Below, one piece after another: positions 1 through 43,617 of a stretch of DNA of 43,617 nucleotides. The stretch lies in NCBI GenBank assembly GCA_041661645.1, contig JBAZUA010000001.1, positions 1-43,617 of the forward strand. Reading direction: 5' to 3'. This DNA comes from Minisyncoccota bacterium (lineage in GTDB: Bacteria > Patescibacteriota > Minisyncoccia > Phycocordibacterales > UBA6065). The first letter of the stretch is position 1; the number at the start of each line of letters is the position of its first letter. The notes under the pieces are model-generated. The model was given only the letters and a program-made list of their open reading frames with translations, was not told where the DNA came from and did not search any database. The position numbers and the translations under genes were made by a program.

Positions 1-2
1 AC

Positions 3-299
3 ACCGGTGCATCGTATAGTCAGAACAGGTTTAACATGATTAACGAGCAAGGTTATTTCAATTTAGGCTTTGATGCAGACGGTCGTGGTACTGGTGGACT
101 CAATATTAAGGCGGGGGGAAACGTAGGTATAGGGACAACTACCCCTGCGGTGAAGTTAGACGTGTACGGCCAGATTCGCCCGACAAATCCCACGAAACCC
201 ACTTGTACGGCCGCGATTCGAGGCGCGATCCAATATGACGTGTCCGACGACCATTTTTACGGTTGCCGCGTCTCGGGCTGGGTTCAGCTCGACAACTAA
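3..299 (+). CDS. C-terminal part (5'-partial) of a GIGTTTP-repeat adhesin or tail-fibre-like protein
   Basis: The frame is open from the window edge. It contains a GNVGIGTTTP motif and a C-terminal C-x-A-x-x-R-G-A-I-x-Y...F-Y-G-C...W cap typical of large CPR/phage surface proteins. Confidence 0.65.
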   Translation, partial: TGASYSQNRFNMINEQGYFNLGFDADGRGTGGLNIKAGGNVGIGTTTPAVKLDVYGQIRPTNPTKPTCTAAIRGAIQYDVSDDHFYGCRVSGWVQLDN

Positions 300-391
300 G
301 GGATAGGTGAAGATCGGCTGCAATGCCGTTAAAAGCAAGTCCGAGTTCATCGACAAACACAATAGAATCGGTATAAGATGTCCAGTGCGGA

Positions 392-469
392 GTCTCCTGC
401 AGGAGACACAAGGAAAGGCTTCGGCCTTTCACCAAACCGGGCGATGGGGGCTAGTCCCCCCATCGCCCG
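392..469. repeat. Cluster of palindromes: perfect 16-bp GTCTCCTGCAGGAGAC (392-407), GAAAGGC-TTCG-GCCTTTC hairpin, and a 13-bp-arm GC hairpin (438-469)
   Basis: Inverted repeats read directly from the sequence. Confidence 0.85.
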
Positions 470-507
470 TCCGCGCATTATAAAAGTAATTTCGACTAGG
501 AAATTAT

Positions 508-1326
508 ATGGATATAAAACCATTTAGGCAGTTTTTAGTTGCGCGTAAGGGGCTCATGCCGGTGACGGTGAAAGGGTATGCGGAGGCGGTCAAGAGAATT
601 ACCAGGGTCATCGGCGAGCACCCGTCGGATGAGACGATCGAATCGTTCGTCAACGTCCTCTATACGTCGGAGAAGTCGTATCACCACAAATTAAACACGG
701 TCCTCGCCCTCGAGAAGTATCTCGAGTTCATCGGGCGATCGACCAGGTTCGGCCGACAGCGAAAGCCGAAGCCGATTATCAAGAACACCCTCACGGAAGC
801 AGAGGTAACGAAGCTAATTTTTAACTGCAAGAACGAGCGAGAGAGGGCAATCGTCGCGCTCTTCGCCTACTCGGGCATCAGAAACCAGGAGCTCTGCAAT
901 CTCAGAGTGCGTGATTTCCTATGGTCGCAAAACGCGATCAGGGTCATTCAGGGAAAGTTCGCGAAGGACGGCATCTCGGAGATACCGCCAGAGTGCTCGA
1001 AGATCGTCCTGGACTATCTGAACCTATACCCGAGGACGGCCGATGACCACCTGTTCACAACGCTCAGGCGAAAGGCACAGATGGACACCAGGGACATGAG
1101 GAAGATCATCAAGGTCGTCGCCAAGAGGGCGAAGATGACCAAGCGCGTCTTTCCCCACCTCCTGCGCCACTCTCTCGCCGCTAACATGATCCTGCGCGGA
1201 GTCGACGTGATCTCCCTGAAGAATCAGCTCCGTCACGCATGGCTCGAGACAACGCTGCATTACGCCAATTCTATTGTGTTCGTCGAACGAAACCGTTATC
1301 AGAAGTTCGCGCCTAGCTACGTATAA
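508..1326 (+). CDS. Tyrosine recombinase (XerC/D-like, 272 aa)
   Basis: Catalytic motifs SGIRNQEL (R), GKFAK (K), HLLRH (H-x-x-R) and LRHAWLETTLHY (H...Y). Confidence 0.93.
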   Translation: MDIKPFRQFLVARKGLMPVTVKGYAEAVKRITRVIGEHPSDETIESFVNVLYTSEKSYHHKLNTVLALEKYLEFIGRSTRFGRQRKPKPIIKNTLTEAEVTKLIFNCKNERERAIVALFAYSGIRNQELCNLRVRDFLWSQNAIRVIQGKFAKDGISEIPPECSKIVLDYLNLYPRTADDHLFTTLRRKAQMDTRDMRKIIKVVAKRAKMTKRVFPHLLRHSLAANMILRGVDVISLKNQLRHAWLETTLHYANSIVFVERNRYQKFAPSYV

Positions 1327-1331
1327 AACAA

Positions 1332-1730
1332 ATGAACAAAACAGCAGGATACATAATCGCGGCGGGAGGCCTCTTATCGGCGAGCCTTTTCATGTTCGAC
1401 TTCTCCGGCGTCTCAGATGCCGAGCTGAAGCAGTACATCCAGGACTCGCTCGCCCGGGGGTGCCGGCCGATCATCGACGTCTGCACGTCTGACTGCGGCT
1501 CGGCCGAGCCTCAGCAGAACGTCACCGAGGAGTGCATCATCCCGAGCGGAGACATCATCAAGGTCTCATACACCAGGGCCCAGAACGGGTACGTGAAGCT
1601 CGCGCAGGACCTTGGCATCAGCGCCACGAACACGTCACCGCTCGAGCTCCCCGACAGGATCAGGGAGAAGCTCGAGGATAGCGGAGTCTCTGTCGAGCCT
1701 CAAAAGGAGTCTTTCGTCATCACGGACTAG
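1332..1730 (+). CDS. Hypothetical secreted or membrane-anchored protein
   Basis: Hydrophobic N-terminal segment and four Cys. It starts 5 nt after the integrase stop. Confidence 0.7.
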   Translation: MNKTAGYIIAAGGLLSASLFMFDFSGVSDAELKQYIQDSLARGCRPIIDVCTSDCGSAEPQQNVTEECIIPSGDIIKVSYTRAQNGYVKLAQDLGISATNTSPLELPDRIREKLEDSGVSVEPQKESFVITD

Positions 1731-1741
1731 CTCGTTGCGGT

Positions 1742-1769
1742 TCCCGGCCGATCGACAGATCGGCCGGGA
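1742..1769 (+). terminator. Strong 12-bp hairpin after ORF 1332-1730 (terminator-like, U-tract weak)
   Basis: TCCCGGCCGATC-GACA-GATCGGCCGGGA. Confidence 0.5.
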
Positions 1770-1794
1770 GACGGAACCAGTTATTTGAAAAACA

Positions 1795-1926
1795 GCGGTA
1801 GGGAGAGGGCCGGGGAAGTTCTTCGTCTGAGGATTCCATAGCTCGTATTCGTTCCAAACTCAATGCGTTGCAGGCCAGGCGCGACCACCCAATCCCCGGT
1901 GTCGCCCTCGGCCCTGTCCCTGTCGT
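1795..1926 (+). ncRNA. Candidate structured RNA (long closing stem with G-U pairs enclosing smaller hairpins)
   Basis: 1795-1814 GCGGTAGGGAGAGGGCCGGG pairs with 1906-1926 CCTCGGCCCTGTCCCTGTCGT, including several G-U wobbles. Confidence 0.4.
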
Positions 1927-1952
1927 TCATAAACCATCAATCCACATGATCC

Positions 1953-2183
1953 ATGTGCAAAGTCACGTGTCGGGCATGCGGCCGGCCCTTTGCGGTCGTC
2001 GGAATAGTTCGTCGCGGCGAAAGCTGCTTCTGTTCGGTAAAGTGTTTAAGAGACAACCTCGATGTCAGAGAGGAAACCCAAAACGCCGTGGCGATTGAGT
2101 TTCATCCGAAGGCTCCCGATGTCGTCCCGTTCCACCATCAAGCGTTCCACGCGCCGGGCTTGCTCGGCCTCGTGGGGCAATGA
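1953..2183 (+). CDS. Small zinc-finger protein (CxxC...CxCSxxC, TRASH/MYM-like)
   Basis: CRACG and CFCSVKC motifs. Confidence 0.6.
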   Translation: MCKVTCRACGRPFAVVGIVRRGESCFCSVKCLRDNLDVREETQNAVAIEFHPKAPDVVPFHHQAFHAPGLLGLVGQ

Positions 2184-2243
2184 AAGGAGGTGATCTTTCT
2201 CACCCGAGCCTAACCCGCTCGGTGATGGCGGTAAGTCCGCTTC

Positions 2244-2267
2244 AAGGAGACTACGGTCTCCTTTTTT
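2244..2267 (+). terminator. Intrinsic terminator
   Basis: AAGGAGAC-TACG-GTCTCCTT followed by a T-run. Confidence 0.8.
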
Positions 2268-2328
2268 GTCGGTAAAGTTTTGATAAATAAAAAGTAAAGA
2301 AAATATAAAGGCGATGTTGACTTTTTTC

Positions 2329-2356
2329 TTGACGTCGGCTCAATGCGGAGTAGTAT
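2329..2356 (+). promoter_or_regulatory. Sigma70-type promoter for the second integrase
   Basis: TTGACG-N16-TAGTAT. Confidence 0.6.
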
Positions 2357-2376
2357 CGGAGCCATTACAAGTTAAT

Positions 2377-2582
2377 AGTCCCGGAGCCCGAAAGGGCCCT
2401 GCCGCGAGGCATATTTCACCCCTGGGCCTATCTTGTGAGCATCGTACGCCTTCTGACGATTTTACTTTTAGTTTAATCTCACAGGCGTATAATGCCATTA
2501 GTAACTCCCTGAAAAGGGTTGTCTGCGAGCGATCGCCGGCGTTCAAAGTTACGGCACGGGCCCGGGGGTGAAATACCGGGCT
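2377..2582 (+). ncRNA. Candidate ~205-nt multibranched structured 5' leader or RNA upstream of integrase 2
   Basis: Nested stems 2377-2384/2576-2582, GCCC-GAAA-GGGC, 2411-2428/2559-2575 (~17 bp), 2432-2439/2478-2485, and a possible pseudoknot 2445-2451/2483-2489. Confidence 0.5.
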
Positions 2583-2591
2583 TTGTGTTAT

Positions 2592-3764
2592 ATGTTCATA
2601 AAGTTTCAAGAAAAGTACGAGGAATATTTCGAGTATCTGAGGAAGAGCGGAAAGACAGACAAGACGATCAGCGAGCACAGGAGGATGCTATGCGACCATT
2701 TCCCGGAGCGCATCAAGACGATGCGCCTTGCCAAGATGTCTAAATCAGACATCGCAGATCTGCTCGAGGCGGGAAGGCAGCATGGCGCCCATGGGCCGAC
2801 GCGACTCATCGTCGTGCTGAGGCGGTATTTCAACTTCATGCAGTCCGAGCTCGGCATGGAGATGCCCTTCGACTGGCGGGATGTCAGAGTCCCGATGTCG
2901 AAGCACAAGGAGCAGCCGGTATTCGAGGACCAGGAGATAGCCCTGCTCTTCAAGACCATGGAGGACCTCGAGCCCGGGAGCGTTCATGGCAAGCGGATGA
3001 ACTGGACGATGAGCACTCTCTTCGAGACGCTGTTCGCCACCGGCATGCGTATCCACGAGCCGCTCATGCTGAAGAGGTCGCAATTCCCGCAGATCAAGGC
3101 ATCGAAGGAGCTAGTGATCCTGGGCAAGGGAAGCAAGGAGCGAAAGATATTCTTCACCGATCGGGCGATTGAGAAGCTCGAGGAATACCTCGGCCGGAGG
3201 AATGACACGAGCGACTCCCTCTTCGTAAACTCCTGCGGGGAGCCCTTAATAATGGCGACGGCCCGAAGCTATTTCGAGCGCTTCAAGCGAAAGCTCCGCG
3301 AGCTCGGGCACGAGGAGATAGCACGGAAGCTGAAGAGCCATACGTTCAGGCGCACGCTATCGACGCACCTCTTCGAGAACGGTGCCGACATCAAGACCGT
3401 GCAGAAGATCCTCGGTCATGAGTCCGAGCGCACGACGATCAAGTGCTATATCCGGGCGAACGAGAAGAGGGCGAAGGTGATCCATACCGCCATCCTATCT
3501 AAGATACCTTTCGAGAAGCTCGCTACTCGGTACAAGGAAGTCCCCGACGGATCGGTTCACGTCCGCATCACGGAGAATGGCGGCCGGTGGATGCCGATGG
3601 ACGAGCAGGCATCAGAGGAGCTCAAGGGAATGGTGTCGATGATGAGGGATCAGTTCGCATCGCCGGACGAGAAGCGAATCCTGCAGAAGCTATTTAGCTC
3701 TCTCGGTCAGATATTGGAGCCAGTGACGCCTGTGAATCTCGAGCTTGAGAATGTTGGCGGGTAA
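2592..3764 (+). CDS. Tyrosine recombinase/integrase with a C-terminal extension
   Basis: Motifs TGMRIHE, GKGSKER, HTFRR and LGHESERTTIKCY. ATG 2592 is preferred over GTG 2568, which lies inside the RNA stem. Confidence 0.93.
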   Translation: MFIKFQEKYEEYFEYLRKSGKTDKTISEHRRMLCDHFPERIKTMRLAKMSKSDIADLLEAGRQHGAHGPTRLIVVLRRYFNFMQSELGMEMPFDWRDVRVPMSKHKEQPVFEDQEIALLFKTMEDLEPGSVHGKRMNWTMSTLFETLFATGMRIHEPLMLKRSQFPQIKASKELVILGKGSKERKIFFTDRAIEKLEEYLGRRNDTSDSLFVNSCGEPLIMATARSYFERFKRKLRELGHEEIARKLKSHTFRRTLSTHLFENGADIKTVQKILGHESERTTIKCYIRANEKRAKVIHTAILSKIPFEKLATRYKEVPDGSVHVRITENGGRWMPMDEQASEELKGMVSMMRDQFASPDEKRILQKLFSSLGQILEPVTPVNLELENVGG

Positions 3765-3984
3765 TGATAAAATCTATGCATGAAAGGGCCGAAGCCAAAC
3801 ATAAAAAAAGACCTCGAGATCCTCGCGCTCAAAGCGCAGGGCCTTAGCTTTAGAGCCATCGCTAAGAAGAAAAATCGCGACGTGAAGCGCGTGTATGTGG
3901 CGTACCAGAGGGCAAGGACGCTAGTGGGTGTTGGCGGGTTATCCACAGTTAAGTAACAAGTGGGGCTTTGACGTGTTGGCGGGT
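3752..3984 (+). repeat. Three exact copies of TGTTGGCGGGT (3752-3762, 3929-3939, 3974-3984); DnaA-box TTATCCACA at 3939-3947
   Basis: Read directly from the sequence. Confidence 0.9.
3780..3956 (+). CDS. Small basic HTH DNA-binding protein (58 aa; candidate excisionase or regulator), absent from the supplied ORF track
   Basis: MKGPKPNIKKDLEILALKAQGLSFRAIAKKKNRDVKRVYVAYQRARTLVGVGGLSTVK. The GLSFRAIA...VKRVY segment fits an HTH pattern. Confidence 0.7.
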   Translation: MKGPKPNIKKDLEILALKAQGLSFRAIAKKKNRDVKRVYVAYQRARTLVGVGGLSTVK

Positions 3985-3995
3985 AGAGATATACT
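3968..3995 (+). promoter_or_regulatory. Sigma70-type promoter with a TGTTGGCGGGT repeat in its spacer
   Basis: TTGACG-N16-TATACT. Confidence 0.7.
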
Positions 3996-4001
3996 TATAA
4001 C

Positions 4002-4158
4002 GTTCCTCGAAAATATCATACAGATCGTGGACGAGTTCCGAGATGATTTTGTGTGATGTTTCGATTTTTATGCAGTACTATTTCGGATCAAAGAAGGGCG
4101 GAGACGCACTTCAGTGGTCTAAGAGATAGTTTCAAAAGAGCCCGAAAGGGCTCTTTTG
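4002..4158 (+). ncRNA. Candidate ~155-nt ncRNA of unknown family
   Basis: Promoter upstream, hairpin 4007-4064 and hairpin 4077-4130 (GAGA tetraloop, G-U pairs), then a terminator. No convincing ORF inside. Confidence 0.6.
4133..4158. terminator. Bidirectional intrinsic terminator
   Basis: CAAAAGAGCCC-GAAA-GGGCTCTTTTG. Confidence 0.85.
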
Positions 4159-4236
4159 TTATGGGACCACCGTTTATTTTTATTTACTTCAGGAACAGCT
4201 TTTTGTCGGTGTAAATCGCTTGGCAAACAAAAGCCC

Positions 4237-4452
4237 CTAATTTGGGGCCTGGGGACCTGATTCACCTAGCAGGGAGTGGCTAATCGCCAGTGCGGACAGT
4301 GCAAGAAAAAAAGACATGAAGTGCACATGAGGGTTGATGGACTGAATGAGGGTGCGATATTTTTCGATGAGCAGGAGAGGGTTCAGGTCTGTGCTTATGA
4401 ATAGTATGGCAAGGCCATACGCCGCAAGATAGTAGGCAATTCTCGTTTTCAT
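4237..4452 (-). CDS. Small two-TM membrane protein
   Basis: Two hydrophobic stretches. Start taken at MKTRIAYY. Confidence 0.5.
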   Translation of the reverse strand: MKTRIAYYLAAYGLAILFISTDLNPLLLIEKYRTLIQSINPHVHFMSFFLALSALAISHSLLGESGPQAPN

Positions 4453-4547
4453 AGTGGAAGGGTGCCGATTCATTTGATATAGTGCTCTTCTGCATTCAAG
4501 ATGTCAAACGCCAAATCGTACTTTGAATGGTAAGATAACATACACAT

Positions 4548-5072
4548 ATGAACGAAAACGAAATAAAAGATACCGAAAAAACCGAGGTGGCGGCACCTAT
4601 CGCCCCTGAAATTTCAGAATTGGACAAGGTTAGGGCCGAGCGCGACGAATACCTCGCTGGCTGGCAACGCGCCAAGGCTGATTTTGCCAATGCCAAGAAG
4701 CGCGCCGACGAGTCTCTCGTCGAATACCGCAAGCTCGCCACCGAGGGGGTCATCGAGGAGATCATACCTGTGCTCCAGAGCTTCGAGATGGCATTCGCCA
4801 ACAAGGAGTCGTGGGAAAAGGCAGACAAGAACTGGAGGGCCGGCGTCGAATACATACATGGCCAGCTTAAATCGGTTCTCGAGCAGAATGGCCTCAAGGA
4901 GGTGAACCCGCTTGGCGAGGAGTTCAACCCAAATCGCGACGAGGCCATCGAGTTCGTGCCGGTCACGGACGTCTCTCAGGGCAATAAAATCGTGGGCGTG
5001 GTCTCAAAGGGATATAGCCTCAACGGCAAAGACATCCGTGCCGCAAAGGTGAAGGTGGGGGAGGTGAAGTAA
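4548..5072 (+). CDS. grpE: Nucleotide exchange factor GrpE
   Basis: RAKADFANAKKR, FNPNRDEAI and KGYSLNGKDIRAAKVKV motifs; lies upstream of dnaK. Confidence 0.96.
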   Translation: MNENEIKDTEKTEVAAPIAPEISELDKVRAERDEYLAGWQRAKADFANAKKRADESLVEYRKLATEGVIEEIIPVLQSFEMAFANKESWEKADKNWRAGVEYIHGQLKSVLEQNGLKEVNPLGEEFNPNRDEAIEFVPVTDVSQGNKIVGVVSKGYSLNGKDIRAAKVKVGEVK

Positions 5073-5134
5073 AGATAAAAATGGGGACAGCGAGCGTCTT
5101 GTCTCTGCTCGCGGGATGATCGTATACTGGGGAC

Positions 5135-5386
5135 ATGAAGAAGAAAGAATATCTAACAATGGACCGCTTTGATAAATTCTCTGATCTCATGATGGAGAGC
5201 TTCGCACATCTCAATGTGAAAATTGATGAGAGCATAAAGGCTTCCGAAGAGAGGCTTGGCAAGAGAATTGACTCTCTCGAGTTTAAAGTCGACACAGGTT
5301 TCAGAGAGGTGAATAATCGTATTGACGATCTCGCCGAAACCAAGGTTTCGAGGCATGAGCAGAAGCCGTGGAACTTCGGGTGGTAG
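5135..5386 (+). CDS. Small coiled-coil hypothetical protein
   Basis: Heptad-like pattern (RLGKRIDSLEFKVDTGFREVNNRID). A -10 TATACT lies 6 nt before the ATG. Confidence 0.7.
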   Translation: MKKKEYLTMDRFDKFSDLMMESFAHLNVKIDESIKASEERLGKRIDSLEFKVDTGFREVNNRIDDLAETKVSRHEQKPWNFGW

Positions 5387-5443
5387 CACTTGAAAATGCC
5401 CCCGCGACTGGGTAATATAGGGTATACTAAAGGGAATAAAACG

Positions 5444-5749
5444 ATGGCAAACCTCATTAAACGACCTGAAATAAGGATAATTTCCAAGGATATCACCCTG
5501 GCAACAGGCGAACTCGTGCGCGCCTTCTTTGCCGTGATGAATATCGAGGGTCGGACCGAGATCAGGTTCCTCGGAACCAAGCCTCTCGAGGCCGAGATGG
5601 CCCAGGCAGACGCGACGCCTCTTCTTGCCGCGCCCATCTGCCATGTCTGCGTCGAGCAGGAGGCCGTCATGTTCCGATCGGTCTTCTTGCCGTTCTTCTC
5701 GCTTGACCTCTTCGCAAATCAGCTTGCCCGTGCCCCGAGCCTAGCCTAG
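5444..5749 (+). CDS. Hypothetical protein ending in ...LARAPSLA (candidate RAPP-like arrest peptide)
   Basis: ORF downstream of a TTGAAA-N17-TAATAT promoter (5390-5418) and directly upstream of dnaK. Confidence 0.65.
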   Translation: MANLIKRPEIRIISKDITLATGELVRAFFAVMNIEGRTEIRFLGTKPLEAEMAQADATPLLAAPICHVCVEQEAVMFRSVFLPFFSLDLFANQLARAPSLA

Positions 5750-5815
5750 ATTCCAGGCGCCCCTCAAGCGCGATTTTCGCGTGGCGCATTATCATCTAGC
5801 TAACTCAATTCACAC

Positions 5816-7723
5816 ATGTCAAAAATCATAGGCATCGACCTCGGTACCACGAACTCAGCTGTGGCCGTCATGGAAGGCGGCGAGGCAAAGATCCTCGAGA
5901 ATGCCGAGGGAATGCGAACGACCCCGTCCATCGTCGCCCAGTCAAAGACCGGCGAGCGATTGGTGGGCGTCGTCGCCAAGCGACAGTCGGTCACCAACCC
6001 AAAGAACACCATCTACCAGATGAAGCGATTCATCGGCCACAACTGGGACGAGTCCCTCGTGCAGAAGGACATCGCCTCGGTTCCGTTCCAGACCCGCAAA
6101 TCAGACAATGGCGGCATCGAGATACAGATGGGCGACAAATGGTATAGGCCAGAGGAGCTCTCGGCCATGGTCCTCTCCAAGATAAAGGCCGACGCAGAGG
6201 CGCGCCTGGGCGAGCCTGTAACCGAGGCCGTCATCACCGTCCCGGCATACTTCAACGACTCGCAGCGACAGGCAACCAAGGATGCCGGAAAGATCGCGGG
6301 ACTCGACGTGAAGCGAATCATAAACGAGCCTACGGCCGCGGCCCTCGCCTACGGATTCAACAAGAAGAAGGACGAGAAGATCGTCGTCTTCGACTTCGGA
6401 GGCGGAACCTTCGACATCTCGGTTCTCGAGGTGGGCGATGACGTCATCGAGGTCAAGTCGACCGATGGAGACGCCCATCTCGGTGGAAAGGACATCGATC
6501 AGAAGATCATGGGGTACCTCGCCGACGAGTTCCAGAAGGAGAACGGCATAGACCTCCGCAAGGACGTCCTTGCCCGACAGCGACTCGATGACGGCGCCGA
6601 GAAGGCAAAGATCGAGCTCTCGACCGCGGTAGAGACCGAGGTCAATATCCCATTTGTCTCAGTCGGATCCGACGGCCCTCTTCACCTCGTGAAGAAGATC
6701 ACTCGCGCAAAGCTCGAGGAGCTCACGTCGGAATTCGTCACCCGCGCCATGGAGATCACCCGACGCGCCATGGAGGCGTCGCCGTTCAAGGTTGACCAGA
6801 TAAACGAGGTGGTTCTCGTCGGAGGCCAGACCCGCATGCCCGCCATGCAGAAGGCCGTGGAGGACTACTTCAAGAAGAAGCCGCACATGGGCGTCAATCC
6901 TGACGAGGTGGTCGCCATCGGCGCCGCCATCCAGGGAGGCGTGCTCAAGGGCGACGTCAAGGACATTCTCCTGCTCGACGTCATCCCTCTGTCATTCGGC
7001 ATCGAGACAATGGGAGGAATATCAACCAAGCTCATCGAGAAGAACACCACCATTCCGGCTTCCAAGTCGCAGGTATTTTCGACCGCGGCCGACAATCAGT
7101 CGTCCGTCGAGATCAACGTGGTACAGGGAGACCGAGCCATGGCTCATGACAACAAGTCCCTCGGACGATTCATCCTCGACGGCATTCCGCCGGCACCGCG
7201 AGGCATCCCTCAGGTAGAGGTGACCTTCGACATCGACGCTAACGGAATACTCAACGTCAAGGCCAAGGAGAAGTCGACGGGCAAGGAGCAGTCGATCAAG
7301 ATACAGGGATCTTCGGGACTCTCGAAGGACGAGATAGAGAAGATGAAGCAGGACGCCGAGACCCATGCCGCCGATGACGAGAAGAAGAAGGCTGAGGTCG
7401 AGGTCCGAAACATCGCCGAGCAGACCATTTATGCGGCCGAGAAGGCAGTAAAGGAAAACGGCGACAAGGTGACCCCCGAGATCAAGTCAGACGTCGAGGC
7501 CAAGATCGTCGACCTCAAGAAAGCCAAGGAAGGCACGGACATCGAGGCGGTCAAGAAGGCGACGGACTTCCTCAACGTCTCCATGGGCAAGATAGGCGAG
7601 GCCATGATGAAGGCGCAGCAGGCTGCCGGTGCGAATGCCGGAGCCGGTGGTGCCGCAGAGGGAGCGGCGGGCGCGGAGCCAAAGGATAACGTAAAGGACG
7701 CTGAATTCACCGAGAACAAGTAA
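5816..7723 (+). CDS. dnaK: Chaperone DnaK (Hsp70)
   Basis: [29 protein letters not shown] and [11 protein letters not shown] motifs. Confidence 0.99.
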
Positions 7724-8036
7724 CACCGCCACGGCCTCACGGTTGCGCGCACCGGGGCGCGCTGGTTGCGGGAGCTGTATCGGTAGCACGTCGAAACCTG
7801 ACTAAACAAAAAGCAGACACTCATCCCTCATGACCGATGGTCGTGGGGGAGATATAGTGTCTGCTTAAAATAAAAAGGAGGGAATCACGTGGCGTGAGAC
7901 CCTCCGGGAATGCGGGAGTTTAATCCGTCATTCGGGAACTCTGGAGCGTCGGTTAAAGGGCGAGGTTCTTCATAGGCGTGTGTCCGAGTGTCTGCAGTTG
8001 ATGGATCCAAGGTTACTCCAAAAGCATATCATATAC
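7724..8036 (+). other. Unusually long, hairpin-rich dnaK-dnaJ intergenic region
   Basis: Stems 7811-7821/7856-7866 with inner 7824-7835/7839-7850, GGAGGG/CCCTCC (7877-7905), and further stems to ~7950. Confidence 0.6.
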
Positions 8037-9167
8037 ATGAAAAAAGACTATTACGACATACTCGGCATAAAAAAGGACGCGTCGCAGGACGAGATAAAGA
8101 AGGCGTTTCGAAAGGCCGCGCACGCGCATCATCCCGACAAGCAGGGCGGCAACGCCGACAAGTTCAAGGAGGCGAACGAGGCCTATGGAGTGCTTTCCGA
8201 TGACAAGAAACGCCAGCAGTACGACCAGTTCGGCCATGCGGGCGCCAACATGGGTGGTCCGGGCGGACAAGGCGGAGCGGGCTTCAACCCGAACGACTTC
8301 GGATTCGACTTCTCAGGCTTCCAGCAGGGCGGAGGGTTCCAGGGCGGCTTCGGCCAGAACGGCGGTGTTGAGTTCGACCTCGGAGACATATTCGGGGACG
8401 TCTTCGGCGGGGGCAGGCGCTCCCAGCCCAAGCGCGGGCATGACATATCCGTGGACGTCGACCTTTCCTTTGAAGAGGCAGTATTCGGCGTGGAGAAGTC
8501 ATTTCGCATACACAAGACGTCGACCTGCCCCGACTGTTCGGGCAGTGGTGCCAAAGCAGGATCAAAGATGAAGACCTGTGACGTCTGCAAGGGAGCGGGC
8601 AAGGTGAAGGAGATGAAGCGATCGATATTGGGCACCTTTGCCACCACCAAGACCTGTGAGAATTGTCACGGGGCCGGCAAGGTTCCCGAGGAGAAGTGTC
8701 ACACCTGCCACGGCTCGGGCGTGCTCGAGCGCGATCAGGAGATAAAGGTGAAGATCCCGGCAGGACTCGAGAATGGCGAGACCGTGCGATTGGCCGGCGG
8801 CGGCGAGGCTGTTACCCATGGCCAGTCAGGCGATCTCTATATCAAAGTCCATGTCGATGAGCATTCGATATGGCGCAAGGAGGGACATAACCTCGTCACC
8901 GAGCTCGATGTAAAGCTCTCTGACGCGCTCCTTGGCGCGGCGTATCCGCTCAAGACCCTCGACGGCGACATCAGTCTCAAGATCCCCGAGGGCATAGCCT
9001 TCGGCGAGGTCCTGCGCGTGAAGGGCAAGGGCGTTCCGATAAACGGCACAGGCCCGACGGCAAAACACCGCGGAGACATATTGGTAAAGGTGAACATCGT
9101 CATGCCAAGGCGTCTCTCGAAGGATGCGAAGAGGGTGGTGGAGGGGCTCAAAAACGAGGGGGTCTAG
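8037..9167 (+). CDS. dnaJ: Chaperone DnaJ
   Basis: J-domain HPD, G/F-rich linker and four CxxCxGxG repeats. Start taken at MKKDYY. Confidence 0.98.
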   Translation: MKKDYYDILGIKKDASQDEIKKAFRKAAHAHHPDKQGGNADKFKEANEAYGVLSDDKKRQQYDQFGHAGANMGGPGGQGGAGFNPNDFGFDFSGFQQGGGFQGGFGQNGGVEFDLGDIFGDVFGGGRRSQPKRGHDISVDVDLSFEEAVFGVEKSFRIHKTSTCPDCSGSGAKAGSKMKTCDVCKGAGKVKEMKRSILGTFATTKTCENCHGAGKVPEEKCHTCHGSGVLERDQEIKVKIPAGLENGETVRLAGGGEAVTHGQSGDLYIKVHVDEHSIWRKEGHNLVTELDVKLSDALLGAAYPLKTLDGDISLKIPEGIAFGEVLRVKGKGVPINGTGPTAKHRGDILVKVNIVMPRRLSKDAKRVVEGLKNEGV

Positions 9168-9297
9168 GCAGGCTAAGGTGGCCTCATTATATTTGCGTTT
9201 TATGTAAAATGTGCTATAATTATTAGGTAGTACCGCGCCATCATGGTGCGGTTTCGGTCTTTTACAGCAACAAACAACACAACCAAGGAGAAATCAC

Positions 9298-11103
9298 GTG
9301 AACACACGCGAACGTATCGGTCAGCTCCGAAAGGCGTGCGGACCCTTCATCAGGCCATTCGCACAGCTTTCGATTATCGTCATCTGTATCCAGGCTGTGG
9401 CCCTCGCGGTCGCATTCTGGACGGGAAAGTTCGTCGAGGGAGTATCTCGGCACGATCAGCATCAACTGCTGTGGAGTCTCGGGGGCATCGCTTTCGCCCT
9501 CTGCATAGGACAAGTCTTTCAATGGCTTATGGCGAGGTGCCATATCAGGCAGATAGTCTTTGACTTGGAGGCTCACACGTCAGAGCTCACGCTCTCGCGC
9601 ATCTCGAAGTTCTCTATAGGGCAAGTAGTCAATCAGAATTCGGGATTCAAGCAGGATACCCTTAAAAAGGGCGAGGCCGCAATCTCGGAGCTGATACAGA
9701 CTCTGTTCATAGACGGCATTCCCGCCATGGTGAAAATCGTGACCACGGTGGTTGCGCTGTTCTTCATCGGATACCAGATAGGCCTGATCGTAATGATTAG
9801 CATTGCGCTGTTCTTGATGGTCAGTTTCTTGATGAACAAGAGGATGATGCCTCTCATCAGGAGTAATCGCAAGAAAGAGTCCAAGATCGGCACCGCATAC
9901 TGGGAGGTGATAAAACACCTGAGGCTCGTCATATCGAGCGCCCAGGAAAAGAGGGCCGTGAGCGAGTTCGATGAGAGGTTCGGAGAATACAGCGCCGAGG
10001 GCAAGAGCATCTGGACGGCTTATATCAGGAAATCGCTCTGCTTTCGGGAGCCATATTCCGTCATAGGACAGCTTTTGGCCTATGGTGTATCGGCATGGCT
10101 CGTGTGGCAGGGGAAGATCACGCTCGGTGAGCTTGTCATAGTCATCGGATGGTCGTCCATTGCCTTTGCCTCGCTGAATTACATCGGCAACATGCAAAGG
10201 CGACTCACGAGAAACTTCATACTTGTCGGGCGGTATTTCGATCTTTTGGATATACCCCCGGCGATCGTGGAGGTTCCTAATCCTGTTCGCATTGAGTCCT
10301 TCAGGGACAAGATCCAGTTCGTCAACGTTTCCTTCGCGTACCCAGAGTTTCTGGGAGAGGCTGATGGTGAAGAGGATTCGAAACCTCTGACCCAGGACGA
10401 GAAGCCTGTGGCGCTTCAGGGAATAACGCTCACCATCGAGCGCGGTTCCATCGTGGCGCTTGTGGGCCCTTCGGGTTCGGGCAAGTCTACGTTCGTCAAT
10501 CTTCTTCAGCGAGGATACGATCCAGACGGCGGAAGCATATTCGTGGACGGCCATGATTTGCGGCAGCTCAACCTTAGGCGTTGGCGAGAGCTTATGGGAA
10601 TAGTCGATCAGGAGCCGAAACTCTGGGATGGCACCCTTCGTTATAACATCCTCTATGGGCTTAACGGCTCCGGGGACAAGGTAACCGAGGGTGAACTCGA
10701 GGATATTGCCCGCAAGGCGAAAATAGACGAGTTCTACACCCGATTGGGGCCGAAGAGGTTTGATACCCTCATCGGCGAGAACGGCATACAGCTGTCAGGA
10801 GGCCAGCGTCAGAGGGTTGCGATCGCGCGGGCGATCATAAAGAACCCCGATCTGCTGATACTCGACGAGGCGACCAATGCGCTCGACCCCCTCAACGAGA
10901 AGCTCGTTCACGAGGCGATTCGCGAGGCGTTGAAGGGAAGGACGGGCATCATCATCGCCCATCGACTCTCGACCATTCGCAACGCCGACAAGATAGTGGT
11001 ATTCGACAAGGGACGAATCATCGCCGTCGGAAAGCATACTGAGTTGTTGGAAAGCTGTAGTCAGTACAGGGAACTCGTCTCATACGAGACAGCTCTCTGC
11101 TGA
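9298..11103 (+). CDS. ABC transporter, fused TMD-NBD exporter
   Basis: TM helices, Walker A GPSGSGKST, signature LSGGQRQR and Walker B LILDEAT. Confidence 0.95.
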   Translation: MNTRERIGQLRKACGPFIRPFAQLSIIVICIQAVALAVAFWTGKFVEGVSRHDQHQLLWSLGGIAFALCIGQVFQWLMARCHIRQIVFDLEAHTSELTLSRISKFSIGQVVNQNSGFKQDTLKKGEAAISELIQTLFIDGIPAMVKIVTTVVALFFIGYQIGLIVMISIALFLMVSFLMNKRMMPLIRSNRKKESKIGTAYWEVIKHLRLVISSAQEKRAVSEFDERFGEYSAEGKSIWTAYIRKSLCFREPYSVIGQLLAYGVSAWLVWQGKITLGELVIVIGWSSIAFASLNYIGNMQRRLTRNFILVGRYFDLLDIPPAIVEVPNPVRIESFRDKIQFVNVSFAYPEFLGEADGEEDSKPLTQDEKPVALQGITLTIERGSIVALVGPSGSGKSTFVNLLQRGYDPDGGSIFVDGHDLRQLNLRRWRELMGIVDQEPKLWDGTLRYNILYGLNGSGDKVTEGELEDIARKAKIDEFYTRLGPKRFDTLIGENGIQLSGGQRQRVAIARAIIKNPDLLILDEATNALDPLNEKLVHEAIREALKGRTGIIIAHRLSTIRNADKIVVFDKGRIIAVGKHTELLESCSQYRELVSYETALC

Positions 11104-11119
11104 GGTCAATAAACATTCC

Positions 11120-11146
11120 AAGGAGCCCTGACCAGGCTCCTTTTTC
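11120..11146 (+). terminator. Intrinsic terminator
   Basis: AAGGAGCC-N7-GGCTCCTT plus a T-run. Confidence 0.75.
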
Positions 11147-11155
11147 TTTGGTTAT

Positions 11156-12526
11156 TTAGGCCCCAATCGCAATCACCCTATTCGCCCTCAGACGCTCGAG
11201 GAAGTATCGGTCATGAGAAACCACGATGGTGGTACCTTCGAAGCTCTGGATGGCCTTTTCGAGGGCCTCAAGGGCCTCGGTATCGAGGTGATTCGATGGC
11301 TCGTCGAGGATGATGCAGTTGGGTTGGGTGACGACGAGCAGGGCGAGTATCAGGCGTGAGCGTTCGCCCGGCGACAAGAGTCGTATCTGCTTGTTCACAC
11401 TGGTGTCCGTAAAGCCAAAGCGAGCCAACATGTGTCTCGATTTGGTGATTTCCTCGCGGGTCGACGAGGGCATTGATTCGAGAGGGGTCTTCTCGTCAAC
11501 CAAGGGCTTCTGCCTCAGGTATCCGATGGAGAGATTCGCCGTCCTCGATATGGATCCGCCGTCGGACGGCATGCCGCCCGCGAGCATCTCGAGGAAGGTC
11601 GTCTTGCCCGAGCCGTTTGGTCCCGTGATGGCGACGCGGTCGCCCCATTCGATGTGGGCGCTCACCGGACCTATGGTTTTCGTTGAGAATTTCTTTATCA
11701 CGTCCGTCGCCTCGAACACCACCGTACCTGACCTCTCGGCAGGCAGAAACTCGAAGTCGAGGGTCTGTTCGGTTCGGCGCTTCAGCGGTGCCTCATCCCT
11801 CTCTTTCTCGAGCTGCTTCTCAAGCTTTTTCGCTGTCCTGAATATGCGAGTGGAACGGTCAACCATGACACCTCGCAGAAACTTGTCGTTGTCGGTTGTG
11901 TTCGGGTTCTTGAGGCCCGTCATGACCCAGCCCTTCTTCTCCTTTATGGAATCGGTCAGCCCCGCGACCCTCTCCTCGTGATCCTTGCGCGTCCCGCGCT
12001 CGCGGTCGAGGGCCTTTTCCTTCTCCTCGCGGAAATACGAGTAGTTGCCACCGTATACGACCAGACTCTGGGTGAAAGGGTCTATCTCGACTATCTTGGT
12101 CACGGTATTGTCGAGGAACTTTCGGTCATGCGAGACGATGAGGAAGGCAGCAGGGGAGTCAGAGATCTTTTTCTCGAGCCAGGCCAGGGCCTCGAGGTCG
12201 AGGTTATTGGTCGGCTCGTCGAGCAGATACACGTCGGCCTTCTCGGAAAACACGTTATCGAGGGCCAGACGGCTTTTCTCGCCGCCCGACAGATGCGAGG
12301 AAACGTCGTCGACGGGCTCCTGTGCCAGGTATGACACCGTGCCCGGACGTTCGATGGTGCCTGACTCTGGCTCGAGCAGGCCTGCTAGGGCCTTGAGGAG
12401 CGTCGACTTGCCCGAGCCATTCTCGCCGACGAGTCCGATGCGCTCGCCTGGGGCGATCTTGAGCGAGGCCTCTTTCAGAAGCTCCTGATTATGGAAGGCG
12501 AGGGAGATGTTGTTGAGGCTGAGCAT
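11156..12526 (-). CDS. ABC-F family ATPase (ribosome-associated)
   Basis: Two NBDs (GENGSGKST/LSGGE/LLDEPTNNLD and GPNGSGKT/LSPGE/ILDEPSNHLD) and no TM domain. Confidence 0.93.
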   Translation of the reverse strand: MLSLNNISLAFHNQELLKEASLKIAPGERIGLVGENGSGKSTLLKALAGLLEPESGTIERPGTVSYLAQEPVDDVSSHLSGGEKSRLALDNVFSEKADVYLLDEPTNNLDLEALAWLEKKISDSPAAFLIVSHDRKFLDNTVTKIVEIDPFTQSLVVYGGNYSYFREEKEKALDRERGTRKDHEERVAGLTDSIKEKKGWVMTGLKNPNTTDNDKFLRGVMVDRSTRIFRTAKKLEKQLEKERDEAPLKRRTEQTLDFEFLPAERSGTVVFEATDVIKKFSTKTIGPVSAHIEWGDRVAITGPNGSGKTTFLEMLAGGMPSDGGSISRTANLSIGYLRQKPLVDEKTPLESMPSSTREEITKSRHMLARFGFTDTSVNKQIRLLSPGERSRLILALLVVTQPNCIILDEPSNHLDTEALEALEKAIQSFEGTTIVVSHDRYFLERLRANRVIAIGA

Positions 12527-12628
12527 GGGGATATTATACATCCTTATCATTAAGGCGAGTTTTTATAATTATTTTATCTTCGTCTGGTCTGGCTCGCTAT
12601 ATAATTCACCGTAAGAACATTAGCCACG

Positions 12629-13156
12629 ATGCCTCAAAAAAATAAAAACATCGCCTTTGTGGACGGGCAAAACCTCTACATGGGCACGGCTAAAAGAGAG
12701 GTGGATCCCTGGAAGATCGATCTTGCCCGTTTTCGCGTGTATCTCGAAGAGAAATATCACGTGACCGAAGCATATTATTTCCTAGGTTTCGTCCAGAACG
12801 AGCATGATGATCTGTATGACGAGATACAGCATGCCGGCTTCATCCTGAAATTCAGAGAACACAATCCGGCAATGCTGGGAAAGAAAAAGGGCAATGTCGA
12901 TTCAGACATCATCTTTTACATTATGAAAAAGATGTATAAAAGGGAGGATTTTGAAAGGGTTGTCATGGTGTCTGGCGACGGTGACTACAAGCTGGTCGTG
13001 GATTTTCTGATAGAGGAAGGGAGGTTTGAGAAGATTCTGTTTCCCGATAGACGCAGGGCTTCCTCTTTGTATAAAAAAATAGGCGCCTGTTATTTTGACG
13101 CCTTGGATTCGCCTGGCATACGAAACAAAATTGAGCAAAAGAAAAAGGTTCCTTAG
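12629..13156 (+). CDS. NYN domain (LabA/DUF88, PIN-like) protein
   Basis: FVDGQNL, KGNVDSDI and VSGDGDY motifs. Confidence 0.92.
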   Translation: MPQKNKNIAFVDGQNLYMGTAKREVDPWKIDLARFRVYLEEKYHVTEAYYFLGFVQNEHDDLYDEIQHAGFILKFREHNPAMLGKKKGNVDSDIIFYIMKKMYKREDFERVVMVSGDGDYKLVVDFLIEEGRFEKILFPDRRRASSLYKKIGACYFDALDSPGIRNKIEQKKKVP

Positions 13157-13239
13157 GCACTGAGCCGTTTGGAACCTTTTCCGTCGTAATGGGTATATGT
13201 TATCAAACCAATCGAGGATGTCAAATTCATGACGTGTCT

Positions 13240-13268
13240 TTGACAACGATTGATTAATCATGTATAAA
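13240..13268 (+). promoter_or_regulatory. Sigma70 promoter of the MFS leader
   Basis: TTGACA-N17-TATAAA. Confidence 0.8.
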
Positions 13269-13274
13269 TGACTC

Positions 13275-13427
13275 ATGTCCACAAGGCATTCACAGCTTAA
13301 TAAGTTCGTATGGGCGATCTCACATCGCCCTCTTTGCGTTGCGCGCACCATCGGAGTCATGTTCGATCACGCCCACGCCACAACAACTTTTTTCAGCCGA
13401 GATGCTTTTACTCTTCGCACCAGTTAA
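13275..13427 (+). CDS. Leaderless leader peptide L1 (50 aa; contains PLCVA)
   Basis: MSTRHSQLNKFVWAISHRPLCVARTIGVMFDHAHATTTFFSRDAFTLRTS. The ATG is 6 nt after the -10 and a terminator follows. Confidence 0.65.
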   Translation: MSTRHSQLNKFVWAISHRPLCVARTIGVMFDHAHATTTFFSRDAFTLRTS

Positions 13428-13456
13428 AATCCCACTCTCAATTTCATTGTAGAAAT

Positions 13457-13488
13457 ATCCCGGCTGAATGAAGTCGGGATTTTCTTTT
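13457..13488 (+). terminator. Attenuator terminator upstream of the MFS gene
   Basis: ATCCCGGCT-GAATGA-AGTCGGGAT-TTTCTTTT. Confidence 0.8.
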
Positions 13489-13554
13489 GGATCTCTCGCC
13501 CTCATTCGGCACCGGAACAGTTCTTTACAACATCAAACACAACAAGGATTAGCA

Positions 13555-14742
13555 ATGATCAACAAAATCATCCGTCAGTATCTCGTTCTCACGGGCATGT
13601 TCAACCTGGCCGTATCCCTCAGTCTTGGCACCTATGTCAGCTTCCTTATCAGCAGGGGACTTAACCTGTTCGAGGTGAATCTCGTGAATGTCGCGTATTT
13701 CGTGGCGATGTTCTTCTTCGAGATTCCCACGGGGGCATTCGCGGACACGTTCGGGAGGAAGAATTCGTATGTCATATCATGCGTGCTTTTCTCCCTCGGC
13801 ATGATCGTCTATTCGCAGTCTTACACCATGGCGGGCTTCATCGGTGCCGAGATTCTTGCCGGCATCGGCAGGACCTTCGGCAACGGCGCCTATCACGCCT
13901 GGTTCGTGGACATGCTCAAGCACCATGGGTACAAGGGGACCACCGCCCCGGTCTTTCGGAAGGAACAGATGGTCAGGCAGTTCGTCAGTATCCCTGGCGC
14001 CATAGCCGGCGGATACATCGGATCGCTCGACCTCTCGTACCCTTGGCTTGTCGGCGGGTGCATGGGCATTGTCGTGGCGCTGCTCGCATGGTTCATCATG
14101 AAGGAGGACTATTTCGTCAGGCCTCCCCGGATGAGTCTGTCTGCATCGGTACGCGAGATGTTCAGGATGGCGGGTCAGGGCATGCGATTCGCCCGAAAGA
14201 GCAAGGTCGTGCGCCTCGTCGTCGTGATGAACGCCCTCCTTGCCTTCGCCGTCCAGTCCCCAAACATGCAATGGCAGCCCTTCTTCAGGTCGGCCGTTGG
14301 GAACGTGGCCTGGTTCGGATATATATGGGCTGGGATAGCCACCTGCATCTTCATCGGCATTCATGCGTCAGCGTGGGTGAGGACAAGGATCAGGGACGAG
14401 CCTCTTGCCATGGCCGTATCCATGGTCGCGGCAGGAATCATGCTCGTCTGCGCCGTGTTGAGCAGGGAATATGTGATCATGGCGATCGCCCTATTCCTGG
14501 CACATGAGATACCGAGAGGTGCGTATGCGCCCATAAAGGACGCATATCTGAACGATCACACCGATCAGAGGGAGCGCGCCACGGTGATATCCTGCCAGTC
14601 CGTGTTTGGTCATTTGGCCTGCCTGTCAGGGCTCCTGCTTGGCGGACTGGCTGCCGAGATGGTATCGATATCTGCCGCATGGCTCATATCGGGGGCGATT
14701 CTCGTGGCGGCACCCTTCATTATCATCAGGGTGATGAGGTGA
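13555..14742 (+). CDS. MFS transporter
   Basis: About 12 hydrophobic helices and FEIPTGAFADTFGRK (motif A). Start taken at MINKII. Confidence 0.93.
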   Translation: MINKIIRQYLVLTGMFNLAVSLSLGTYVSFLISRGLNLFEVNLVNVAYFVAMFFFEIPTGAFADTFGRKNSYVISCVLFSLGMIVYSQSYTMAGFIGAEILAGIGRTFGNGAYHAWFVDMLKHHGYKGTTAPVFRKEQMVRQFVSIPGAIAGGYIGSLDLSYPWLVGGCMGIVVALLAWFIMKEDYFVRPPRMSLSASVREMFRMAGQGMRFARKSKVVRLVVVMNALLAFAVQSPNMQWQPFFRSAVGNVAWFGYIWAGIATCIFIGIHASAWVRTRIRDEPLAMAVSMVAAGIMLVCAVLSREYVIMAIALFLAHEIPRGAYAPIKDAYLNDHTDQRERATVISCQSVFGHLACLSGLLLGGLAAEMVSISAAWLISGAILVAAPFIIIRVMR

Positions 14743-14751
14743 GGTTTATTC

Positions 14752-14787
14752 AAGGCGCTTTCTGATCGTATCCGGAGGCGCCTTTTT
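14752..14787 (+). terminator. Intrinsic terminator
   Basis: AAGGCGC...GCGCCTT plus a T-run. Confidence 0.65.
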
Positions 14788-14894
14788 GTTTGGCTGAATA
14801 TGATATCCTTTAAAGCAGAGCAGAACCTTGAGCGCAACACGTGAGCCCTCATTGATCCGTCTGTTCGTAAACCCAATGAAAGGAGGTGGTTGAG

Positions 14895-15071
14895 ATGGGT
14901 AAGAAGCATGTCAATGCGGGCAAGGGCGCCAGCTTCCAGAGCTCTCAGGGCCGAAGGAATTCCGGCTCACCGAGCTCGAATGGCGGCGGACGCGAGCGCA
15001 ACGTCGGACACACAAAATCCTCCGAACACTCACGCGTCGCCAAGGGCCTCAGAAGCTTCTTCAAGCGATAA
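14895..15071 (+). CDS. Small basic, Gly/Ser-rich protein (58 aa)
   Basis: Strong SD GAAAGGAGGTG upstream of the ATG; K/R-rich. Confidence 0.7.
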   Translation: MGKKHVNAGKGASFQSSQGRRNSGSPSSNGGGRERNVGHTKSSEHSRVAKGLRSFFKR

Positions 15072-15143
15072 CGCTTACCGCGATGGCCTCGTCTCATAAG
15101 GACTTGGCCATTTTTATATTAAAAATGTTGTAGACTTATAGAT

Positions 15144-16271
15144 ATGCAAGGGAACCCAATCAAAATACACTTGCCAGACTCGAAAAGTGAGGTAATCGTT
15201 ACCGTGGCTTTCGCCTACGGCTTCCTGAGCGAACCGACGACATCGTTTGGCATGGGGCACCTGGCAGAGCACTGTCTCTGCGCCCAGATAAAAGAGAATC
15301 TCGGACTCAAGGACGCCTGGGGCCACATAGACGATAAAAGCCTCGTCATCAACATGCTTCTTGATAAGGTGGCTTACGCAAAACTCCTCGAGGACGGCAT
15401 CGTGAAGACCTTGTCCGAAATCGCCCAATCCGTGAGCGCGAAGATCTTTGACGTTGAAAAGCTCAGGATTCGCTCGGAGGTCGAGGAAAGATACAATTCG
15501 ACCTTTTCGCTTTTCTCAGAATATGTCAAAGGTAGACTCATCAAAAGCCCACGAAGGCTCGCGAGGGCGAGAGTGTGGCAGCTTAAAACCTTTCGTAAGG
15601 CAAGCCTGAGTGGTCTCAAAAAGACCTTCGACTTTATATTTTCTGCGGAACACCTTCTGTTCGTCGGCAGTTCAGGGACCGGCAAGTCTTCCTGCAATCC
15701 AGACTTAACGCCTTTTAGCCGTCTAGAAATCGCCTTCTCTAAGAAAAAACTTTTCAGGCTCCCGGCGCAAAAAGACAAGGGTGCGTTCATCATCGCCTTT
15801 CACACGCCCGGCCTCGAAGCGTCGCTCGAAAGGGGCCTCGTGACAGGATTCGTCTCGGGCGAGATATACGAGGCGTTCAGGGAGGTGGCAAGGTCTTATG
15901 GCGCGTATGATCCGTCGTATGAAATTCGCATGGAGAGAGAATATGGGATAGTGTGGTTCGGTCTTTACTCGCACGCGAAAATCCCTCGCGACATTGAGGT
16001 GTCTTTTTTCAGGGTTGTGAATTCTATTATCGGTGGAAATGATCTGGGCTCAAAGCTTAAAAAGTATAAGAGGGAAAAGTCGGCGGAGATGAAGTCCGAT
16101 TGGGTAGGTAGGGAAGAGCGGCAGGATTGGATCGTGGAGGACTACCTGGAGGGTCGGGACGCTTCTAGCCTGAAGACGGCTCTTGCGGCAATCGATGGCA
16201 TTACGGCCACAAAGGCGAGAAAGGCGGCGAGGGAGATTTTTACGCCAAAGGCTGCTTATATCTTTAGATAA
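15144..16271 (+). CDS. M16 (insulinase)-family peptidase-like protein
   Basis: Inverted zinc motif GMGHLAEH (HxxEH). Confidence 0.75.
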   Translation: MQGNPIKIHLPDSKSEVIVTVAFAYGFLSEPTTSFGMGHLAEHCLCAQIKENLGLKDAWGHIDDKSLVINMLLDKVAYAKLLEDGIVKTLSEIAQSVSAKIFDVEKLRIRSEVEERYNSTFSLFSEYVKGRLIKSPRRLARARVWQLKTFRKASLSGLKKTFDFIFSAEHLLFVGSSGTGKSSCNPDLTPFSRLEIAFSKKKLFRLPAQKDKGAFIIAFHTPGLEASLERGLVTGFVSGEIYEAFREVARSYGAYDPSYEIRMEREYGIVWFGLYSHAKIPRDIEVSFFRVVNSIIGGNDLGSKLKKYKREKSAEMKSDWVGREERQDWIVEDYLEGRDASSLKTALAAIDGITATKARKAAREIFTPKAAYIFR

Positions 16272-16327
16272 CCTTCAGCGAACGTGGTCGACGACGGGTC
16301 GATAAGGTCTGTGTCAGCCTTATCTGC

Positions 16328-17626
16328 TTACAGATAACCCCACTTTTTCAACTTCGCCTCACCCTCGTTCACGAAGTGGCTGCCGATGTCGTTGCGATAC
16401 ATCTTTTTTGGGATCACCACCTTCTCGACGATGGCATAGGCCTTCTGCTGGGCTTCCTTGACCGATGCGGCATGCGAGGTCACGTACATGACGTATCCCT
16501 GCCTGTCAGATATGTAGTATTGGTTTTCCTCGAACGATGAGAGCGAGACCTCCTCGAGATGAACATGCTCGAACTCCTCTGGGGTGAAATCCTTGAAATG
16601 TATCCTTATTCCGTAATTGTCGTGCTCCTTTGATTTTTTGGAGAACGGGAACGGGGGCACCGCAAGGAGGACGACGATACCGTAGCCCTTCTTCCACTTG
16701 ATATCGTACTGCTTGCCGGAAGCCACGGCATACAGGAACTCGCCCCAGGGCGACTGATGCAGCTCGGTCTGAAGGTGTATTATCGGCGTGCCGAAGCGGG
16801 CCGTTGCCTCGAGCGGATAGGCGCCCGTCTCGTTGACGATACAGTTAATCTCGAAATCGCCTCTAAAATCTGCCTTGATAAGCGCCGGCTTCATCTTTTC
16901 AAGGGTTTCTAGGTAGAGTTTGTTTTTCTCGTCGGTGCTGTACCAGGCGAGCGTGCCCATCTCGCTTGTCGTTGGACCGATATCGCCCGAAAGAAACCTG
17001 ACATGCTCGATGTTAAATTCGAGCGGCCCAACCCACTCTTTTCCGTTGAAATACCTGCCGACACCTATCTCGACCCCGTGCACGCGTTTGTGGAGGGTGA
17101 CGGGCTTCCTGTTCATCGGGCTGTGAAGCAGGTAGTTTCGGAGAAGCGACAAGACATCCTCGCCGTTTTTCATCTCGCCGACGTAGCTGTAGAACTTGCC
17201 GTTGCCGTTGTCGGTTTTTATGACCCACTCATCAGGATTCTCTTTGACGAACATGGCCGCATCGTCGATGTTCTCGAAGTCCCTGAGCTCAACGGTTTTC
17301 ATCCCGCATTCCTTGAACATTTTTTGACCATACTCCCGATCAATCTCGAGCTTCTCGCCCATTTCAGATCCGCCGAAAACCGTGTAGCCCTGCTTTCTCA
17401 TTCGATCCTGTATCGCGCCGTACCCAGTGTCGTCAAAGATGATGAGGCCGCTTTTGCCCACCCAGGAGAGCTCGGCTCGCCAATTCGTGACTTGGGGGAC
17501 CATGTTATCGAGATTGCACCGACTTTTCTTGTTCTCGACGAATAGTTTGACAGAGTGACCCTCTTTTATGAGGAGACGCGCGAGATTGCCCGCGTTCAAA
17601 TCTTTTGATATAAATAGGATGTTCAC
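16328..17626 (-). CDS. Stand-alone PurD-like (phosphoribosylamine-glycine ligase fold) ATP-grasp protein
   Basis: VFGGSE...LEIDREYG, VIKTD, GPTTSEMG and EATARFG motifs. It is divergent from canonical PurD and no pur genes lie nearby. Confidence 0.8.
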   Translation of the reverse strand: MNILFISKDLNAGNLARLLIKEGHSVKLFVENKKSRCNLDNMVPQVTNWRAELSWVGKSGLIIFDDTGYGAIQDRMRKQGYTVFGGSEMGEKLEIDREYGQKMFKECGMKTVELRDFENIDDAAMFVKENPDEWVIKTDNGNGKFYSYVGEMKNGEDVLSLLRNYLLHSPMNRKPVTLHKRVHGVEIGVGRYFNGKEWVGPLEFNIEHVRFLSGDIGPTTSEMGTLAWYSTDEKNKLYLETLEKMKPALIKADFRGDFEINCIVNETGAYPLEATARFGTPIIHLQTELHQSPWGEFLYAVASGKQYDIKWKKGYGIVVLLAVPPFPFSKKSKEHDNYGIRIHFKDFTPEEFEHVHLEEVSLSSFEENQYYISDRQGYVMYVTSHAASVKEAQQKAYAIVEKVVIPKKMYRNDIGSHFVNEGEAKLKKWGYL

Positions 17627-17680
17627 GGAGTATGCGGTGGTTACGCTGGTCGGTATTAAGTACTCACATTCTAAGCATTT

Positions 17681-17872
17681 ATGGACAAAAAATCAAAGGC
17701 CCTGTCTTGGGTAATCGCTCTCGCGGTCATCTCCTCGATCGGCATCACATTCTACAAGACGGTCGTCGTGAAGGACTTCGTGATGGTGGGTGCCGATGAG
17801 GGAGGGGAATCCCTGCCTGACAATGCCTCGGTGGAATTTTCCAGCACGACCGAAGAGGTCCCCGCGGAATAA
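17681..17872 (+). CDS. Small single-TM protein with an acidic tail
   Basis: Hydrophobic residues 8-25 followed by an acidic C-terminus. Confidence 0.65.
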   Translation: MDKKSKALSWVIALAVISSIGITFYKTVVVKDFVMVGADEGGESLPDNASVEFSSTTEEVPAE

Positions 17873-17878
17873 CCAGCC

Positions 17879-18265
17879 ATGCTCAACATACACATACGCA
17901 CCATTCCCGATTCCGCCCAGCGCTACAATACCGTCGCCGATTATTATAAAGAAGGCGAGCGTGAAGTTATATCCGTATCGGAGATGGGCGACTGGAGGCA
18001 CGAGATGCTGACTGCCATCCACGAGCTCGTCGAGCTGTCTCTGTGCAGGCATCGGGGCATAACAGACGAGGCCATAGACGCCTATGATCTCGAATTCAAT
18101 AAGGGCAGGGGAGAGGGCGACGCAAGCGAGCCTGGGGATAGGGAGGATGCGCCATATCACAAGGAGCACGCATTCGCCTCGTTTATCGAGAAAGAGCTGG
18201 CGCGGGAGCTTGGCGTCGAATGGGATTCCTATTCTAGGGCTTCCGACAGGCTCAATCTCAGATAA
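17879..18265 (+). CDS. Hypothetical protein with a HELVE (HExxE) motif, putatively metal-binding
   Basis: AIHELVE and EPGD...APYHKEH motifs. Confidence 0.75.
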   Translation: MLNIHIRTIPDSAQRYNTVADYYKEGEREVISVSEMGDWRHEMLTAIHELVELSLCRHRGITDEAIDAYDLEFNKGRGEGDASEPGDREDAPYHKEHAFASFIEKELARELGVEWDSYSRASDRLNLR

Positions 18266-18267
18266 AC

Positions 18268-18297
18268 TTGACTTTTATATACATATCGTGCTATAAT
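18268..18297 (+). promoter_or_regulatory. Sigma70 promoter with extended -10
   Basis: TTGACT-N18-TATAAT preceded by TGn. Confidence 0.8.
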
Positions 18298-18330
18298 ATA
18301 ACAGTACGAGTTCATTGAAAGTAGTTACCC

Positions 18331-18442
18331 GTTGCGACGTTTTAGAGGGACTTGGCCAGGCCGAGCGTCTCTAAAACGTCGCAACATCCAAAAGCATCGA
18401 CGTGTGGCTCGTTCGTACTTGGTTAACGCCAAGGCGAGTCAC
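18331..18442 (+). promoter_or_regulatory. Structured 5' leader of the EamA gene
   Basis: 17-bp perfect inverted repeat 18331-18347/18369-18385 and a second hairpin 18404-18442. Confidence 0.65.
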
Positions 18443-18462
18443 GAAGAAACAGAAAGGTCCAT

Positions 18463-19350
18463 GTGGAATTCTTCCTGAATCTCCTCCCGCCGATGCTCTG
18501 GGCAGCGTCGGTTCTCACAGACAAGATACTGGTGAAAGGGGAAGGCAAGGACTCGAAGCCGGCGGCGCTCATGGCGATCTCCGGACTCTTCAATCTCGTC
18601 TTCGGCATCGTGGTCCTCGGGCCGATGATGCTGTGGCATGGTCGGGGCGTGGAGCTGTCGGTTATGCTTCCGCTCATGGCGAACGGCATCACCTACATCA
18701 CGGCAATGATCCTGTTCCTCACGGCCTTAAACCTCGAGGAAGCGTCTCGCGTCGACCCCTGGTTCCAGACCATACCGGCATTCGGCATCATCCTGGCCTT
18801 CTCCTTCATCGGAGAAAGTCTCGAATGGTATCACGTGACGGCGATAGCGGTTCTGATGGTTGGCGGCTGGGTTCTCAAGTCGAGTGGCAAGGCGAAGGGT
18901 CAGGTGATCGTGCTCATGCTCATCGCCTCGCTCCTCCTCGCCGTCAACGACGTCGTGTTCGCAAAGTTCGGTCGCGAGCTCGATACCGTCCCGGCCATCA
19001 CCTGCGACGTCGCGGGAAAGGCGTTCTGGGGGCTTGTCCTCCTCGTCGGTCCCAAGACCCGTCAGGGCTTCGTCATCGGCATGCGGACCAAGCTCGGCCT
19101 TCAGTCGCTCTCGGAGATGTTCGCGATCGTCGCGGACTTCCTGTTCGACAGGGCAAAGCTGTTCGCGCCCGTGGCGATCGTCCAGGGACTGGCCTGCAGT
19201 CAGCCGATATTCGTCCTCGTCGGGGCGGCGCTTCTCACGAAGTTCCTCCCTCACCTGGTCTCGGAAGAGCAGGGGTCTGCCTTCTGGAAAAAACTGGCCG
19301 GCATCGCCCTCATCGTCATCGGTGGGGCGGCGCTCGGGGTAACTACGTAA
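18463..19350 (+). CDS. EamA/DMT family transporter
   Basis: About 10 TM helices in two repeats; EEASRV...GESL pattern. Confidence 0.85.
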   Translation: MEFFLNLLPPMLWAASVLTDKILVKGEGKDSKPAALMAISGLFNLVFGIVVLGPMMLWHGRGVELSVMLPLMANGITYITAMILFLTALNLEEASRVDPWFQTIPAFGIILAFSFIGESLEWYHVTAIAVLMVGGWVLKSSGKAKGQVIVLMLIASLLLAVNDVVFAKFGRELDTVPAITCDVAGKAFWGLVLLVGPKTRQGFVIGMRTKLGLQSLSEMFAIVADFLFDRAKLFAPVAIVQGLACSQPIFVLVGAALLTKFLPHLVSEEQGSAFWKKLAGIALIVIGGAALGVTT

Positions 19351-19360
19351 ATAAAATCAG

Positions 19361-19395
19361 ACCGCGCACCTGGAAACAGTGTGCGCGGTTTTTCT
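19361..19395 (+). terminator. Intrinsic terminator
   Basis: ACCGCGCAC-CTGGAAACAGT-GTGCGCGGT plus a T-run. Confidence 0.75.
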
Positions 19396-19408
19396 TTTCA
19401 TAAAGCCC

Positions 19409-19948
19409 CTATTGGTTGTTGAGCTTTTTTATTTTCTCCTCCAGATACCACTGGAAATAGCCTTTGTATTTTTCCTGAAGCTTTGGGTTTTTCCAAGCAT
19501 CCTCATCAACAATGCCACGACAATCTTTTGATCCGCAAAGGCATTTCATTGTGAAATACTCTGTGCTTTTTGGGTTTGAGGCGATGATCATCGCATAGTC
19601 ATAGAGAATCTCCTCGCCAGCCTCTATGTCTCGCATGGCTACCATGAAGTTGGATCCCTTAAATCCTGTGTTAGGCTCGCAGCTGTGATTTACATAATGC
19701 TGGGGCATCAAATCCATATCGTTCTCGTTGATAGGGCAGATAGAGAAATTCTCGGATATCTCTATCGGCTTGTCGCAATTGAAGTCATTCAAGTGGTTTT
19801 CATCATCTATATCAAAGATATAGCCACCCATGACGATGAGCGTGTCATCCTTCTTGATCGGCTTCAGCGAGAAGATCCCCTTGCCGTATCTACCCGTGTC
19901 CCTCACCTCGAGAGATGGGTTCATCCACGAATACATTCTATTTTTCAT
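19409..19948 (-). CDS. SET-domain protein-lysine methyltransferase with post-SET
   Basis: GKGIF, NHSCEPN, GEEILYDY and CLCGSKDCRG motifs. Start taken at MKNRMY. Confidence 0.92.
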   Translation of the reverse strand: MKNRMYSWMNPSLEVRDTGRYGKGIFSLKPIKKDDTLIVMGGYIFDIDDENHLNDFNCDKPIEISENFSICPINENDMDLMPQHYVNHSCEPNTGFKGSNFMVAMRDIEAGEEILYDYAMIIASNPKSTEYFTMKCLCGSKDCRGIVDEDAWKNPKLQEKYKGYFQWYLEEKIKKLNNQ

Positions 19949-20009
19949 ATGTATAAAGTCTATCACATATTCTTTGCGAACCTGCAATTGCTCTTGTATA
20001 CTTATATTC

Positions 20010-21674
20010 ATGGATCCATACCTTTGTCTGAATGCTATACCGAATGTTTTTGGAATTTTCGATACGTCAGTCGCCCCGACGCTTCTCTACTATTCATACA
20101 TACCGATAGTCTTTCTCTCGCTCTTCTTTTCAATTTTCCTCTTCGTAAAGAATAGGTCAATACAGACAGGGTCTCTACTTGCCATCGCTGTATCCTTCTC
20201 CCTTTGGATAGTCAATGAGTTAGTCCAGTGGATTGCCGTCGATGCCTGGCTCGTGCATTTCGGCTGGCAGATGTCGGCCTTGTCTCAATTAAGCCTAGTG
20301 TTCTCTATTACCTATTTCGTATACACCTTCCTTTATAACAAGGCGCCAGAATTTTCCCTCAAATTTGTCGGTTTTATAGTCCTGCTTCCTGTCCTCATCC
20401 TGCTTCCTACGGATTTCAATATGACATCCTTTGATTTAATCGAATGTCAGAGTCTGTTTGCTACGAACTTATGGCTATATATATACTATCTTCAGGTTGC
20501 CCTGACTGCCGTCTCAATATTTTTCTGTGTTAAAAAATATCGAGAACCATCAAATCCCGAGGACAAGAAGAAGGCCTTGTATATCCTTATCGGGACTTTT
20601 ATTCTTCTAGGGCTCTTCGTGACGACCAACATCCTGGGCGACGCGACCCTCGTGTACGAGTTCAACCTGGTCGGACCCCTCGGAATGGCGCTCTTTATCG
20701 CCTTCATCTCGTACATGATCGTGAGGTTCAAGGCCTTCGACGTGAAGCTCTTCAGCGCACAGATTCTCGTTGCAACCCTATTTTTCCTCGTATTTGCCAT
20801 TCTCTTCATCAGAAAGATCGAAAACATCAGAATCATCACGATCATCACCCTTGTCCTTACCGCGATATTGGGCACGGTGCTCGTGAGGAGCGTCAGGAAG
20901 GAGGTCGAGGCCCGTGAGCTCATCGAAAAGCAGCGAAACGAGCTCGAAAAGGCGAACGTTCGTCTCAAGGAGCTCGACGTCCAGAAGTCCGAGTTCGTTT
21001 CCTTCGCCACGCATCAGATTCGCAGCCCTCTGGCATCCATGCGCGGATACGCCTCCCTCATACTCGAGGGCGACACCGGTCCCGTGAACGATGCCCTCAG
21101 GAAGGTCGTCGAGACCATACTGACCTCCACCAAGACCCTCTCGTCCGTCGTCGAGGACTACCTCAACATCTCGCGCATCGAGCTCGGCACCATGAAGTAC
21201 GACCTCAGGGAGATCGATTTCAAGGACCTGGTGACGGAGGTCGTGAACGAGCAGAAGCCGAACATCGACGCCAAGGGTCTGACCTTCAGGGTGTCCGTGG
21301 ACGAGCTGGAGAAGTATCCGATCAAGGCCGACCTCGACAAGTTCAAGCAGGTGATCATGAACATCGTCGACAACTCGGTCAAGTACACGCCGAAGGGATC
21401 GCTCGAGGTGTCGCTGTCAAAGGACGCCGTCAAGGGAACCGTCACCTTCAAGGTCTCGGACACCGGCGTGGGCATAGCGCCCGACGTCATGCCAAAGCTC
21501 TTCCGCAAGTTCTCGCGCGCGAACAACGCGAGCGAGGCGAACATTCACGGCACCGGCCTCGGCCTCTACATCGCCAAGGAGATCGTCACCGCCCACGGCG
21601 GCAGGATGTGGGCCGAATCAGCAGGCGAGGGCAAGGGAAGCCAGTTCTATGTGGAGATGAGGGAGGGGAGATAA
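20010..21674 (+). CDS. Membrane sensor histidine kinase (multi-TM sensor + HisKA + HATPase)
   Basis: H-box FATHQIRSPL, N-box NIVDNSVKY and G-boxes DTGVG and GTGLGL. True start taken at MDPYL. Confidence 0.93.
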   Translation: MDPYLCLNAIPNVFGIFDTSVAPTLLYYSYIPIVFLSLFFSIFLFVKNRSIQTGSLLAIAVSFSLWIVNELVQWIAVDAWLVHFGWQMSALSQLSLVFSITYFVYTFLYNKAPEFSLKFVGFIVLLPVLILLPTDFNMTSFDLIECQSLFATNLWLYIYYLQVALTAVSIFFCVKKYREPSNPEDKKKALYILIGTFILLGLFVTTNILGDATLVYEFNLVGPLGMALFIAFISYMIVRFKAFDVKLFSAQILVATLFFLVFAILFIRKIENIRIITIITLVLTAILGTVLVRSVRKEVEARELIEKQRNELEKANVRLKELDVQKSEFVSFATHQIRSPLASMRGYASLILEGDTGPVNDALRKVVETILTSTKTLSSVVEDYLNISRIELGTMKYDLREIDFKDLVTEVVNEQKPNIDAKGLTFRVSVDELEKYPIKADLDKFKQVIMNIVDNSVKYTPKGSLEVSLSKDAVKGTVTFKVSDTGVGIAPDVMPKLFRKFSRANNASEANIHGTGLGLYIAKEIVTAHGGRMWAESAGEGKGSQFYVEMREGR

Positions 21675-21703
21675 GATAACTCAAAGTCTTCAATTACTCG
21701 AAC

Positions 21704-22528
21704 GTGATTAAACCAACTAGAGCTTTTATATCAATCTTAATCACGGAAGATTATCTACCCGGTCTTTTAGTCTTGAATGCTTCATTAAGGTCCGTAGAGA
21801 GTAAGTACTTACTGCACGTTTTATTGACTCAAAATATTTCTGAAGAAGCGATTAGTATACTGGACAAAAACTCAATTTTACACTCAATACTGCCCCAAGA
21901 GATTACCAACCCAACCAATGTAAATGTTCACCACAGGTGGTTTCCAACTTACTCCAAGTTGGCAATGTTTGGTCAAACACAGTATGAAAAAATAGTTTAT
22001 GTGGATGTCGATGTACTGGTACTTCGCAACATAGACGAGTTATTCGAATGTGCGCATATGAGTGCCACAAATGCCGGTAGCATGCTTCCGCGAAAAAAGA
22101 ATCTCAGACATTTAAATCTAAATAGCGGACTCATTGTAATCGAACCATCCGGTCTCTTGTTTAGTGACATGATTAATAAAGTAGGAAAAATAGAAAACCT
22201 AGAATCAGGCAGTGGGGACAAGCCAGTATATGGAAGCGATCAGGATTTTATAAACGCCTATTTTCCAGAATGGCCTAATCAAGAAGAGCTACATCTTGAT
22301 CATAAATATAATATGTTTCATTACCACCTTGATGAGTACAACAGGCTCTTTGGATATACGATTGAGGACGGTCTAAAACCGATAAGTGTTCTCCATTATG
22401 CAAGCCATCTTAAGCCCTGGAATATGAAAATAGACGATTTAGATAAAATCGCAAATGATCCAGATAGACACCTAGAATTAAGAGCGATCCAATTATGGAC
22501 AGAGCGATTTAATAGCATAAAGCCATGA
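21704..22528 (+). CDS. GT8 glycosyltransferase (glycogenin/galactinol-synthase-like)
   Basis: YSKL, IVYVDVD (DxD), NSGLIV, SDQDFIN and HY...KPW motifs. Confidence 0.9.
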   Translation: MIKPTRAFISILITEDYLPGLLVLNASLRSVESKYLLHVLLTQNISEEAISILDKNSILHSILPQEITNPTNVNVHHRWFPTYSKLAMFGQTQYEKIVYVDVDVLVLRNIDELFECAHMSATNAGSMLPRKKNLRHLNLNSGLIVIEPSGLLFSDMINKVGKIENLESGSGDKPVYGSDQDFINAYFPEWPNQEELHLDHKYNMFHYHLDEYNRLFGYTIEDGLKPISVLHYASHLKPWNMKIDDLDKIANDPDRHLELRAIQLWTERFNSIKP

Positions 22529-23994
22529 TTAATATACTGCTTATCGGCTGTGGATATCATGCCCGCAGAATATACGTTCCGCATCTCATGGAACAGAAGA
22601 ACGCAAGGCTCTCAGCCGTAGTCGACCTTGTTTCCCAAAGGCGAAAAATAGAGGGTTTTCTAAACGAAAAAGCAATTGTGGATATTGATTTTTATTACAC
22701 TGACAACAATCAGATATCTGACGATCTAAATCCTGAAGAAATCAAGAATTTAAATGATTTGGTAACAAAACAAAAGATAGATGCCGTTATTATTTCAACC
22801 GAACCTTTGGCACACTTCAAATATGCAAAATGGGCACTTGGGCACAATCTACACGTCCTCATGGACAAGCCAATCACCACGGAGCGTGACGTATCGACCA
22901 ACAAGGAGAAGGCGAGGAAACTGTACTCAGACTACACTAGTCTAAAAGAGCTCTATCAATCGAAATTAAAGAACAAAAGATTGGCTTTTATTCTTCAAGC
23001 ACAACGGAGACACCATGGTGGATTCTTGAAGACTAGGGATTTAATCCTTGAGGTCGCCAAAAAAACGAATTGTCCGATAACCTCCATTGAGTCATTCCAT
23101 AGTGATGGTCAGTGGAGATTTCCGAAAGAAATAATCGAGCAGACTTATCATCCGTACAATCAAGGATATGGAAAAATGTCCCATTCGGGCTACCACAGTC
23201 TCGATACGGCAGTATGGCTCGCCCAATCATCCATACTCGATCAAAGAAAGGAGTACGACAACTTCGAGCTCTATGCACAAGTCATGCGTCCAATAGATTT
23301 CTTTTCCCAACTAACACCAGAAGACTACGCAAAATTATTTCCTGGGATAGATAAAGGTGATCTGTTTTCAAGCAACCAATTAAAGGAGATGTTGGACGTG
23401 AAGGACACACATGGTGTGACCGGTGAGCTAGATGCCCATGCGCTCATCGCCCTTCGGCACGGAGAACGTACAATTACTAACATAGGCTCTCATGCTGTAC
23501 ACAACGGTTTCAGTCAGAGAAGTTGGATATCGGCAATCGGTCGTGACCTATACAAGGGCAATGGGCGTGTTCGACACGAGTCCTACATAATCGAGCAGGG
23601 TCCGTTTCAGTGTGTAATCGTTAACTCGTTCCAATCTCATGAGATATTCAAAAGCGACATCTCTCCGAATCTGGTGGGCGGGGAGTATCACTATGACATC
23701 CATGTTTTTAGAAACAGTACCCTGTTTCCAGAATATAAGGCTTACGAGCTCATTACGATGAGCGAGATAAATCAGTTGGTTGATCTTAAGTATTCTCGAG
23801 GACACCAAGAAGATGCACGTAGGAACTGTGTCGAGGAATTCATCTTGGCAATCAAGAATCAGACGCCTCCGCACCAACAAACCTCAAACTTTCTCGACCA
23901 TGAATTATCAACACACCTCCTCAGTGCCATATACGAGTCTATCGCTGACAGTGGTCAGTCTAGAGTAGTAAGAAGGAGCATCATAAATACATGA
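22525..23994 (+). CDS. Gfo/Idh/MocA family oxidoreductase
   Basis: IGCGYHA Rossmann motif, IISTEP..H, HVLMDKP and HSGYHSLD. Confidence 0.88.
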   Translation: MINILLIGCGYHARRIYVPHLMEQKNARLSAVVDLVSQRRKIEGFLNEKAIVDIDFYYTDNNQISDDLNPEEIKNLNDLVTKQKIDAVIISTEPLAHFKYAKWALGHNLHVLMDKPITTERDVSTNKEKARKLYSDYTSLKELYQSKLKNKRLAFILQAQRRHHGGFLKTRDLILEVAKKTNCPITSIESFHSDGQWRFPKEIIEQTYHPYNQGYGKMSHSGYHSLDTAVWLAQSSILDQRKEYDNFELYAQVMRPIDFFSQLTPEDYAKLFPGIDKGDLFSSNQLKEMLDVKDTHGVTGELDAHALIALRHGERTITNIGSHAVHNGFSQRSWISAIGRDLYKGNGRVRHESYIIEQGPFQCVIVNSFQSHEIFKSDISPNLVGGEYHYDIHVFRNSTLFPEYKAYELITMSEINQLVDLKYSRGHQEDARRNCVEEFILAIKNQTPPHQQTSNFLDHELSTHLLSAIYESIADSGQSRVVRRSIINT

Positions 23995-24971
23995 AAGAGA
24001 ACTATAAATCAAAGACTAATATTGTTATGACATGTTGGAACGCCCTCGATCACACTAAACTTACGTTACGGAGCATGTTCGATACTGTGCATCATCCGTT
24101 TTTTTTGACAATAGTAGATAACGGTTCCCGTGATGGAACCCAAGAATTCTTAAAAAATCTGGAGATTTCGTCGTGGTGTGAGAAAGTGGTAATGATTACC
24201 AATGAAATAAATAGGGGGATAATTGATGCAAACAACCAGGGTCAAGTGGTATCAAAGCAATATAGTTTAAAATATACATGCATCTGCAACAATGATTTAT
24301 ATTTTCAGGATAACTGGCTTTCGATTCTTGAAAATCACATGGAAAACGATCTCGACCTTGGGATCATTGGTACGCTTCGACCTGCTATTGACGTGGCTCA
24401 TCACATTCGTCATGAATCAAGCAAGGTTGTCGTGGATGGCACACCGAAAGGATATTCCATCACTGAGGAGTTGGAATATTTTCAAGGTCCGCACACTTTT
24501 ACCGAGGCGGCAAAAATGCTAATAGCCAAGAATAAGGGTGGGATCGCCATCTTGAGATGTCCACCAAACGCGGTAGTCACATGCTGCGCATTAGTCCGAA
24601 ATTCGGTATCTGATAAGATCGGCCTTTTCTCAGACACTCTCTTTGAGATGTATGGGAGCGAAGATATAGACTTCTCGTGGAGACTTCAAAAAGCTGGATA
24701 TCACTGTGGTGTTGCTAAAGATGTATACGTTCATCATTTCAGACATCGATCCATCAGCGCCTCAAACCTAGACAGAGAGAAATACCTTAGAGAAAATAAT
24801 ATAAAATTATTCAATAAATGGAAGTGTGACATATTTACTTTTTTGAAAAATGAAGAAAAGAAAGGCGTGGATATACGAAAAAATCTATCCTCAGAAGAGA
24901 ATCACGAATATTTTTTTCTGCGAAGAATACGGGAGAAGATAGATTTTATGATAGAATATCAAAATGAATAA
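23991..24971 (+). CDS. GT2 glycosyltransferase
   Basis: IVDNGSRDGT, CNND and SEDIDFSWR motifs. Confidence 0.9.
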   Translation: MKENYKSKTNIVMTCWNALDHTKLTLRSMFDTVHHPFFLTIVDNGSRDGTQEFLKNLEISSWCEKVVMITNEINRGIIDANNQGQVVSKQYSLKYTCICNNDLYFQDNWLSILENHMENDLDLGIIGTLRPAIDVAHHIRHESSKVVVDGTPKGYSITEELEYFQGPHTFTEAAKMLIAKNKGGIAILRCPPNAVVTCCALVRNSVSDKIGLFSDTLFEMYGSEDIDFSWRLQKAGYHCGVAKDVYVHHFRHRSISASNLDREKYLRENNIKLFNKWKCDIFTFLKNEEKKGVDIRKNLSSEENHEYFFLRRIREKIDFMIEYQNE

Positions 24972-25506
24972 TCTGATCACAGAAAAGGTGGTAATTAATA
25001 ATCCCATCGGTAATTTATACAGGAAAAGGCACGTACTGGTTTTGGTTATCGACAAAAACTCAAACTTTATTCTCGGAAAAAAGAAAGACTTTTACCCGGA
25101 CCACGTCGCCCGTATGTTGGGTGGCGGCATTAAAGAGAATGAGGACCCGAAGATTGCTGCAAAAAGAGAGATTGAGGAGGAACTCCTTGCTAGTATTCCA
25201 ATTGAATCTTTTAGAGAGCTTTGCTCAGTTATAACAAGCGCGGCCACAAGCGAGGGTGATATGGAGATGCAGACTTGGATTTATTCAGTTCGATTACCCG
25301 ATTCGGCAGACATAAAGCCAAGCGACGATATTACTGGGATCCAGATATTTACTCAAAAACAGTACGAAAGCCTCATAAAAGACATAATGGATCTTTCGGG
25401 AGAATTTGTAACTGATAAGTTTTCATTTCTTTGGGCTGATTGGGGCAAAATATACGGTCCGATCCATAAGTATGCCCTCGATAGTTTCAGGAAGATGGGG
25501 AACTAA
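24964..25506 (+). CDS. NUDIX hydrolase
   Basis: GGGIKENEDPKIAAKREIEEE Nudix box. Confidence 0.9.
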   Translation: MNNLITEKVVINNPIGNLYRKRHVLVLVIDKNSNFILGKKKDFYPDHVARMLGGGIKENEDPKIAAKREIEEELLASIPIESFRELCSVITSAATSEGDMEMQTWIYSVRLPDSADIKPSDDITGIQIFTQKQYESLIKDIMDLSGEFVTDKFSFLWADWGKIYGPIHKYALDSFRKMGN

Positions 25507-25510
25507 CCAC

Positions 25511-26131
25511 ATGGAACACGAGAAAGAGTATTCAAAAATTTGTGATGATCTCAAGGGATTGGTTGAAGAGACGGGGGAACCTTTAGAGGGAAATTGTGTG
25601 TATCGGCACCTATCGTTTGATCAGTGGGATGTTCTGCTGAACAAAAGAGTAAATTATCAGAAAGCGGTCAAGGGAAGAAAATTCATATGCGAAATTGGAT
25701 TCAATGCAGGACACAGTGTTCTTGCTATGATTTTGGCGAATCCCAATGCGCATTATGTTCTATTTGACCTTGGAGCTCACTCTTATGCTCGACCCTGCTT
25801 CGATTACTTAAAAAAAATTTTTCCACAGACGACATTAGAGATAGTCTGGGGAGATTCTCGTGAGACACTACCCGCTTATCGGAAAGAACATCCAAGGGTG
25901 ATGTTCGATTTAGTGCATATAGACGGAGGTCATAGAAGCGAGATTTATGTGGCAGATTGGAAAAACTCGCTCGACATCACTCATCCTGGTAGCTTTATTA
26001 TCTTTGATGACACAGATAGTCTTAAAATAAACACTTTTCTTGATGGGGAGATCAAGAAACAAATCGTGGATGAGGCAGCTGGCTTTCTCAAAACATTCGG
26101 TTACGAACATCGCGTCTTGGAAAAGAAATAA
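25511..26131 (+). CDS. Class I SAM-dependent methyltransferase (Methyltransf_24-like)
   Basis: EIGFNAGHS, GDS, DLVHIDGGH and IIFDD motifs. Confidence 0.88.
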   Translation: MEHEKEYSKICDDLKGLVEETGEPLEGNCVYRHLSFDQWDVLLNKRVNYQKAVKGRKFICEIGFNAGHSVLAMILANPNAHYVLFDLGAHSYARPCFDYLKKIFPQTTLEIVWGDSRETLPAYRKEHPRVMFDLVHIDGGHRSEIYVADWKNSLDITHPGSFIIFDDTDSLKINTFLDGEIKKQIVDEAAGFLKTFGYEHRVLEKK

Positions 26132-26141
26132 ATCCCTAAAA

Positions 26142-26972
26142 TTACATAACGTCTCCAATCCCTTCTTCTAGAGCCACTTTTGTTTTCCAATTAAGAAGAT
26201 TTTCACTTTCGGCATTTTTTTGAATGATATGCTTTATGTCCCCCCTCCTCTCGGACACATATTTGATGGGCGCCTTGAATAGGCTGGCGACATAATTCAG
26301 GCTGACATTCCTTCCGGTGCAGAGATCAATGTTTCCCACGACATCGCTATCCATGGCCAGGATGTTTGCTCGCACAATGTCTGAGACGTGCGTGAAATCC
26401 CTGGTTTGCTCTCCGTCTCCTGTTATTTCAATATACCCATTTTCTTTAATAGATTTCTTAATTGAAGCAAAACAATTGGGACCAATACCGTCTTCTCTTT
26501 GTCTCGACCCATAAACATTAGAGTTCCTCAAGCAGATGGTCGAGATACCGTAAAGACTTGTATACACTTTTGAGATTTCTTCCATGGCTATTTTGCTTGC
26601 TTTATACGGAGTGTCAGCCGCATACACGATATTGCTTGAGGTTAAAATCACACGCTTGACGTTATTTTTAAAGGCGGCCTCTAGAACATTTAGAGAACCC
26701 AAAACATTTGTCTCGTAACAAAGAACGGGGTCATCGATGCACCAGACTGTTCGGGGTATAGCAGCCATATGAAAGACGTAGTCAATATCTTTAAAGTGAC
26801 CAAATATACTTTTTAGAGACCTTATATCAGCATCGTAATATGTGGCATCCGGATTCACGTTATTTCCAGAAAGCCCATTGTCTATTACGAATACTTCGAA
26901 ATTTTCTACCAAACTGTCGACGAGATGAGAACCGATAAACCCCTTACCGCCAGTTACTAATACTTTTTTCAT
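26142..26972 (-). CDS. NAD-dependent epimerase/dehydratase (extended SDR)
   Basis: VTGGKGFIGSHL, YKASK (YxxxK), NVYG and GDGEQTRDFTHVSD motifs. Confidence 0.93.
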   Translation of the reverse strand: MKKVLVTGGKGFIGSHLVDSLVENFEVFVIDNGLSGNNVNPDATYYDADIRSLKSIFGHFKDIDYVFHMAAIPRTVWCIDDPVLCYETNVLGSLNVLEAAFKNNVKRVILTSSNIVYAADTPYKASKIAMEEISKVYTSLYGISTICLRNSNVYGSRQREDGIGPNCFASIKKSIKENGYIEITGDGEQTRDFTHVSDIVRANILAMDSDVVGNIDLCTGRNVSLNYVASLFKAPIKYVSERRGDIKHIIQKNAESENLLNWKTKVALEEGIGDVM

Positions 26973-27078
26973 ATGGATATGACTATAACATTTTTTAGAA
27001 AATACCATTATTTGACAAAATATGTATTTAATGATATTACTGTTTTAGAATTTAACCCAAACCAAAAAGGAGTTATCT

Positions 27079-27624
27079 ATGTTCATAGTATTAGAAGGTA
27101 TAGACGGTAGTGGTAAATCTAGCCTGGCCCCGATGATTGCGGCAAAATGTAACGGCACCACTTATGCTACACCTCCTGAGAAATACAGAAGGTTACGTAA
27201 GCAAATAGATACGGATTCGAGTCCTCAAAAGCATTACGAATTTTATCGTGACGCGGTGACAGAGGCATCTTCGGAGATTAGCAAACTGCTATCTTCGGGC
27301 GAAACGGTGGTATGTGATAGATACTGGTTTAGCACACTAGTCTACCACAGGGCAGGGAAGATGGTCCTAGATGGATCAGACTTTTCTCACCTTACTCAGC
27401 CTGATTTAACAGTTCTGCTTTTAGTGGGGCCGGAGGAGCAGGTCCGCCGTTATCGGAAGCGTGGAGTGGAAGGCGGCAACAATGTCGACGGTTTCCAGGT
27501 AGAGATTAACAATCTGTACCGGACAGCTCTCATTGAATCAAAATTGCCATTCATTGTCATAGACACAGATCATTATTCCCTAGAACAAATTACAGACATG
27601 ATTGTTGCCGCTCTGCCGAAATAA
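27079..27624 (+). CDS. Thymidylate-kinase-fold nucleotide kinase, CMPK2-like
   Basis: EGIDGSGKS P-loop, TPP..Y..LRK, DRYWFST and PDLTVLL. Confidence 0.85.
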   Translation: MFIVLEGIDGSGKSSLAPMIAAKCNGTTYATPPEKYRRLRKQIDTDSSPQKHYEFYRDAVTEASSEISKLLSSGETVVCDRYWFSTLVYHRAGKMVLDGSDFSHLTQPDLTVLLLVGPEEQVRRYRKRGVEGGNNVDGFQVEINNLYRTALIESKLPFIVIDTDHYSLEQITDMIVAALPK

Positions 27625-27626
27625 TC

Positions 27627-27656
27627 ACAGTCCGATTCCCGAATCGGACTGTTTTT
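27627..27656 (+). terminator. Intrinsic terminator
   Basis: ACAGTCCGATTC-CC-GAATCGGACTGT plus a T-run. Confidence 0.75.
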
Positions 27657-27706
27657 AATTAGCAGAAATATCATTTGCTAACAAGATTGGATGACGGTAC
27701 CATAAC

Positions 27707-28270
27707 ATGAACAAGATGAAAATCATCCTCGGCTCTACAAACAATCGAAAGATTGAGGTCGTCAAAAAGGCCCTCAAGACCGTCACGGGCAATTTTCCGG
27801 AAGTATTCGGCTTCAAGGCCGATTCCAAGGTGCCAGAAACCCCGTACGATAAACAGACCTTCGATGGGGCTCGAAATCGGGCGGTGCAGGCTCGCGACGA
27901 GGCTGGTGATGCTGATATGTATATTGGCCTCGAAAGCGGCCTGATCGAGCGATACGGTAATGTATACGAAGAGGCCTGGTGCTATATTCTGACAAAGGAC
28001 GGCAGAGAGTATTCTGGCTATTCGAGCGGCCTGCGCCTGCCAGACTATGTCCTGAGCGAGATGAAGCGCCTCAACAAGGAGCACTGCGATGTCATGACCA
28101 TACTCGAGGAAAGACACGGCAATCTGCCGAACGACACTTGGGGAAGTTATTCGTCTGGTATGATAACCCGCGAGAATAGCCTCGAGGAGGCCCTTCGCAA
28201 CGTCCTGATCCAGATATACGCGCCGGAGCAAAGCTTTTACAAGCAGAAACAAACTTCACATGAACTATAA
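27707..28270 (+). CDS. yjjX: Inosine/xanthosine triphosphatase (DUF84/YjjX-like)
   Basis: GSTNNRK, SKVPETP, GARNRA and IGLESGL motifs. Confidence 0.85.
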   Translation: MNKMKIILGSTNNRKIEVVKKALKTVTGNFPEVFGFKADSKVPETPYDKQTFDGARNRAVQARDEAGDADMYIGLESGLIERYGNVYEEAWCYILTKDGREYSGYSSGLRLPDYVLSEMKRLNKEHCDVMTILEERHGNLPNDTWGSYSSGMITRENSLEEALRNVLIQIYAPEQSFYKQKQTSHEL

Positions 28271-28613
28271 TCTTGATTTAAACGACAGGCCTTTCAGGGC
28301 GATAAAAGAAGGGACGAAAAAGATCGAAGGGAGAACCCGTACGAGCCAGAATACCTTCTCCTACGATGCATTAAAGGTAGGGGATACTTTGACGTTTTTA
28401 AACAACGTGACGGGGGAGATATTGGTTGTGGACATTCTAGGAGTTCGCCACTATCTAGACACTCGGTCCATGCTTGAAGCAGAGGGCACGCGAAACGTCC
28501 TCTCAAGCGGCGGAACCATCGAGCAGGGTATAGAAAGCTATAATTCTTTCTTTGAATACAAAGAGGGCATTGTTCGATACGGCATATATGCAATTGAGAT
28601 AAGGGTGAAATAA
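28260..28613 (+). CDS. ASCH domain protein
   Basis: FRAIKEGTKKIEGR and VGDTLTF motifs. Confidence 0.88.
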   Translation: MNYNLDLNDRPFRAIKEGTKKIEGRTRTSQNTFSYDALKVGDTLTFLNNVTGEILVVDILGVRHYLDTRSMLEAEGTRNVLSSGGTIEQGIESYNSFFEYKEGIVRYGIYAIEIRVK

Positions 28614-28623
28614 AGAGCAAAAC

Positions 28624-28650
28624 AAAAAGCCCGACCATTCCTGGTCGGGC
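28624..28650 (-). terminator. Terminator between the convergent ASCH and GNAT genes
   Basis: A-run followed by GCCCGACCA-TTCC-TGGTCGGGC. Confidence 0.7.
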
Positions 28651-28658
28651 CTTGTCCA

Positions 28659-29264
28659 TCACTTTGCCTTCCGCCTCTTCTTGCCCTTGGCGAGATAAGC
28701 CTTCCATATCGGGGGCCAATCTTCCTTGAACAGGGCGAGGTTAACGACATCAGGATACCCGCCGTCCCGAAGGACGTGTTTTGCGAGCACACCCTCGACC
28801 TTGTATCCGCATTTCTTGCTGTAGGCAAGGCTGCGGGCGTTAAAGGCGATGACCTGGGAACAGAGCTTTCGGAGACCGAGGTTGCTGAAGGCCCAGTTCA
28901 CGAGCTGCATCTTGGCATCGGTTCCGTAACCCTTGTCCCAATACCTCTTGTCGCCGATCATTGCACCGGACACGGCCACACCATCCGTCCATTTGATGTT
29001 GTGGAAGCCGATGTTTCCGATGTGGACCCCATCCTTGGTCTCTATGGCCAAGACGACGTCGCTCTTTGACCCGGTCGAATGCGACTCGAGCCACTTCCTC
29101 TCGGCTTGCATGGTCAAAGGCCACAGTCCGGATAGATATCGCGACACCTCTGGATCATTGATCCATCGCGTGCAGCGTTCCAGGTCTGACTCCTCCAAAG
29201 GGCGGAGATTCACCATGTTTCCACGGAGAAAGACCACCCGATTACCGTCGTTTGTGTTTTTCAT
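28659..29264 (-). CDS. GNAT N-acetyltransferase, RimJ/RimL family
   Basis: LRPLEESDL, HIGNIGF, YWDKGYGT and N.RSLAYSKKCGYKVEG motifs. Confidence 0.92.
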   Translation of the reverse strand: MKNTNDGNRVVFLRGNMVNLRPLEESDLERCTRWINDPEVSRYLSGLWPLTMQAERKWLESHSTGSKSDVVLAIETKDGVHIGNIGFHNIKWTDGVAVSGAMIGDKRYWDKGYGTDAKMQLVNWAFSNLGLRKLCSQVIAFNARSLAYSKKCGYKVEGVLAKHVLRDGGYPDVVNLALFKEDWPPIWKAYLAKGKKRRKAK

Positions 29265-29361
29265 ATACGTTATGCGTTAGCTGTTAATGAACATGCTCTG
29301 CGGGCAAGGAACCTATACGATAGATAATATGAATATAGTCGCTCACGCTCCTTATTCATAT

Positions 29362-29389
29362 AAAATCCCGGCTTGCGCAGAGCCGGGAT
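29362..29389 (-). terminator. Attenuator terminator upstream of the GNAT gene
   Basis: Minus strand ATCCCGGCT-CTGCGCA-AGCCGGGAT-TTT. Confidence 0.75.
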
Positions 29390-29416
29390 GGGTCCATATC
29401 TATCGGGAGGAGAAGA

Positions 29417-29533
29417 TTATGCACTCATGTCGGCCACACACAAAGGGAGGGAATATCCGCGAACGGCAAAATGGCCGTTTGGCGCGGTGATATTCATAAC
29501 CTTCGTATATGACTGGCAGTTGTTGTGCTTCAT
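29417..29533 (-). CDS. Leader peptide L3 (38 aa; contains PLCVA)
   Basis: MKHNNCQSYTKVMNITAPNGHFAVRGYSLPLCVADMSA, lying between a promoter and a terminator. Confidence 0.65.
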   Translation of the reverse strand: MKHNNCQSYTKVMNITAPNGHFAVRGYSLPLCVADMSA

Positions 29534-29543
29534 AGCGCTATTA

Positions 29544-29571
29544 ACCATATAGCAAAAACGGGTTTTGTCAA
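29544..29571 (-). promoter_or_regulatory. Sigma70 promoter of the GNAT leader
   Basis: TTGACA-N16-TATGGT on the minus strand. Confidence 0.65.
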
Positions 29572-30239
29572 TGTCTGTCGAAATGAGAACGGTGGTCCAA
29601 ATCCTCTATGTGCGCCCTGTCGTTCCACGTCAGGATAATCCATGGGTGGTCGAATTTCGAACTATCCAGCTTTTCGAAGACGGAGATGCCAGTATTGTCT
29701 GTGGTCAGGGTGAAATACAAATTATGGTATTCATGCGAGGTGAGACCTTCTCCCATGATGATGCAGGCGGCAATCATCTTGAGGAATATGCCATGTGTCA
29801 CAATGAGAATATGGCCCTCTTTTCGTGACTCGATATATTTTATGGCATCAAGGGCGCGCGTTTTCATGTCCTCGAAATTCTCCTCATCGGAACGTCTCCA
29901 ATCCTTCTCATGGAAGTTGTTCTGGATGAGCTTTTCAATGGCGATTACCCCGGGATCGTCGTTTCTTTTGCCGGAGATGACAGACGGTCGTCGTCGCTCG
30001 ACCAGAAGGTCAGAGCGTTCTATTGGTTTTCCTAGTGTCTCATTGATTATGTCCGCGGTTTCCATGGCGCGGGAGTAGGTGCTCGATATGACTACTTCAA
30101 TGGGAAGACGGGTCAACCGTTCGGATACGGCCCTGGCCTGTTCTCTGCCTTTATCCGAAAGAACGGTATCGGACCCCTGTCGAAACGCCCCGGCATTCCC
30201 CTCGCTCTCGCCATGACGGACAAAGTAGATTCTTTTCAT
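29568..30239 (-). CDS. Histidine phosphatase (phosphoglycerate mutase family)
   Basis: RHGES, LSDKGREQA, SSTYSRAMET and IVTHG motifs. Confidence 0.92.
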   Translation of the reverse strand: MKRIYFVRHGESEGNAGAFRQGSDTVLSDKGREQARAVSERLTRLPIEVVISSTYSRAMETADIINETLGKPIERSDLLVERRRPSVISGKRNDDPGVIAIEKLIQNNFHEKDWRRSDEENFEDMKTRALDAIKYIESRKEGHILIVTHGIFLKMIAACIIMGEGLTSHEYHNLYFTLTTDNTGISVFEKLDSSKFDHPWIILTWNDRAHIEDLDHRSHFDRH

Positions 30240-30336
30240 ATACCATTTATATCCCGTTTTTCATTATCCGTAAACATGTAAAATCTTCATATAAATTTCA
30301 TTTGAAATAAACCCCCATTTTTGCTAACATGAGCCT

Positions 30337-30582
30337 ATGTTAAAAGCCTTCTTCAACTCAAAGCTCAAAAGGGCGGAATACAAGATCCTTGAAGACGGGT
30401 CTTACTTTGGCGAGATAAAGGACCTCAAGGGCGTATGGGCCCAGGCCAAGGACCTCGAGGCCTGCCGCGAGGAGCTTCTATCGGTCCTCGAGGACTGGAC
30501 CTTGGTGAAGATAAAGTTCGGGGAGAAAATCCCGGGATTTTCGTTTGGATTCGATAAGCGCAAGGAGTTCTCGCATGCCTAA
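30337..30582 (+). CDS. hicB: HicB-like antitoxin
   Basis: EDGSYFGEIKDLKGVWAQAKDLEACREEL; overlaps hicA. Confidence 0.85.
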   Translation: MLKAFFNSKLKRAEYKILEDGSYFGEIKDLKGVWAQAKDLEACREELLSVLEDWTLVKIKFGEKIPGFSFGFDKRKEFSHA

Positions 30583-30781
30583 GAGCATCTCTCTCAAAAG
30601 GCTCATATTGAAATTCAGGGAACTTGGTTTCGACGGCCCATATTCCGGAGGCCGTCACCTGTTCATGTCCAAGGGAACCCTCAAGGTTCGAGTGCCGAAC
30701 CCTCACAAGGGAGATATCTCCGCCGGACTCGTAACCGAGATTTTAAGACAGGCCGGTATATCAAAAACTGAATGGAAATAA
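30575..30781 (+). CDS. hicA: HicA-like mRNA interferase toxin
   Basis: LGF...GGRH, VPNPHKGDI and ILRQAGI motifs. Confidence 0.88.
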   Translation: MPKSISLKRLILKFRELGFDGPYSGGRHLFMSKGTLKVRVPNPHKGDISAGLVTEILRQAGISKTEWK

Positions 30782-31275
30782 AAACCATCATCCAATCCCG
30801 CCTTTCCGGCCCTTGCCCAACGACATACAGAGACGTCGCTAACTTTTCAGACCTGAAGGACGTGGACATGCACCACGTCTGCGCATACGCCTTTTGTGAC
30901 GGAAAACTCGTGCTCGTATTCGATAAGGATAAAAAGCGTTGGACTCCTCCCGGCGGACACCTTGAAGGTGACGAATCCCTGGAAGAGGGGACGTCCCGCG
31001 AGATTAAAGAGGAAACAAACATGCGTGTGGTTTATCATCAGATGATCGGCCACCAGGCCATCACCGAGCCTCATCGGGTGACGAATCAGACGAGATCATT
31101 CTGTATCGTCGAGCCTTATGGGCCTTTTCTCGCGGATCCTGACGGCGACATAACCGAGATAAAGCTCATCGAACCAAAGGACGCCAAGCAGTATTTCGAT
31201 TGGGGAGTGGTGGGCGAGCATGTGCTGAAAAGGGCGGTGGAGATGCTTGAGGCGTATAATCGGGGTGAGAGATAA
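30772..31275 (+). CDS. NUDIX hydrolase
   Basis: PGGHLEGDESLEEGTSREIKEET Nudix box. Confidence 0.92.
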   Translation: MEIKTIIQSRLSGPCPTTYRDVANFSDLKDVDMHHVCAYAFCDGKLVLVFDKDKKRWTPPGGHLEGDESLEEGTSREIKEETNMRVVYHQMIGHQAITEPHRVTNQTRSFCIVEPYGPFLADPDGDITEIKLIEPKDAKQYFDWGVVGEHVLKRAVEMLEAYNRGER

Positions 31276-31283
31276 TCCAACTA

Positions 31284-31396
31284 GTTCCATTTTGGGACCA
31301 ACTGAACTCAGTGTGTGCAAAATCTACACACACTGACCAAATAAGCTTGGTACATAAGGGTAAATAGCAATGTGCATTTTTTGCACTTTGCTATTT
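31284..31396. repeat. Three tandem imperfect palindromes with A/T cores; the third matches a palindrome inside the downstream gene
   Basis: 31284-31298, 31308-31336 and 31362-31396. Segment 31369-31389 matches the reverse complement of 31681-31701 at 20/21 positions. Confidence 0.8.
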
Positions 31397-31473
31397 TCTT
31401 TTACGGATTGCCCGCTATCGTTTTTTATAAATATCTTATGAGATAAAACACCTCCCATTGCTAGGCTTAGGGG

Positions 31474-32475
31474 ATGAATACTATAAAAATCGAAGAAGAT
31501 AGCGGCGGCATCGTCGTATACGAGGATGAGCGAATGAACTTAGAATTAAAGACCGACATCGAAAAGGAGACGATTTGGGCTACCCAAAGCCAGATTTCTG
31601 ATCTTTTTGGGATAGACAGAACCGTAGTCTCGAAACACATCCAAAACATCATTATTACACAAGAAATAAGCAGAATTAACAATGTGCAAAAAATGCACAT
31701 TGTTAATTCCTTGAGGCCTGTAGCCTTTTATTCGCTTGATATGATCCTCTCTATCGGCTACCGCGTGAACTCAAAAAAGGCCACGAAATTCAGAATCTGG
31801 GCGAACAAGGTCCTCCGCGACTATATTCTCAAAGGCATAGCCGTGAACGACGACCGAATCGAGAAGCTCCACGAAAAGGGCATCACCGACCTCAAGGAAA
31901 AATTGGCCTTCATACAAAATACAGTGAAAAGACGGGAGTTGGATCGCGGGGAAGTGGATAGTCTCCTCTCCGTAATCAACGACTACGCCAATTCCTGGCT
32001 CCTCCTCAAGAAATATGATGATGGGGAAGTGACCATCAGAAAAACAAAATCAAAGGAAACGGTCTCGATTGGGTATCTGTCCGCACGCGCATCATTGGAC
32101 GCGCTCAGGGCGTCGCTCGTCGAAAAGGGCGAGGCGGGAGACCTCTTCGCAAAAGAAAGGGACGAATCATTTCAAGGAATACTCAAAACCATCTATCAAA
32201 CATATGGTGGCGAGGAACTGTATCCAAGCATTGAGGAAAAGGCCTCGCATCTCCTCTACTTCATTATCAAGGACCACCCGTTCTTTGATGGCAACAAGCG
32301 CAGCGGTGCCCTGCTCTTCATCTTCTTCCTCGAGCAAAATGGGATTTTAAGAGGCTTCGACGGCCAGAGAAAGATAAGCGACAATGCCCTGGTTGCCATA
32401 GCCCTCTTGGTGGCTGAAAGCAACCCAAAGGAGAAGGATGTCATGGTTGCGCTGGTGACCCATCTGATTTCCTAG
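31474..32475 (+). CDS. RhuM-family (virulence RhuM-like) protein fused to a Fic/Doc domain
   Basis: ETIWATQSQISDLFG, YSLDMILSIGYRVNS, FRIWA and Fic motif HPFFDGNKRSG. Confidence 0.9.
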   Translation: MNTIKIEEDSGGIVVYEDERMNLELKTDIEKETIWATQSQISDLFGIDRTVVSKHIQNIIITQEISRINNVQKMHIVNSLRPVAFYSLDMILSIGYRVNSKKATKFRIWANKVLRDYILKGIAVNDDRIEKLHEKGITDLKEKLAFIQNTVKRRELDRGEVDSLLSVINDYANSWLLLKKYDDGEVTIRKTKSKETVSIGYLSARASLDALRASLVEKGEAGDLFAKERDESFQGILKTIYQTYGGEELYPSIEEKASHLLYFIIKDHPFFDGNKRSGALLFIFFLEQNGILRGFDGQRKISDNALVAIALLVAESNPKEKDVMVALVTHLIS

Positions 32476-33482
32476 TTCTCCAAACTTCTCATCACCTCCA
32501 CATACAGATCCTCCACGATTTTCTCCTGCGCCTTTCCTGACTTGGCATAATGATCAAGTCCGGGTGCCGCGTTTATCTCGAGTATCCAGTGTTTCCTCGC
32601 CTTCGGTGCCTCGGTGATGTCACCGTCGATCATCAGGTCAACGCCGCAGATACGCAGACCCATGTCCCTGGTGAGGGTAATGGACAATTCGGCGAATTTT
32701 GGGTGAACCGCATCGGTCACGTCTATCGAATCTCCTCCTGTCGACAAGTTGGCATTGTCGAGGAGGAACACGCGTTCCCCCTTGAGGACCACCGACCTCA
32801 ACGAAAGCCCCGAACGGGCGAGCTTTGCGGCAATGCGCGGGTCTGACATCCTGATATGCGTGTCGCGGCCCTCCTCGATGAAATCCCTCTGCTTTTTTCT
32901 CAGAAGTCCCAGAAGGTTCGTCTTCCCGTCGCCGACAACGCTCAAAGGCACGCGCTCATATGCCGATATGATGCGACCGTCGAGCACCACGACGCGATAG
33001 TCCTTGCCCCTGACCAGCTTCTGCACCAGGGCAATGCGATCCCTTTTGAATATGTGTCTGAGTGCCGCCCGAAGCTCTGCCTCGCCATGCACCACGGTGA
33101 CGCCGGAGCCCTGGCTGCCGCTGTTCGGCTTCGCCACGAGAGGGAAGCCGAGTTTGTGGGCATAGGCCACGGCAGCCTCGATCGATGCCTTCGAGCCGAT
33201 CGCCTTGGCCCATGACGGGGAACAGAACGCCTTGCCCGTGATGGTCGGATAGCCCATCCTCTTCATGAAGAAGTTGGCATAGTCCTTGTCCTTGGCGATG
33301 TCGGACGCGCCGACGGGATTGAGGTCGAGGGTGGAGCCCCTGAAATACCTCTTGCGCCCGTTCTTGTACGATATCTGCCCCACATATCCCCAGACTGGCT
33401 CGACGGACACCTTCGCACCTATTCGAGGGGCGATCTTTTTGAGTAAGGCCCCGAGGAACGGGGTTGATTTCGTACGCTTCAT
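32472..33482 (-). CDS. ATP-grasp ligase, cyanophycin-synthetase/GshF-C-terminal-like
   Basis: FPLVAKP.SGSQGSGV, GKDYRVVV, NANLSTGG, CGVDL and LEINAAPGL motifs. Confidence 0.85.
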   Translation of the reverse strand: MKRTKSTPFLGALLKKIAPRIGAKVSVEPVWGYVGQISYKNGRKRYFRGSTLDLNPVGASDIAKDKDYANFFMKRMGYPTITGKAFCSPSWAKAIGSKASIEAAVAYAHKLGFPLVAKPNSGSQGSGVTVVHGEAELRAALRHIFKRDRIALVQKLVRGKDYRVVVLDGRIISAYERVPLSVVGDGKTNLLGLLRKKQRDFIEEGRDTHIRMSDPRIAAKLARSGLSLRSVVLKGERVFLLDNANLSTGGDSIDVTDAVHPKFAELSITLTRDMGLRICGVDLMIDGDITEAPKARKHWILEINAAPGLDHYAKSGKAQEKIVEDLYVEVMRSLEN

Positions 33483-33504
33483 AATTTGGCAATTAAAGCA
33501 TTAA

Positions 33505-33532
33505 TTGACAGAAACACCAAGTATGGTATTTT
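33505..33532 (+). promoter_or_regulatory. Sigma70 promoter with extended -10
   Basis: TTGACA-N16-(TGn)TATTTT. Confidence 0.7.
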
Positions 33533-33538
33533 AAATAC

Positions 33539-33637
33539 ATGAATCGCGAGATTTCAAAAGCAATAAACACCAGCGCCGTGTGGCATTGGGCACATATCCC
33601 AGAAGGGCTTGTGTCTGCTTTTGTGTCGCGCGCGTAA
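33539..33637 (+). CDS. Leaderless leader peptide L2 (32 aa, WHWAH)
   Basis: MNREISKAINTSAVWHWAHIPEGLVSAFVSRA. The ATG is 6 nt after the -10. Confidence 0.6.
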   Translation: MNREISKAINTSAVWHWAHIPEGLVSAFVSRA

Positions 33638-33664
33638 ACATCTCCGCCGTCGTATGAAATCAGG

Positions 33665-33689
33665 AACCAGCCCTTGTGGGCTGGTTTTT
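33665..33689 (+). terminator. Attenuator terminator upstream of the GCS2 gene
   Basis: AACCAGCCC-TTGT-GGGCTGGTT-TTT. Confidence 0.8.
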
Positions 33690-33739
33690 GTTTCCCCTGG
33701 AGACAGAAATGTTCATCGAAAATCCAAATACCACGTATT

Positions 33740-34531
33740 ATGAAAAACTTCAGACGCCTTTTCAGGTTCGATCCTGAAAAGTCCCTGTGTGTCGGCGTCG
33801 AGAGGGAATGCTTCCTCCTCGACGCCTCGGGGCGCATCGCGCCCCTCGCAAAGCAAGCGCTCGGATTATTGAGCGACCCTCGCTTCGATTACGAGCTGTC
33901 AGCGTGTCAGCTCGAGGAGCGAATCGGTCCGTGCCATGTCGATTCAGTCGAGAAGCTCTTCCTTGAAAATGACAGGATTGTTTCCACGGCCCTCAGGGGA
34001 AGCGGTATTCAGCGGAGCTTCCTTGAGGTCGGCCTGACAGACATGCCTCTCGACGTCTATCCCGATCCATCTGGGCGATATGCCGAGATTGCGGGAAATA
34101 TGCCGAGGGAGAAGCTCCTGGCGGCCTGTAGGGTAATCGGAACGCATGTGCATGTCGGCATGCCCAACCATGCTATGGCCCTCAAGGTCTACAATAGCGC
34201 CATCCATCACGTGGATGAGCTCATCCAGATGGGCAACGGATCGTTCGGCGAGAGGCTGTCCATATACAGGACAGTTGCGCCCGCCTGCGATCCGCAACCA
34301 TACGCATCCTGGGAATCCTTCCACGAGGCCGCCGTCAGAGAGGGCTTCAGTGAAGACCCGCGCAGGTGCTGGAGCCTCATCCGTATGTCGAGACACGGGA
34401 CAATCGAGTTCCGCATCTTCGGCTCGACGGATTGTCCCGAGAGAATCGGGCGTTGGGCAAAGCGTTGTCACGAGATCTGCAGGGAGGCCATATCACCGTC
34501 TCCTGTATGTTTCGAGGCACATGCGTGGTAA
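33740..34531 (+). CDS. Glutamate-cysteine ligase family 2 (YbdK-like carboxylate-amine ligase)
   Basis: VGVERECFL, ELSACQLE, GTHVHVG and GTIEFRIFG motifs. Confidence 0.85.
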   Translation: MKNFRRLFRFDPEKSLCVGVERECFLLDASGRIAPLAKQALGLLSDPRFDYELSACQLEERIGPCHVDSVEKLFLENDRIVSTALRGSGIQRSFLEVGLTDMPLDVYPDPSGRYAEIAGNMPREKLLAACRVIGTHVHVGMPNHAMALKVYNSAIHHVDELIQMGNGSFGERLSIYRTVAPACDPQPYASWESFHEAAVREGFSEDPRRCWSLIRMSRHGTIEFRIFGSTDCPERIGRWAKRCHEICREAISPSPVCFEAHAW

Positions 34532-34600
34532 TCGGATTGAGATAGACGCGAGGGCGTCTCTAAATTGACGCCCTCTTTTATAAGGATTAGCATTACCACA

Positions 34601-35086
34601 ATGATTTTTTACTTTGCCTACGGCTCAAACATGGACGAGAAACAGATGAGGGAAAGATGCCCCGACGCACGATTCGTTTCGGTTGCGAGGCTTGATGATT
34701 TCAAGCTCGATTTCACCATCCACTCTCCAAAGAGACAGTGTGGATGCGCGGATGTCGTGTTCGCTCGGGGTGAGAAGACATACGGAATACTGTACGAGAT
34801 GTCTGCCGCCGACATCTTGAGACTCGACGGTTTCGAATCAGTCCCGACCGCATATATTAGAAACACGAAAGGGGTCAAAAGTGCGGACGGAAAGATGCAT
34901 AAAGCATTCGTCTATGAGGTGGCGGATAAAAAAGAATTCATCGCCCCTTCAGCAGATTACCTCAACCTTATCCTGAACGCCGCCCAAAAGCATTCCTTTC
35001 CGAAAGATTACACACAAGGACTCGTCACATTAATTCCTCAAATTAACAATGAAATACCAAATAGGGGTCATGGGATCCGCGGCTGA
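34601..35086 (+). CDS. Gamma-glutamylcyclotransferase (AIG2/ChaC-like fold)
   Basis: YFAYGSNM, GILYEM and LDGFE motifs. Confidence 0.9.
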   Translation: MIFYFAYGSNMDEKQMRERCPDARFVSVARLDDFKLDFTIHSPKRQCGCADVVFARGEKTYGILYEMSAADILRLDGFESVPTAYIRNTKGVKSADGKMHKAFVYEVADKKEFIAPSADYLNLILNAAQKHSFPKDYTQGLVTLIPQINNEIPNRGHGIRG

Positions 35087-35591
35087 CCTGAAATATTCAG
35101 GCGATCTCGAAAAGATGGCAATAGAGATAGGTAGATTGATAGGCCTTTCCGGCAACGTGACCGTATACGGTGCAGAAAAGGATTCAGACTCACTCTCGAC
35201 GGCAGCAGCCCGAGGGGCCCGCTCGGTCGGAGGTCTGACAATTGGCGTCACCTACGGAAAATCGAAGGACGTCTGGGGCGGACGAGATAACACAGACATG
35301 ATTGTTGCCACGGGAATGGAACGTGGTGGTGGAAGGGAATTTGTCCTGGTTAATTCCTGTGACGCAATCATAGCGATATCGGGAGGATCGGGCACCCTTA
35401 CTGAAATCGCCATCGCCTATCAGGCAAACATACCGGTGGTGGTCATGAAGGGAAGTGGCGGATGGGCAGACAGGGTGGGAAGTTCGTATCTCGACGAAAG
35501 AAACAGAATCCTCTGCGTACAATGTGTCAGCGCCCGAGAAGCGGTAGAGAAGGCCTTGTCTCTTATACCTAATTCAAATGAGATTAATTAA
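35049..35591 (+). CDS. SLOG/LOG-family protein (TIGR00725-like)
   Basis: IGVMGSA, ATGMERG and ISGGSGTLTEIAIAY motifs. Confidence 0.88.
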   Translation: MKYQIGVMGSAADLKYSGDLEKMAIEIGRLIGLSGNVTVYGAEKDSDSLSTAAARGARSVGGLTIGVTYGKSKDVWGGRDNTDMIVATGMERGGGREFVLVNSCDAIIAISGGSGTLTEIAIAYQANIPVVVMKGSGGWADRVGSSYLDERNRILCVQCVSAREAVEKALSLIPNSNEIN

Positions 35592-35617
35592 TATGCTACT
35601 ATAATCACAACAAAACC

Positions 35618-36931
35618 ATGCCAAAAATCGAACCACGCACGCTCAAGGGCTTTCGGGACTTCCTCCCGGAGCAGCAGATAACCCGACAGAAGTTCATGGG
35701 CATAATTCGCGCGTCATACGAGACCTTCGGCTTCGAGCCCCTCGAGACCCCGGCCCTCGAATACGCCGAGATCCTCACGGGCAAGTACGGCGACGAGGGC
35801 GACAAGCTCATGTATCGATTCAAAGACAACGGCGATCGAGACGTCGCCTTGCGCTATGACCTGACGATTCCGCTCGCCCGCGTCGCCGCCCAGTACGAGA
35901 ACGACCTCAGGAAGCCGTGGAAGAGGTATCAGATCTCGCCCGTATGGCGTGCCGAGAACAGCCAGAAGGGTAGGTATCGCGAGTTCTACCAGTGCGACGC
36001 CGACATCGTGGGCAGCACGAGCCCGCTTGCCGACGCCGAGATCCTCGCCCTGAGCGCAGGAACCCTGGTCAGGCTCGGCATACCCGCGAGCAACTTCGTG
36101 GTACGCGTCAATTCCCGCGAGATCATTACCGCCTTCTACGAGACCCTCGGCTTCACGGCCGAACAGCAGGTCTCGGCCATGCGCGCCGTCGACAAGATAG
36201 ACAAGATCGGCCCCGAGGGAGTGACCGAGGAGCTGGTCAGATTCGGCTTCCTCGCCGACGACGTCATGGCCATCATCAACTTTGCCTCGATCAGGATCGC
36301 CAAACTCGACGATGTGCCGGGTGCCATCGCCACGTTCCCCGAAGTGGCGGGAGCGCTCGGAAAGCTGTCCGACATCATCCGCTCGGCGCTTCTTCTCGCA
36401 CCGACGACGTCATTCATCATCGACTTCTCCATCGCCCGAGGCCTCGACTACTACACCGGCATCATTTTCGAGACCAATCTCCTGAAGGCTCCTCAATTTG
36501 GCGCGATCTGCGCGGGCGGACGATATGACAATCTCATCGGCACGTTCTCGAACAGGCCGATTCCCGCCGTGGGCGCATCGATAGGTCTCGACCGCCTCCT
36601 GGCGGCCCTCGAGGAGCTCGGCATAACAAAGGCCGAGAAGACCACGGCACAGGCCCTCATCGTCAATTTTGACGAGTCCCTGGCCCCTGAATACCTCAAG
36701 ATGGCTTCCGAGCTCAGGAATGCCGGCGTGAACACCATCCTGTATTTCGACACCGCGGATCTGAAGAAGCAACTTTCGTACGCGAGCGACAAGGGCATCA
36801 AGTTCGCCCTCATGTATGGCACGAACGAGGCAAAGGAGGGCATCGTGGTGATAAAGGATCTGGAGAAGGGAACGCAGGAGAAGGTTAAGATCGACGAGGT
36901 CGTTAAAACCCTGTGCCAACCCAGAAACTAG
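35618..36931 (+). CDS. hisS: Histidine--tRNA ligase
   Basis: LKGFRDFLP, LRYDLT, GRYREFYQCDADI, RGLDYYTG and GGRYD motifs. Confidence 0.98.
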   Translation: MPKIEPRTLKGFRDFLPEQQITRQKFMGIIRASYETFGFEPLETPALEYAEILTGKYGDEGDKLMYRFKDNGDRDVALRYDLTIPLARVAAQYENDLRKPWKRYQISPVWRAENSQKGRYREFYQCDADIVGSTSPLADAEILALSAGTLVRLGIPASNFVVRVNSREIITAFYETLGFTAEQQVSAMRAVDKIDKIGPEGVTEELVRFGFLADDVMAIINFASIRIAKLDDVPGAIATFPEVAGALGKLSDIIRSALLLAPTTSFIIDFSIARGLDYYTGIIFETNLLKAPQFGAICAGGRYDNLIGTFSNRPIPAVGASIGLDRLLAALEELGITKAEKTTAQALIVNFDESLAPEYLKMASELRNAGVNTILYFDTADLKKQLSYASDKGIKFALMYGTNEAKEGIVVIKDLEKGTQEKVKIDEVVKTLCQPRN

Positions 36932-37974
36932 AAATCAAGCTCTCGTTCATCGAGGGTCTGAGGGACATTGTGCTGCGGGAGACCCGAAGATCTCTAGGCG
37001 TCACGGCCAGGGAGGGTGGCGAGGATTCGCTCTACATCGACTGTCCCGACATCCTCGCACCAGTCAAAGGGCTCGGGAGCGTGGCGCGGGCATATCTCGT
37101 GGCCCGAGATCGAAGGTATAACCCGCTCTACGTCTCCAATCACAAGTCGATCATCGGGCAGACGATCGAGACAATCCTCTCGGCCGAGCCGTCAGAATCC
37201 TTCAAGACGTTCAAGGTGACGTGCGCGGGGTCAGGCTCTTCGGAGGCCCGAGGCATCGCCGCCTATATAGAAGAAACCTATCGCCTCGTCGAGGCCGAGG
37301 AGGCTGATCTCAAGGTTCACATTATCAAGCTCGGGGAGTGCTGGGAGGTCGGGGCGCAGATCACCCCGAGACCCCTCTCCCTCAGGGCATACAAGGTGCG
37401 GAACATGAGCGGGGCGATGGACCCGACCATAGCATATGCCATGAACTCGCTTTGCGGGCTCGAGCGGGTCGATTCATACCTCAACGTCTTTTCCGGGAGC
37501 GGGACACTGCTCGTAGAGGCAGGGCTTCGCTACCCGAACATAGGGCGCCTGGTCGGCTTTGACAATGACAAGAAGCACGTCTCCCTCGCTATCCAGAACG
37601 TAAAGGAGGCGGGGCTCATCAAGAGGGTGTCGCTCAGGGAGGCCGACATCCTCGAAGAGCCTGACCTCGGGACATTTGACGTAATCGCCTCCGACCTGCC
37701 CTTCGGCATGTCCATATCCAAAGGAGAGGATCTCGGGGCGCTCTATCGATGTTTCGTCGAATACTGCGAAGGGGCGCTTGGCGCGGGCGGGGTGCTGGCG
37801 GTCTACACGAGCGAACACCATATCTTGGAGGAGTTGCTCAAAAAATCTAATTTCCAAATCCTGAAGACGATCGACCTGAGATTCGTCACCTCGGTTGACG
37901 CGTATCTGCGACCGAGAATATTTTTGTGCGGGCTTAGGAATGGTCTTGGCAGGGAGGGAGTGTATACTAAGTGA
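36913..37974 (+). CDS. RNA methyltransferase (UPF0020/Trm14-like)
   Basis: PLSLRAYK, NVFSGSGTLLVE and SDLPFG motifs. Confidence 0.8.
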   Translation: MPTQKLEIKLSFIEGLRDIVLRETRRSLGVTAREGGEDSLYIDCPDILAPVKGLGSVARAYLVARDRRYNPLYVSNHKSIIGQTIETILSAEPSESFKTFKVTCAGSGSSEARGIAAYIEETYRLVEAEEADLKVHIIKLGECWEVGAQITPRPLSLRAYKVRNMSGAMDPTIAYAMNSLCGLERVDSYLNVFSGSGTLLVEAGLRYPNIGRLVGFDNDKKHVSLAIQNVKEAGLIKRVSLREADILEEPDLGTFDVIASDLPFGMSISKGEDLGALYRCFVEYCEGALGAGGVLAVYTSEHHILEELLKKSNFQILKTIDLRFVTSVDAYLRPRIFLCGLRNGLGREGVYTK

Positions 37975-37983
37975 CACCCAATC

Positions 37984-38172
37984 ATGGCACACGCAAAGAC
38001 AGTGCATCCAAACGTGGGCGCGCTCCTGCCGTTCAATCGCATCGTGACCTATTACGGAAACTTCTATTCGAAGTCGATGAGCGCCCTCGGAGAGTGTCCC
38101 CCGACGTCATGGCACAGGGATCGGCGGGGGAGGAGGGCCTCTATCGACCGCGAATGCCCGACGACCAGATAA
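37984..38172 (+). pseudogene. Internally deleted remnant of a paralogue of gene 39637-40764
   Basis: Three homologous blocks (start, HPNVGALLPFNRIV.YYGNFYSKSM, QGSAGEEGLYR.RMPDDQI) are joined across two deletions with frameshifts. Confidence 0.85.
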
Positions 38173-38179
38173 GCGCCTA

Positions 38180-38938
38180 GCAAGTGAGATCTACGGGGTA
38201 GAAGCACCGGTCTCGGTGCCCTATTCTTGGATCCATTTGAAGTCGGGCGGTGCCATGCATTCATCAGCAGGTAATGCCGTGCCGATAATCGAACTCGCTG
38301 AGGCTTATCCTCCAGAGATTATCTGCTGGATGATTGCGCGACGCGACCCCATGACGGTTATCCCATTCGACCCAGCATCAAGCCTGTTCGAAGAAGCCCG
38401 CCTCCTACGTGATGCTTGCGGGGGTAAGCCTGAATATGCCGAAAGTCTCGCTGTCGTGAGATCGACCATTGGGATAAGTCCTGCCCTTGAGGCTTACCCC
38501 CTTGACCATCTCGTCTTGGTGGCTCAACTGTCGGGATTCGATCCCACAGTTACGTTTCAAATTCTGAGAAGGGCGACAGCATACGCGAATGCGATAACAC
38601 CAATAAGCTGCAGGGACCTTGGGTATATTAAGCGTTGGCTGGAACTCTATGGGGCCAAGCACCGCATCAAGATACGTGAGGCCGGTGAAACTTATACGCT
38701 TGGCCCCGGGCCACTTGATGAACTCGTGACCGCCCTACGCATGACGTTAATCAAGACAGAGTGGGAAGCACAGGCCATACACAACGCTGTGCACAACACG
38801 GCAAAAGAGCATGGTAAGAAAGCATCAGACCTTTTCAGTGAACTCTACAAGAGAGTTATCGGTCAGGAGCGCGGGCCAAAAATCGGTTGGTTACTCGAAA
38901 CACTCGGCAGGGAAAGAGTGGTTCAACTCCTGAATTAA
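38180..38938 (+). pseudogene. lysK: 5'-truncated class I lysyl-tRNA synthetase fragment (KMSKS-type loop and anticodon-binding domain only)
   Basis: EIYGVEAPVSVPYSWIHLKSGGAMHSSAGN and LYKRVIGQERGPKIGWLL. The HIGH half is absent. Confidence 0.75.
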
Positions 38939-38954
38939 AAACTTCAGGAGGGCG

Positions 38955-38983
38955 AGGTGGGCCTTTATTGGCCCACCTTTTTT
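38955..38983 (+). terminator. Intrinsic terminator overlapping the pepE stop codon
   Basis: AGGTGGGCC-TTTATT-GGCCCACCT plus a T-run. Confidence 0.7.
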
Positions 38984-39558
38984 ATTTCGCCATCCAAGAG
39001 ACGTATGACGGGGTAGCCTTTCCCTGATTCATAACGTTTAATCTCTACCTCATGTCCAGGTTCATAATGAGGGCTTACGTCAGCATTTATGATATCCATG
39101 CCCCGATAGTCAGACAAGCCTATTTCGTTTGGATCAGGATCGACGGCTGATGCGATCTCGATGGATTTTCCAAGAATAATACTACCGGCACTTACACCAA
39201 TATAGATAAAATCACTGTTCTGCAAAAGGGCCCTGATTCCAATGTCGGCACCGCTTTTTCTGACGTAATACATTAGATGGAAAGTATTACCGCCACACAC
39301 GTACAAAATATCACAGTGCATAAGAGATGCTGCGGACTGAATTTCAAGATCGATAAAGGACACATGGACGAATCCCATTTCAACAAACTGTTGACGGGCG
39401 AGTATGGAGTATTTGTTCGCCTCCTTGCCCTTTGCGGCGGTAGTTAAAATAAACACCCTCTTATCTTGAGGGTTAGCAACCAATTTGAGAATTTCAGCTT
39501 TAGCATAGTCAGACCCGATGCCTGTGGATGTGAGTATTATGTGACTCATGTCATCCAT
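38965..39558 (-). CDS. pepE: Peptidase E (S51) family
   Basis: LYVCGGNTFHL, YIGVSAGS and SPHY motifs. Exact start uncertain (39558 or 39549). Confidence 0.85.
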   Translation of the reverse strand: MDDMSHIILTSTGIGSDYAKAEILKLVANPQDKRVFILTTAAKGKEANKYSILARQQFVEMGFVHVSFIDLEIQSAASLMHCDILYVCGGNTFHLMYYVRKSGADIGIRALLQNSDFIYIGVSAGSIILGKSIEIASAVDPDPNEIGLSDYRGMDIINADVSPHYEPGHEVEIKRYESGKGYPVIRLLDGEIKKVGQ

Positions 39559-39636
39559 GATAACACCATGCGACAAATTAATAAAAGATATTTTTTATCT
39601 GACAAATGTCTAGTGTATAATACAAACACATTACGC

Positions 39637-40764
39637 ATGGCGCACACAAAGAAAGCACCCTCCAGACGCTCCCATCTCATCATACTGGGATTCATATCAA
39701 CCCTCCTCCTGGCAGGCGCCGCCTTTGCCATCGCGGACAAGAGCGGTAAGTTCACCAAGGAATACGAGCAGGTCTTCAAGCCCCCCGTCCTCGACAAGGC
39801 GCTCTACGACCTCAAGCTCAATCAGCTGGCGCACATAATCGTCTCGACCAGCACGGCCTCGACGACAATTCCCGGCATGATTTTGGCCACAAGCAGCGCG
39901 ACGTCGACACCCGCGCAAAAGCCAACGGCATCAACGACGCCTTCGCTCTGGCCCGCAAAGACCGTGTACCCAAACGTTGGGGCCCTCCTGCCGTTCAATC
40001 GCATCGTCGCCTATTACGGAAACTTCTATTCGAAATCGATGGGCGTCCTCGGACAGTATCCCCCCGACGTCATGCTCAAGATGCTCATGGAAGAGGTGTC
40101 CAAGTGGCAGCTCGCTGACCCGACAACCCCTGTCATACCAGCCCTCAATTACATTGCCGTGACGGCGCAGGGATCGGCCGGCGAGGAGGGTCTCTACAGA
40201 CTGCGCATGCCTGATGACCAGATACAGAAGGCGATCGATCTCGCCAATCAGGTGAATGGCATCGTCTTTCTCGAGATACAGGTCGGGCAGAGCACCATCG
40301 AGAAGGAACTACCCGTCTTCGATAAATACCTCGCCCTGCCGAACGTGCATCTGGCCCTCGATCCCGAGTTCTCCATGAAGATGGGCAGGAAACCCGGCAT
40401 ATTCATCGGCACCATGGACGCGACCGAGATAAACTGGGCCATCGCCCATGTCGGCGAGATAGTCCGGGCAAACGGCCTGCCGCCGAAAATAGTCATCATC
40501 CATCGCTTCACCGAGAACATGGTCACTAACTACAAGAGCATACTGCCAACCCCGGACGTACAAGTGGTCATGGACATGGACGGGTGGGGAACCGCCAGGC
40601 TCAAGGCAAAGGTGTATGACATGGTCATCACCGAGGAGCCCGTCCAGTTCACGGGAATCAAGCTTTTCTACAAGAATGACCTTAAGACGCCAAGCACGGG
40701 CCTAATGACGACGAAAGAGGTGCTCGACCTCATGCCGCAGCCGAGCTACATTCAGTATCAATAG
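39637..40764 (+). CDS. Secreted or membrane-anchored hypothetical protein with a Thr/Ser-rich linker
   Basis: N-terminal TM helix, low-complexity linker, then a globular domain (RIVAYYGN, HLALDPEF, MDMDGWG). Confidence 0.85.
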   Translation: MAHTKKAPSRRSHLIILGFISTLLLAGAAFAIADKSGKFTKEYEQVFKPPVLDKALYDLKLNQLAHIIVSTSTASTTIPGMILATSSATSTPAQKPTASTTPSLWPAKTVYPNVGALLPFNRIVAYYGNFYSKSMGVLGQYPPDVMLKMLMEEVSKWQLADPTTPVIPALNYIAVTAQGSAGEEGLYRLRMPDDQIQKAIDLANQVNGIVFLEIQVGQSTIEKELPVFDKYLALPNVHLALDPEFSMKMGRKPGIFIGTMDATEINWAIAHVGEIVRANGLPPKIVIIHRFTENMVTNYKSILPTPDVQVVMDMDGWGTARLKAKVYDMVITEEPVQFTGIKLFYKNDLKTPSTGLMTTKEVLDLMPQPSYIQYQ

Positions 40765-40837
40765 GCGAATTGACGTTTGCCCGAGGGAGATGTAGTGTTT
40801 GGGAAGATTCTCAACCACAACCACACGACACAACGTC

Positions 40838-41599
40838 ATGCACATTCCATACGTCGGCATCACCGACTTCACCAAGTTTGAGCAGGTCGAGCATATGCTC
40901 CGAGTGTTCAAGGCCCACATTCACCCCACATCGACGCGCAAGCTTCATGTCGGGGTGATGATGAGCTACAAGACCCTTCATGGCCTCGAGACCAAATGGT
41001 CAAAGGCCTTCCCGCCCAAGGAGACGGTCGCGAGCATCTTCGCCTCAGGCGAGACCTACAACTGCCTCCACTATGCGGATTACGACAAGGACCCCGACTT
41101 CGACAGGAGTCTGGATCAGGCCGTCTCATACGGTGGATTCAATCTGAACGCGGTTCAGCTCGACATGGTCTGGCCGGAACCGGACGGCATAGCCTATGCC
41201 GTCCCCGGACACATCGAGGTCATCCTCCAGGTGGGCAAGAACGCCATCGAACAGGCCGACAATAGTCCGGACACGGTCGTCACGATGCTCGGGAATTATG
41301 AGGGCCTCATCGACAGGGTCCTTCTCGACAAGAGCATGGGACGGGGACTCGGTATGGATGCCATCGGCCTTCTGCCCTTCGCAAGGGCGATACGGAAGAG
41401 GTTTCCCACCCTCGGGCTGGTAGCGGCAGGAGGCCTCGGCCCCGATACCATGCACCTCGTCGAGCCTCTCGTCAGGGAATTCCCCGACCTGAGCATCGAC
41501 GCCCAGGGAAGGCTTCGCCCCAGCGGCAACGCGCTTGACCCAATCGATTGGGAGATGGCGGGAAGTTATCTCTGCAAGGCATTTAATTTCCTGGAATAA
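40838..41599 (+). CDS. TrpF/PRA-isomerase-like TIM-barrel protein
   Basis: VLLDKSMGRG, AAGGLGP and LSIDAQGRLR phosphate-binding-barrel motifs. It is divergent from canonical TrpF. Confidence 0.65.
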   Translation: MHIPYVGITDFTKFEQVEHMLRVFKAHIHPTSTRKLHVGVMMSYKTLHGLETKWSKAFPPKETVASIFASGETYNCLHYADYDKDPDFDRSLDQAVSYGGFNLNAVQLDMVWPEPDGIAYAVPGHIEVILQVGKNAIEQADNSPDTVVTMLGNYEGLIDRVLLDKSMGRGLGMDAIGLLPFARAIRKRFPTLGLVAAGGLGPDTMHLVEPLVREFPDLSIDAQGRLRPSGNALDPIDWEMAGSYLCKAFNFLE

Positions 41600-41614
41600 A
41601 TGCCAGTCTCGGTC

Positions 41615-41653
41615 AGACCCCTCTGCGACATCAATCGCAGGCGGGTCTTTTTT
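41615..41653 (+). terminator. Intrinsic terminator
   Basis: AGACCC..CTGCGA-CATCAA-TCGCAG..GGGTCT plus a T-run. Confidence 0.7.
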
Positions 41654-41662
41654 ATTGAAAGC

Positions 41663-41691
41663 TTGATTATCTGGCGCATAACAGGTACATT
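41663..41691 (+). promoter_or_regulatory. Sigma70 promoter of the serA leader
   Basis: TTGATT-N17-TACATT. Confidence 0.65.
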
Positions 41692-41698
41692 TAAAGAT

Positions 41699-41761
41699 AT
41701 GAAAGCAGTCGAAAAACGAACGACCTCCTCCTCCAGCTCAAGAATTCACTTCAAGGGCTAG
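41699..41761 (+). CDS. Serine-rich leader peptide L4 (20 aa)
   Basis: MKAVEKRTTSSSSSRIHFKG, with Ser codons TCC TCC TCC AGC TCA. Confidence 0.8.
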   Translation: MKAVEKRTTSSSSSRIHFKG

Positions 41762-41797
41762 TCTTTGCTATCACTTCTCACGACAACGATTGATATC

Positions 41798-41830
41798 AGA
41801 AACGAGCCCTCGAAGGGCTCGTTTCTCTTT
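41798..41830 (+). terminator. Attenuator terminator upstream of serA
   Basis: AGAAACGAGCCC-TCGAA-GGGCTCGTTTCT-CTTT. Confidence 0.85.
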
Positions 41831-41867
41831 GCATGGTGCAAGGCAGAAAAGTTCCTTGTAAAAATAT

Positions 41868-43037
41868 ATGAACCGTATCCTAGTCCTAAACAACGTATCG
41901 AAAAAAGGCCTCGCGCTCTTTGGCGATGCTCATCGGGTGGGTCAAGACACGACCGACCCTGAGGGAATAATAGTGAGAAGCGCCAAGGTGAATACCGACC
42001 AGTATCCACACCTTGTTGCCGTCGCGCGTGCCGGCGCGGGAGTGAACAACGTTAGCGTGGCAAGGGCAACTGAAAAGGGAGTCTGTGTTTTCAACACTCC
42101 GGGGGCGAATGCCAATGCTGTCGCGGAGCTTGTCTTCATCATGTTGGGCAACTTCGCCCGACATGTCGATGAGGCACTCCGCTTCGTGCGAAGCCTTGAT
42201 GGCGACGACCTCTCGATAACAGACAGGGTTGAGGCTGAAAAATCAACCTTCGCGGGCTTTGAGCTCGTCGGAAAAACCCTTGGTGTCATTGGCCTTGGAA
42301 AAATCGGCGTGCTCGTAGCAAACGCCGGCATCAAGCGCAGCATGAGGGTTATTGGCCACGACGCATTTCCGACATTCGGAAACATGCACCAGCTCGACTC
42401 AAGGGTGGAAGTCGTCCGGAAGATGGAAGGATTACTATCCGAAGCGGACGTGCTCAGCGTACATGTCCCGCTTTCCGAAAAGACGAAACACCTCATCGGG
42501 GTAAGTCAGGTCAACTCGATGAAAGACGAGGTCATCCTCATGAACTATGCGAGGGAAGGTATCTATGACGATGCCGCGGTAATTGACGGGCTCCGTGTGG
42601 GCAAGGTCAGGGCATTTATCACGGACTTTCCGACAAGGGCACTGCTCGAAGAGAAGGGAGTTATCTGCACGCCCCATCTGGGGGCAAGCACGGCTGAGTC
42701 TGAGGAAAATTGCGCCGTAATGGCAGCGAAGCAACTCAAAAATTATCTGGAATACGGAGTTGTCACAAACTCAGTCAACTTCCCGACAATCGAGACGTTT
42801 CCAGCCCAAGGAATCCGCGCCCGCCTGGCGATAGTGAACAAGGACATGCCGGGCATGATCGCCGTAATAGCGGGAATGCTTGGCGATGCGGGGATAAATA
42901 TTCAAGCCCTAACCAATGAGAGCGCTGGAGGAATTGGATATAACCTAGTAGACCTCGGGATTGATGTCGGTGACGAGCTGGTTTCAAAAATCAGCGCGGC
43001 CCCGAACATACTCAGGGTGCGCGTGTTGAGGTTCTGA
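41868..43037 (+). CDS. serA: D-3-phosphoglycerate dehydrogenase with C-terminal ACT domain
   Basis: ARAGAGVNN, NTPGANANAVAEL, GVIGLGKIG, MNYAR, TPHLGAST and ACT motif NKDMPGMI. Confidence 0.92.
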   Translation: MNRILVLNNVSKKGLALFGDAHRVGQDTTDPEGIIVRSAKVNTDQYPHLVAVARAGAGVNNVSVARATEKGVCVFNTPGANANAVAELVFIMLGNFARHVDEALRFVRSLDGDDLSITDRVEAEKSTFAGFELVGKTLGVIGLGKIGVLVANAGIKRSMRVIGHDAFPTFGNMHQLDSRVEVVRKMEGLLSEADVLSVHVPLSEKTKHLIGVSQVNSMKDEVILMNYAREGIYDDAAVIDGLRVGKVRAFITDFPTRALLEEKGVICTPHLGASTAESEENCAVMAAKQLKNYLEYGVVTNSVNFPTIETFPAQGIRARLAIVNKDMPGMIAVIAGMLGDAGINIQALTNESAGGIGYNLVDLGIDVGDELVSKISAAPNILRVRVLRF

Positions 43038-43049
43038 CGGTCAAAGTTC

Positions 43050-43118
43050 AAGCCGCGGGGGTAAAACCCTGCGGCTTTTTATTGTAATAAAAAGCCCCGC
43101 GATTTTTAATCGCGGGGC
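43050..43118. terminator. Pair of back-to-back terminators for the convergent serA and pheA genes
   Basis: AAGCCGCGGGG...CCCTGCGGCTT-TTT and AAAA-GCCCCGCGAT...ATCGCGGGGC. Confidence 0.8.
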
Positions 43119-43131
43119 CTGAACCCTGTAA

Positions 43132-43617
43132 TCATCTCGAAACAACCTCGAAAGGCCCGAAAACCAAATGCCTCTCGACATGGCCCTCGAACGCTTTCAT
43201 GGCCCTTTCGAATGCGGGAACCTGACTTCCTCCGACATCAATCTCGATGGCGAAGTTGTAGGTGCAGTTGCCGGCATGAACAGAATGGATCTGAATCAGA
43301 TTCAAACCCTCCGCCTCGAACGATTGCAGGGCCCTGACGAGTGCGCCTGGACTATGTGCCACCTTGAAGACGACAAGCGACCTGTTCCTCGCGCCGACCG
43401 ACACCACATGGAATGTCGGCGCGACGAGAAAGAACGTGGTGATCGCCTCGCTGTCCTCAAACGCCTCATCGAGCACGGTCAAACCATACTTTTCAGAGGC
43501 AGATCTCGGGCCGAGTGCGGCTGAGATACGGTGCTCGTCGCTTTGGGCGACAAGCCTCGCACCCTCGCCATTGCTCGAGACGCCGACGTTTAGCACATTC
43601 ATCACGGACAGACGCGC
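43132..43617 (-). CDS. pheA: Prephenate dehydratase, C-terminal part with ACT domain (5'-partial)
   Basis: AALGPRSASEKYGL, ITTFFLV and ACT motif HSPGALVRALQSF...NLIQIHS. Confidence 0.8.
   Translation of the reverse strand, partial: ARLSVMNVLNVGVSSNGEGARLVAQSDEHRISAALGPRSASEKYGLTVLDEAFEDSEAITTFFLVAPTFHVVSVGARNRSLVVFKVAHSPGALVRALQSFEAEGLNLIQIHSVHAGNCTYNFAIEIDVGGSQVPAFERAMKAFEGHVERHLVFGPFEVVSR

Follow-up and report, generated by a model that had tools for sequence, protein, structure and literature searches.

Which signal governs transcription of a serA-like gene whose upstream region carries a short ORF with consecutive serine codons? The locus lies in a 43,617-nt stretch of DNA (the window) from an uncultured Patescibacteria MAG, and the initial annotation proposed that an attenuator sensing Ser-tRNA controls serA here. 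The evidence that we assembled on this proposal is comparative. It points to an element that most probably acts as a ribosome-mediated (leader-peptide) transcription attenuator through which serA expression depends on how much charged seryl-tRNA is available, and the proposal is supported by the conservation of the ORF, its frame, its Ser run, its stop codon and the alternative helices in eight lineages.

A serine-codon leader with mutually exclusive helices upstream of serA

The features of the locus are collected in Table 1. The upstream gene ends in an intrinsic terminator, the inner part of which was flagged by a consensus terminator scanner, and the leader and serA therefore appear to form a separate transcription unit. 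Both the promoter and the 20-codon leader ORF of the initial annotation were confirmed, and the leader ATG at 41699 is preceded by no Shine-Dalgarno sequence. The spacing between the -10 box and this ATG suggests a leaderless start. Neither the promoter nor the leader terminator was flagged by simple consensus scanners, the promoter scoring 8/12 consensus matches at a threshold of 9/12 and the U-tract of the terminator being interrupted. A longer in-frame ORF (41600-41761, 53 aa) was rejected, as it runs across the upstream terminator and the promoter and the matching region is unrelated in the relatives.

Table 1. Coordinates of the features at the serA locus (positions in the window)
Feature	Position	Strand	Details
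Intrinsic terminator of upstream gene (40799-41599)	41615..41654	+	inverted repeat 41615-41628 / 41635-41648, then T6 run
-35 box TTGATT	41663-41668	+	sigma-70-like; 17-nt spacer to -10 box
-10 box TACATT	41686-41691	+	7 nt ahead of leader ATG
Leader-peptide ORF, predicted leaderless	41699..41761	+	ATG 41699-41701, 20 sense codons, TAG 41759-41761; peptide MKAVEKRTTSSSSSRIHFKG
Putative regulatory Ser codons TCC TCC TCC AGC TCA	41726..41740	+	family pattern TCC TCN TCN NGC TCN
Helix 1:2 (protector/pause hairpin)	41735..41759	+	AGCTC 41735-41739 / GGGCT 41755-41759, plus inner GAA/TTC pairing
Region 2, antiterminator 5' arm	41749..41773	+	contains leader stop codon 41759-41761
Region 3, antiterminator 3' arm	41791..41815	+	overlaps terminator 5' arm
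Intrinsic terminator of leader	41798..41830	+	13-bp stem 41798-41810 / 41814-41826, loop CGA, U-rich stretch TTTCTCTTT 41822-41830
Small hairpin TTGCA-TGG-TGCAA, distal 5' UTR	41829..41841	+	conserved in leader alignment
serA-like D-3-phosphoglycerate dehydrogenase	41868..43037	+	ATG at 41868; 389 aa; C-terminal ACT-like region

The results of folding confirmed the helices of the initial annotation and corrected the extent of two of them. The protector stem AGCTC/GGGCT was present in the MFE fold, though weak on its own (-6.1 kcal/mol, z -1.5); in the relatives, helix 1:2 is an 8-bp pairing (GCTCTAG/CTAGGGT) that was paired in 92% of alignment cells. The antiterminator had been described as AGGGCT/AGCCCT, and this pairing is real, but its 6 bp proved to be the core of an imperfect helix of 23-25 bp, the arms of which are 25 nt long and 80% complementary (-21.5 kcal/mol, z -4.3; 0/200 shuffles as good). 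The terminator was likewise present, with a stem of 13 bp instead of the 12 bp first given (-21.1 kcal/mol, z -6.1), and its hairpin lies 41 nt upstream of serA. The antiterminator and the terminator are thus about equally stable, each being far better than shuffled sequence, and they are mutually exclusive, with 13 nt of the terminator 5' arm shared between the two structures.

Conservation of the leader among serA loci

The same element was found upstream of serA in seven further lineages (L175, L163, L165, L164, L083, L179 and L169), whose SerA proteins are 68-75% identical to that of the window and which scored 125-155 bits with the covariance model. Upstream neighbours differed among the loci where one is visible, suggesting that the element travels with serA. 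In all eight lineages the leader ORF has 18-20 codons and no Shine-Dalgarno sequence, its ATG follows the -10 box by 6-7 nt, and its stop codon lies within region 2. The -10 boxes of the seven relatives read TATACT, TATATT or TATAAT; a -35 box of the form TTGnnn stands 16-17 nt before the -10 box in six of them, and TTTCCT was read from the alignment in L083.

The helices were intact in 86-97% of alignment cells, compared with 25-55% when the partner strand was slid. Covariation, which was assessed on eight closely similar sequences, amounted to 1-2 compensatory pairs per helix. The antiterminator showed two such pairs (U-A to C-G in L179, C-G to U-A in L169), and its covariation score was matched in 0/500 shuffles. 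The terminator showed one (C-G to U-A in L163), and the covariation values of the set comprising the terminator and helix 1:2 were often matched by shuffles. An additional 5' helix (P0), in which leader codons 3-6 pair with the 3' half of region 2, was significant in L163, L165, L083 (with a G-C to U-A compensatory change) and L169, and not significant in the window and L164; we treated it as an accessory, lineage-specific feature.

We scanned about 1 Mb of sequence with the covariance model, and the arrangement was not found beyond the seven other lineages. The upstream regions of serA in a sister clade (L166, L176 and L177) contained no leader, and neither a Ser-run uORF nor a model match was found at 160 further serA loci drawn from GTDB representatives and from JGI metagenomes, where SerA identity does not exceed 61% (Fibrobacterota, Desulfobulbia, Firmicutes and others). 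Among the sequences compared, only one Patescibacteria clade carries the element. Two sets of candidate matches were rejected: five matches of the region-2 core pattern in viral contigs were all at chance level (best model score 13.9 bits), and a 26-bit model match at the 3' end of serA in L164 consisted of serA coding sequence and the gene's own terminator, with no second leader.

Ribosome position, the proposed switch and its alternatives

The ribosome was modelled as a masked footprint in constrained folding, for six relatives and the window. With the footprint at the second Ser codon, the MFE structure was the antiterminator in 6/6 relatives; at the third Ser codon, it was the antiterminator in 5/6 and the terminator in L163. 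With the footprint at the stop codon, the MFE structure was the terminator in 5/6 relatives, L175 forming only a weak substitute hairpin. Unmasked folding gave helix 1:2 together with the terminator in 5/6 relatives and the antiterminator in L175. In terms of geometry and thermodynamics, the position of the ribosome on the Ser codons or the stop codon would thus select the fold in most cases. In the window sequence, the 13-bp terminator remained the equilibrium MFE structure even with the Ser codons masked, and the antiterminator was the MFE structure only before region 4 exists; the switch in the window would therefore have to be kinetic.

Stalling on serine starvation and its outcome for serA are inferred from this layout as follows. 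Judged by promoter geometry, transcription would start at the A of the ATG at 41699 or 1 nt before it, yielding a leaderless mRNA on which a ribosome would begin translating the 20-codon ORF. If Ser-tRNA(UCN) were plentiful, the ribosome would reach the TAG codon at 41759-41761, where its footprint would cover most of region 2 and leave region 3 free to pair with region 4; the terminator (41798-41826) would form and transcription would stop before serA. If Ser-tRNA were scarce, the ribosome would stall on TCC TCC TCC (41726-41734), its footprint would melt the 1:2 hairpin, and the free region 2 could pair with region 3 before region 4 was transcribed, so that the resulting antiterminator would allow read-through into serA. 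Without translation, helices 1:2 and 3:4 would both be expected to form, leading to termination.

The five consecutive Ser codons of the initial annotation are present at their reported position in the window, where runs of at least five Ser codons occurred only three times in all six frames, and every relative carries four or five. Searching upstream of serA homologues for the run had been proposed as a check, and the run proved to be kept in eight lineages. Its variation is of the codon type, with a period of three; the UCN codons vary at their wobble positions only, and all four bases occur there. TCC makes up 19% of the Ser codons in the window genes and is neither rare nor dominant among them, so that a rare-codon argument is not possible for this run.

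These codons bear directly on the strongest competing reading, in which an attenuator coupled to translation would respond to translation capacity in general, or to the availability of ribosomes, and not to serine; any slowing of the leading ribosome would then cause read-through and the Ser run would be incidental. The geometry would indeed react to any stall upstream of region 2, and one position of the run is not bound to serine, the AGC codon being replaced by GGC (Gly) in three lineages and by TGC (Cys) in one. The same replacements in 4/8 lineages overturn the earlier claim that the run uses both TCN and AGY tRNAs; since AGC is not a conserved Ser codon, the conserved sensor would consist of the UCN codons. 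However, four UCN codons are kept in 8/8 lineages while wobble bases and neighbouring residues drift, the downstream gene encodes the predicted first enzyme of serine synthesis, and the Phe codons of a pheA leader and the Leu codons of a leuA leader (described below) argue for an amino-acid-specific design. We consider a general translation sensor unlikely.

An RNA switch controlled by a ligand or an RNA-binding protein, with a fortuitous short ORF, would account for the strong conservation of regions 2-4, as identity averages 83% in the switch RNA (range 74-87%), compared with 71% in serA DNA and 49% in the upstream flank. It would also fit one lineage (L172-L174) in which regions 2-4 are retained and the ORF is lost. 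High conservation of regions 2 and 3 is nevertheless expected of an attenuator, because each base must pair in two alternative helices, and the one stretch left unpaired between the helices is the antiterminator loop, which differs among lineages in sequence and in length (about 11-17 nt) and so leaves no room for a conserved aptamer. No Rfam family matched the serA leader when the whole window was searched at the gathering threshold, metabolite riboswitches (e.g. glycine) and the leader-peptide families (Trp, His, Leu, Thr and Phe leaders) included, and a search of 41500-42000 at E values up to 10 returned only chance-level matches to unrelated families; the T-box model matched nowhere in the window or in 41500-42000 (E up to 10). 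An RNA-only model further fails to explain why the Ser codons vary with a period of three and why the spacing between ATG and promoter and the position of the stop codon are conserved. Such a switch is, in our judgement, very improbable.

Slightly less credible still is a functional micro-protein encoded by the ORF, for which the hairpin would be a terminator or a stabilising 5' structure with no part in amino-acid sensing. The length of the ORF and part of its sequence (the partly conserved stretches IAKF and SRxxI) are maintained, but conservation is poor in the N-terminal half (58% nucleotide identity), the conserved stretches coincide in several lineages with the RNA pairing partners of region 2, and the conserved competing helix over the stop codon would be superfluous for a plain terminator. 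Control at the level of translation, through access to the serA ribosome-binding site, has a precedent in the leaderless poly-Cys sORFs of mycobacteria (10.1101/834739) and would suit the imperfect U-tract of the window, but it is the least probable reading, because the serA start region was not paired with regions 1-4 in the predicted folds and the stem and its U-rich tail look like an intrinsic terminator in 8/8 lineages.

The serA-like gene, known systems and other leaders in the lineage

The initial annotation took the SerA of this locus to work in serine supply. Its 17 best PDB matches were all PGDHs, and the alignment to E. coli SerA (1psd; query residues 48-387 against structure residues 74-408) includes the ACT domain, in agreement with that assignment. 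On the other side, the best-scoring NCBIfam families, TIGR01327 and NF008759, fell short of their equivalog cut-offs (240 vs 454 bits and 177 vs 404 bits, respectively), and no serC, serB or glyA was found in the window. That SerA serves serine supply in a presumed auxotrophic lineage is a reasonable but indirect conclusion. The logic of the attenuator would identify this otherwise ambiguous 2-hydroxyacid dehydrogenase as a genuine enzyme of the serine pathway, which bears on how far these organisms are auxotrophic.

The predicted mechanism follows that of the enterobacterial trp, his, pheA, thr, leu and ilv attenuators, which likewise combine a short ORF containing a run of codons for the end product with four segments that form a 1:2 helix, a 2:3 antiterminator and a 3:4 terminator, the ribosome position picking the fold. 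It differs from them in its Ser codons, the lack of a Shine-Dalgarno sequence, the position of the ORF at the predicted 5' end of the transcript and its Patescibacteria host. Leader ORFs at the 5' end of the transcript are also found in Streptomyces lividans (trpL, leuL, alaL and metL; PMC8079986) and among the 14 predicted leaders of Deinococcus deserti (PMC4007540). A terminator or antiterminator lies downstream of S. lividans trpL1 and leuL2 and of the M. tuberculosis ilvB1 LVVI leader (PMC13236596), as in the serA leader, and the leaders of these three species control amino-acid or tRNA-synthetase genes (PMC8079986, PMC4007540 and PMC13236596). The serA leader differs from these leaderless leaders of Actinobacteria and Deinococcus in phylum and in amino acid, no Ser example being found there in the material other than Table S9 of PMC4007540.

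The mycobacterial polycysteine sORFs share with the serA leader a codon run for one amino acid and, if the latter works as predicted, would also share a leaderless sensory sORF, control over the genes of that amino acid, and ribosome pausing as the signal, but they act on translation by unmasking a downstream ribosome-binding site (10.1101/834739), whereas at serA an antiterminator would compete with an intrinsic terminator. In B. subtilis, the UCN codons are those sensitive to serine starvation, and sinR reads serine limitation through slow decoding of UCN, not AGY (PMC3862929), which parallels the exclusive use of UCN among the invariant Ser codons of the leader; the sinR codons, however, belong to the coding sequence of the regulated gene, whose own protein output they reduce, with no leader peptide or RNA switch. 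As is proposed for the serA leader, the serA T-box of Paenibacillus polymyxa (PMC8002221) couples tRNA-Ser charging to a choice between terminator and antiterminator, but T-boxes bind the uncharged tRNA themselves and do not depend on translation, and the serA leader matches no T-box.

The initial annotation had limited classical attenuators to Trp, His, Phe, Thr, Leu and Ile/Val; that list is already wider, with Cys shown in mycobacteria (10.1101/834739) and Ala and Met predicted in Streptomyces (PMC8079986). Its remark that a Ser-sensing attenuator is not known to have been described agrees with our literature search, which found none in sources that included PMC4007540 apart from Table S9 and which gave no result on attenuation by leader peptides in the Candidate Phyla Radiation. 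In our assessment, the serA leader would be an instance of a known mechanism for which both the amino acid sensed and the phylum are new, and it would add serine to the few amino acids whose sensing through leader-peptide attenuation has been shown or predicted. The case of serine is notable, since six codons and several isoacceptors serve this amino acid, yet only UCN is conserved here. The leader would also offer comparative evidence that classical attenuation operates in the Candidate Phyla Radiation and, by implication, that transcription and translation are coupled on leaderless mRNAs there, and the covariance model, combined with the pattern of a leaderless uORF plus terminator, provides a way to mine CPR genomes for amino-acid sensors.

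The lineage appears to use the same leader design for other amino acids. On the same contig, pheA is preceded by a leaderless GTG leader (VIHATSFFGFFQNSEKPKVN, containing FFGFF) and a 19-bp terminator, and in L164 a Leu-rich leaderless leader stands upstream of leuA. We lean towards the view that some Patescibacteria (CPR, Parcubacteria/Paceibacteria-type) run leaderless leader-peptide attenuators at a few retained amino-acid genes, with Ser at serA, Phe at pheA and Leu at leuA, the serA member being the first serine-specific one and reading UCN only. If so, these organisms with reduced genomes would both synthesise the amino acids concerned and use tRNA charging to regulate them, and transcription-translation coupling would work on leaderless mRNAs in CPR. 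The leuA leader terminator of L164 is followed on its 3' side by a small hairpin similar to that in the distal 5' UTR of serA.

Conservation of the serine codons in the serA leader

In a reading of 41300-42200 combined with the ORF list, all coordinates that the initial annotation had assigned to the serA leader were found to be correct (table). The window leader ORF consists of the codons ATG AAA GCA GTC GAA AAA CGA ACG ACC TCC TCC TCC AGC TCA AGA ATT CAC TTC AAG GGC TAG, and no Shine-Dalgarno sequence is present upstream of it. The element was also found at the loci of the closest SerA proteins (L175, L163, L165, L164, L083, L179 and L169; L-numbers denote compared loci). Across the eight lineages, the window included, a -10 hexamer (TATACT, TATATT, TATAAT or TACATT) always ends 6-7 nt before the ATG, and a TTGnnn hexamer was identified by eye 16-17 nt further upstream in seven, L083 having TTTCCT there. 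Because this -10-to-ATG geometry is constant and a Shine-Dalgarno sequence is absent, the leader ORF is predicted to be leaderless. The upstream neighbour gene, where visible, varies between lineages, and the element is therefore linked to serA. The proposed search for poly-Ser uORFs upstream of serA homologues recovered seven close lineages. Where SerA is no more than 61% identical, neither a Ser-run uORF upstream of serA nor a covariance-model match was detected; this set comprised 80 loci of GTDB representatives and all JGI loci but one (79 of 80, the 80th being L083).

Table: Positions and peptides of the leaders and other features
Feature	Locus	Position	Strand	Details
Tyrosine recombinase (phage integrase family) genes, two	window	508-3764		near 5' end
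Low-GC region	window	22000-28000		GC 0.40-0.42 vs 0.50-0.58 elsewhere
Histidine phosphatase superfamily gene	window	29568-30239	minus	branch 1, phosphoglycerate-mutase family
Histidyl-tRNA synthetase	window	35618-36931
Upstream gene	window	40799-41599		own terminator at 41615-41654
-35 hexamer TTGATT	window	41663-41668		sequence reading; 17-nt spacer, then -10
-10 hexamer TACATT	window	41686-41691		sequence reading; ATG 7 nt downstream
Leader ORF	window	ATG at 41699, TAG at 41759-41761		MKAVEKRTTSSSSSRIHFKG; sequence reading, ORF list
Antiterminator inverted repeat	window	41749-41773 / 41791-41815		25-nt arms, 80% complementary; repeat finder
Terminator inverted repeat	window	41798-41810 / 41814-41826		perfect 13-bp pair; repeat finder
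Hairpin TTGCA-NNN-TGCAA and AGTTCCTTG(A)AA motif	window	41829-41859		conserved; between terminator and serA start
serA	window	start at 41868
Leader peptide	L175			MTVMQKFVTSSSSSGTHI
Leader peptide	L163			MHRIAKFNTSSSGSRKHI
Leader peptide	L165			MQTIAKFTTSSSSSRNYI
Leader peptide	L164			MKATVKCNNSSSGSSKHI
Leader peptide	L083			MYRIANFNTSSSGSRNYI
Leader peptide	L179			MKAKTKNINSSSSSRHIV
Leader peptide	L169			MLKVIAKIGSSSSCSRTIV
ORF-less copy	L172	2339-2463		regions 2-4 intact, 74 bits vs model
ORF-less copy	L173	593-717		as L172
ORF-less copy	L174	1-77		as L172
Weak leader-model match	L164	1948-2115		26 bits, E 0.006; serA 3' end and serA terminator
pheA (prephenate dehydratase)	L081 (window contig)	4265-5149	minus	convergent
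pheA leader	L081	5321-5202	minus	~600 nt beyond window's 3' end
leuA leader	L164	3697-3841		TACTAT, 7 nt, ATG ORF MKANKHNLLALFSIRTKVEILLVRNY, 11-bp terminator

The codon alignment of the eight lineages showed a Ser run of TCC TCN TCN NGC TCN. In the four TCN codons the first two bases are invariant and the third bases include C, G, A and T; mean identity in the eight codons upstream of the run is only 58%. This 3-periodic variation indicates selection on codon identity rather than a pairing or protein-binding constraint, and the run is not the unconserved feature that would have spoken against the attenuator. At the NGC position, four lineages have Ser (AGC), three have Gly (GGC) and one has Cys (TGC), so the sensor of both TCN and AGY tRNAs originally proposed did not hold; as judged from the alignment, the conserved sensor is the UCN codons only. 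This agrees with experiments in B. subtilis, in which serine starvation slowed ribosomes at UCN but not AGY codons (PMC3862929).

Alternative folds of the leader RNA

The antiterminator (regions 2:3) and terminator (3:4) repeats of the window overlap each other. Folded alone, the antiterminator reached -21.5 kcal/mol (z -4.3), the terminator -21.1 kcal/mol (z -6.1), and the small 1:2 protector hairpin (AGCUC/GGGCU, inner GAA/UUC) reached -6.1 kcal/mol (z -1.5). The full window leader folded into 1:2 plus the terminator, and a transcript ending before region 4 folded into the antiterminator. From the leader stop codon, which lies in region 2, to the terminator end, the identity of the relatives to the window is 74-87% (mean over all pairs 83%), compared with 67-70% for serA DNA (mean 71%) and ~49% for the upstream flank. 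Such high identity is expected where most bases of regions 2-3 have to pair in both of two competing helices.

For the 23 antiterminator pairs, 86% of cells were paired, versus 29-47% with the partner strand slid, and none of 500 shuffles matched the observed covariation score or paired fraction. Double-sided changes comprised U-A to C-G (L179) and C-G to U-A (L169), the latter pair being U-G in L175. For the terminator and helix 1:2, 95% of cells were paired versus 25-54% slid, with one compensatory pair (C-G to U-A, L163); the shuffle control was not decisive here, 37-66 of 500 shuffles matching. Covariation over only eight similar sequences is thus supportive of the switch helices, short of statistical proof. 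An extra long-range pairing of leader codons 3-6 with region 2 (e.g. AUAGCAAAG / CUUUGCUAU) was observed in L163, L165, L083 and L169, with a G-C to U-A compensatory change in L083, and was not significant in the window or L164; it may explain the 'IAKF' peptide motif.

Six relatives (L179 left out) were refolded with a 28-nt ribosome footprint masked (A-site codon -15 to +12). Without a ribosome, 1:2 plus the terminator formed in five of the six, L175 already adopting the antiterminator. Placing the A site at Ser2 gave the antiterminator in all six, and at Ser3 in five (L163 retained the terminator). With the A site at the stop codon, the terminator formed in five, L175 having no more than a weak hairpin in its place. 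For the window, whose terminator is lengthened to 13 bp, the terminator was the equilibrium MFE throughout, with or without a ribosome; its switch would therefore have to work kinetically, 2:3 forming before region 4 is made. The trp attenuator is also assumed to work kinetically. By footprint geometry, a ribosome whose A site holds Ser1-Ser3 extends no further than ~41738-41745, so that 41749-41773 stays accessible, and one at the TAG covers about 41744-41772.

Taken as a whole, the serA leader is probably a Ser-tRNA-sensing leader-peptide transcription attenuator; the initial reading is upheld with corrections, its sensor being UCN only.

Known systems, SerA and distribution of the leader

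No Rfam 15 family matched the leader. The full-text literature search found neither a serine leader-peptide attenuator nor any account of leader peptides from Patescibacteria or CPR, although the leaderless leader peptides known or predicted in Deinococcus deserti may still include an earlier Ser case (PMC4007540). For Trp, Leu, Ile, Thr, Ala and Met, such peptides are also known or predicted in Streptomyces lividans (PMC8079986). In Mycobacterium tuberculosis, a leader-peptide attenuator with the peptide 'LVVI' precedes ilvB1 and is described without mention of a leaderless start (PMC13236596), the poly-Cys leaderless sORFs of mycobacteria control translation, not termination (10.1101/834739), and Paenibacillus serA is under T-box control (PMC8002221). 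The serA leader varies this well-known mechanism in amino acid, phylum and predicted leaderless start. The attenuation mechanism itself is classical, and its novelty here lies, as far as could be determined, in the serine specificity and the phylum. The element is of interest to RNA-regulation and CPR specialists, without being categorically new.

The best NCBIfam and PDB matches of the 389-aa SerA were all D-3-phosphoglycerate dehydrogenases, and its match to E. coli SerA runs through the ACT domain. Its NCBIfam score is below the equivalog cut-offs (240 vs 454 bits). No serC, serB or glyA was found within the window; in L169 and L172 a weakly SerB-like HAD-IB phosphatase lies directly upstream. 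Since a Ser-codon attenuator before the gene is independent, regulatory evidence, we infer that the window serA works in serine synthesis. Some members of the phosphoglycerate-mutase family (histidine phosphatase superfamily, branch 1) act as phosphoserine phosphatases, and the window gene of this family is a possible serB substitute.

Among the closest SerA homologues (63-75% identity) are proteins named Minisyncoccia and Taylorbacteria, and the named relatives of the window's histidyl-tRNA synthetase are only Parcubacteria, Paceibacterota, Taylorbacteria and 'Patescibacteria group'. The window thus belongs to a CPR/Patescibacteria bacterium, in agreement with the earlier description of the lineage as largely auxotrophic. 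The next SerA tier (~60% identity) consists of Fibrobacterota, not of other CPR or of Firmicutes, and may reflect horizontal transfer of serA.

In a rough neighbour-joining tree, leader-bearing SerA proteins make up the crown of the SerA clade of Patescibacteria. One sub-clade (L166, L176 and L177; SerA 67-70% identical) has no leader upstream of serA, only a promoter and a ~45-nt 5' UTR in which the distal small hairpin is kept along with the GTTCYTTGAAAGG ribosome-binding region. Either one gain of the leader, ahead of an older UTR, or one loss would fit this distribution. The TTGCA-NNN-TGCAA hairpin and its adjoining motif occur both with and without the leader, and no recognisable Shine-Dalgarno sequence precedes the window serA. 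In L172-L174, a deletion put the 3' end of the HAD-IB phosphatase gene in place of the leader ORF and promoter. These natural ORF-less variants are degenerate copies, for which the attenuator model predicts either constitutive readthrough or ongoing decay. The weak match in L164, whose coding sequence has ATGAAAGCAA and GATTGATATCAG similar to leader segments, is probably due to chance.

Leaders of similar design and other features of the contig

In the pheA leader, TATAGT is followed after 6 nt by a GTG ORF for VIHATSFFGFFQNSEKPKVN, with four Phe codons in a stretch of five, and then by a terminator of 19 bp and a T5 run; it looks like a Phe attenuator of leaderless design like that of serA. 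The leuA leader peptide, from a putatively leaderless ORF, is Leu/Ile/Val-rich, and behind its terminator lie the TTTTGCAnnnnGCAAG hairpin and the GTTCTTTAGAAAGG ribosome-binding context that also follow the serA leader. Given this shared design, the lineage seems to use one leaderless arrangement for three amino acids.

The low-GC region of the window contains genes for glycosyltransferases of families 8 and 2, a GFO/IDH/MocA oxidoreductase and an NAD-dependent epimerase; it probably represents an acquired island for cell-surface sugars.
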